In this document: piece by piece, positions 1-64,000 of the stretch
Position numbering within the stretch: the first letter of the stretch is position 1
How the letters are laid out: every line of letters begins with the position of its first letter
Assembly (NCBI RefSeq): GCF_009914755.1
Contig: NC_060935.1
Length of the DNA: 64,000 nt
From: the human T2T-CHM13v2.0 reference genome, Homo sapiens
Reading direction: 5' to 3' (one strand)
The notes under the pieces: model-generated
Seen by the model: the letters and a program-made list of their open reading frames with translations, nothing else
Told to the model about the DNA's origin: nothing
The model's database searches: none
Position numbers and translations under genes: made by a program

Positions 1-69
1 CTGAACCCCTCTTAGCTCTTAGTGGGCTCTTCAACTAGAAACCAAATTGAAAACAGGTTAATTTTGCAA

Positions 70-901
70 AGCTCAATATCACTGTTAAATAGAGAAATGC
101 AAATCAAAACCACAACGAGATGCCACCTAACACCAGTCAGGATAGTTACTATTAACAAGTCAAAAAATAACAGATGCTGGCCAGGTTATGGAGAAAAAGG
201 AAGGTTATACACTATTGGTGGGAGGGTAAATTATTTCAGCCACTGTGGAAGACAGGGTGGCGATTCCTCAAAGACCTAAAGACAAAAATACCATTTGACC
301 CATCAATTCCATTACTGGGTATTGGCCCAGAGGAATACGAATCATTCTATTATAAAGACACATGCATGCATATGTTCATTGCAGCACTATTCACCATAGC
401 ACAGACATAGAATCAACCTAAATGCGTAGCAAAGATAGAGTGCATAAACAAAATATGGTACATATGCACCATAGAATACTATGCAGTCATAAAAAAGAAT
501 GAGATCATGGTCTTTACAGGGACATACATGCAGGTGGAGGTCATTCTTTTCAGCAAACTAAGACAGGAATAGAAAACCAGATACCACATGCTCTCACTTA
601 TAACTTGGAACTAAATGATGAGAATACATGGAGACATAGAGGGAAACAGCACACACTGCAGCCCTTGCAGGGTGAAGGTTGGGAAGAGGGAGAGGAGCAG
701 GAAAAACAACGAATGGGTTAATGCCTTGGTGATGAAATAATCTGTTAATGCCTAGGCTTAATGCCTGGGTGATGAAATAATCTGTTAATGCCTAGGCTTA
801 ACGCCTGGTTGATGAAATAATCTGTACAACCAGCCCCCATGAGGCAAGTGTACCTATGGAACAAACCTGCACTCATACCTTTGAAACCTACAATAAAAAA
901 A
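70..901 (+). mobile_element. 5'-truncated L1 (older L1PA/L1PB-type ORF2 end and 3' UTR)
   Basis: ORF2 C-terminal remnants (MQIKTT, PLWKT, FIAALFTIA), L1 3' UTR and an A-rich end. Confidence 0.9.
718..824. repeat. 40-bp tandem repeat (~2.7 copies) inside the L1 3' UTR
   Basis: ttaatgcctaggcttaatgcctgggtgatgaaataatctg at 745-784, a near-identical copy at 785-824, and a partial copy at 718-744. Confidence 0.9.
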
Positions 902-904
902 TTA

Positions 905-1375
905 ATGATTATACAAATTTTATAGTTTCTCATATACCTGGGGATCTTCACACGTCAGTGATGTCTGAAAAATAACCTAAACAAGATACTTTTATACTTT
1001 GTAGACAAAGAACAATCAATTTTAGAAGAATGACAGGACAAAGAAAATCTGGCTAAGAGAGTGAAGTTTTCTAGGGGAATCACTATGACATAGATGAGGT
1101 GGCTGTAAACCATGTGGAAGATAAGGATTTTTCATTAGGTATGTTTATTCAGGTCCCTTGTAGTCTCTAAGTTCAAGTCCATGGTCATAAGGGCCACATT
1201 CTAGCCCTGGGATGAGAGGATGCCTATCCCAGAGGAAACTTCATCACTGGCTGCATGCAGGAAGAGACAGATCAGTTCATCCTTTCTGAAACTGTAAGTT
1301 CTTCAATGTTTTTCACTCAAAATAATCAATATACCAATCTGGCATATTTTGGGGTGACATATCTTTCACTCCATT
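905..1375 (-). mobile_element. ERV1 LTR, MER34-like
   Basis: The reverse complement begins ...atatgtcaccccaaaatatgcc...gattattttgag, resembling the recalled MER34-group LTR 5' end. Confidence 0.55.
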
Positions 1376-1430
1376 AAAAGATGACAATAGCATATATTTA
1401 TATTAAAACATCGCATTTTCTAAAAACTTC

Positions 1431-1432
<2 letters not shown>

Positions 1433-1467
<35 letters not shown>
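1433..1467. repeat. (TG)n microsatellite
   Basis: Direct reading. Confidence 0.97.
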
Positions 1468-1468
<1 letters not shown>

Positions 1469-1683
1469 TCTTCTCTCTGTGCTCTGATTTCCCAAAGCAT
1501 TGGTAGGTTTGGCTCTATTCTCAGTTATATAGAAGGGAATATTTATCATTCAATACCTATTCCTGGTACATACACTTTGAGCTAATTACTGATGTGGGAG
1601 CTTGGAACATATCAGTGAAGAAAAAATGAAAAATCCCTGCTTTCCTGGAACTTTTGTTCTAGTAGGAAGAAACAAAAAACAAA

Positions 1684-1875
1684 TAGTAAAGTCTCACTTA
1701 ACATCATCAATAGGTTCTTGGAAAGTGTAACTTTAAGGAAACAATGTATAGTTTGTCCTCAAATAATGTCATTTTGTTCGACCATTGATGAAAAAAAATA
1801 GTTTCGTTGTATATCTTTTCACTTAAAGTCACAATTTCCAAAAACCTACTGAGGATGTTAAGTGAGGATGTACTA
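1684..1875. mobile_element. MER82-like Tigger MITE (internally deleted) within an L2 remnant
   Basis: Long imperfect terminal inverted repeats: ctcacttaacatcatcaataggttcttggaaa ... tttccaaaaacctactgaggatgttaagtgag. Confidence 0.75.
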
Positions 1876-2439
1876 TAATATAAATGCAATATGTAAAGAT
1901 TAAAAATATGTTTTAACCATGTTAAGTACTTTAAACAATAAAGTTTGGCAGTAAGGGAACTCTCAGATTATAATAGTGTGTTCACAGAAGGCTTATCTAA
2001 AAACTTTACATTTGACCAAAACCTAAGGAAAAGAATTCCAAGCAGAGGAGACACTAGTCAGAATAGGTGGAGAAGACAGCAGGGAAAAGAACTAAAGAAT
2101 AAGACAGAGATTTAACAGGGACTATATCATTTATCCAATTCAATGTTTGCTTTGTAAATATTTCTGTTTTAACTATAAATAAGTCAGGACAACCTGAAAG
2201 CTAGACCTTCATATTTTTCAATATGGTCCCAGTGTGCAGTATTGAAGAAAAGGATAATGTAAGGCAAATAGTAGTCACTCAATCAGTATTTGATAACAAT
2301 TATCTTAAAATTACACATATTCTTATAATTATAGAAATATATGGGAGTTATCAGAGGGCTGAGGAAGATGACTTTTAAATATAAATTTTTTTATATGCAG
2401 TGCTCCTAATGCTCTTATAATTTTTTGCAGGTTTTGTAG

Positions 2440-2620
2440 TATATTGCAATTACATCAGATAATTGTGATTAATTTTAATTGTCTTTTTGTGACCTCAGGA
2501 GACTGGGACAATAGGTAGTCTCTAGGGTTCATGTCTCCTAGGTGTAACTGTAGATATAAGAATGCATGTATCACTCTCAGCCTGGAAACATCCTACCTTT
2601 GCCATCAATAGGTTTGCATT
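2440..2620 (+). promoter_or_regulatory. Orphan OR5D-type putative promoter / first non-coding exon
   Basis: Homologous to blocks ~2.6 kb upstream of both OR5D18 and OR5D16. Has TAATT HD-like sites, O/E-like CCTCAGGAGA and TCTCTAGGGT, TATA-like GATATAAG, and donor-like AG|GTTTGC (GT 2612-2613). Confidence 0.5.
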
Positions 2621-4465
2621 GAGATTCTAAAGACAGATTGATATTAATTTCAATCCATAAAAAAATCTAGGAGGAGCAAAATGCACCCTTAGAACTAAAC
2701 AGTTCTTGAAAACTATGCGTGAATATGCAAGAAACAGGAAGTACTCTCTTTCCACACAACTTTGTATCAGAAGGCCTGGCTCCTGAACAACAGCCTCATG
2801 TAAAACTGGTACCTGGGATGGGGAAATAGAAGAACTTTGAGAATATTAGGAATGTGTATTTCCTTGCTTCTGTTAAGTTTTGGAGGAAATTTCAAGACAG
2901 AATAGACAAGTAGTTATGTAAATTGAAATAAATAGAAATGAAACAGACTCTCTAGTGAAAAAAACAAGGGAAGGGATCTGCTTTAATTAAGATTGTATAA
3001 CAGGAAATGCATGTCACCCCTAAGAGCAAAAATAACAGCTAAATTTGAAGGGGTGGGGGGGATTGACAGAAAAGGAGATTTCATCTGCCATATTTCCTGG
3101 AATCAAATATCTAAACTTTTAATAACTATTCAATACTTGCATTTGTGACACAAAACTCATTATGTAAAATATAACATTAGTTTAAAATAAAATTTTAAAT
3201 GCTTTAGAGGAGTGAAATGCAGTATTGGGAAAAATGTCCTAATTAGATTTTCTGGGTTTGTGATGGACTGTCTTTTGAGATTGTCTTTAATACTCAAATT
3301 CACTAGTATAGGAAAAGAGGGCCATTGAGTAACTTGGTCTTGCATGTAACTGGAAATCTTTCTTGATGGGCCGTCTAAAACTTTCTTGGGTGTTGTGAAT
3401 AGAGATAATGTCTTTGATGATAGAGAAAGCAAATACAGATATGACAGGATCTGAGAGGTGTTGGACACTAATTAGAGAAATTTAATGATTTCCTTTCCTA
3501 TTCCTTTCCTTTCCCATTAATGTTTCCTGTTTTCTCATTAAGGGTCTTGATGTTGCAGTAGTACCTCTAGTTTTTAGTCCTTCTCCTTCATAGGTAATAG
3601 AAGGACAAAATTAAAATCCAGTGTGTCTTGAAGGGAGTGAAGAGAAATAGAGATGGAGATAGGGAAAGACAGAGAGGATCTTGAAGAGAAGAGAAATTTG
3701 CAAGTCATAGTCTTCCTATAGTTATTCCTCGGTGAGAAGATTTTCCTCAATCCCATTCTCATGTGTTTTATCTTGATGCTGCTTTCTAGTGTATCTTTGT
3801 GGCAATTAACTATTGTTGGGCTCTTTCTCACACATGTAGAGTCTCTAGACTGCTTATTAATGGAAATATAGTTATTAATGAAGGGAATATGTTAGTATCT
3901 ACATCTGGATCATGGGGCAGATTTGGGGGCAGGTAAAGGGATACATGGCTAGGAGTCTGAGGATCAGAGCTCTAGTCATGCATAGGTAGATTGGTCTTTA
4001 TACATGTATCAATGGAAAGGTCAAAGTTTCTCTTTTTTCTCCTTTGTCACCTCCAGAATAAAGAATAAACTAGATTATCTGTATAATCTGTTCTAATTTG
4101 ATTATTTCTCAGGCAATGAGGAAAGATTGCTAATTAGCACACCCTGAGTTAAGGAGCATACACTCTAAAAAATTAATTAAGACGTATTTCTAAGTTATTT
4201 TTACAAGGTTGGACAAAGAGTAAAGCGCTATATGGAATTAACAATAAAGGCACAAATGTTAAGTGTTAGGGCTATTAATAGTTAATGTCACTGGGAACAT
4301 ATGATGTAAAAACTAATTTATTTTGAAAATTCTGATTTGTATTACTGATTACAGGATTTACATAATCAGCCATCATATTATACCAGGATTATCTTTTATG
4401 AATTTTCAATATTCAAGGAAGGCCTAAGGTATTATGTAAATTTCTATTTAAAATAATCACACATA

Positions 4466-4756
<291 letters not shown>

Positions 4757-5506
4757 CACATAATTTAACCTCATCTTCTTATATTTGTAAATATTAAAAA
4801 TTACAGTTAATAACAATATATTATTCAATAATTATATTTTTCTCAAGAAAATTTTAAAAGATTACAATTTTCTACAACTTTAGATATTTAGTAAATCTTG
4901 AACAATAAACACACAGATTCTAGAAGAGATATTTTCCTTCATGCTTCTCAAATTATGGGAAGGCTACCACAAAGACTTCCCCAAATTTAATTATGTAATA
5001 ATTGATTATCTTCTATTATTTCACATTGAAGTAACTTATTTAAAATAATAAAATTTATTTTAAATTTAAAATTGTTGATTGAATTAAAACTAGGTAATGC
5101 AATATTTTATTCATATGGCATTATCTTATGTGGTTTAAGTACATGTCATCAAAAGTGTAGTGCTTCACACTTATATTATTCGATTTATGGATAGTGACCT
5201 TGACATTTTTTCCAACTATTTTAAATTTAAATCAACTTTTAAAGACTCCTCCTATCTCTTTAAGCATAAGGTAAATAGGTAAGTAAAACAGCTTTCTTGT
5301 GGGTTGTCTATATGACATAAGGCAATACTGCCAATTATGTTTTCTATAGATGCATTTTCAGCTTTTCTATCATGACTCTCTTCCTCAAGAGAGACGCATT
5401 TTGTGATAATAATTTAGCAATACACTAAGAACAAAATGAATAGATATTTAACAAAGGTTTTCATTATTCTATTATATATCTGAGTGTATATAGTATACTA
5501 TATATG

Positions 5507-7793
5507 TGTATTAGTTCATTTTCATGATGCAAATACAGATATACCAGAGACTGGGCAATTCAAAAAAGAAAGAGATTTAATGGACTTACAGTTCTACATG
5601 CCTGGGGAGGCCTCACAATCATGGTGGAAGGCAAGGAGGAGCAAGTCACACCTTACATAGATGGCAGCAGGCAGAAGGGAGCTTGTGTAGGGAAATTCTC
5701 CCTCCTAGAACCATCAGATCTCGTAAGACTTATTCACTATCTCCAGAACACCATGGGAAAGACCAGCCCCCATGATTCAGTAATCTCCCACCTGGTCCCT
5801 CCCACAACATGTGTGACTACAAGATGAAATTTGGGTAGAGACACAGCCAAACCATATCGTTTTGCCTCTGGCCCCTCCCAAATCTCATGTCCTCAAATTT
5901 AAAAATCAATCATGCCTTCCCAACCATCCCCCAAAGTCTTAACTCATTTAAGCATTAACTTGAAAGTCCACAGTCCAAAGTCTCATGTAAGACAAGGCAA
6001 GTCCCTTCTGCCTATAAGCCTGTAAAATCAAAAGCAAGTTAAGTACTTCCTAGATACAATGGGGGTGCAGGCATTGGGCAAAGACAGCCGTTCCAAATGG
6101 AAGAAATTGGGCAAAAAAAAGGGGGCTACAGGCCCCAGGAACATCCAGAATCCAGCAGGGCAGTGAAATCTTAGAGTTCCAAAATCATCTCCTTTGATTC
6201 CATGTCTCACATCCAGGTCACGCTGATGCAGGAGGTAGTTTCCCATGGTCTTGGGCAGCTCTGCCCCTGTGGCTTTGCAGGGTATAGCACCCCTCCTGGC
6301 TGCCTTCATGTGCTGTCACTGAGTGTCTGTGGCTTTTCCAGGAACACAGTGAAAACTGTTGGTGGATCTACCATTCTGGGGTCTGGAGGACAGTTGCCTT
6401 CTTCTTACAGCTCTACTAGGCAGTGCCTCAGTAGGGACTCTGTGTGAAGGCTCTGACTCCACATTTTCCTTCCCCACTGCCCTAGCAGTGGTTCTCCATG
6501 AGGGCACTGTCCCTACAGCAAACTTCTGCCTGCGCATTCAGGCAATTCCATACATCTTCTGAAATCTAAGTTGAGGTTCCCAAACCTCAATTCTTGACTT
6601 CTGTGTACCCACAGGCTCAACATCACTTGGACTCTGCCAAGGCTGGGGGCTTCCACCCTCTTAAGCAACAGCCCAAGCTGTACCTTGCCCCCTTTTAGTC
6701 ATGGCTGGAGCAAGCGGTATTCAGGGCACCAAGTCCTGAATGTATGCAGCAAGGGAATGTAGGCTTGGCCCACAAAATCATTTTTTCCTCCTTAACCTCC
6801 AGGCCTGTGATGGGAGGGGCTGCTGCAAAGTTCTCTGACATGCCCTGGAGACATTTTCTCTATTATCTTGGTGATTAGCATTCAGTTCCTCTTTACTTAT
6901 GCAAATTTCTGCAGTTGGCTTGAATTTCTCCTCAGAAAAATGGGATTTTCTTTTCTATTCCATTGTCAAGCTGCAAATTTTCCAAAATTTTATGCTGTTT
7001 CCCTTTTAAAACTGAATGCCTTTAACAGCACCCAAGTCAGCTCTTGAATGCTTTGATGCTTAGAAATTTCTTCTGCTGGATACCCTAAATCATCTTTCTC
7101 AAGTTCAAATTGCCACAGATCTCTAAGGCATGGGCAAAATGCCACCAGTCTCTTTGCTAAAACATAACAACAGTCACATTTGCTCCAGTTTTCAACAAAT
7201 TTCTCATCTCCATCTGAGACCACCTCAGCCTGGATTTCATTGTCCATATCATTATCAGCATTTTGGTCAAAGCCATTCAACAAGTCTCTAGGGAGTTCCA
7301 AATTTTCTCACACTTTCCTGTCTTCTTCTGAACCCTCAAAACTGTTCCAATCTCTGACTGTTACCCAGTTCCAAAGTTGCTTCCACATTTTTGGGTATCT
7401 TTTCAGCAGCGATGCCCTCTACTGTTACTGATTTACTGTATTAGTTTGTTTTCACAATGCTAATGAAGACATACCCAAGACTGGACAATTTACAAATGAA
7501 AGAGGTTTAATGGACTTACAGTTAGTCCACATGCCTGCGGAAGCCTCACAATCATGGTGGAAGGCAAGGAGGAGCAAGTCATATCTTACATGGATGGTGG
7601 CAAGCAAAAACAGAGCTTGTGCAGGGAAACTCCCCCTATTAGAACCATCAGATCTAACGAGACTTATTTGCTATCATGAAAACAGCACTGGAAAGACCTG
7701 CCACCATGATTCAATGACCTCCCACTGGGTCCCTTCCACAACACGTGGGAATGCAAGATGAGATTTGGATGGAGACACAGCCAAACCATATCA
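5507..7793 (-). mobile_element. Full-length THE1 (MaLR) element: LTRs 5507-5859 and 7437-7793 with internal region
   Basis: TG...CA termini, two ~355-bp LTRs and THE1-int sequence. Perfect 5-bp TSD ATATG at 5502-5506 and 7794-7798. Confidence 0.93.
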
Positions 7794-7837
7794 ATATGTA
7801 TATATTATGCATATAGTCATACTCAATAGCCACCAGC

Positions 7838-8134
7838 TTTTTTTTTTTTTTTGAGACAGGATCTCTCTTGCCACCCAGCCTGGAGTGCAGTGGTGCAAAC
7901 ACAGCACACTGAAGCCTGGAACTCCTGTGCTCAAGTGATCCCCTCATCTCATCCTCCCAAGTAGCTGGGACTACAGGTGCATGCTACAAAACCTGGTTAA
8001 TTTTTTAATTTTTTGGTAGGGAAAGTGTTTCACCATGTTTCCCAGGCTTGTCTTGAACTCCTAAGATCAAGCAATCTGCTCACCTTGGTCTCCCAATGTT
8101 CTGGAATTAGGGTCAGTAGTCATCATGCCTGGCC
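7838..8134 (-). mobile_element. AluJ-like element shared by both duplication copies
   Basis: Diverged Alu with poly(T). It has the same flank as the Alu ending at 23863. Confidence 0.88.
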
Positions 8135-8734
8135 AAGGTTATACTGGCTAGAATACATGTCAACTGCCTTTCTTTGCCATGAAAAAAAATATACAAACAC
8201 CAAAGAGAAACAAGTCATACCATGGGTTTGAAGTGTTCTGATTGCAGGCAACTTCAGGCCTCATGGATAGCAGCATTTCAAGTTTAGGCTTTGCATATTT
8301 GCTTTTGTTTTTCTCATCAGAGTGATTCACGTGGAAAGATGTGTACGGATTAGAGAAATCCCTTGCTTTTAAAGAGTGAGAGAAAAGTGGTTGTGAGAAT
8401 GCTAGGTACAAAAGGAGACCCAGATAGTCTCCTCCAATTCAGAGAATTCCCAGATCAATTTTGGAAAACACATATAGATTGTAACTCATTACATCCATGG
8501 AATTATTCAAATGTTTGGTTTATCTAGGGTCACACAGACTGAGATTTGAACACTTTGTTCAGGTTGACCTTCCTATATCTAGTCAAGAAGGAGGCAGAGC
8601 TTGAGGAGGTCCTTGAGAAATTCCCATTTAATGACCACCAGCATTGAAGAAGGAGTCACCCACACCAGTACCATTCTGGAGCTCTGCTCATCCTTATAGA
8701 TACACAGATGGCACAAACAAAAAGCTACACTTGG

Positions 8735-8930
8735 CTGCTCTCTACCAGGGAATCTGTGTGTGACTGTGGGCAAGTTACAACTGCTGTGCCTCCATAACCT
8801 TATTTTTAAAGGAGAAATAACAACAGTACTGATGTCAACCATTTTTATGAAGAAAAACATGTGTTCACAGTTAGATATAGAATAGTACCTGGCACAGGCG
8901 AAGTACTCAGTAAATGTAACCAATTATTAT
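8735..8930 (+). mobile_element. MIR (paralogue ~24480-24670)
   Basis: MIR core tgtgactgtgggcaagttac and 3' end cctggcaca...ctcagtaaatg. Confidence 0.75.
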
Positions 8931-9219
8931 TCTTAGTAAAATAGATTCATTATCCCCACCCCTTTCTGGTATTTGGAGGATCTCTGGTGTGGTTTCAGAC
9001 TCTATGCTCTGTAGGAAGGAGTTTTTGAGTATAATAAGACAAACGAAGTTTATAAGACCTATTCATATATTTCATAATGACAGTGTGAGTATTGGCTCAC
9101 AGAGGCAATACTTGGATGTGGCATACAGTGTTCTGCATTTCATCATGAACTCTGAATGTAATTGTATTAGATTACAATAATTTGTACCAAGTTGGATTTT
9201 TTCTCACCCCTTTTATATT

Positions 9220-9530
9220 CCATAATGGTCAGTAATTGTTGGAGTCCCAAGATATGATGGTTTCCTTGATATTTTGTTGATATCCCACAGAGATCAGTGA
9301 TTGTTTTGGGAAGCTTATGAAACATGGCCCCAGGGACACACACACACACACAAACACACACACAAATATAAAACAGCATTTTCCATCATAGCATCTTCAG
9401 AAATAGGAGAAGCAATGGCCCTCCAATAGGTTGGTTAGTTGAACTACATTGTGTATTTTTTAGAATGAACATAAATTATATGTTCTGGGAGCTGGAAGCT
9501 TGACTTTTGTTCCTCATGGAGGTAATTTAT
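9220..9530 (+). promoter_or_regulatory. Putative OR5L1 promoter region (paralogous region ~24960-25290 for OR5L2)
   Basis: Locally well-conserved unique sequence between copies, ~2.4 kb upstream of the ATG. Has TAATTG, TCCCACAGAGA and O/E-like GCCCCAGGGA (9327-9336 and 25067-25076). Confidence 0.35.
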
Positions 9531-10031
9531 TATAGTCATGCATTGCTGAAGGAGGAATTCTAAAGGAAGGAAATAGTATTATAAAATGTTTAAAATCTGT
9601 GTTTTATCCCTCTCTTAATCAGATAATGTTTTTTCAAATGCCATGGTTTGAGCACTGCTTGATGGCAGTATTTTTCTCATTGTGTATTAAGGGACAATTT
9701 GGTGGGAAGTGGAAACTATTTAATCTGCAATACCAAATATCTTACAACAGCTATTAATGTGAGATGAAAAGCAGTCTGAACAAATTGGGATGAACACTTG
9801 TTTTCTCTATCCTTCCCTCTTTCCCCTCTATCACACTAACTCTGTCCAGACAACCTAGTAAAGACTGCATGGAGATTATCTCCAAAGTCACCTTGATGCT
9901 GAGGGTGGTAGCAAGAGGCAATAGGAACAGGACTGTTCATGGAGGGACATGAACATGAGAACCACCTCTGAAGCAGAAAGAAGAGGAATTACTTTTTCTT
10001 TTTGAAAAGCATGTTGAAATGCCTCTCTATG

Positions 10032-10261
10032 GCAGGTTTCTCAACTAAGGCATCATTGAATTGTTGGTCCAGATAACGTTTTGTTGTATGTGCTGCAGGC
10101 AGGGACCTTCATGTACTTTGTAGAAGGCATTGTAGATTGTTCAACAACATCCCCACTACATGTCAATAGCACCCCCTTCCTCTTGTAACAACCAAAAATG
10201 TCCCCAGACATTGACAAATATGCCATTGGGATCAAAGTCACTTTTGACAAAGAATCACCGC
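10032..10261 (-). mobile_element. MER20 hAT DNA transposon (paralogue ~25789-26020)
   Basis: caggtttctcaac...acaaccaaaaatgtccccagacattgacaaat matches the recalled MER20 sequence. Confidence 0.8.
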
Positions 10262-11669
10262 TCTATGTGCAATTAACAGCTTGATTTTTTTTTTCTTTAG
10301 ATTTGAAAGCAGGAAAGGGCTTTCAAAAGTGTGTATTAGTTTGAACTCAGGGGAAGATACACAACTCACCTCTCCTGGTCATTTTAAGAGAAAACACCAT
10401 ATTATCAAAACAATTTTTTTAAATTTTCAACCTGGCATTTAGCAATATGCATGCTGCATATCTTTGAAATCAGTTGAAGAATGGGAAAAATGTCTGGTTG
10501 TGTTGGTCTCTAGTCCAGATTTTTTTCTTGCAGGAGTGCTTGACTGGTGCTTCTACAATGATGTATGAACGTATCAAGGGTCAGGAAGAGAAAGAATGAC
10601 AAGATTCTCACCCTCACTTTACGTTTGCTGTGTGTCAAAGGTCTAAAAAGTATGTGTCCCTAATTTTAAAAATTCCAACGTCTTTCCCCATTTCACTCAC
10701 TAATAATGATGTTTTGGGAGAAGTAAGACAAGTTAACAGATTTTTTAAAATAAATATTTATGTTCATGGATGTTGTAAGGATTAAATATACGATTGTGTG
10801 TGGCATAAATATATGTATTTATATTATACATTATTATATACTATTTTTTCTCTACATTCTGGCTGTTTTTAAGTATTTTATCCCTTTTCACAGTCATTTA
10901 TTGATATCATTAAGATGATTTAAAGTTATCCTTTATATGACTGCATGCTTTTATATTATATACACTACAAATGTGATCATCTTTCTCTTATTTGATATTT
11001 TATTTCTAAGTTTTAATATTACAAACAATACTGCAATGCAGCAGTGGGAAGTTTTCTTAGTAATTTCCCATGCACATCTTTGATCAGGTCTTCAAATAGA
11101 TTGAAAGCAGTAAATTTATTTAAGACATAATTTTTTAAGACTGTGGAGTCATACTTACAGTAAGTTGTCCCCAAGAGTACCAATTCCCTAAACCATGGCT
11201 GACATTGAAAAATGTAATTAACCAAATCACCATACTAATTTTACAGAGAAAATACTAATACAGATTATAAAATGAGTTTCTTCATCTAAAATATATCAAT
11301 AAAATGCAAACACTTGACTGCTAACATCTTAAGTGTATTTCTCATCACTGTAATGAAAAATTCAGAGAGAGGTGCCGTAGATTCTAAACATTATTTTCTA
11401 GGATCCCAATATTTGGAGTTGGCTAAGAAAATGGGATTTGAATTTGAAAGAGTAAGGAGGCTAATTAAATAGTAAGTTGACCTCATTCCCAATGATTCAG
11501 TGAAAAGCTGTCAATTCTCAAAGACTAATTAAAAGAACAATATAAATTCATATATACGTTAATATTTTTGTTTGATCTTTGAATTAAACTAAGTTTATGC
11601 ATTTGTGTTATACAAAGTTGAACTTTTTAAAATTTCACAAAAAGTTTTATTCTTTGCTGATAAGATAAA

Positions 11670-11700
11670 CTATCCTACTTTTTCTGGTGTCTTTTTACAG
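11670..11700 (+). promoter_or_regulatory. Likely splice acceptor of the OR5L1 coding exon (paralogous AG at 27440-27441)
   Basis: Polypyrimidine tract ...tttttctggtgtctttttacAG|g, conserved in both copies. Confidence 0.6.
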
Positions 11701-11785
11701 GATACAGCCAAAACTAAAATTTAGACTATATAATGGAGAATAATTTTTAAGTTTCTTTTCCTCCAATCTCATATAAATTGGAGAC

Positions 11786-12721
11786 ATGGGCAAGGAAAAC
11801 TGCACCACTGTGGCTGAGTTCATTCTCCTTGGACTATCAGATGTCCCTGAGTTGAGAGTCTGCCTCTTCCTGCTGTTCCTTCTCATCTATGGAGTCACGT
11901 TGTTAGCCAACCTGGGCATGATTGCACTGATTCAGGTCAGCTCTCGGCTCCACACCCCCATGTACTTTTTCCTCAGCCACTTGTCCTCTGTAGATTTCTG
12001 CTACTCCTCAATAATTGTGCCAAAAATGTTGGCTAATATCTTTAACAAGGACAAAGCCATCTCCTTCCTAGGGTGCATGGTGCAATTCTACTTGTTTTGC
12101 ACTTGTGTGGTCACTGAGGTCTTCCTGCTGGCCGTGATGGCCTATGACCGCTTTGTGGCCATCTGTAACCCTTTGCTATACACAGTCACCATGTCTTGGA
12201 AGGTGCGTGTGGAGCTGGCTTCTTGCTGCTACTTCTGTGGGACGGTGTGTTCTCTGATTCATTTGTGCTTAGCTCTTAGGATCCCCTTCTATAGATCTAA
12301 TGTGATTAACCACTTTTTCTGTGATCTACCTCCTGTCTTAAGTCTTGCTTGCTCTGATATCACTGTGAATGAGACACTGCTGTTCCTGGTGGCCACTTTG
12401 AATGAGAGTGTTACCATCATGATCATCCTCACCTCCTACCTGCTAATTCTCACCACCATCCTGAAGATGGGCTCTGCAGAGGGCAGGCACAAAGCCTTCT
12501 CCACCTGTGCTTCCCACCTCACAGCTATCACTGTCTTCCATGGAACAGTCCTTTCCATTTATTGCAGGCCCAGTTCAGGCAATAGTGGAGATGCTGACAA
12601 AGTGGCCACCGTGTTCTACACAGTCGTGATTCCTATGCTGAACTCTGTGATCTACAGCCTGAGAAATAAAGATGTGAAAGAAGCTCTCAGAAAAGTGATG
12701 GGCTCCAAAATTCACTCCTAG
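11786..12721 (+). CDS. OR5L1: Olfactory receptor family 5 subfamily L member 1 (311 aa, 7TM GPCR)
   Basis: Intact ORF with OR motifs [36 protein letters not shown] and YSLRNK, plus N-glycosylation site NCT. TM7 reads NSVIY. Symbol from recalled protein sequence and gene order. Confidence 0.93.
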
Positions 12722-13849
12722 GGAAGATTTTATTAGCACAATTCAGGATTCCCAAGTAGTGGCAGGCGGGGGTTCACGGGAGAGGCACAGTGTTGGAGTA
12801 CAGAGAAGAAGGAGCTCAGTAGTTATAAGCGAGTCTTTTTTGATTCACTTATCTTTGTGCTTCTTAAACTTTAAGGAGTAGGATTGAACATATTTCAAAA
12901 TTTGCTGCCAACTTTTAAAAAATAAATACATAATGTTTAAATGGATATGAGCAATAGTATTATTAAGATAGACAAGTTTTGCTTTCTCTAAAACCATTAC
13001 AAGTCTTCTAATGAAGAACTTACAAGGGTTACAATTTATTTCAGGATCCATTATGGAAACTACGATTCTTTTCAAAACAAAGTTTTCATTATTTTGTATT
13101 GATGATTACATTGTCATTGAAGTTTGTAGAATTTCATATATATATGGATTATATGTATATATGGAATATATATGTGTGGAATACATATGGAATATTTATA
13201 TATTCCATATATATGTATAATGTGTATATATTTATCAGTTTTTGACATTTTAAAATTCTTTATTATTTTCTTGCTGTTGTTTTAGTTTCCAGTGTCATTG
13301 GAACTTTGGATAATATGTTATATGATAGATGAAAAACATAATAATTTCACAGGACTCTAGGAAAATTGAATTTAAAAAGCTGGAATCACTTACAAGGAGC
13401 TTAGAATAATCCCTGAAACATAATAAGTAGTTCTCTCTTTTTCTCTCTGTCTATGCTATATACATATATATTATATATACATAAACATGTGCATATAATA
13501 ATTTAGAATTATTATGAATCTCAGCATTTCTGAATTAACCATCTTCTCTCACTTTATCTTTACTTCTTATCTTCAAACTAACTCTAAAATCCATTGAGGA
13601 AGACATGCTTACTGACACTTATAAGAGGACTTTTAATCTCTGTTCATGTTCTTTTCATGTGTTTTTAGTTTTGCTGAACTCCCTTTTATTTCACTTTCCA
13701 TATGTACCCCAACCACATTTCTGAATTCTATATTGAATTATATGCACCATTGATGCTTTCTTTGTGACTTCATTATGATTTATGTCAATTTCCTCATTGT
13801 GTTTATTTGTTTGACAAGATTCAGAAAAATTTTATACTATGATACCGTG

Positions 13850-15300
13850 TGAAAGAATAAAGAAAGGTAAAACAAAAACTAATAGCAATAGGAAGAGGTG
13901 GAAGCAAACTTAATAAAGACAAGTACTTATTTAAGTGTTATTAAAACAAAGTTTGCCAGCAAATGAGAAAAGAATCACAGTTCGAAAATATGAAAAGATA
14001 AATAAAAATCCTTTAATCTTAATTTGAATTAGAAATTTACTTTGAAATGAGTTTTTCTCCTAATTACCACTAAAAGCCATAACAGAGTCACTGTGAACAT
14101 TCTTATTTCACAAATTTTCTCTGAAAAGAAACCTATTCCCTCTAAACAGAGCTAGGGCTTCTTGGAGAAATGGCTGTAAACATTTTTATTTTCCAAATTT
14201 TCTCTAAAAGGAAACCTTTTATCTCTAAACAGAACTAGGGCTTCTTGGAGAAATGGCTAATTTGAAGTCTAGGGTGGAAAATATGCAAGATGAGCCTTGG
14301 GCTGTTCGATGTTCCAGGAAGCTAGAATACTGTCAACAGTTAATCAGATTGTCTCTAAGACACATAGGAAGAGATTTGAAATTGCTGCCACTGGTTTATT
14401 GTTAGAAGATTTTAATGTAAAAATGAATATTGATGCAGCTGATTTAAAGGCCTCATGTATGTTTCTATCTAGATACTAAAAAAGAAAAAATATAAGAAAT
14501 CATTGATTACTACTAATGGTTGTCAGGGTACCAACTCATTACTCTGAAAATACGTTATTAAAAAATCAAACATTCATTCCAATTTTCCTATATGAATTAT
14601 ATTTCAGCATCACCTCAGAGGTGAAGTTCAAAAGAAATAAAAGCATCAAGAATGAAATCAGACAATCACAATTGTAGAACTCCACATTTAAAAAGTGGAT
14701 CAAGGTGACTTCAATGAACATAACAATCATTAGGAAAAAAGTTTGTGGGTAATTTTAAAACAAAGTAATTAGGTTGACACTACTTGAATCCAGAGATCAG
14801 AATGATCATCACTTAAAGTAGGACAACTAGTTGTCATCAACCAGTTATCATATGCTTCTCAATGGACTGCAACCAACAGTAGTCAGAAAAATCAATGAAG
14901 AATTTTTGCCTAAAAGACACTAAAAGAATGAACCTGAGCTAATAAGTCATCTTCATCTGAATATTAGTTTAAAAAATTGGTACAGAAATATATACAATGA
15001 CACAAAATGAAGCACTAAGCCAAATACAGAGAATGCTTCATTATTATTATTTTTCCCCCAAAATATTGCCTAACACACACACACACAGAGGCTGTCACAC
15101 AAAGAATGGTTATATAACAAAGTAAACTTTTATAACAACCATATTTATCTGAATCTTGATTCAAACTAACTGGAAAAAATATGCCTTTGAGACAATTGGG
15201 GTAATTTAAAAATGGATTGGGTATTTAATAATATTAAGAATATAATGATGATTTTGTTAGGTGCAGTTTTGGCATGAGTGTTTGGTTCAAACATTAAAGA
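13850..15300 (+). mobile_element. Ancient L1M (L1MC-like) 3' region containing a ~73-bp direct duplication (14103-14175 / 14186-14258)
   Basis: ctagggcttcttggagaaatggct occurs twice. Also has the L1M 3' end motif ttttgagacaattgggg...tggattgggtattt. Confidence 0.6.
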
Positions 15301-15317
15301 CTCTCCAATCAAAAAGT

Positions 15318-15458
15318 GATAAACTACCTATCAGGTATTATGCTTATTACCCAGGTGATGAAGTAATCTGTACAGCAAATCCCTGTGACAACAATTTACC
15401 TATATAACAAACATGCACATGTACCCCTGAATCTAAAACAAAAGTTAAAAAATGAAAA
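15318..15458 (+). mobile_element. Short L1 3' end fragment (L1PA16/L1PB-like)
   Basis: ggtgatgaagtaatctgtaca...catgtacccctgaatctaaaa, with a degenerate TSD ctct(c)(c)aatca(a/g)aagt. Confidence 0.75.
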
Positions 15459-15554
15459 TACTCTAATCAGAAGTCGATAGTTTGGCCTGCATTGTACTTC
15501 AGCATCGCCATGCCCTGGAGGAACTGAAGGGAGCAGGGAATCAAGTGGGATCTA

Positions 15555-16786
<1,232 letters not shown>

Positions 16787-17139
16787 ACTGAGTAATTAAG
16801 AGAACAGAGATTTAACAGGGACTATAATATTTATCCAATTGAGTGTTTACTTCGTAATATTTCTGCTTTAACCCAAATGAGTCAAGATGACCGGAAAGCT
16901 AGATCTTCCTATTTTTTAATATGGTCAGAGCGTGTGGTGTGGAGGAAGAGGATTATGTCCAGCAAATAGTAGTTAGTGGATCAGTATCTGATACCAATGA
17001 TCTTAAAATTACACATGTTCTTATAATTGGAGAAATATATGGAAGTGATAAGAGGGCTGAGGAAAATGACTTTAAAATATGAAAGTTTTATATGAAGTGC
17101 TCCTGATGTTTTAATTTTTTTTCTGCAAGTTTCTAGTAT

Positions 17140-17325
17140 ATTAGAATTACATGAGATAATGGTGATTAATTTTAATTTTTTTTGTGTGTGTGTGAGCTCA
17201 GGAGACTGGGGCAATAGGTAGTCTCTATGGTTCATGTCTCCTAGGCGTAACTATAGATATAAGAAAACATGTATCACTCTCAGCCTGGAAACGTCCTCCC
17301 TTTGCCATCAGCAGGTTTGCTTTAA
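17140..17325 (+). promoter_or_regulatory. Putative OR5D18 promoter / first non-coding exon
   Basis: Block conserved in three copies. Has TAAT sites, CTCAGGAGA, GATATAAG and donor-like CAG|GTTTGC (GT 17315-17316). Confidence 0.5.
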
Positions 17326-17934
17326 GATTCTAAAGACAGATTGATATTCATTTCAACCTACTTAACAACTTAGGAGGAGGAAAATGCACCCTTAGGATTA
17401 AGCAGTTCTTGAAAATATGTGTGAATGTGCAAAGAACAGGAAGTGCTCTCTTTCTGCGAAGCTTTGTATCAGAAGGCCTGACTCCTGAACAATAGTCTTA
17501 TGAAAACAGGTACCTGGGATGGGGAAATAGAAGAGCTTTGAGAATATTAGGAGTGTGTATTGCCTTGCTTCTGTTAAGTTTTGGAGAAAAAGTCAAGGTA
17601 GAATAGGCAATATTGAAGTAAATTGAATTAAACAGAGAGATAATAGACTCTCTAGTGAAAAAAATAAAAGGCGCCAGCTTTAATTAAGATTATATAACAG
17701 GAAACACATGTCAGCCCTAAAAGCAAAAATAACAACTAAATTCAAAAGGAGATAAACTATAGGAAAGAAGATTTCATCTGTCATATTTCGGGGATTCAAA
17801 TATTTAAAGCATTATTACCTATTTTATAGTTACGTTTTGGACACAAAGGCCATTATGTAAAATGTAACATTAGTTTAAAATAAAATTTAAATGCCTTAGA
17901 TAAATAAAATGCAGTGTTAAGAAAAAAATGTGCT

Positions 17935-18120
17935 GTCCAGGCATTTTGGCTCATGCCTGTAATCTCAGCTACTCAGGAGGCTGAGGCAGGAGAATCTCTT
18001 GAACCCAGGAGGCGGGAGGCGGAGGTTACAGTGAGCCATAATCACGCCACTGCACTCCAGTCTGGGCGACAGAGCAAGATTCTGTCTCCAAAAAAAAAAA
18101 AGGAAAGAAAGAAAGAGAAA
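17935..18120 (+). mobile_element. Monomeric Alu (left-arm start fused to right arm)
   Basis: ggctcatgcctgtaatctcagc runs directly into tactcaggaggctgaggcaggagaat. TSD agaaaaa(a)at(g/a)tgct. Empty site in copy A at ~3230-3245. Confidence 0.85.
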
Positions 18121-18180
18121 AGAAAAAATATGCTAATTAGGATATCTGGGTTTGTGATGGATTGTCTTTTGAGGTTGTCT

Positions 18181-18487
18181 ATTTTTTTTTGAGACGGAGT
18201 CTCGCTCTGTCGCCCAGGCTGGAGTGCAGTGGCGCGGGGTCTCTGCTTACTGGAAGCTCCGCCTCCTGGGTTCACTGGGTTCACGCCATTCTCCTGCCTC
18301 AGCCTCCTGAGTAGCTGGGACTACAGGCGCCTGCCACTACGCCCGGGTAATTTTTTGTATTTTTTTTTTAGTAGAGACGGGGTTTCACCGTGTTAGCCAG
18401 GATGGTCTCAATCTCTTGACCTCGTGATCCACCCGCCTCTGTCTCCCAAAGTGCTGGGATTACAGTCGTGAGCCACCGCGCCCGGCC
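18181..18487 (-). mobile_element. AluY
   Basis: Diagnostics cacgccattctcc and ccgtgttagccaggatgg. TSD ttgaggttgtct at 18169-18180 and 18488-18499. Internal ctgggttca duplication. Empty site in copy A at ~3275-3290. Confidence 0.92.
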
Positions 18488-19927
18488 TTGAGGTTGTCTT
18501 TAATACACAAATTCATGAGTATAGGAAGAGAGGGCCCTTGAATATGTTGGTCTTGCATGTAAATTAACATCTTTCTTGATAGGCCGTCTAAAAATTTGGG
18601 TGGGTTATGTGAATAGATATAATGTCTATTATGATAGAGAAAGAGATTACAGATATGATAGCATCTGAGAGGTGTTGGACACTAATTAGAGCAATATAAT
18701 GATTCTTTCCTATTATTGTTTTCTGTTTTCTCATGAAATGTATTCATGTTGCTGTACTATCTCAAGTTTTTAGTTCTTCTCCTTCATAGGTAATAGATGG
18801 ACACAATGAATATATAATGTGTCTTGAAGGGAGAGAAAAGAAATAGACATGGAGACAGGGATAGACAGAGAGGACCTAGAAGAAAAGGGAAGTTTGCAAG
18901 TCAGACTCTTACACTAGTTATTTCTGGGTAAAAAGATTTTCCTCAATCCCATTCTCATGTGTTTTATCTTGATGCTGCTTTCTAATATATCTTTGTGGCA
19001 GTAACTGTCACTGGACTATGTAGATTCTCTAGTCTGCTTATTAATTGAAAGTATGGTTATTAATGAAGGGAATGTGTTAGTATCTCGACCTAGATAATGG
19101 AGCAGAGTTTGGTGCGGGTAAAGGGTTACATGTCTAGGAGTTCAAGGATCAAAACTCTAGTCACAGATGTGTAGATTGGCCTTCCTGGGCATATCGATAG
19201 GAAATTCAAAGCTTCTCTGGCTTCTACTTTGTCACCTATAGAATAAAGAATAAACAAGGGTATCTGTATTGACTATTCGATATTTATTATTTCTCAAGCA
19301 ATGAGGAAGGATTGATAATTAGTACAGCCTGATTTTGGAGCATACGCTCTGAAACAATTAGTTCAGCTGTATTTTGAAGTCAAATTTTCTGGGTCAGACA
19401 AACATTAAACTGCTATATGGAATTAACAATAAAGGCACAAATGTTAAGCGTTAGGGCTCTTGATAGTTAATGTCATCGTATAAACAAATTATGTGAAAAC
19501 TAATTTATGAAATTTTGATTTGTATAACTGATTATAAGATTTACACAATCAGTCATCATATTATACGAGGAAGATCATTTATGTAGAATGCTTAAGGAGG
19601 CCTGAAATTATTATGTAAATTTTTAATTTAAAATAATCACAAATATTTAATCTCATTTTCCTATATTTGGAAATATTAAAAATTACAGTTACTAACTTAC
19701 TCTTTTACTCAATAATTGTATTTTTCTTAAGAAATTAAAAAACATTACAGTGTTTTTACATGTTAGATATTTAAGAAATCTTAAACAACAAACTCATAGA
19801 TTCCGGAAGAGATATTTGCTTCATCCTTCAGGAGCCGTAAAGGTATTCAATCACCCTTCTTATTTTCTCATTCTCCTTAACATTTTTGTTTTCAGAACTA
19901 ACTTTCAGATTCGAAGAAACAGAAGCG

Positions 19928-20869
19928 ATGCTGCTGACAGATAGAAATACAAGTGGGACCACGTTCACCCTCTTGGGCTTCTCAGATTACCCAGAACTGC
20001 AAGTCCCACTCTTCCTGGTTTTTCTGGCCATCTACAATGTCACTGTGCTAGGGAATATTGGGTTGATTGTGATCATCAAAATCAACCCCAAACTGCATAC
20101 CCCCATGTACTTTTTCCTCAGCCAACTCTCCTTTGTGGATTTCTGCTATTCCTCCATCATTGCTCCCAAGATGTTGGTGAACCTTGTTGTCAAAGACAGA
20201 ACCATTTCATTTTTAGGATGCGTAGTACAATTCTTTTTCTTCTGTACCTTTGTGGTCACTGAATCCTTTTTATTAGCTGTGATGGCCTATGACCGCTTCG
20301 TGGCCATTTGCAACCCTCTGCTCTACACAGTTGACATGTCCCAGAAACTCTGCGTGCTGCTGGTTGTGGGATCCTATGCCTGGGGAGTCTCATGTTCCTT
20401 GGAACTGACGTGCTCTGCTTTAAAGTTATGTTTTCATGGTTTCAACACAATCAATCACTTCTTCTGTGAGTTCTCCTCACTACTCTCCCTTTCTTGCTCT
20501 GATACTTACATCAACCAGTGGCTGCTATTCTTTCTTGCCACCTTTAATGAAATCAGCACACTACTCATCGTTCTCACATCTTATGCGTTCATTGTTGTAA
20601 CCATCCTCAAGATGCGTTCAGTCAGTGGGCGCCGCAAAGCCTTCTCCACCTGTGCCTCCCACCTGACTGCCATCACCATCTTCCATGGCACCATCCTCTT
20701 CCTTTACTGTGTGCCCAACTCCAAAAACTCCAGGCACACAGTCAAAGTGGCCTCTGTGTTTTACACCGTGGTGATCCCCATGTTGAATCCCCTGATCTAC
20801 AGTCTGAGAAATAAAGATGTCAAGGATACAGTCACCGAGATACTGGACACCAAAGTCTTCTCTTACTGA
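19928..20869 (+). CDS. OR5D18: Olfactory receptor family 5 subfamily D member 18 (313 aa); true start ATG at 19928, not the non-ATG start at 19886 in the ORF track
   Basis: [10 protein letters not shown] start; motifs [44 protein letters not shown]. Polypyrimidine tract and AG acceptor at 19894-19895 lie upstream. Confidence 0.92.
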
Positions 20870-21586
20870 GCCTGTTACTTTCATGGAGTTTGTCACACAT
20901 ATAAATAAATTCTGTCCATAAATATTGATCTTAAAGATATCTTTACAAATAAACAAAGTTAGGGTTGTACAACTCAACGAAATGGATTTTCTTTTCAACA
21001 GACTAAACTTAGCTCTGTCTCTTACTTTCTGGGAAGCATCAGTAATCCCTCTAATCTTTAATATTTCATTTATGAAATTAGTATAGCATGGGTTAGATCA
21101 TAGTCTGATTGTGAAGATTAAAATATAATGGACACCTTACGTAAGTCAATGGATATTAATTTCATGTCCTTTCCTTATAAGATACCGGGAATAGACTAAG
21201 TGCTTAGGAAACATATGAATTTCTTTTATAAATGTGCAAAATAAGTTAAAAGAAGAAATAGTCCTCATCTTCAAGGATGAAAACTGTGTTGATAATAGGA
21301 CAATGAAGAAGTGGCCATTGTGTAAGGCAGAAATTAATATGTACCAAAGAGAGTTTGAGAGAAGAGAAAGTTCAAATCTACTTAGGGATTTTAGAAGGAT
21401 GTCTTAATGAAATAGGTATTGTTTGAAACCGGCTTTTGAAAAGGAAATGGGCGGAGTTTATGAGATACATTCCAGGGAGAAAGGAGTTTTCTTCTGGAGA
21501 AAACAATGTGAATAAAACCAATTAGGTAAGAATGTAATACCTAGTCAAAGATCTAATACTTGTTTTATTGAGCTAACATAATATAA

Positions 21587-21617
21587 TGTGTGTTTGTGTG
21601 TGTGTGTGTGTGTGTGT
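21587..21617. repeat. (TG)n microsatellite
   Basis: Direct reading. Confidence 0.93.
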
Positions 21618-22629
21618 TTATGTATACGGGTTACTTGACATGAACTGAAATTTTAATATGATATGGGCTACATCCTGAATGTGTTTTCAAAGGAGCTCCA
21701 GTGTGACCATCTGATAAACCATAATAGACTTCACCAGATGCTGATGAATAATGGATCAGATCTTAGAAAATCCTATGTACCAAATTAGGGATGATGAACA
21801 CCTGCCCAACCTGTATGTCATACTGTTAGACATCACAAACTTTATCAATCCATTATGATTTTTTTTATGAGCATGGAAATAATCTCTGAATCCTTCTCAA
21901 CAGAATTCCCAACAACCTTTATAAAAAGGTATTTGGAGTAGTCTTAAGTGTTGAAAGCTCTTTGGCTACATAAACTTATTCAAAATAAATAAAAATCAGG
22001 TAATCATTAATATCAAGACCTCTTTAACACAGCAAATTAAAAATGCTAGCTCTTTCTTACCTTAATAACTCACTTTCATTCGAATAAATTGTATACCCTT
22101 CTCCTTTTCAATGTGTCTAGATACAGTTCCAAACAAATCATCGATATAGTGGAAGAAGTAAATTTCCAGGTGTTTTGTTAAGGGAGAAAAAATAAACTGG
22201 GGAACAATTTTATATAAACTTCTTAAATTTATTTAGAATGTTCATATTATTTTGACCTTATGATGATTATTAAAGTTATGATAATTATTAAAGTGATTCA
22301 TCTTACATATATTATTTGATAAAGAATCCACTAAATAATCCTTGTAATAGAAAAATTTTTCAAAATGTAAGGAACAGTGTTTTAGATATTAAATGCCTGA
22401 GGAGGGAATACTTTTTCTCTTGATATCTGTATCTCCAGGTATTCAAACATTTATTCTTTGTACACATCTGGTACTTATACAATTTTTAATTTTCTCAGAA
22501 GTTGGGACATTGTTTTAATATTAAATCGAATACTGAATTTCACCATCTTTTGAAATCCTGAAAAGCTGCCATGGGAACAAGCATAAAATAGGATATTTGA
22601 TAATGAGGAAAATTAGCCCATATCCCCAT

Positions 22630-22858
22630 CACAAGGGCTTTTCTCTGGCAACCTACCAGACTTGAGTGTGAAGCCCTGTGAGATGATCTGACCTGCCAGC
22701 TGACAGTATACACACAAGCAAGACAAGCCAAGATCAGCCATGCCAGGGACATGTGAGCAGAACCACCTGGATGATCCATGCAATAGAGTCACAGGCAATA
22801 AGAGGTTGTTGTGTTTAGCCAATAGGTTTTGGAGTGGTTTGTTATACAGTCATTAGAG
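22630..22858 (+). mobile_element. MLT1 (MaLR) LTR fragment
   Basis: The 3' end aataa...ttgttgtgtttagcc...ttttggagtggtttgttatacag is typical of MLT1. Confidence 0.65.
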
Positions 22859-23472
22859 TCATTCACTTTCTCAAATTCTGGGAATGCTACCAAAAAAACT
22901 TCACGATGTTTTATTATGTAATAATTCACCATCTTCTATTATTCCACATTGAGGAAACATTTTAAAATAATAAAATGTGTTAAATTTTAAATTATTGATT
23001 TTATTAATACTTGCTAATACAATATTTTATTCAGATAGCATCTTATGTGGTTTAAGTACATGTCATCAAAAGCTTAGTGCTTCACATTTGTATTATTCAA
23101 TTTATGAATAGTGACCATGAAATTAATTACAACTGTTTTAAATTTAAATCAAGTTTTCAAAACAACTCCCATCCCTTTAAGCCTAAGACAAATAAGGTAT
23201 GCAGCTTTCTTGTGAGCCTATACAACATAAGGCACCACTGGTAATGATGTTCTCTATAGAACTTTCAGCTTTTCTATCATGACTCTCATCTTCAAGAGAG
23301 ATGAGTTTGTGAAAATACTTTGGCAGTACACTAAAAATAAAGTGAATAGGTAGTAAACAAATGTTTTCAACATTTTACTATATATCTGAGTATGTATATA
23401 GTACATATCTGAGTACATATACATAATGTATACATTATGTATAAACTCATACACAATAGCCAGTAGGTAAAG

Positions 23473-23510
23473 GATATATATATACACACACATATATGTG
23501 TGTGTGTGTA

Positions 23511-23589
<79 letters not shown>

Positions 23590-23863
23590 TCTCTCTTTGT
23601 TACCCAGGATGGAGTGCAGTGGCGCAAACACAGCTTGCAGTCCGGATCTCCTGGGCTTAAGTGATCCTCCCATCTCAGACTCCCAGGTAGCTGGGAATAT
23701 AGGTGCACGCCACCCAGCTCGGCTAAATTTTGTATTTTTTTGTAGAGATAAGGTTCTTCCATTATGCCCAAGGTGGTCTGTAACCCCCGAGATCGAGAGA
23801 TCTGGTCACCATGCACCCCTCCCAACGTGCTCAGATCAGGGGCATTAATCACCACACCTGGGC
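23473..23863 (-). mobile_element. AluJ-like element (paralogue of 7838-8134) with a compound (TG)/(TA)n(GA)n microsatellite at the tail
   Basis: Alu body at ~23584-23863 and microsatellite at 23473-23586. Confidence 0.88.
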
Positions 23864-25071
23864 AAGGTTCTATTGGCTATAGTACATGTCAACTGCGATT
23901 CTTTTCAATGAAAAGATTTACAAACACCATAGAAAAACAAGTCATATCATGGATTTGAAGTGTTTCGATTAAAGACAACTTCAACCCTCATGAATAACAT
24001 TTCAAGTTTAGGCTTTGGATGTTTGCTTTTCTTTTTCTCATCGGAGTGATTCACATGGTAAGTATGAATGGATTAGAGAAATCCCATGCTTTTTTAAAGA
24101 GCGAGAGAAAAGCTGTTGTGAGAATGCTAGTTACAAAAGGAAACCCAGAAAGCCTCCTACAATGCAGATAATTCTCGGATCACTTTTGGAAAACACATAT
24201 AGATTATAACTGCTTATATCAATGGAATTATTGAAATGTTTGGTTTCTCTTGGGGCACACAGACTGTGCTTTGAACACTGCTCATTCAGGTTGACATTGC
24301 TGTATTAGTCAAGAAGGAAGCAGAACTTGGGGAGATCCTTGAGATATTCCCATTTAATGGCCACTAGCATTGAATAGGGAGTCTGCACCCCCGGTACCAC
24401 TCTGGAGCTCTGCTCTTCCTTATGGTTGCACAGATGGCACAAGCCAAAAAGCCACACTTGACCTGTCTCTATCAGGGATTCTATGTGTGACTGTGGGTGA
24501 GTTACACCTGCTGTGCCTCTATAACCTTATTTTGAAAGGGGAAATAACAGTACTAATGTCAACCAGTTTTATGAAGATAAAATGTGTTCATAATTGTATT
24601 TAGAATAGTATCTGGTACATGAGCAGTACTCAGTAAATTATTAGTATTAGTATCAGCAATTATTAGTATTCTTAGTAAAAGGGACTCCTTATCCCCACCC
24701 CTTTCTGGTATTTGGAGGATCTCTGGTGTGGTTTCAGACTCTATGCCCTTTAGGTAGGAGCTTTTGAGTGTGAAACAAATTTTATAATGCCTATTTATAT
24801 AATTTCATAACATGAAATGGCAATGTGAGTACTGGCTCACAGAGGCAATGCTTGAATGTGGCATACAATGTTATGCAATTTACATGAAGTCTGAATGTAA
24901 TTGTGTTACATTATAATAATATGTACCAAGTTGGATTTTTTCTCACCCTGTTTATATTCCATAGTGGTCAATAATTGTTGGAGTCCCAGGATAGGATGGT
25001 TTCCTTGATACCCATTTGATATCCCACAGAGATCAGTGATTGTTTTGGGAAGCTTATGAAACATGGGCCCC

Positions 25072-25075
<4 letters not shown>

Positions 25076-25123
<48 letters not shown>
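25076..25123. repeat. (CA)n microsatellite (shorter interrupted paralogue at 9336-9365)
   Basis: Direct reading. Confidence 0.96.
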
Positions 25124-25128
<5 letters not shown>

Positions 25129-27527
25129 ACAAAACACATAATATTTTTCATCATAGCATCTTCAGAAAGGAAAAGCAATGTCTTTCCAATAGGATGGTTG
25201 GTTGAACTACATTTTGTATTTTTTGGAATGAGCATAAACTATATTTTCTGGGGGCTGGAAGCCTGATGTGTTTTCCTCATGGAGGTAGCTTATTATAGTC
25301 ATACACTCCAGAAGGGGAATTCAAAAGGATGGTAATGGTATTAGATAATTTTTAAGTCTGTGTTTTATCCCTCTCTTAATCAGATAATGTTTTTTTAAAT
25401 GCCATGGTTTGAGCACTCCTTGATGACAATATTTTTCTCATTGTGTATTAGGGGACAATTTTGGTGGGAAGTGGGAACTATTTAATCTGTAAAACCAAAC
25501 ATCTTATAACAGCTATTAGTGTGAGATGTAAAGCAGTGTGAAGACATTGGCATAAGCACTTGTTTTCTCTATCCTTCCCTCTCTCCCCTCTATTACACTA
25601 ACTCTGTCCATGCGACTTGGTTAAGACTGCATGGAGATTTTCCTAACAGTCATCCTAGTGCTGAGGGTGGCAGTAGGAGGCCCACGGGACTGTTCATGGA
25701 GGGACATGGACATGAGAACCACCTCTGAAGCAGAAAGAAGAGGAATTATTTTGTCTTTGTGCAAATCACTTTGAAATGTCTCTCTATGGCAGGTTTCTCA
25801 AATAAGGCACCATTAAAATGTTGGTCCAGATAATGTTTTGTTGTGTGTGCTGTGGGCAGGGACCTTCATGTGCTTTGTAGAGGTCATTGGAGAGTGTTTG
25901 GCAGCGTCCCCTCTACATGTCAATAGCACCCCCTTCCTCTTGTAACAACCAAAAATGTCTCCAGACATTGACAAATATTCCACTGGGATTCAAGTCACTC
26001 CTGACAAAGAAACACTGCTCTATGGGCAATTAACAGCTTGATTTTTTTCTTTATATTTGAAAACAGGAAGGGGTTTTTGAAAGTATGTACTAGTTTGATC
26101 TTGGGGAAGGACATGTAACATACTTCTCCTGGTCATTTTAAGAGAGAAAATCTTATCTTCAGAACATTTTAGTAATTTTCAATCTAGCATTTAGTTATAT
26201 GCCTCCTGTATATCTTTGAAATCAGTTGAAGAATGGGAAAAATACCTGGCTCTGTTGGTCTCCAGTCCAGATTCTTTTCTGCCCAGAGTGCTCAGCTCGT
26301 GCCTCTACAATGATGTGTGCATCTATCAAGGGTCAGGGAGAGAGAATAGGAAGCTTCTCACCCTCACTTTACACTTGCTGTGTGTTGAAGATTTGGAAAG
26401 TATGTGTCCCTAATTTTAAAAATTCCATCCTTTTCCCCCATTCCACTCCATCATAATGATGTTTTGTGAGGAATCAGGTAAGTTTATCTATTTTTTTGAA
26501 ATAAATATTTATGCTCATTGATGTTGCACAGATTAAATATATGATGCAGCTTATGTGTGTGAGTAGAATAAATACATATATTTATATTATACATTATTAT
26601 ATAACATTCTTTATGTTCAATCTGACTGTATTATAACTTTCCATTTTATCATTTATCGCAGTCTTATCCTTTTTATAACTGCAAGCATTTCCATTATATA
26701 TACTACATTTGTGACCACGTCTCTTATTTTATATTTTATTTCTAACTTTTAATATTACAAATAATAGTTCAATGCAGTAGTGGGTGTTTTTCTTAATCAT
26801 TTTCTATGCACATCTTTGATCAATTCTTCAAATAGATTGAAAGCAGTAAATTTATTTAACAAATAAATGTTTTAGGACTGAACAGTCATAGTTACAATAA
26901 GTTGTGCTCAAGAGTACCAATTCCCTGAACCATGGCCAACATTGAAGAGTGTAATTAACCAAATCACCAGGCTAATTTTATAGAAAAAAAGATAATACAC
27001 ACAATAAAATGAGCTTCTTCATCTAAAATATATCAATAAAATATAAACACTTGTGAATTAACATCTTAATTAAGTATATCTCCCCATCACTGTAGTGGAA
27101 AATTCAGAGAGGGGTACCATATATTCTAAGCATTATTTTCTAGGATCTCAATATTTGGAGTAAGCTAGGAAAAGGGGATTTGATTTTGATATAATCATAA
27201 GGCAAATTAAACAACTTTACCTCTTTCCTAATGATTCTGTGCCAATGTCTCAACTGAGAAAGATTAATTAAAAGAATTCTATAAGTTTTTTAAATGCCAA
27301 TGTTTTTGTTTGATCTTTGAATTAAACTGTATGTTTTATGCATTTGTATTATACAATGTTGAACTTTTTCAGATTTCCCAAAATTTCTGTTCTTTGCTGA
27401 TAAAAATTAGCTATCCTACTTCTTCTGATATCTTTTTACAGGATACACCCAAAACTAAAATTTAGACTATATAATGGAGAATAAGTTTTAGGTTTTTTTC
27501 TCCTCTAATCCTGCATAAATTGGAGAC

Positions 27528-28463
27528 ATGGGCAAGGAAAACTGCACCACTGTGGCTGAGTTCATTCTCCTTGGACTATCAGATGTCCCTGAGTTGAGAG
27601 TCTGCCTCTTCCTGCTGTTCCTTCTCATCTATGGAGTCACGTTGTTAGCCAATCTGGGCATGACTGCACTGATTCAGGTCAGCTCTCGGCTCCACACCCC
27701 CGTGTACTTTTTCCTCAGCCACTTGTCCTTTGTAGATTTCTGCTACTCCTCAATAATTGTGCCAAAGATGTTGGCTAATATCTTTAACAAGGACAAAGCC
27801 ATCTCCTTCCTAGGGTGCATGGTGCAATTCTACTTGTTTTGCACATGTGGAGTCACTGAGGTCTTCCTGCTGGCCGTGATGGCCTATGACCGCTTTGTGG
27901 CCATCTGTAACCCCCTGCTGTACATGGTGACCATGTCTCAGAAGCTGCGTGTGGAGCTGACCTCTTGCTGCTACTTCTGTGGGACGGTGTGTTCTCTGAT
28001 TCACTCGTCCTTAGCTCTTAGGATCCTCTTCTATAGATCTAATGTGATTAACCACTTCTTCTGTGATCTACCCCCTCTCCTAAGTCTTGCTTGCTCTGAT
28101 GTCACTGTGAATGAGACACTGCTGTTCCTGGTGGCCACTTTGAATGAGAGTGTTACCATCATGATCATCCTCACCTCCTACCTGCTAATTCTCACCACTA
28201 TCCTGAAGATACACTCTGCAGAGAGCAGGCACAAAGCTTTCTCCACCTGTGCCTCCCACCTCACAGCCATCACTGTCTCCCATGGAACAATCCTTTACAT
28301 TTATTGCAGGCCGAGTTCAGGCAACAGTGGAGATGTTGACAAAGTGGCCACCGTGTTCTACACAGTTGTGATTCCCATGCTGAACCCCCTGATCTACAGC
28401 CTGAGAAATAAGGATGTGAACAAAGCTCTCAGAAAAGTGATGGGCTCCAAAATTCACTCCTAG
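27528..28463 (+). CDS. OR5L2: Olfactory receptor family 5 subfamily L member 2 (311 aa)
   Basis: Intact ORF and close paralogue of 11786-12721, with all OR motifs. TM2 reads PVYFF. Confidence 0.93.
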
Positions 28464-29141
28464 GGAAGATTTTATTCACAGAATTCAGGATCCCCAAGTT
28501 GTGGCAAGTGAAGGTTCGTAGGAGGGGTGCAGTGTTGGAGTAGAGAGAAGAAGGAGCTCAGTAGTTATGAGGGATCCTTTTTTGATTCACTTATCTTTGT
28601 TTCTCTTAAATTTAAACTAATAGGATTGAACATATTTCAAAATTTGCAGCCAACTTTTATAAAAATAAATTTGTGATGTTTTAAATGGATATGAGCCACA
28701 ACATTATTAAGATACAAACATTTAGTTTTCTGTAAAACCTTCACAAATCTAGTGAAGAACTCAGAGGAGTTACACTTTATTTCAGTATCCATTTATGGAA
28801 ACTATGATTCTTTTACAAATAAAATTTCCATTATTTATAATGACGATTACACCATCGTCAAAGTGTGTACAGAATGAGAATTCCATATATCTATGCATAT
28901 ATATGTGTTTGTCATTGTTTGATTTTTTATGTTTCTTGTTTTATTCTTCATTATTTTGTTTCTGCTGTTGCAGTGTACAATGTCATTGAAATTTTGGGTA
29001 CTATGTGATTTGATAGATGACGAAAATAATAATTGCAGCGGACTCTAGGGAAATTGCATTAAGGAAGCTGGAATCACATAAAAAGAGCTTAGAATAATCC
29101 CTGGAACATAATTATTAGTTGTCTCTCTCTCTACCTACATT

Positions 29142-29144
<3 letters not shown>

Positions 29145-29182
<38 letters not shown>
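29145..29182. repeat. (CA)n microsatellite
   Basis: Direct reading. Confidence 0.96.
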
Positions 29183-29188
<6 letters not shown>

Positions 29189-29969
29189 ATATAAATATGT
29201 ACAGATAATAATTTAGAACCATTGTTATGAATCACAGCATTTCTGAATTAACCCTCTTCTCTCACTTTATCTTTACTGCTTATCTTCATACTAACCCTAA
29301 AATCTATTGATGAAGAGATGCTTACTGACACTTATGACTTTTAACCTCTGCTCATGTTCTTTGCATGTGTTCTTTTTTTTTTGGCTTAACTTTCTTTTAT
29401 TGTATTCTTTCCATATGTACCTAAACCACATTTCTTAATTCCCTGTTGAATTATATGCACCATTAATGCTTTATTTGTGATTCCATTACGACTTATGTCA
29501 ATTTCCTCATTTTATTTACTTGTTTAAATTAAACTTCTCTCTTTGTGTCTGTAATAATATTAGAAAAGCAATAGGTTTGAGTTTTTCAAAACCGAGATTG
29601 GTGTTTTGACCCTGGTTTTTTAATTTGTCAAGTAATTTAACTTATTTGGTCCTCAGTTTCCTTTGTTTTAGCATTGGATAATAGTTTTAACCTCATGGAA
29701 TTTTATTGAGATTAAAATTTCATAGCATATGTGTACTTACTGACATCAGGAAGAGACTCAGTGTATATCTAAATGAAGTCATTGAAGCTTGGGGTTTATT
29801 TAACTTTTTATCTACTTCATCATCAGTGGCATATGAGAAGTTTTTAAAAAATCTTTTATTTTTATGAAATGCATGGATGAGTAGATATTGGTGAATTTAT
29901 GGTAAGCATATTGGGATTACTATGCAGATTACATTTCGAGAGACTTCAAGAACTGTGAGTTGGTCCACA

Positions 29970-30635
29970 TTGTCACGAATGTTCTAGCAGTCATGGTCTA
30001 CTTAGGAAAACAAATGCTCTGCAGGATCTAATTCATGAAATGTTAGCGATTAGAGGCTCAAAAGAGCACACAGGAGATGCTGTATTATTTAAAGATTGTT
30101 GACTTTAGGAAGTAACTATTGCTCTTGATATTAGAGGGCAATAGGGAAGAAACATTGTCCCCAGAACCTCAGAGCTTCGTGGAAGCAGCTCAGTCCGCCG
30201 GTGTTAATCCCTTGAGGAAGAGACATAACGCTTAGTGTGTCAGGGCCTCTGAGGCTGGGTTAGGACTCAGCAGATTTCCAGTGTCCTGTGGCACGCTCAG
30301 ACATGGTCCAAAGAAGGCTGTGCTAGATGGCTGCTCCTGCCTCTGAAGAGGTTATCATGGAAAGCTGGAACACACCAAGTATCCACTGTGGCTAGATTCA
30401 CACTAAGAGAAACTGGAAAATCAAGAAGAGATGTTCTTCTTCTCTCTTTTCCATTTCCTTCTCATCTTCCCTTCTCCCCCTCCTCCCCTTACCCCCTTAC
30501 TTCCTCTGGCGGATCTAAAAGGAAGGCAGCTAGATAGGACATCTGGGGAATACAGTTTGCAAGCCCCAGCAGCAAGATCACAGCATAAGGACTAGGAGAG
30601 TGGACATGAAAATGAGACTAGGTTCAACAAACACA
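29970..30635. mobile_element. Ancient LTR-like element (family unresolved)
   Basis: GC-richer block with an LTR78/79-like end motif (gaaatacagtttgcaagccccagc-like). Weak recognition. Confidence 0.35.
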
Positions 30636-33150
30636 GCTTCTGAGGGACTTGCGGTGTACAATGCACAGGGTACAAGGAAAACCCTCTTCTCCTATTACCT
30701 AGAGTGTGTACATCTTTCTGTATCTGAACACTTCAGTAAAAATCAAGATTCTTAGTTTTGATCTCTTTATATTAATTATAAATGCAATTGATTCTTGGTA
30801 AAATTGGTAGAACAAATGCAACACAAGGCTGTGGTCACCCTTTAAGATCTGGGGAACAAATTTCCATGGTGCCTAATCACATATTTAATCTAATAATTTT
30901 TCCCACAATTTCTGTATAGTAAGAAGTCCTATATTTTTCTTGGCTATTTTTGGTAATGGTAACTAAGATGAGATTCACTGGGCAGCTTGTTTCAAAGGGA
31001 ATGCCAGTCACCAATAGTAAGCTCTCTTAGCAATTGGTGACCTTGTTGGCCTGATAGAATGGAAAGGGTAATTCAGAATGAGGGAAGGGGTGTAAATGAA
31101 TGAACCACAGGTGGTAGATCTAGCATTTAGGTTCACTTCTCTATTCCATGTTTTGTATCCAGTGAAATGATATATTCAAAGTCAATAAATCACCCAGAAA
31201 ATTGTGTAAAGAAACATTGTCTCTGTAATAATGTATTTTGTACATAATATAGCTTTGGAAAATATCTAAATGCCAAGTTATATAAGACAGTAGATTTATT
31301 TCTGTCTCAACCTGAAAATTAGAGAGAGAAGAGAAAGAAAGGGAGGGATTTGTAAAACATAAGCATCTAATTTTCAATGACATTTTCAACTTTTCTTTGA
31401 AGTTTCTGTTCAATCATTTTCTCTTATTTTCACTGTGTGTTAATGTTTTCCATAATGATTTATAAGATATTCTAGATTTAAAAATTATTAGCTTCTAAGG
31501 ATAAAATTTACAAAAAATATCATAATTTGGTAATGTAATTTAATTTTATATAGCAAGAAAACTTTTTAATAAGTAGTTTACATTTTCATGTTTTTATACT
31601 CATATTTTGGGCAACTTAACAATAAGTGCAGTAAAAATAAATCATAAATATATCCTAAAATATATCCATTATATATTTGTCTCAATTTTATATGATTTGA
31701 TATCTTAAATTTATTGGTTTTTATTTGCTTTGTACATGTTTGTTGAATGAATGTATGCTTACAAAATAAATATCCAGCTTCCATTGCCAAACTATATAGC
31801 AATGTTCGCAACATCATTTATTGAGAGTGCTTTTTTTCCCTATAGGTATTTAATATTCCATTAACATATATACATTCCTCAATAAATTACATTTTTAGCA
31901 TTGAAATGCTAAGAATATTAAGCCTTTCAGCCAAACCTTGAGTAATATTTCAGTCTATACCTCGACTTCTATAATAAAGATACCTCAACTTCTATAATAA
32001 AGAGTATGGCCATATTGTTTTATAATTCAGTTTAATTTTCAAAATACAATATTTTACCTGACAGACTCATTAACACTGTGCAAGGTAGTAATATATAACA
32101 CCTCTCTTCTGTTAGTAACTGTCATATTAATACATAGAAAGAACTATATTATGTCTCTAGTTGTGTACAGTAATTATTGGTGGGGGGAGGGCATTTTTAC
32201 ACACCACTTTTAATGGAACAAATTACAGAGTTCCTTACAAATGTGTTGGCATAACAGTTCACGTTTTTCAACATCCACACTCCAAGGAATCAACCATATA
32301 AGCAGTTATTCATTGCAGACTGAAAATCTCTTCAACAGAAAAGTCAATAACAAGCAAAAAGTGATGCTAAAATTTAAAAATCAATTAAACATGTGAATAA
32401 GCAGCCTTCTTAAGAACACTGGAAACAAATTACAGGGGTAAACTAACCCATATTCTAAAATTTGTTCTGATCCACCAACTTTCATTCTTTTGGAACCACT
32501 TTTTTTACTATTATTATAGGCAATCTAAGCAGAACCATCTTTGAAAATGTGAGAATTAGAGCTAGTTCTGGATATTTTTGGCCTACAGCAAAACGCATTT
32601 TATGTTTCTAATGTTAAAAACATAAATATTGACTTTGAAAAGAAGTTTGTTTCTTTGTTTTTAATATTAGGTCATTAAGGAGTAATATTAATATTTAGGT
32701 GGAGAACACATACGACAAACCAACAGACAGATAACAACACTACCCATTCTATATATAGCAGATTTTGCCTATGTCACTATCCGTGATTTAAGGCAAGCCT
32801 ATCTAAACTCTTTGGCCACAATTTCATCAATAGCATTTATTTTAAAAGACGGCAATAGATTCTGATTACTTTTAAATTAGGCCTTCACATAGCTATAATT
32901 ACCCTAATTATATAGATGATTACACATTTTCCAAGACACAGAAATGCTATCTCTGAAATATTTCTCAACATGTTTCCTTCTTCTCTATGGCCATTACCAT
33001 TTCATAGTTCACACACTGTAAGATTTACCATCATTAGACGTTTCCACAAGAAATAAACTTTGTTAATTAAACCACAACACAGTGATTTCTTTACTGTTAG
33101 CCGTAAGATATATCCAGTCACAGAGATTTTATCATAGATAAAATGACTTA

Positions 33151-33833
33151 TATGTTATCTTCTAGAATTTTTATAGTATCAGGTCTTAGATTTTTAAGTC
33201 TTGATCCATCTTGAGTTGACTTTTTATAAGGTGAGAGATAAGAATCCAGTTTCATTCTCCTATACGTGGCTTGCCAGTTATCCCAGCACCATTTGTTGAA
33301 CAGGGTGCCATTTCCCCATTTTATGTTTTTGTTTGCTTTGTCAAAGATCAGTTGGCTGTAACTATTTGGGTTTATTTCCATTAATCAATGAGTGGATAAA
33401 GAAATTGTGATATATTTATATTTATATTATATATATATATGTATGATATATATAATGGAATACGACTTGGCCATAGAAAGGAATGCATTAATGACATTCG
33501 CAGTAACCCAGAAGGGATTGGAGATTATTATTCTAAGTGAAGTAACTGAGGAATGGAAAAATCAAACATTTTATGTTCTCACTCATAAGTGGGACCTAAG
33601 CTATGAGGATGCAAAGGCATAAGAATGATACAATGGACTTTGGGGACTCAGGGGGAAAGGGTGGGAAGGGAGTGTAGGATAAAAGGCTACAAATTGGGTT
33701 TGGCGTATGCTGCTTGGGTGATGGGTGAACCAAAATCTCACAAATCATCAGTAAAGAACTTACTCATATAACCAAATACGACCCGTTCCCCCAAAACATA
33801 TGGAAATAAAAAAATTTTTAAAAAGAAAAAAAG
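33151..33833 (+). mobile_element. L1PB1-like insertion with a 5' inversion (twin priming)
   Basis: 33151-~33378 is antisense ORF2 (LFNKWCWDNW). ~33379-33833 is sense 3' end plus A-tail. TSD aaatgactta at 33141-33150 and 33834-33843. Confidence 0.88.
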
Positions 33834-34537
33834 AAATGACTTAGAATAGATTAAATATGGTATGGATTCAAATGCAATTGATCTTTGCTAGAATTCTGTT
33901 GGGAAAAAGAACAACAATGGAGTTCATATTAGGATACATTATAAATGGAATTGTTTTGGTACAGTCAAGACTTTTCAATTCACAACTATTAGATATTCAT
34001 ACCTAAGATGTGAGGATCATACCATAAGGTAAGGCTTAAGGTAGGTCCTAATAGTACAGAGTGAAAATCAGGAGGCTATAACGTAATACCTGTGATTTAT
34101 TTCTGGCTGTGGCAACTAACATATGGTCTTTAACCATAGCCTTACTCCTAACATGAAGAGTATCAGAGAGCAAATATTCCAGATGAAAAAAATAAAGCTA
34201 AGGGTTCTCTTTATATATACTTATATTTATATACACTCATGCTTGAGTAGACATAGAAATATCTGAGGTGGATACAGAGGTGAAAGATGAATAATTTGTT
34301 ATCTCCAGGAATCCACACTCTAGTTAGAGAGAAAGCCATGCAAATGTATAAGCAGATAGCTACGTCACACTGTGACCTGAGCAACAATAAAATACAGGCT
34401 GTTCACAGAAATTGTGAGTACCCAAAAATACTGAACTTGGTTGGGAGGAGTCAGAAAATGTCTCAAGGAAGTTTTCACAACTCAGCAATGTTTTGCTGTA
34501 TGGATAAAATAAATGACAATTTAGCAGTGGACTAGTT

Positions 34538-34968
34538 TGTTGGGAGCCAAAAGCCTGAGGGTCATGATCAACTCAGCATTCCACTGGAGGCTATATGATC
34601 AAACAGCAAACTGTTTATCATGAATGCAGAATGTGGGCAAACTCACATCTGTGCCTGCCGCCAGAAGGTATGCTGAGGGCAGTCACTCCCTGGCACCATG
34701 CTTCTTGAGGTTATCTACTGGAACATCTGGAGCCTACTGTTCATGGAAAGCAGTCACGCAAGACAGCACTAAATCAAACAACTGACCGACAATCACCCCC
34801 TTCTCCCTATTTCCTTTACTCAATAAATACGAAGGGCTCTAGAAGCTCAAGGCCCTTGTTCACTAGAAGCAAGGAGCTCCCTGACCCCTTCTTCCAAACA
34901 TACTCTTTTGTTTTTGTCTTTATTCTCGCATTCGTCCTCCTTTGTTCAGTCCACCAGGGTCTGTGGCA
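34538..34968 (+). mobile_element. Solo LTR3-type (HERV-K HML-6) LTR
   Basis: TG...CA termini, 431 bp, actcagcattccactggaggctatatgatcaaacagcaaactg, internal AATAAA. 6-bp TSD ctagtt/ccagtt. Confidence 0.85.
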
Positions 34969-36319
34969 CCAGTTCATGAAATATGCAAATATGTAAAACA
35001 GGACATATGATACATTGATATTGATAATCATGTTTATGGACACTAAAATTTGTATATAAAAATGAAGAGGAATAAGTCTATTAAAAAAGCATTTGGATGT
35101 CAATTTTAGGAACTTGGATATGCACATATAAATAATTACAAATCACTAAGATTTACATGCTGGGGAATAATCCTATTGTAGGGCTGATATAACAGGTTAT
35201 TTTATTTTGCTAGGCTTTGATTTGCACAACTCATGAAGTTTGGTGAGATTTGCATGTTTTACAGGACAATTTGATTACACGTTAATTATCCAAATTGTTG
35301 CAGTTAATATTGATTTTACTTGTAGGTTTTGAAAATTACATTTAAAAACATGAGCAGAATTATTTTATAACTTTTGAGGATGTAATTGTAACTTTCATTT
35401 GTTTAGTTTAGTTTACACATAATTTATGTATATATTTTGGAATAAGTGATATATTCACATGGTCCACTTTCTCTTTTATTATATCAGCCCTGCAAAAACT
35501 CCCCAGTATAGGCATTCAAGAGATATTTTGTGAAGATTTAAACAAATATACAAATACAAGTAGATTTATTTGTAAAGAGTTATTTTAGTGGTAGTGTGAC
35601 AGGCATATATAAGAGGATAAATTTATAGGCATAAGGACCAATTTGGAGGCTATTGAACAGTGCAAGTGTTAAATTATAAAATGACCTAAAGAAATACCAG
35701 TGGTGATGAAGAAGATAATCAAGAATTTCAAGGAAGTTTGGGATTTGAAGAGATTTATGAGTTTGGATGGCTTGATGAAATTTATATGGTAAATCAGAAC
35801 CAAAGAGGAGATGAACAGCAGATATTACTGGTATTATCATTACTATTATTATATTTGTTTACAGGATATGTGGGATGTTTGCAACAACATCAGATACCTT
35901 AATATATTGGTTGTAGCTAGACGTAATTTCTTATGATGACACTGAGAAACAAATTCCAAACGTTTGCAGTCCTGTCCTCTCTATACATGAAGATCGGATC
36001 TGCATCTAATATCCTTGGCAATAATTAACTAAGCAGATGAGAGACCTGAAGGAAGAATCTCCCTGCATCTCTTGTGTGGTTAGTGTAACAGAGAGAACAG
36101 TTAAGATTTGCAAAGACCAAGGGCATGGTAGATATATAAGAAATAATTGTTGAGTAAATAAAAAAGAAAACTCCTGCTATACTTTGTCATTTTACAAAAA
36201 AAAAAAAAAATGGACATGTTGGAAATAATCTTGGAACATAAGGAGATGATATTTCAACTTTTAAGTTAACCTTCATAAAAATGTTGCTAAAGCTGTGATT
36301 GTTTCCTTCATATGAAACC

Positions 36320-36600
36320 CAAATTACATCAGAAAAGAGTCTTTAGTTTTAATGACTTGTTTTGAGTCTCCTGGGGATTAAGGCAACTAATGTTTTCTAG
36401 GTCATGATGCCACTGGGAGTGGTAGTAGAAATAAAAGTCTTAGCATCTCCCCCAGACAAGCTCTCCAGAGGCAGAGGGCGGGGCTACCTTTTCCACCAAC
36501 AGGTTTGTTCTCAGGTCTGAGAAAACGTGGATATTCTTTTACATGTAAAGTATCTAGAAGACACCTTCAATTATTTTCAGTTTTTCCTTGGGAAATTAAT
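36320..36600 (+). promoter_or_regulatory. Putative OR5D16 promoter / first non-coding exon
   Basis: HD-like TTTTAATGA at 36347-36355 next to O/E-like TCTCCTGGGGA at 36367-36377. Donor-like CAG|GTTTGT (GT 36503-36504). Second O/E-like+HD motif TTCCTTGGGAAATTAA at ~36584. Confidence 0.5.
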
Positions 36601-37159
36601 TTGGGGGGAATTTCAAATCACAGAAGATATTATGTATCTGGATATCTGGGGAACAGAAAGTACCCCTTTCCTGCAGAGCTTTGTCTCTGATAGCAGTGTC
36701 TTGAACAACTGTTTCCTGGGAATTGGAGAATAAAAGAGCCCAGAGAGTATTCAGGAATATATAACTCTTTGCTTCTGTAAATTTTTAGAAGAGCTGAGGA
36801 AGGGAGATAGGCATTTACATAAAATTGAATTTTTAAAGGAATAAAATGAACCTTCTGGAGAAACATAGTAAAGGCAACTTAATCTAAATATTTTAGAGCA
36901 TGGAAAAAACAACATGGGGTCATGAAGGCAAAAAGAAAAAGAAAAGGAGGATATTACAAGGAAGAAGATTTTGGACACCACATTGCCCAAAGATAATACA
37001 ATTGTTTAATCCTTGTAATAGTATAATTTGGGATACAAGAAACCATAATATTTAAATTGCACCTCAGTCTTAAATTGAATTCAGTAGAAGATACATTGCA
37101 ATCTATCAGAATCAAGGAAGCAAGGCAGCATAGAGAATTATGCATTCCCTACCCTTCTC

Positions 37160-37352
37160 CTGATGGGAACATTTGGCAGTGTCTGGAAACATTTTTGATT
37201 TTCACATCTGGGTGAGGGCGTGGGGAAGTGAGACTTTCATCTAGCGGATGGAAGACAGAGATGCTGCCACACATGGTATAATGCACAGGGTAGCTTCCCA
37301 AAACAAAGAATAATCCAGCACAGTGTCAGTACTGCTGAAGTTTAGAAACCTT
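37160..37352 (+). mobile_element. MER20
   Basis: acatttggcagtgtctggaaacatttttgatt...gagatgctgc...agaaacc. Confidence 0.75.
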
Positions 37353-37683
37353 CAATGAGAATGAATTTTATAATAGTGAGAAATGGCTAGAAAGTACTGT
37401 CTTTTTACTGGTGCTTTAAATTCTTGCATAAATGAACATATAGCACTATGGAGAGTTCTCGCTGTTGCATGGGACCCTGTTGGTGCTGGAACATTTAGAA
37501 CCTATTTGTTGGTTTACAGAATTGGAGATGACCTTACCATAAATGACAGTTCACATAAGTCTTAATTATAAAGGAATATGATTGAGAGATTTGGGTGTGA
37601 GTGGCTTACAGTACTAAAATGAGGAAAGTGTCAGGTAAACCAGGGTGTATTTCTTGCTATAAGATGCTGGGTTGTTTTGGATA

Positions 37684-37860
37684 TAGAGTTGCAAGATTCA
37701 GCAGACAGAAATGCAAGACACTGAATTAAATTTCAAATTCAGATGAGCAAAAATAGTTTTTACTATGATTATGTTCCACACCATATTTAGGCCATAAACA
37801 ATTTTTTTGTCTACCTGAGATTCAGATTTGACTGGGGTTCTAATTTTTTATGATAACCCC
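37684..37860. mobile_element. MER53 palindromic hAT MITE
   Basis: tagagttgcaagattcagca...ttaaatttcaaattcagat with an inverted counterpart ctgagattcagatttgactg. Confidence 0.7.
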
Positions 37861-39060
37861 GCCCCTATGCCTAAATTTGAGAAACCCCACCATTCTCTCT
37901 GTATTAAAAACTCCTTTCTCATGAATGTCTTTAGAGTGGGGTGACACCTTAAGAATCTCATCTATATTATTGACAGGTAAGAGAAGGACAGAACGAGTGT
38001 CCTAGCTGATGATGTTAAGGGAAAGGAGAGGGGACCTAGAAAAAGAAAATGTCTTCGTCAATGTTTATAGGTTTTTATGATATTTATTCCTGAATGGGGA
38101 CATTTTTCTAACTTCCATTCTCTATGTCTCATTTTGATAAATATTCAGAACACCTCTGCATCCATCAGCACTTTCACTGGGCTAATTTTTATAGTTTTAT
38201 AATCTAAAGATTGTCTTAAATGTGGTCAAAAGAATTAGAAAAATGATATATGAAAATGTAATCTTTACAAAGTAAAATGTTGAAATTTCTATCTGTAATG
38301 TAGAGTAAAGCCTGGCATAGAGAGATGAGTCTATGACTGAGAGTCAAGGAAACTGGGTCCATTGCATCGAATTTGTACCTGTCTTGGTCAAGTCATGCCT
38401 TCTTCAAGCTTCTGTTTGTTTATCTGTAGAATAAAACCATTCAATAGATGTCTTTACTGAAAAACATAAATAATTACTGATTTTGATGTCTGGCCTATTT
38501 AGTTCAAAAGAATAATAACAATTAAAAGGCTGAACTAAAAATTAACCATAGATAGAAATGATAACTCTAAGACTACATTCACTATAACACAATATATGCC
38601 CTTATTATTATTATATAGAAAATAGTTGCAATTATAGAAATTACTTCAGACTCATTTTTTGTTAGAAATTGTTGGACTGATATAAATAGTTATTTTACTT
38701 TACTGGATTTTTCTTTGCAGAACTGGTGAGGTTCAGTGAGATTCAGATGTTTTACATGAGAGTTTTATTATATGTTATCACCTGAATTGCTTGATTTCAT
38801 AATGACAACTGTATGTTTTTAAAATTTTATTTAAGGACATGAACAGAATTAATTTTCTAATTTGGAGAAAGCAACATTTAATGGTAATTCTATTTTGAAA
38901 CTGTAGTTATTCCTGTCTTGACACAGCACCTATCAGGATATTAACAGAGATCTATTTTGTCTCACCTTATATTCTACAGAGGGGATGGTTAAGCTGCTTT
39001 GTCAATCACTTTCAATATTTAATTTCTAAGACTGATTTTCGGATCACACGAAAGGAAAAC

Positions 39061-40047
39061 ATGTTTCTGACAGAGAGAAATACGACATCTGAGGCCACAT
39101 TCACTCTCTTGGGCTTCTCAGATTACCTGGAACTTCAAATTCCCCTCTTCTTTGTATTTCTGGCAGTCTACGGCTTCAGTGTGGTAGGGAATCTTGGGAT
39201 GATAGTGATCATCAAAATTAACCCAAAATTGCATACCCCCATGTATTTTTTCCTCAACCACCTCTCCTTTGTGGATTTCTGCTATTCCTCCATCATTGCT
39301 CCCATGATGCTGGTGAACCTGGTTGTAGAAGATAGAACCATTTCATTCTCAGGATGTTTGGTGCAATTCTTTTTCTTTTGCACCTTTGTAGTGACTGAAT
39401 TAATTCTATTTGCGGTGATGGCCTATGACCACTTTGTGGCCATTTGCAATCCTCTGCTCTACACAGTTGCCATCTCCCAGAAACTCTGTGCCATGCTGGT
39501 GGTTGTATTGTATGCATGGGGAGTCGCATGTTCCCTGACACTCGCGTGCTCTGCTTTAAAGTTATCTTTTCATGGTTTCAACACAATCAATCATTTCTTC
39601 TGTGAGTTATCCTCCCTGATATCACTCTCTTACCCTGACTCTTATCTCAGCCAGTTGCTTCTTTTCACTGTTGCCACTTTTAATGAGATAAGCACACTAC
39701 TCATCATTCTGACATCTTATGCATTCATCATTGTCACCACCTTGAAGATGCCTTCAGCCAGTGGGCACCGCAAAGTCTTCTCCACCTGTGCCTCCCACCT
39801 GACTGCCATCACCATCTTCCATGGCACCATCCTCTTCCTCTACTGTGTACCCAACTCCAAAAACTCCAGGCACACAGTCAAAGTGGCCTCTGTGTTTTAC
39901 ACCGTGGTGATCCCCTTGTTGAATCCCCTGATCTACAGTCTGAGAAATAAAGATGTTAAGGATGCAATCCGAAAAATAATCAATACAAAATATTTTCATA
40001 TTAAACATAGGCATTGGTATCCATTTAATTTTGTTATTGAACAATAA
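39061..40047 (+). CDS. OR5D16: Olfactory receptor family 5 subfamily D member 16 (328 aa, C-terminally extended, several motif substitutions)
   Basis: Intact ORF and paralogue of OR5D18. Variant motifs MAYDHF, LSYPD and KVFSTC; [10 protein letters not shown] is present. Confidence 0.9.
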
Positions 40048-40282
40048 ATTTTTCCTGTTTTTTCAAATGGACTGTGCATCAAGAGTTCACTAAAAAAAAT
40101 CACTTTAGATTTAAAAAAACCTTTTTTGCAATAGAATGGCTATGAGTTTTAGATCAGGGAAGCTATTCTTGGCTCAGCTTATATAAGCCAGACAAAACTA
40201 ATTGACGTTGACTACAAAATAATAATTGTCTATAAAATATTTTGTCTACAAAATAATTGTCTTTGTCTACAAAATAATATAG

Positions 40283-40587
40283 TTTTATTTATTTATTTAT
40301 TTTGAGATGGGGTCTCACTCTGTTGCCCAGGTTGGAGTTCAGTGGTGCGATCTCAGCTCACTGCAACTTCCACCTTCTGAGTTCAAGCAGTTCTGCCTGC
40401 CTCAGGCCCCTCAGTAGCTGAGATTACAGGTGCCCACCACCACGGCTGGCTAATTTTTTTTACTTTTTAGTAGAGACGGGGTTTTATCATGTTGGCCAGG
40501 CTGGTCTCGAACTCCTGACCTCAGGTGATCCGCCCGCCTCATCTTCCCAAAGTGCATGATTACAGGCGTGCACCACTGTGGCTGGCC
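40283..40587 (-). mobile_element. AluS-type element
   Basis: Dimeric Alu with a (TTTA)n tail, just 3' of OR5D16. Confidence 0.92.
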
Positions 40588-41174
40588 ATGTAATATGATT
40601 TAGTTCATAAGACATTGTGGAAAGCAAATGAAAATGTAAACAATATAGCTGGCATATTACATATGTGTAATAAAGGTTAATTATGTTATCCTTTCTTTCC
40701 TGGTGACTGATAGGTGTGTTAATTGAACAAGCAATTTGGTACTATAAATTTAGTGAAAAAAATGGTATTCAGAAAAAGATAGACCCATTTTCTAGGACTT
40801 CAAAATCCAGTAATGTTGGTAAATATCCTAAAAGGATTGGTGGAGAGAGTTACTTCAAATCCATTTGGAGATGCAGGAAAGATTGTTTCAGAATTGCATG
40901 CTATTTTAATTTGGCCTTGAAGGATGAATAGGTTTTTGAGAGAAACAAAAGAGCAAGACAGAAGTTTTAATCAGGAGTAAAGAGCATGGATAATGTTAAG
41001 GAGGTGATTATATATTATTAAGTTAATATTTCAATAAATGTTTTTGAGCTACAATTTTATGTCATATACATCCAAGGTATATTGTTAGGTACGTGAAGAA
41101 ATGTACATTTGAATATAATGTTACTACTATTCTAATCTATTTCAAAACAGAATTCCAATGTAGAGAATGAAATA

Positions 41175-41392
41175 ATTTTATTTTATTTTATTTTTATTTA
41201 TTTATTTTTAGACAGGGTCTCTCTCTGTTGTCCAGGCTGGAGAGCAGTGGCACGATCTTGGCTCACTGCAGCCTTAAACTCCTGGACTCAAGCAATCTGC
41301 AAACTCTTGGACTCAAACTCCTGGGCTGCGTCAAATTCCTGGGCTGGCTCCCAAAATGCTGGGATTACAGACATGAGCCACTGTGCCCTGCC
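41175..41392 (-). mobile_element. Rearranged old Alu monomer (FLAM/AluJ-like)
   Basis: Alu ends are present. The internal aaa(c/t)tc(c/t)tgg motif is repeated four times. Confidence 0.75.
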
Positions 41393-42649
41393 AAGAATGA
41401 AAGGATTTATGCGAGGTTTAGAAATATTAATTTGCTTCTTGAATTATTGAGAATGAACACAGAGATGATATATTCACTTTCAATGATTATGCTTCTTTTC
41501 CATCACCTACCAGTTACCATCAGTATTTATAGAGCAGCTTGAACAAGGGCATGTTGCAATTCTCTTCATCAGGGCTCTTTAGGCAGCCTTCTTAAAACAA
41601 TTGGGTGGAGCTGTTATAAGTATTGAGAGCTTATTGCCCACTTGGACTTGAATGTTGTTTTAAATTAACTGTCATTTTTAATTACAATCTAAACAAAGAA
41701 AGAAAGATCAAGACAATTGTGTATATTAATGAGGCTCAATAGCCCCCTGATAATTGTAATATTTATTTTAAGAGGTCCTCACACACACACAATATCTAAT
41801 TTAGAAATTTTATAATGCAATCTTTATCTTTTTTATCTTTTCTTTAATAATTTTTACTCGAATTACTTATAATTCAGTCTTCCTTTGTTCTATATGCTAT
41901 GTATCTGAATGAAATTCCAAATTAAGCCTGAAAAACATTGAGATAATAAATTATGGCTATTTGGGGAAAGGTAAAATGAAAACCAGGCAACATGTTGTAT
42001 TGGTTCAATGAAATAATTTGCAATAGTTACATGATTATAAACTTATCATGATGAACTGAAATCACTTTTATCACAGTTTATATGTGAATACGTAACGTTA
42101 GTCAACACTGTTTTATATATTCACAAGTGAACTGTCTTCCATTATACATTGTCACTTTCTTGATCTTTAACACCTGGAACAATGGTGGAAAAGTAGCAGA
42201 AAAGCTGTATTAATCTTGATCGAAATCAGTGAGGAATACTCCATTTCAAAAGAGTAAATTCTTGTGTTTCTTCCTTTACTTAGCAAAGGATAATTACATT
42301 TTTATAAAGTAAGAGACACAATCTTCTAAATTTTTATTCTGAAGAAATTATATATATTGTTTAAGTACTCAGATCAATGATTAAATTAGTCGGAGACATA
42401 AGACAATAATTTGGAGATTAAACCATAGAAGCATGAACACTTTTCATAAATACTGATCTCATATTCTTCTTCCTACAAATTTAAATTTCAAAGTATCTTT
42501 GGTAGCTCCTATTCCTGCTATGTAGAACATAATTTACTTTACCATACTTCAATTCTTTTATTCATGTGTCACTTAAAAGATTTAATTTTGAAAAACTACA
42601 TAATGATTGAAAACTTAGTATACTTCAAAAATAATTCATTATAAATTTA

Positions 42650-44034
42650 TTTATTTATTTATTTGATCTCTGGCTCTTCTTTTTTTATTATTATACTTTA
42701 AGTTTTAGGGTACATGTGCACAACGTGCAGGTTTGTTACATATATACATGTGCCATGTTGGTGTGCTGCACCTATTAACTCGTCATTTAGCATTAGGTAT
42801 ATCTCCTAATGCTATCCCTCCCCCACCCCCACCCCACAACAGGCCCCAGTGTGTGATGTTACCCATCCTGTGTCCATGTGTTCTCATTGTTCAATTCCCA
42901 CCTATGAGTGAGACCATGTGGTGTTTGGTTTTTTGTCCTTGTGATAGTTTGCTGAGAATGATGGTTTCCAGCTTCAACCATGTCCCTACAAAGGACTTGA
43001 ACTGATCATTTTTTATGGCTGCATAGTATTCCATGGTGTATATGTGCCACATTTTCTTAATCCAGTCTATCATTGTTGGACATTTGGGTTGGTTCCAAGT
43101 CTTTGCTATTGTGAATAGTGCTACAATAAACATATGTTTTCATGTGTCTTTATAGCAGCATGATTTATAATCCTTTGGGTATATACCCAGTAATGGGATG
43201 GCTGGGTCAAATGGTATTTCTAGTTCTAGATCCCTGAGGAATCACCACACCAACTTACACAATGGTTGAACTAGTTTACAGTCCCACCAACAGTGTAAAA
43301 GTGTTCCTATTTCTCCACATCTTCTCCACCACCTTTTGTTTCCTGACTTTTTAATGATCGCCATTCTAACTGGTGTGAGATGGTGTCTCATTGTGGTTTT
43401 GATTTGAATTTCTTAGATGGCCAGTGATGATGAGCATTTCTTCATGTGTTTTTTTGGCTCCATAAATGTCTTCTTTTGAGAAGTGTCTGTTCATATCCAT
43501 TGCCCACTTTTTGATGGGGTTGTTTGTTTTTTTCTTGTCAATTTGTTTGAGTTCATTGTAGATTCTGGATATTAGCCCTTTGTCAGATGAGTAGGCTGCA
43601 AAAATTTTCTCCCATTCTGTAGGTTGCCTGTTCACTCTGATGGTGGTTTCTTTTGCTGTGCAGAAGCTCTTGAGTTTAATTAGATCCCATTTGTCAATTT
43701 TGGCTTTTGTTGCCATTGCTTTTGGTGTTTTAGACATGAAGTCCTTGCCCATGCCTATGTCCTGAATGGTATTGCCTAGGTTTTCTTCTAGGGTTTTTAT
43801 GCTTTTAGGTCTAACATGTAAGCCTTTAATCCATCTTGAATTAATTTTTGTATAAGGTGTAAGGAAGGGTTCCAGTTTCAGCTTTCTACATGTAGCTAGC
43901 CAGTTTTCCCAGCACCATTTATTAAATAGGGAATCCTTTCCCCATTTCTTGTTTTTGTCAGGTTTGTCAAAGATCTGATAGTTGTAGATACGCAGCATTA
44001 TTTCTGAGGGCTCTGTTCTGTTCCATTGGCCTAT
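42650..44034 (-). mobile_element. 5'-truncated L1PA (L1PA4-6-like), ~1.35 kb, with a short 3' extension
   Basis: ORF2 C-terminus ([11 protein letters not shown]...KSFCTAKET) and L1PA 3' UTR. TSD attataaattta at 42638-42649 and 44033-44044. Confidence 0.93.
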
Positions 44035-44514
44035 TATAAATTTAAATTGAAAAAGAAAAAGTATAATTTCCATTGCATGCCATAGTTACCCCATTTCTAA
44101 CATGATTAATTTAAAATACATAGATTATCAAATTTCTTGTCATTTCTTTTGTCCTGGAACTCACATTTAAGTTCTATTTACTCTCCAGAATTGTGTCTCT
44201 TATGATTCACATGAGTTTATTACTTTGTAATTAATAAATATATGTAAATTAACCTTTTATTTCTTGTGGTAATAAAGTTTTATGTGATTTTTATCTACAA
44301 CAAATAATCACTACAACAAATATTACCATAGTTCTACTAAACAACTTAAATGTGTTAGAAATATTTATAAAATACTCAAAGAGAAACTGTAAAATTATCT
44401 ATGGAAATGCATCTCTTAACTATATTAATTGGGATGAATTTTTATTTTTATTTCAATTACTAAAATTATCCATGAATAAATATGTTTATTGGTAGAAGAG
44501 CACAGGTTTCAGCA

Positions 44515-46853
<2,339 letters not shown>

Positions 46854-47279
46854 CATTTGATGTTTTTTAAATATCACTCACATATGTCAAAATTCTCATG
46901 AATCCTTATCATCAATTATTTAAATAATTGACTACATATAATTATGTCACTTTTATTTGTTGGTGAAAGCAAACTTGGTAATCTCCTTATATCCAAGTGG
47001 AATTGATATTCAGTCAATAGAGATTCACTTACTCAGTTTCTGAGAAATTTATTTGCTAGGGTTTGGGGAAGAACCTTTCTGAGTTACATGAGCAAGAGGA
47101 AGACTTAAAACTTAGATAAATTAGACATCCAGAATCTCTGACAAATCAGCCTCTTACTGAAATATAAGGTTACATTAGAGGAATTTGTAGTGTGTGGTGC
47201 ATTAATATAACCATAGTATCAACAGAACCTAAGCCCAGCTTAACTCTACACATTTAATGTTGTTTACTCAGCATCTATT

Positions 47280-47851
47280 GTTCTACAAATAATATCAATC
47301 CTTAACAAAAAATATGTGGGAGAACATATATGTAGGGGAGAACAACTCACTGTAAGAAAACAAATAAACAGAACCAGATTCAGATATAGCCTAGACGGTA
47401 GAAATATTATACAGGCAATATACAATAACTATGATTGCTAGGGGCTCTATTGGAAAAGACAGACAACATGCATAAATAGTGAATTTCAGCAAAGTCGTGG
47501 AAAATATAAAACTGAATCAGTAAAACAACTAGAAATTACAGTAAGAAAGTAATAGTTATAAAGAATTATTTAAGGGGCACAAGAGTAGTCTCAACATAGC
47601 TGAGTAATACATTAGTGAAATTAAAGATCAATCAGTATAAAATGCCTGAAACTAGACACAGAGAAAAAAACACATCTAAAATCTGTGTAACAATATCAAA
47701 TAATAAAAACAACTGTAATTAGAAACTCTGAGGTTTTTTTTTTAAGATAAAGGTAAGGCAAAGAGAGTATGTGTAAATATAACGACTAATAATTTTCTCA
47801 AGTTAACAAAAGACACCAAGCCATAGATTCAAGATCTTAGAACTAAGCCAA

Positions 47852-47885
<34 letters not shown>

Positions 47886-49150
47886 CACACTCAGGGAGAA
47901 GAAAACAGGAAAAGAGAAAATATTGAAAGGAAGGGCCATTACACATCAAGTGGGGCTTTGCAACATCAGCATTATTAACATTTTTTTACTGGAAAGTCGT
48001 TGATGTTGGGCACTATCCTGAGAGCAGTAGGATAGCTACCTGCATCCTGACCTCTATGCACTAGATGTCAGGAGTATCTCTTTCCAGCTGTGACATCAAA
48101 ATATCTCTACCTTTGCCAAATGAATCTTTTTGGTGGTGGAGACACAAATTGACTTCCACTTTAGAACAACAGATTTAAAGGAATAAATCTGTTGTAATGT
48201 TGTAAGCATTACATTCCAATGTTGTAAGCATTACAACAGATTTCCTGGCAGTAACTACAAAAGTTATTATAGAAAAAAAGGATGAGAAACTGAAAATGTT
48301 GATGGGAAAACAGCAAAACTGTCAACCCAGGATCATATACACAGTGGAAATCTCTTTCTAAAATTAATTTAAAAAATTAGTCTAACAAAAACTGACATAA
48401 TTCATTGACAGCAGCTATGTGCCACCAGGAATGTTAAAATAACATATCCAAGGAGAAGCAAAATGATATCAGATAGAAACTCAAAGCTATGCAAATAAAT
48501 ACAGAGCATGGGAAATTATGTCAATGATCTAAATTCAAAAGTGATTTTAAATTGCTCTGAAATATATCAGTCTTAAGAAAAGACACCAATTAAACAGCAT
48601 TTATAGACTCTGTAAAAGTAAAGTCTACAACAATAGCATCATGAATAAGGAGGACTTAGATGTTTATTCTTTTAGGGTATGTAGAAGATCAATAATTTAT
48701 TAGTAAATATATTGTAAATTGCTGTAAAAGTATCACAATTTTAAAAGACTTAAAATAAGAAGTCAATAGAGCATACAAAATAAATGGAATCATAAAAAAA
48801 TAATCCAACTCAAAAAAATAAAAAGTGAATGGAAGAAACAAGAAATACTTGAAGCAAGTAAAGATGAAGTATCAAGATGGTAAACTTAATTCCGCAGAAT
48901 CAGTAGTAACATTAATTCTACCCATATGTACATTAACCAAAAGTACTCTAGACACAAAAATTACAAGATGAAGTTTGCCAGATTGAACAGAAAAGCAAAC
49001 AAAACTCTGTGATATCAAAAAATATCTTTTCTATTATAAAATCCTAATAAGTTAAATATAAAAGGCTCACAAAATTTTATGCAGTAATAATTGAAAGAGC
49101 TCTGGAGAGGCTATATTAATACAAAACAAAATAGACTTTAAAAGAAAAGC
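47280..49150 (+). mobile_element. Ancient L1M ORF1-to-ORF2 remnant with a nested (CA)n (47855-47884) and MER20 (~47950-48170)
   Basis: A-rich sense strand with degenerate ORF1 motifs (aactgtcaacccaggat..., gaaatctcttt) and ORF2-start motifs (gctatattaata...aaaatagacttta). Confidence 0.6.
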
Positions 49151-49159
49151 TATCAGTCA

Positions 49160-49620
49160 CTAATAGCACCTTAATTTTTCTGTAGGGATCCAACCTCTCC
49201 TCTTCTTGATGGGTCTCTGTCTTTGCATCCAGTGTATTTTGGGAAGCATTCATGGCCAGTCATCAAGAGACCTGCTGATTTGTTTCTGGATAGGTACTAG
49301 TGAGCCAGTGCCTCAGCTGTGGGATTTTGTTAGAATTATTGGAAAAGAAGAGCTTCTTTCTACTGAGGCTAATCCTCTGGGCAGGTAGAAACTGCACAAA
49401 ACATCTCATAGCTCTCTTTACTAAAAAAAGAGAATCTGCTTGAGAGTTTAGTCATCAAAAAGAAAAGGATAGCAGAGAGCTGGAGAATGGGAAATTTTTT
49501 GAACACTTGGATCCTCTCTCAACTAATCTATGTCCAGATTTTTGTCATGTAAGCAATAAATTCCCACTTTTGCTTAAGCCACTTAAAAAATTTAATCTGC
49601 CACATGCAACCAAAGATGAA
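49160..49620 (+). mobile_element. MLT1 LTR remnant
   Basis: 3' motif aataaattcccacttttgcttaagccactt...ctgccacatgcaacc. Confidence 0.6.
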
Positions 49621-50479
49621 AAATGCACCTTCTTATAAATATTCTTTTTTTATAAATATTCTCTTCATTAATTGCATAATGTTCTAGTTCCTTGTAGTGA
49701 ATTTCAAGATAATTTAGCCATATATGTGTGTATGTATGTATAGATGGGTACATATATATATACACATATATAGGTGTGTGTATATAACAATATAGCTATA
49801 GATATATACATACACAATTTTAAATTAACACATATATATATATATATACACACACACATAGTTTTAAATTAACTTGTTTTATATGTCTTTCAGCTATACT
49901 TATCTTTCTCCACTAGAAAACACATTCTCAATCTCATTTTCAATTCTCCAATCACGCCATGGACTTTCCAATTTCCACTTAAGTGTTTGTGCTGTTTTCC
50001 CTTCTATTTCTCATCCACTATTTTTCACTTGATGTAATTCTTAATGCCCAGTTCAAGTTATTCTCCTTTTCTCTGTTTTGTACCTGGTACCTAGAACAAT
50101 CCCTGGAAGAAAATACTCATAGAGTGAATTTATTTGTTCGATGAAGGCCTTTTGATGTTTTCTGACCTTGTGTGGCCAGCATTTCATTTGAATGCAGATG
50201 CAACTCTATCATAGTACATATCGGAGTTATTAAACTCATTTATAATTGTTTTTCTCAATCACTAGATACATTTTTGCTTCTTTTCAATTTATTGTACCAT
50301 TGATTTGCATAGAATATTATAGCAGTTGTTTGATAAGTTGCTTTGAGCTGGCTAAATCAAATTAGATAATAAATATAATCAAATTTTTCATATAGTAACC
50401 TACCATTTCAAAAGCCAAAGTATGTCTCTTTGTAGCATTCTCGTGATGTAGAAAAACATCTTACATCATTTCATTTTGT

Positions 50480-50870
50480 GTTTAATCAATTCCCCAGTAG
50501 AAATGTTTAATTGCTCACATATCTTTTCCCATTAGAGATTTGAATATCAGAGTTTGAGTTCTTGGGATCTGATGTGAGATCAAAAGCTGATCTCGAAAGC
50601 CTCAGAGCAAAATATAAAAAGCCTTGTTTCTCCTAAGGAACCACAGTCTTTTTAAGAAAGGCACAAATGTCTTCTATGAACACAGAATGTTTGCCCCAAA
50701 TGGATTATACCAAATGTTACAATGGATCATTTTTTTGTAATATTTCAGTGTCAAATTTAATTTTTCTAGTGGAAAATGAACTGGAGCTCAAAAACAGTGA
50801 AGTCAGAAGGTGAACGGGGAATAAAAAGTTAGTTACCTGGTAAGTATTTCTAACATAATCCTAGGGATAT
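50480..50870 (+). promoter_or_regulatory. Putative promoter / 5' non-coding exon of the OR pseudogene
   Basis: Non-repeat sequence with TTTAATTG, O/E-like TTCTTGGGA and TCCTAGGGA, TATAAAAA at 50613-50620, and consensus donor CTG|GTAAGT (GT 50840-50841). Confidence 0.35.
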
Positions 50871-52229
50871 TAGAGCAGAAGAGATTTTGTGTTTACCTCC
50901 TTATAGTTTCTTATTTTACACATAGGAAACTGATGTTTTGAGAGTAAATATGTCTAGAATAACACAGGTTTTAAATCTTCAAGGTGTTTTCAACAAAAAT
51001 GAGAGCAACAACCAAAAGCACATTTAGCACACAATATTCATAATACAACCATCAACATTATTGGACTTTGATTAGGAATCGAATGTAAGCACAGTTTTCG
51101 TTACATATTATTTATTTTTAAAATTTAAATACAGATTAAGGCTGACTCAATTTTATATAATGTTATTTATTCTATATTATGGCAATGCATTGGTACCAAG
51201 TCATCAGTGCACTAGTAACAGGCCTGAGGTGGGAAAAGGGAATTAGTTAAGAAATAAAAAGTTAAAAATATCATAAATTAATATAGATTACCTACATAAC
51301 AGTATGACATTTTGCTGAGCTATTTCAGAAACTTCCATTCCCACCTGCCTATTCCATAGAAGAACACCTGGTTTGTCTCATTTTTTGAATCTTCTTAATC
51401 TTTGGATCCCTGTGATCATTTTTTGCTTCCATTGTTCCATTTAGCATTAATATTTAATTTTGAATTCCTTAAGTTTCTTTCAGTCTTGAAGTATATAATG
51501 TTTTTGAAAAATTATTATAAGTTGTACTCTTTATATAAATTTATTTCTTTGTTGAATTTAATTCTGTAAATTTAATTCTGTGATCAGAAATAAGAGTTTG
51601 GAATAGAAAAACATTTTCATCAAAGAGGGCTTTTCTCCGATGGTCTAGATTCCCAGTTTATTTAAGCATTATCCCTAAAAATAAGTCTGTTTATTTGATG
51701 CCTGTTTTTGTCGTTGTTGTTGTTTTGTTTTTTTTTTGAAGGCAGAGGTTGTTTTTGTTTTTGTTTTTTGTTTTGTTTTGAGATGAAGTCTTGTTCTGTT
51801 GCCCAGGCTGGAATGTAGTGAAGCCTACTTTTTAACTGTGAGTCTTCAGAAGTACCAAAATGGAGGATCGCACAACACAGAAGCACATTGATTGAACATT
51901 CATTCACTAGCCACAGGATACAATTGTATCTTTCCTTTGCCTTCCCAGCAGTGGCCATTGCTCTGCTCCTTGGTCAATTCAGAGTCTCTTCTCTCTCGTG
52001 TGTAGACAGGAATAGATGAGCTTCCTCTCCATCAGAGTTGATATTTTCTCAGGTGGAAACCACATGTATTTCAGTAAAGGAGAAATCCAAAGAGTTGACT
52101 GGTAGCTCAATGATGCTTTCTTTCTCCAATTAAGTCCCCTTTTTAAAGCGTAAGAGGGAATCCTGATTGATCAAAAAATAATAAATATTAATTTTTAGTG
52201 AAGAATAAACTTGTCCCAAAGTTGGAATA

Positions 52230-52520
52230 ATTGTAGTTAATATTTTATTGAATATTTGCTATGTGAAAAGCACTCTTTAAAATACCTTCCTATTTTAGGT
52301 ATTTAATCATCATTTAATATTAGCTCATTTAATCATCAACATAACCCTGTAGGCAAGTGCTACTATAATATGCAATTTACATATCAGAAAATGAAGACCA
52401 GAGGATTATTGAAAATTTACCTAAAGTCACACAATTTAAATGGTAGAGCCAGGATTTAAACCCAGGCCATCTGGCTCCAGGGACCTTGCTTTTATTCACC
52501 ACATCATACTGCCTCTGTTT
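52230..52520 (-). mobile_element. MIR
   Basis: ttacatatcagaaaatgaagacc...cctaaagtcacac...agagccaggatttaaacccagg. Confidence 0.8.
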
Positions 52521-53249
52521 CTATGTTAAAAGATGTAAACCTTTCTGTTGTAGCATATACATCAAACACATTTTAACTAATGCTTAAACAAATAGCCCTA
52601 TATTAAATTTAGCACATAGATCTTTTTTTAGGAGATGACATCATACACTTAATCTTCTTTTTCAGCTCTGCCATCTCTCCCTCATTTGCATCTCTGGGAG
52701 GCAAGATTTATTAGAGAGTGCACTAGCCCAGTGATACAGGAATTCTAATCCTTAGCCCTGGGTCTTTCAGTGTAAAGCTTTGTAAACCCGGATTCATTAA
52801 TTGTCTTGCAATTATCAATTCCTTTTTTATGAAATGGAGAAACAATGAATCCTTAACATATTTTAAAGATCTTTGAGAGTTAAATTATAATTAAAAGAAC
52901 TTTGAGAATTACAAGTTCAAATTGTTAATGCCAGGTGTACCACACATACCCAGACCTCATCTAATTTAGCTGGCTGGAAACAGAAGGTAGAAAAATAAAC
53001 ATGGAGTAATAATCCAGAATCCGAGGTTATTATATTTACATTTCATTATCTGTACCCAGAGAATAACTTCTCAAATAGTAATTTTCTGCTTATTAACTCT
53101 AAATATACATAAAATTTTAATATGTATATTTAGTTACATCAAAAACTTGCCACAAACAGGGCAGGAAAAAACAGGAGATTTAAGATTTTAGTACTCTTGT
53201 TATATCGGGTTCTGGGATGGATAATATGAAATAAAATAGAGAATATATG

Positions 53250-54010
53250 TCAAATCTGGCATTTTTACATGCAAGCTTGTAGGAAACAGATAATCATTTA
53301 AGGGTTTAAGCAAGAAGGCAGCATGACCAAAATATATTTTGTACAGATAACTGTATAGTGGCATTCATATAGATTTTGTAGCATGTTTGGAAGTAGGTTG
53401 GGGAGAGACTAGAGGAATGAGGCCAATTAAGGGGTTCAAATGGGGGAAAAGGAGTGATGTTAAATAATGGAATGTCAGTCATAATAAAGCAGAGATATTA
53501 AACAGTTTCCACATTTTCCAAAGTGAATCAATAGAACTTGGTTGTGTTTTAGCCAGAGGGAAGTTTTTTCTTTGGACCAGGAATATAGGTGGTAAACATG
53601 TATACAAAGATGTATTACAGATTAGGCTTAAGTTGTAGGAGGTGATATCAATTAAGTGTTATTTTAGACATGCTAAAATGTACCTATTTTGTAGCTAACT
53701 TTGAGATGGACAGGTGATTTTGGATTGGATATATGAAAAACGATCACTGTATAAATTGTATTTTTAAGAAAATGCATAGAATTAACTACAGAGAGTATGC
53801 ATGGTGGGGAGGAAAGTCCTAAGAAATTGTTACTCACGTGAAGGAGGCTTAATAGGGGCATATTGAGATTAGGAAAGAAATCAAGATACGTGTATAGAAG
53901 CCACAAGAGGTGGACATTTTAAGAAGAAAGGAAAGATGAAGAAGAAAGGGGAGGAGAAAATTTTAAGAAGAAAGGAGAGGTCTATCACATGATATGGAGA
54001 AATAAAGTGT
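53250..54010 (+). mobile_element. L2 remnant
   Basis: gggtttaagcaagaa..., ttttagacatgctaaa... and purine-rich L2 ORF motifs. Confidence 0.55.
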
Positions 54011-55044
54011 GTTACACATTGAAAAATCTTTGGGTCTGAAAGCTAGAATGTTCTTCCTGAGTATGATAAGTGAATTAAATAAAATTGTGCAACATGCTCA
54101 TTTTATATTTGTATGAATCTTAATTTTAAATTGTATATCTTTATCTATATTTATATATACATATATAATTGTGCTTTAATATTTCATATTACACACAACT
54201 GTCTCCCTAATAGCTATTTCAAACATTCAATATTCTAAGGCCTCATTCTACCACTTTCTTCTCATTGCTAGAAAATAGTTTATATTTTACAGAGAAAAAT
54301 AAAGAATAGGAAATAAACACACACTCAACTTACTTACAAAGTTATGGTATAAACATGTGAATTCATCAGTTACTCCCTTTCTTCTTCTCATCTGTAGGGA
54401 GAGTGTGCCCCTCCTCTCTGAGGTTAATCTCTTCAACTGTGTTTTGTCGATTAAAGTACCTATACTATTACTAAAAGTCATAAACGTTTAGCATATCATG
54501 ATATTTATGTCAAATGTATCTGTAAAAATATTACCTCAAATCTACTCCCTTTTAGTTTCCCTTATTCATTGCAATGTTTCTCTATAGGCATCTACACTGG
54601 TTTACACATTCTCACTTCAGCCTACAAAAATAGGACTTTTGTCTCAAAAAACTTAAACCCCTTTTTATCATAATCAGAAAGAACATTAATTATACTGATA
54701 TAACTGGTAATAAAGAGAATTCCAAAAACCATAGTATCAGCTGGAGGGAAATCAGTTGTCTCTTCACTGGACAAAATCTGCATGTGTGTGCACAAGTGTT
54801 TGCACTGCTGTCACTTACCTATTAATAAAATTCAGAGTTGCAAACTAGAGCAAGGACAGTCAAAGCTGAGATAACTCAGAGGGTTACATAGGTAAGCATA
54901 TTTAAGTTTTAATACTTTTTCACTACAAAGAGCCTGGAAATATTCCTTGCTATCATTCATGGACATGCCAGGATGAATATGGTGTATTTGGAAACATAAA
55001 GATTTATGCAGTTTTATTCCTTCCATAGTTTGGATTCCAGATTC

Positions 55045-55071
55045 TCACACACACACACACACACACACACA
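55045..55071. repeat. (CA)n microsatellite
   Basis: Direct reading. Confidence 0.95.
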
Positions 55072-55849
55072 AATTTCTGGATTGATCCAGAATTGCTATC
55101 TTGCTACTTTATAAAAGTGAATGAACAAGATGGTGAGGATATTGAGGCTATGGAAGGAAATTCATGTGACATTTATGATTGATGAGAAAGATACTATCAT
55201 TGTCATAGTTGATGAAACTGAAACTAAGTGAGTAATTTGTCCAAGGTTTCACAGCTACTGAATAACAGAGCTACTGAGTAACAAGGCAGGACTCAGTCAC
55301 TGAAATAAAAAATTCAGAAACTTTGCTCTTTTGATCACTGGTCATCAAACAACCCTAAGGATTTCCTTTGCTCCTCAGAGAGGATGCCACATCTCCACGT
55401 GAGAAATATAGAGCTTCTGTTCCTCCATTCACAAGGCTTCACCTGGAACAGCAACAAGTTGGTGGTAGAAACAAACAAAGATAATGGAGACAGGCACAGA
55501 GGCCATTTATTTAGGGTTTGCCATGACAAGATGGTTAGCCACTTTTTCTAAACATTAGTGGTAGATGAAAGAGTTGAAGAAATTAAGAGTGAAGGCTAAG
55601 TTTAGAGTTTAGCAACTGGCTTGATAATGGTGCAATTTAATGTGGAAAACAATAGTATTAAGGAATAGAGGAGGTAACTTATTGGTTTAATTAAAAAATA
55701 ATTAAAAACTGATGCATTACACTACATTACCTATAGACATGCCTAGTTGTATCAGGATGCCTAAGTGGTTTTAGAATTACTGTTTTATTGATTTTGACCT
55801 TTCTGTTTTCTTTATCTTTTTCAATGTTGCCAGTGTCCAGGTTATCATT

Positions 55850-55876
55850 AACATTTGTTTTGTCATTTTGTGACAG
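55850..55876 (+). promoter_or_regulatory. Likely splice acceptor of the pseudogene coding exon
   Basis: tttgttttgtcattttgtgacAG|ctcc, ending 28 nt before the ATG. Confidence 0.55.
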
Positions 55877-55904
55877 CTCCAGAAATCCAGAAGCACTGCA
55901 GATA

Positions 55905-56837
55905 ATGGAGCTGGAGAATGGCACTGTGAAGACTGGGTTCTTTCTCCTGGGATTCAGCGACCATCTGGAACTTCAGAGTCTCCTTTTTGCAGAATTTTTT
56001 TCCATCTACTCTGTTACTCTGATGGGGAACCTTGGAATGATTTTATTAATCACAATCAGTTCCCACTTGCACACTCCTATGTACTTTTTCCTCTGTGTGT
56101 TGTCCTTCATAGATGCATGCTACTCTTCTGTCATTGCTCCCAAATTACTTGTGAACTTGGTTTCTGAAAAGAAGACCATTTCTTACAATGGCTGTGTTGC
56201 ACAGTTATATTTCTTCTGCTCTTTAGTTGACACAGAATCTTTCCTCTTGGCTGCCATGGCTTAAGACCGGTACATAGCAATCTGTAACCCGCTGCTCTAT
56301 ACAGTGATTATGTCCAAGAAGGTTTGTTGCCAGCTTGCAATTGGAGCATTTTTGGGGGGCACTATGAGCTCAATTATTCATACCACGAACACTTTCCATC
56401 TGTCATTCTGCTCCAGAGATATTAACCATTTCTTTTGTGATATCTCCCCACTCTTCTCTCTGTCCTGCACTGACACATACATGCATGACATCATTCTGGT
56501 GGTCTTTGCCAGTTTTGTGGAAGCAATCTGTCTTCTATCAGTTCTCCTTTCTTATGTCTTCATTATGGCAGCTATTCTTAGAACAGGTTCTGTGGAGGGA
56601 AGAAGAAGAGGGTTCTCCACTTGTGCTTCCCACCTGACTGTGGTCACTATGTATCATGGTACCTTGATCTTCATTTATTTGCGCCCCAGCACTGGCCATT
56701 CACTGGATATTGACAAAGTGACCTCTGTGTTCTATACTTTGATTATACCTATGTTGAACCCTCTAATTTACAGTCTAAGGAACAAAGATGTCAAAAATGC
56801 TTTTAGAAAAGTGATTGGCCGAAAATTACTTCCTTAA
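55905..56837 (+). pseudogene. OR9M1P: Olfactory receptor pseudogene with a single premature stop (TAA at 56262-56264, Tyr120 of MAYDRY)
   Basis: ATG at 55905 (MELENGT). The two ORF-track fragments are in the same frame, separated only by GCT-TAA-GAC-CGG-TAC. Other OR motifs are intact and the terminal TAA ends at 56837. Pseudogene status is direct; the symbol comes from recalled gene order and is less certain. Confidence 0.85.
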
Positions 56838-57127
56838 GGTGAAACTGGGCCTGACATCATTTCAACAATACCTGCTCTTTGACTTGGTTCTAACTGTTGG
56901 AAAAGTCAGTTTAATATGAATGTTCTCCATATCTATGGGTAACGAATCTTCACCCACAGAATAGGGTGAAAGCCTGACCTTAGAGTATGGCTCTCTCATA
57001 TCATTTATATTACGTCTATTATTTTAAAGTTGAAATTTTTAATATTTACTTCAGGGGAAGATTTACCTTACATTTAATTTCCTGTATCTCATATTTTTAC
57101 TTTCTTTCTCTTTTCACCACAAACTTT

Positions 57128-60100
57128 TGAGACAGCCATGTGGGAACAGCTCCCGGCCAAAAATCTAATCGGCCTAGGTACTGGGACAACTGCGCACTGA
57201 GCTGGAGCCACAGAAGTTCAAAGTGTTTGCGGTGGGGAGGAGCCTGGCCCCTCCTCTTCCTGGGTGGAATCTGGAATTCAATCTGTGAAGTGGGAAGCCT
57301 ACATTAGAATGAACTCTAGCCTTGCATAGAGTCCCTGTTACCCCCTCTTTCTCTTTTTGCACAATAAATCCCATTATGAGCACCCTTCAAATAATCTGCA
57401 AGCCTAGTTTTTCATGGCCGTGTCATAAGGACCCAGCTCTTAGCTGAACTAAGGAAAAAGTCCCGCAACATTCTTGGTGCACAATATAGGGGCTTGATAA
57501 GCAATGAGTGAAATGGGGACTCAAAACCTCTCACTGTCCTTTCTAAGGCTTTTCATCCTTGGACTTCTGAAAGAGGGGAAACTGTGCCCCCACCCGCATG
57601 GCTCCTGGGAGTCAGGAAATTTGGCCTCGGCTCCAGGCTCCAGGTCCTTTTCCTTTCTTTTTCTGGACGACCTGCAACAGTGGCTCCCCACTTTCCTCGC
57701 TACTCTCTCCTCCCTGCCAGGGACTGGGATGCATGGGCCAAGGGCCCTGCACTGCTGTTTCCCCCAGGCACTGGGGTTCAACTCCATTGGACAGCAATTA
57801 AGCATAAGCTTCTCTCCCTGGTGGAGGAACATCTTGCAAGAGAATAAGAGTTTTTTTCCTCAGGCATTTTTGAACTGTCTTTTCTTCCCTCTTCTCCTCC
57901 CATCAGCAGTTAACTTTGAAAGTTTTTTTTTTTTTTCTTTTAGAAGATGTTTTGCTAGGCTAGGAATGATAATGATCCCTGTGTATATTCTCTATAAGTT
58001 TTGGTTGTGAAAAGGATCTTGTGGGGACTGGATTTTCTTCTGCCTGTCTATGTTTGTGTTGTGTTGTGATGTCTGTAAAAAGAGCTCTAATTAATTTGGC
58101 CTAAAGGAAGACACGGGCTTGGATCAAATATTTTTTAAAGGGAAGATAAAAGCTGTGGTACCTTTCAGTTCATGTGACTTTAATCTTTGAGAAATACAAA
58201 CAGCCTTAAAGATTATTGGTAAAGTGCAGGTGGCATTAAAATATAAATAGGTGGGCTAAATTATGCCGGTCAGATGCAAGCTTTGATAAGTGTTTTGAGG
58301 TTATAAACTGCTTTTTGCATTTTGAGAACTATTTAACTTGCCAGCTTCACATTGGTAAGGCCTGGGGACAGATGGAACTAACTCAGCCCTTAATAATGCT
58401 GGGAATCAAAACTTGGCTGCCCTTAGCACACAATTAAAACAACTTACCAGGTTTTACATTAAATTTAAAAATTGCTAGGAGTTACCATTATAACATGTCA
58501 CTGAGACTATTGGAAATAAATTTACATACAAGGTATGTAAGAACGGTAAAATGTATTTTTTAGTAAAAGGTTATAAAAAGCATGGAAATGTAAATTTTTG
58601 TCTAGGGTTAAAGGATTGCTTTAAATTGGATAAGGTAAAGCTGAAGTTTCAAATAAGTGGTGGAAAGATTATGGAAATTAACCTCGCAGAAGAGGGTCTC
58701 TGTGTGAACATATTAACCTAAATTCAAAAGGGTATTACATGGTTTTTCTGTAAATTGAGCATTGAAATAAAAGCACAACAAGGTATTCTTAAGGCAACAA
58801 GGTATTCTTAAGGTTCTCTGTGTGAACATACTAACTAAATTCAAAAGGCTACTACATGGTTTTTATGTAAATTGAGCATTGAAATAAAAGCACAACAAGG
58901 TATTCCTAAGGCACTAACGTACTCTTAAGGAAAATTTGTAAAGGTGTATAAAAGGTTTTTGCTTCTTTAAAATTTCTGAGTCATCATTTTGGCAAAATAA
59001 ATAACGTATGGTAATCTGGAATTCTATTTCATAACATAAAGTGTTTTAAACCTCAAATATATAACAGCCTTCCCAAAATCAAACTTCAGTTTCAAAATTG
59101 TCTTTCCTGACACCTGGTTTTTCAGATACTTCAGAGGTCCCCTGGAGTGTCCAGAAAAGGGAGGTAAACAGGGTTATTTGACATGTTTAGGTACATGGGA
59201 TTGTCAAAATGATGTTCAGTCTCCTTTAGGTTTTATTTTTGTGAACAATGCTAATATATGTTCCAAAATTGTAGGAGATTTCTAAAATTCTAATGTTTGA
59301 GTATATGCTGTCAATCATAATTAAGGTTGTTAAGTTATTGTAAATGAGATATATCACCAAACTTCTTTGTCAATCATGTTTCTAACTGTAACTACCCTGG
59401 ACATTTTGCTATTCACAGACTACTGTTGTCTTATTTTAATCCTTTTCAAAAGATGGTTTATAATAAGCTATAGAACTCTGACAAGTTCTCATGCTCTCAA
59501 ATATAAGTTTCTGATGACTTTGGAGATTGTGATATTGGAGTAATAGAACATGTACAGGATTCATGAAGAGCTGAAATGTTCATGAACATCAGGCAAAACA
59601 AGAGTTAACTAAATGGACTGAACTCAGAAAATTGAAACAATCTTTTAACCTTGCTTAGAACATTGCTGATTATGTTTTGTTTTTCAGAGTCAAGGAAACT
59701 TATTTTGAACTATTTATGACTTTTAATAATTGAGTAAGGTATATATATCCTGTGATCAAGATTTGGAGCATGTTTGTTTCTCTCTGCCTGGTTCCTCTAG
59801 AATTTGGAAACTATCTCTGAGTATTCTTAACTTATGGCAATATAGTTGCATCAGTGCAATAATAACCCAATATTTTTTAGAAAGCGGACACAATTGGAGA
59901 AAGTGGTTATTTTACCAAGGCTTTGACTGGAAGGGTATGCTTCCCTTTAAAGAGTCAATCTCGACTTACAGAGCTGGTAAAAGCCCCATTTTAGACTGGC
60001 CCCATAAACCCATCTACACAGTCCCTGTACAGAGTCCATGACCTGTGGTCAGTAGAGAATGTCACTTTCTAACAAGCCTAGGAGCTACAAGTTTTTCTTG

Positions 60101-60425
60101 GGACTTTAAGAGAAGAGGATCACCCAACTCACAAGTATTTGAGGATAGAAACTCATGGCTGAGCTCTACTTTAAAAGGTCTTATCCGAGATTCCTTGTGG
60201 AACAGAGTTCCATCAGAGCCAATCCAAAAGGCCTATGTAGAAACAATTATTCTTGCTGTACTTTGTGCAAATTATCAGGCCAAGAACAAGACTAAAGTCT
60301 ATTTTGCAAACAACTCAGTACTACCATAATTTGTTTTTTTAACAAAAAGGATGACTGGATAGAGAGAGAAACTATGTTCCAAACTTATCATACATTTGTC
60401 TTTAAATTCTAAACTTATTAGTTGT
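57128..60425 (+). mobile_element. MER61-type ERV1: 5' LTR (57128-57470) plus truncated non-coding internal region; no 3' LTR seen
   Basis: tgagacagcca...ggggaggagcctggcccctcctcttcctgggtggaa...tagctgaactaagg...caaca. It is followed by a decayed tRNA-Lys-like PBS (tggtgcacaatataggggc) and MER4-group-like internal sequence. Confidence 0.8.
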
Positions 60426-60429
60426 TCAT

Positions 60430-61295
60430 TAAGAAGATTCAACCATGAAGACCCAGAAACAGTGTCAACCTGTGACTGAGCTTCATCAGAATGACAGAGA
60501 ATGCTTCTCCATCCTCATCGCCACCCCCAACTAGGCAAAAAATTGTTGAGTAACAGGTCAAAGCAGTGCCTTCTGGGGGACTGCGCGGAATTTGGAGTGA
60601 AACTTAAAGTTGAAGATACAGCAGATGCTGAGAAAAGCTGCTGAACCAGTCCCATCCGAAACACAGAGTAATGCTAGATGAGCAGGAAACCTATGGTGCA
60701 CTGGAATTAACTCTAAGAAGAACAAGTCTCAAAACCAAATCAACTCCTGACTAGATGGATTCAACCTTCTCCCTCAAAACACACACATACAGCCTAGTAA
60801 AAGGGAACACATGCGGGTTTTGCTTTCTATATGTCTACTCTACATAGTTCACTTTTTGAGTAAAACTTACCAGACATATATAGAAACAGAAAAGATACAT
60901 AAAGAAAACACTGTTAAGAGAAAAAGCAGTTAATAAAGCCAGATTCAAATGTGGCAGAGGTGTTGGAATTATCTTTCAAGTAGATCTCATGGGTACCGTT
61001 CTAGATGCCCTTAGTAGGGTATAAAGCCTCTTTATTTTTTTTATTATACTTATGTGACAAGATCTTCCTTTTATCCTCTTATGTAAAAGGTATTTCCAAT
61101 CCATATTCAACTCTGTATTGGCAATCACATTTTTTGACACTTTACATATATTAGTCCACTGTCTTATACTTACATTTATGATTATGGAGCAGTCTGTTGT
61201 CATTCTATTAAGTGTTCCCTCAAAATGAAACAGTTTATTTTGGCTGCTTTTAAGAGATTCTTCATCTTTGGTGGTGGTTTCAAGCTTAAACACAT
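60430..61295. mobile_element. Ancient L1M fragments (sense 5' piece, then an antisense ORF1-like piece at 60976-61293)
   Basis: The minus-strand peptide resembles degenerate ORF1 (RMTTDCS...RQWTNICKV). Confidence 0.5.
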
Positions 61296-61995
61296 CATAA
61301 TGAATCAGCCAACAAAGACAGAGAAATACTAAAAATCAGCCAAAATATATTGTTTTACACATTCAAAACAAAGTAAATTTATGTTTTATACATCCCAAAT
61401 GGGGATTGTTTGGCTTCCTGAATTCAATTCATTTGCTTACTCTGAAAAAATTATCAAACATTCTACCCTTGAATATATACTCTCCTCATCTTCTCTACTT
61501 AGCTCTACTGTGTGCTACAGCCAATCACACATTATGCTGTTTATAAAGGACATACAGGATACTCTCATCCTCCTTATGTCACTATCACTCTCCTAGTTTA
61601 CCTCTATTTGTCCATCTGTGAAGCCTTCATGACATATCTTTATATCTATTATCCAATTCACACTTTCTGCAGCTTCATTTCACTTGCTACACAAAGTTTT
61701 CACTAAACAGCAAATTTTACTTATTTCACTAATATAAATTAGAATTTATATGGTAAAAGAATTTCTTAAATGACTGCCAAATGTGAAAAAATTCATGTAT
61801 ATATTATATATATTTACATATGTATGTGTTATATAGACATACACAAAATTGCTATTGGTAACGGCCATTTTCACAGGAGTCTATACTGAAGATTTTATTT
61901 TTCCTAAAAGATATAATATTTCCTTAAAGATATTCTGTTTCTTAATTTATAATAAAGATAATTCTTATGCTTTTATCAACAATATAAATTAATAG

Positions 61996-62110
61996 GCTGG
62001 GTGCAGTGGCTCACGTCTGTAATTTCGGCTCTGTGAGAAAATGAGGCAAAAGAGTCACTTGAGCCTAGCAGTTTAAGGCTGCTGTGAGCTGTGATTGCAC
62101 CACTGCACTT
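61996..62110 (+). mobile_element. Alu monomer (FLAM-like), 3'-truncated
   Basis: ggctgggtgcagtggctcac...gtgagctgtgattgcaccactgcact. Confidence 0.8.
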
Positions 62111-63619
62111 TTATAATATATAAAATATATTATATATATAAATTGACAGTAATACATTAAAACCTGAAATCAAGCTTTGAAAGCAACAGCAAAGTGCATT
62201 TCCAGTCTATTTCAGTGACTATTAGAATTAAAGCCAACTTCAGGCAAAACATTTCCAAAAACATAAGAAAAAAAAAAAAAAAAAGAAAAAGGAGAAAAAC
62301 TATTCCAGACTTTTGAAGACATTTATTAAAATCATAAATTGATGGTATCTTCTTTCTCATCTTTTGATGAGTAAAATATTAAAGGACTCCAAAAATTATC
62401 TACAAATTTGGCACTTGAGGGTTCATTTGTTGTAAACTCAGTGGTTCTTGATAAGAGGGAGTTCAAAGTTTGTTTATGGAGATTAGCCAAGGTGTTGAAT
62501 CAATCATTTCCTCTCTTCTGGTGAAACCTAATCAAGAACCCTAATGGCTATCCTAAACTCCAAGAAATGTACAACCTGTTGGAAATGGCTGTGATTTTTC
62601 AGAGATTCAATATAAAGAGGTACAAGTAGCCAAGTTCATTCTTTTCTGGGACACACAGAGTGGCTTTGGAACTGGCTGTGAAGATGTCTGAAAGCTACTA
62701 CCACTATATGGTGGGGCCCTGATCCCTGATCAGACTTTATAGTGTTACTTCTACAGCAAGTTTCAGTGAGACCATAAGTATATTTCTAGGGTGAGAACAC
62801 AACTAACAGAGGAGGAGTTCCTGCTACTTTTCCAATCCAAAACAGACTGCCCTATGTTTAATTTTTCAACAAACTGAGCTTCTTTCTATAAGTGATGTCA
62901 TTTGCTTACTTAGTAAAAATGTTTTTACTCTTATTTTGTCATCCTGTCTTCCTACATACTTGTGAAACACAGTGAAGATTAATTTTACTTGTATCATTTA
63001 TGTATTCCTTAGTTGTTCCTATGTATTCTAAGAACACAGAAAATAGTTTTCAGATATCTTGCAATTTCATACTTGTTGTATATCCTAAATTTTATTGAGA
63101 ATATTTTATTTTATATGTTGTACACAAATGTAATACCCTCTGTTCTAAAGTTGGCACATAAATATATGCACAAGACAGAATATTCTATAATATACAACTT
63201 AGGTAATGTGTTGAATAATTTGAGGATAATATTGTTTTAGAGTATAGTAAATGCCTCTTCAGCATTTCTGGGTAAAATCTGATCAAATCTCACAATATTC
63301 AGTAAATAAATGATGGTTATTTAGAAATCATTTTGCAGTGGTGGATTGTGATTGAGATTTTTTGAAATACTTTAAAGGAGAAAATTATGACATCTAAATG
63401 AAACAATAAGAGCAAAATTGCAGTTAAATACCATTTCCTAAACCAATCACTTTTTTTCTTTTGTACTGAATCAATCTTTTCTAATCCAATCACAATGAGC
63501 ATTAAGAATGGTTTTCAGAGTATTCAGGACCCATCATCTAATGGTATAAATTGGTCCTAATTTCATACGCTTAAACCTGAAGTTTTTTGGAGTAAAGTCA
63601 AAACTCAACAAAACTGAGG

Positions 63620-63954
63620 TTTCTTTTCTTTTCTTTTCTTTTCTTTTCTTTTTTCTTTCTTCCTTTTTTCTCTCTCTTTCTCTCTCTCTCTTTCTTTCTT
63701 TCTTCTTGCTTTATTGTCCAGGCTGAAGAGCAGTGGCTCAATCTCAGCTGACTGCAACTTCAAGGTTCAAGCAATTCTCCTGCCCAGTCTCCTGTTTCTG
63801 GGATTACAGGTATGTGCCACCACTCCTGGCTGATTTTTGTGTTTTTAGTAGAGACAGGGTTTCCCCATATTGGCCAGGCTGGTCTCCAACCTGATCTACC
63901 AGCCTTGGCATCCCAAAGTGCTGGGATTACAGGTGTGAATCATCACACCTGGCC
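63620..63954 (-). mobile_element. AluS-type element with a (TTTTC)n/(TC)n tail and small internal deletions
   Basis: Alu body at ~63710-63954 and pyrimidine repeat tail at 63620-63710. Confidence 0.88.
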
Positions 63955-64000
63955 TCTCTGAGGTTCATTTTTCTATGCAAAAGAAAATGGTAGGATGAGG

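What the first reader, a model, noticed from the sequence alone, without database searches (positions are those of the whole stretch)
4900..5000. Clean ~3.04 kb microhomology deletion erased an entire OR5D gene without leaving a pseudogene
Copy A reads ...gagatattttccttcatgc-TTC-tcaaattatgggaaggctacc. The left part matches copy B up to ...gatatttgcttcatcc-TTC (19827-19829). The right part matches copy B from cact-TTC-tcaaattctgggaatgctacc (22868-22870 onward). So B segment 19830-22870 (3041 bp: acceptor, whole OR5D18 ORF and 3' flank) has no counterpart in A. The upstream block is also shared with OR5D16, which favours deletion in A over insertion in B. Gene and pseudogene counts cannot see this kind of loss.
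Basis: seen in the sequence. Interest (0 to 1): 0.7.

Follow-up and report, generated by a model that had tools for sequence, protein, structure and literature searches.

The report
Old deletion removed one duplicated smell-receptor gene
One copy of an old two-gene olfactory-receptor duplication on human chromosome 11 has cleanly lost a 3 kb piece holding a whole receptor gene, which is an ordinary case of the known gain and loss of these genes.

Summary
Copy A joins two blocks at TTC 4945-4947. In copy B those blocks lie 3041 bp apart (19830-22870), with no filler bases.

The B-only piece holds the candidate acceptor region, the OR5D18 ORF and 2 kb of 3' flank. Copy A holds no OR remnant.

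- The older paralogue OR5D16 is colinear with B from -2.6 kb to +1.0 kb, on both sides of the left breakpoint. Copy A keeps the same upstream blocks.
- Two unlinked loci (chr9, chr1) carry a low-copy repeat that runs unbroken across the right breakpoint.

So A lost the segment; insertion into B is very unlikely.

Caveats:
- The 3-bp microhomology is what 5.6% of random breakpoints give.
- The loss may have happened during the duplication itself, so an intact gene need not ever have existed in A.
- The 200 bp next to the junction is not shared with OR5D16; only blocks further upstream are.
- Reconciled-tree methods already count losses that leave no pseudogene.

Verdict: an ordinary, probably undescribed event of a known kind. 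No outgroup genomes were available.

The parts
1..13812 (+). In-window part of tandem unit A. The whole unit runs from about window -2866, some 300 bp after the OR5D14 stop, to 13812.
   Evidence: colinear blocks match unit B at 77-88% identity. Stretch -195..2103 is extra in A, and part of it (68-745) is a high-copy element.
2104..4947 (+). OR5D-type upstream block kept in A, interrupted by an Alu. It matches B 16804-19829.
   Evidence: 80-82.5% identity; 83-85% over aligned columns.
2791..3194 (+). Copy in A of a block conserved between A, B and the OR5D16 upstream region. Candidate OR5D promoter or 5' exon (inference only).
   Evidence: A against OR5D16 upstream 36694-37081, E 2.5e-15; three-way alignment. 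The B copy is single-copy in the genome apart from A.
4469..4753 (+). 5'-truncated Alu with poly(A) and a target-site duplication (AATCACACATA). Inserted in A after the duplication; B has the empty site.
   Evidence: overlap of the B coordinates 19630-19647 between two matches. The name Alu is recalled from the sequence signature; no repeat library was available.
4945..4947 (+). Deletion junction: TTC shared by both flanks.
4948..5495 (+). Block to the right of the junction. It matches B 22871-23403 and begins inside the right-hand part of low-copy repeat Y.
   Evidence: 84.7% identity.
5507..7804 (+). Full-length LTR-flanked element of about 2.3 kb (MaLR-like; name recalled). Present in A, absent from B. 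LTRs at 5507-5870 and 7437-7804.
   Evidence: 19,103 first-look candidates, 40 scored, about 80-85% identity over about 2.29 kb; direct repeats; LTR-LTR identity 81.6%, K 0.21.
7853..13812 (+). Rest of unit A, including OR5L1 (coding 11786-12721). It matches B 23581-29525.
   Evidence: 82.6% over 6078 columns.
14111..16787 (+). Start of tandem unit B, homologous to window -2866..-196 (the stretch just after OR5D14).
   Evidence: four colinear blocks, 77-88% identity, E down to 0.
16804..19829 (+). OR5D18 upstream block in B, shared with A. Alu-like insertions lie at about 17927-18487.
19830..22870 (+). B-only 3041 bp with no counterpart in A: 98 bp with candidate splice acceptors, the OR5D18 ORF and 2001 bp of 3' flank.
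19928..20869 (+). OR5D18 ORF, intact, 313 aa.
   Evidence: translation, single terminal stop; annotation supplied with the finding.
22688..22866 (+). Fragment of a dispersed LTR-like repeat just inside the right end of the B-only piece.
   Evidence: 6 unlinked loci, 66-83% identity. Family name not determined.
22836..22963 (+). Low-copy dispersed repeat Y, which spans the right breakpoint (22867|22868). It is intact in B; only its right part is present in A.
   Evidence: loci on chr9 (window 22839-22904, 79%) and chr1 (22836-22963, 70%), with an exact TCATTCACTTTCTCA across the breakpoint.
22871..29525 (+). Rest of unit B, including OR5L2 (coding 27528-28463).
36322..38138 (+). OR5D16 upstream blocks colinear with the A and B upstream blocks.
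   Evidence: against B, 36484-36540, 36651-37081 (E 2.7e-21) and 38018-38138 (E 5.9e-5). Against A, 36322-36434, 36694-37081, 37915-37993 and 38018-38138 (E 1.4e-7).
39061..40047 (+). OR5D16 ORF, the closest paralogue of OR5D18, used here as an internal outgroup.
   Evidence: 85% nt identity, dS 0.40.
40827..41060 (+). OR5D16 3'-flank block homologous to the B-only 3' flank 21344-21584.
   Evidence: 59% over 241 columns, E 2.8e-10, colinear.

Best explanation
An ancestral stretch of about 15 kb carried an OR5D16/18-type gene followed by an OR5L gene. It was duplicated in tandem just downstream of OR5D14, giving unit A (window about -2866 to 13812, OR5L1) and unit B (about 14111 to 29525, OR5D18 and OR5L2). 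Unit B keeps the ancestral layout. Unit A lost 3041 bp: the last 98 bp before the start codon, the whole OR5D ORF and 2 kb of 3' flank. The loss was a single non-homologous joining with no filler and 3 bp of shared sequence, by end joining or a replication template switch. What is shown: the junction, the absence of any remnant, and that B is the ancestral state. What is inferred: the repair pathway, that the loss followed rather than accompanied the duplication, and the early-primate age. The confidence given (0.83) is for loss in the A lineage, at or after the duplication; loss strictly after the duplication I put at about 0.70.
For: Junction and size.

No OR remnant in A and no relocated copy anywhere in the genome. 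In one search, the matches to 19400-23300 outside the ORF are copy A plus one 38-bp hit.

Polarity at the left breakpoint: OR5D16 is colinear with B at about -2632..-2575, -2494..-2041 (61% identity, E 2.7e-21), -1071..-955, -64..ORF and +475..+715. Offsets agree within about 30-85 bp upstream and about 300 bp downstream. Copy A matches the same OR5D16 upstream blocks on its own (E 2.5e-15 and 1.4e-7). OR5D16 split off earlier than A/B (dS 0.40 against non-coding K 0.174), so it serves as an outgroup. The upstream block and the ORF were therefore already linked before A and B arose. As a control, 0 of 6 other OR5D loci (about 4.5 kb each side) show non-repeat flank matches. The main block is single-copy apart from A.

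Polarity at the right breakpoint: two unlinked loci carry sequence continuous across 22867|22868 (genome-scale E 5.6e-6 and 2e-5; 27 of 32 and 22 of 29 matches on the B-only side).

No donor for an insertion: the 2-kb 3' flank is unique in the genome.

No homology between the two breakpoint flanks: local score 16 against a shuffle mean of 14.8, with 161 of 500 shuffles reaching it.

True tandem structure.
Against: No outgroup species could be examined, so polarity rests on a paralogue and on repeat integrity. The left breakpoint is bracketed by OR5D16-colinear blocks at -955 and -64 but not crossed by one. Repeat Y is known from only two other loci of 66-128 bp. The 3-bp microhomology is within chance (P 0.056). 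Nothing in one genome separates loss after the duplication from loss during it. A relative-rate test on the retained upstream block shows no faster decay in A (37 against 29 unique changes, chi-square 0.97), so there is no sign of lost constraint that could date the event.
Confidence: 0.83

Rival explanations
1. Unit A was born incomplete. The duplication was a complex replication-based event with a second template switch that skipped the 3041 bp, so no OR5D gene ever existed in A.
For: A clean junction with short microhomology fits template switching as well as end joining. Nothing in the sequence dates the loss relative to the duplication (one search shows no rate asymmetry).
Against: It needs two linked switches in one event. 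A simple tandem duplication followed by a separate deletion uses two common event types. The A-end/B-start boundary (13812 to about 14111-14188) shows no obvious complexity beyond about 300 bp of unaligned sequence.
Confidence: 0.13
2. The ancestral unit lacked an OR5D gene, and the 3041 bp were inserted into B by duplicative transposition or retroposition.
For: An indel between two copies is symmetric by itself. TTC flanks the B-only piece on both sides and could be read as a 3-bp target duplication.
Against: OR5D16 has the same order of upstream block, ORF and 3' block as B, and A keeps that upstream block. A repeat runs unbroken across the right end of the supposed insert in two unlinked loci. 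No donor exists for the 2-kb flank. There is no poly(A) at 22850-22870, and the piece carries the pyrimidine tract and AG region before the ATG, so it is not a processed copy.
Confidence: 0.02
3. The deletion arose by recombination between homologous repeats at the two breakpoints (NAHR), or as a by-product of the nearby Alu or LTR-element insertions.
For: An Alu lies 190 bp to the left and an LTR element 560 bp to the right of the junction in A.
Against: The 300-bp flanks of the two breakpoints share no significant similarity. Both insertions have their own intact ends away from the junction: the Alu has a target-site duplication and the LTR element has paired LTRs.
Confidence: 0.02

Closest known systems
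Whole-gene deletion alleles of human olfactory receptor genes (Hasin et al. 2008, PMC2570968; abstract and passages read)
   Same: Entire OR genes are removed without leaving a pseudogene. That paper discusses non-homologous end joining as a likely mechanism beside NAHR.
   Different: Those deletions are recent, polymorphic and human-derived, span several kb up to 83 kb, and were detected as copy-number variants. This event separates two paralogous units that are about 16% diverged, is presumably old and fixed (not tested), and is seen only by comparing the paralogues. That paper does not mention OR5L or OR5D (0 occurrences).
[quoted passage not shown] 2014, PMC4158756; passages read)
   Same: Tandem duplication followed by loss of one duplicate. 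Losses are inferred whether or not a pseudogene survives, and elimination of pseudogenes from genomes is discussed.
   Different: That work counts losses from gene trees and does not map breakpoints. Here the physical scar is resolved to the base. Its supplementary tables could not be read, so I could not see how it groups OR5D18, OR5L1 and OR5L2.
Short-microhomology end joining or replication template switching (alt-EJ, FoSTeS/MMBIR; recalled general knowledge, no paper read)
   Same: A blunt junction with no filler, a few shared bases, and no long homology between the breakpoints.
   Different: Three bases are not enough to tell these apart from classical end joining or chance. The sequence at the time of the event can no longer be reconstructed.

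Membership tests
Tandem segmental duplication (OR5D-OR5L cassette) | Colinear homology of two adjacent units in the same orientation | tested here: met
   There are 8781 aligned columns in the five blocks from 2104 onward, at 85.5% identity (84.4% for the 7845 non-coding columns).
Tandem segmental duplication (OR5D-OR5L cassette) | The end of unit 1 abuts the start of unit 2 | tested here: met
   Homology of A ends at 13812 and homology of unit B to the start of A begins at 14111-14188.
Deletion in A (B ancestral) | An outgroup shows the undeleted arrangement across the breakpoints | tested here: met
   The paralogue outgroup OR5D16 brackets the left breakpoint. Two unlinked repeat copies span the right breakpoint. 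No species outgroup was available.
Deletion in A (B ancestral) | Orthologous undeleted allele in another species or haplotype | not testable with these tools
   No primate or other mammalian genomes and no human pangenome are held. The genome search covers only the window's own assembly and prokaryotes.
Microhomology-mediated deletion (alt-EJ / MMBIR) | Microhomology at the junction beyond chance | tested here: inconclusive
   3 bp observed; P(3 bp or more) = 0.056 in 200,000 simulated deletions. An imperfect TTCA.C.TTC similarity surrounds it.
Microhomology-mediated deletion (alt-EJ / MMBIR) | No filler DNA and no long homology between the breakpoints | tested here: met
   no filler; flank similarity no higher than shuffles.
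NAHR deletion | Homologous repeats in direct orientation at both breakpoints | tested here: not met
   score 16 against a shuffle mean of 14.8 (sd 2.3); 26% of 466 random window pairs reach it.
Retroposed or transposed insertion in B | Poly(A) tail, long target-site duplication or transposon termini at the ends of the B-only piece, and a donor locus | tested here: not met
   No poly(A) at the right end, only TTC shared, an acceptor-like intron end included, and no donor for the flank in the genome.
OR family 5 subfamily D (identity of the lost gene) | Sequence of the lost ORF | not testable with these tools
   Nothing of it remains in A. The subfamily is inferred from unit B (OR5D18) and from the OR5D16-type upstream block retained in A.

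The most novel reading that the evidence does not exclude
The deletion left an orphaned OR5D-type upstream control block (A 2791-3194, the counterpart of the block 2.0-2.5 kb upstream of OR5D18 and OR5D16) and moved it 3 kb closer to OR5L1. It might now act as an alternative promoter or 5' exon for OR5L1, rewiring which control region chooses that receptor. Separately, the undeleted unit with a third intact OR5D16/18-type gene may survive in some primate lineages or in rare human haplotypes.
Probability: 0.07. Interest if true: 0.45.

Novelty: new member of a known kind. Interest (0 to 1): 0.2.

Why it matters
It gives a base-resolved example of an OR gene lost from a tandem duplicate by physical deletion rather than by decay into a pseudogene. 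It also shows that the direction of such an indel can be settled within one genome, using an older paralogue and the integrity of repeats. The event adds one lost gene to the history of the 11q OR5D/OR5L cluster and corrects the extent of the duplication to about 15 kb. It does not change how OR families are understood to evolve. Whole-gene OR deletions and losses that leave no pseudogene are already documented and already counted by tree reconciliation.

Tried and rejected
- Standard BLAST of the OR5D18 flanks against OR5D16 and the rest of the window found only the ORF. The same was true genome-wide. Flank homology to OR5D16 appeared only with word size 7 and +1/-1 scoring.
- Six other OR5D loci (OR5D14, 15P, 13, 17P, 3, 2P, about 4.5 kb each side) gave no non-repeat flank match. 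They could not serve as outgroups, but they work as negative controls.
- I looked for a relocated or inverted remnant of the B-only piece in the extended unit A. None was found.
- I tested whether the retained upstream block decays faster in A than in B. It does not, so this gives no handle on timing.
- I looked for homology between the breakpoint flanks. None was found.
- Literature: a search for OR5L1/OR5L2/OR5D18 listed 11 papers, none of them (titles and abstract starts) about the evolution of this locus. In one of them I read the passages naming these genes, and it only lists them inside a large CNV (PMC4868026). A search for OR5D18 with olfactory epithelium and RNA-seq (5 papers, listing only) gave nothing on its 5' exon.
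- The supplements of PMC4158756, which might group these genes into orthologous groups, could not be read.
- I did not try to name the repeat families. No repeat library is available, so Alu and MaLR are recalled labels.

Full report
**1. The observation**

- A has ...ttccttcatgc-TTC-tcaaattatggg with TTC at 4945-4947.
- B-left has ...gcttcatcc-TTC-aggagcc with TTC at 19827-19829.
- B-right has ...attcact-TTC-tcaaattctggg with TTC at 22868-22870.

BLAST of window 1-16000 against the rest gives a colinear chain:

| A | B | identity |
|---|---|---|
| 2104-3234 | 16804-17926 | 82.5% |
| 3275-4467 | 18488-19647 | 80.2% |
| 4747-4947 | 19630-19829 | 81.9% |
| 4945-5495 | 22868-23403 | 81.6% |
| 7853-13812 | 23581-29525 | 82.6% |

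The two matches at the junction overlap by exactly the three bases TTC, and there is no filler. The B-only stretch is 3041 bp. A genome-wide search that starts at B 22836 picks up copy A from window 22868 onward.

**2. What is missing from A**

The B-only piece (19830-22870) has three parts:
- 98 bp before the ATG, with pyrimidine-rich ...ttttcag and ...ctttcag motifs. These are candidate splice acceptors, which is an inference.
- The intact 313-codon OR5D18 ORF.
- 2001 bp of 3' flank.

tblastn with the OR5D18 and OR5D16 proteins against window 1-11700 finds nothing (best E 0.18, 21 aa, minus strand). The same query hits OR5L1 at E 3e-135. A sensitive blastn of the B-only piece against window -8600..14200 finds only the OR5D14 and OR5L1 ORFs and a 41-bp low-complexity match. 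No pseudogene remnant or relocated fragment exists in unit A.

Genome-wide, the matches to 19400-23300 outside the ORF are copy A plus one 38-bp hit. The 3' flank is unique apart from a simple stretch of about 45 bp and the repeat fragments near its right end. The missing A segment has therefore not moved elsewhere in this genome.

**3. The duplication is larger than described, and truly tandem**

The 3-kb 'spacer' between A and B is homologous to the stretch just before the window. Window 14111-16787 matches window -2866..-196 in four colinear blocks at 77-88% identity.
- Unit A starts about 300 bp after the OR5D14 stop (-3176) and ends at 13812.
- Unit B starts at about 14111-14188 and ends at 29525.

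Over the five blocks from 2104 onward there are 8781 aligned columns. The 7845 non-coding columns are 84.4% identical, JC K = 0.174.

The other large differences that I examined between the units are repeat insertions:
- An Alu with poly(A) and a target-site duplication in A, with the empty site in B.
- Alu-like DNA in B at about 17927-18487.
- A 2.3-kb LTR-flanked high-copy element in A at 5507-7804.
- A high-copy element at 68-745, inside the A-only stretch -195..2103. The remainder of that stretch was not resolved.

The two LTRs of the 2.3-kb element are 81.6% identical, K 0.21. That is about the same as the A/B distance, so the element entered soon after the duplication.

From recalled primate substitution rates, about 0.09 substitutions per site per copy puts the duplication roughly at or before the base of primates. 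This is a rough inference and was not tested.

**4. Which copy is ancestral?**

Standard BLAST finds only the ORF shared between OR5D18 and OR5D16 (19928-20833 = 39061-39969, 86%). The 200 bp next to the junction has no OR5D16 counterpart even at sensitive settings.

Sensitive blastn (word size 7, +1/-1) does find colinear blocks further out. Positions are relative to each gene's ATG or stop:

| Query | Position in query | OR5D16 match | Identity / E |
|---|---|---|---|
| B 17296-17353 | -2632..-2575 | -2577..-2521 | E 0.001 |
| B 17434-17887 | -2494..-2041 | -2410..-1980 | 61% over 469 columns, E 2.7e-21 |
| B 18857-18973 | -1071..-955 | -1043..-923 | E 5.9e-5 |
| B ORF match | extends to -64 | -63 | |
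| B-only 3' flank 21344-21584 | +475..+715 | +780..+1013 | E 2.8e-10 |
| A 2448-2559 | | 36322-36434 | E 1.9e-5 |
| A 2791-3194 | | 36694-37081 | E 2.5e-15 |
| A 3531-3610 | | 37915-37993 | E 0.001 |
| A 3661-3777 | | 38018-38138 | E 1.4e-7 |

These come, and copy A matches the OR5D16 upstream blocks independently of B. The three-way alignment has 243 invariant columns.

Two controls support this:
- The main block is single-copy apart from A, so it is not a common repeat.
- None of six other OR5D loci shows a non-repeat flank match.

OR5D16 and OR5D18 diverged earlier than A and B: dS 0.40 against non-coding K 0.174, with flanks mostly unalignable. The order upstream block, ORF, 3' block therefore existed before A and B arose. 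A carries that upstream block without the ORF.

A second, independent line concerns the right breakpoint. Searching 22300-23400 against the genome gives eight dispersed hits.
- Six belong to an LTR-like repeat that ends at about 22857-22872.
- Two belong to a low-copy repeat that runs across the breakpoint: chr9 over window 22839-22904 (79%) and chr1 over window 22836-22963 (70%).
- These two match on the B-only side at 22 of 29 and 27 of 32 bases, with an exact TCATTCACTTTCTCA across 22867|22868.

An insert could not end by chance so as to recreate a pre-existing repeat. B is intact here, and A is truncated.

Together with the lack of any donor for the 2-kb flank, and of poly(A) or long target duplications, insertion into B is very unlikely (about 2%).

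**5. Mechanism**

The 300-bp flanks of the two breakpoints share no significant similarity: local score 16, shuffle mean 14.8, and 161 of 500 shuffles reach it. Recombination between repeats is therefore excluded. The Alu and the LTR element near the junction have their own intact ends 190 and 560 bp away, so they did not cause the deletion.

The junction has no filler and 3 bp of shared sequence inside an imperfect TTCA.C.TTC similarity. Microhomology of 3 bp or more occurs at 5.6% of random 3041-bp deletions simulated in this sequence. About 16% of bases have changed since the duplication.

The event is thus a non-homologous joining. End joining and a replication template switch both fit, and the label 'microhomology-mediated' cannot be established.

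Nothing separates a deletion after the duplication (my estimate about 70%) from a copy born incomplete in a complex duplication (about 13%). The retained upstream block in A has not evolved faster than the one in B (37 against 29 unique changes, chi-square 0.97).

**6. Comparison with what is known**

Whole-gene OR deletions in humans are documented. Nine common deletion alleles affect 15 OR genes, and NHEJ is discussed beside NAHR (PMC2570968, abstract and passages). That paper does not mention OR5L or OR5D.

OR birth-and-death studies infer losses by the reconciled-tree method and note that pseudogenes are eliminated from genomes (PMC4158756, passages). Losses that leave no pseudogene are therefore already counted, although they are not mapped.

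My searches found no description of this particular event (searches were listings; one search was passages of one unrelated CNV paper). The supplements of PMC4158756 could not be read. They may show how these genes are grouped across mammals.

**7. Verdict**

This is a correct and precise observation, with the direction of the event now supported by two independent internal arguments. It is an ordinary example of a known process: a new member of a known kind, of low to moderate interest (0.2). The decisive test is the orthologous junction in other primates and in human pangenomes, which could not be run here.

Noticed in passing
window 11737-12736 against 27478-28478: OR5L1 and OR5L2 are 94.6% identical over the ORF (dS 0.114, dN/dS 0.34). 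Per-100-bp identity is 89-98% over roughly the ORF span, against 75-89% in most flanking 100-bp windows and non-coding K 0.174. Synonymous divergence below the flank level suggests gene conversion limited to the ORF, or constraint on synonymous sites.
   Followed up: partly
window 14111-16787 against window -2866..-196 (L013): The stretch between units A and B is itself part of the duplication. The unit is about 15 kb, starts about 300 bp after OR5D14, and is truly tandem.
   Followed up: yes
window 17434-17887, 2791-3194 and 36651-37081: A block of about 450 bp lies 2.0-2.5 kb upstream of OR5D18 and OR5D16 and is also kept in the gene-less unit A. Its conserved core ends at ...CTTGCTTCT followed by GT(T/A)AA, a possible splice donor. 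It is a candidate shared promoter or 5' non-coding exon. No transcript data were checked.
   Followed up: partly
window 5507-7804: A full-length LTR-flanked element of about 2.3 kb from a very high-copy family lies in A and is absent from B. Its LTRs are 81.6% identical (K 0.21), about the same as the A/B distance, which dates its insertion close to the duplication.
   Followed up: partly
window 4469-4753: A 5'-truncated, CpG-rich Alu with a 37-nt poly(A) and an 11-bp target-site duplication lies in A. B has the empty site at 19630-19647.
   Followed up: yes
window 23480-23590: B has a long compound (TG)n/(TA)n/(GA)n microsatellite at the place where A carries the LTR element and an Alu.
   Followed up: no
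window 68-745 and 792-917: A high-copy element of about 680 bp (14,176 first-look candidates, copies 80-84% identical) lies inside the A-only stretch -195..2103. The rest of that stretch (918-2103) was not resolved.
   Followed up: no
window 19928-20869 against 39061-40047: OR5D18 and OR5D16 are 85% identical in the ORF (dS 0.40, dN/dS 0.27), while their flanks keep only islands of 59-71% identity. OR5D16 also has a longer C-terminal end (328 against 313 aa).
   Followed up: partly
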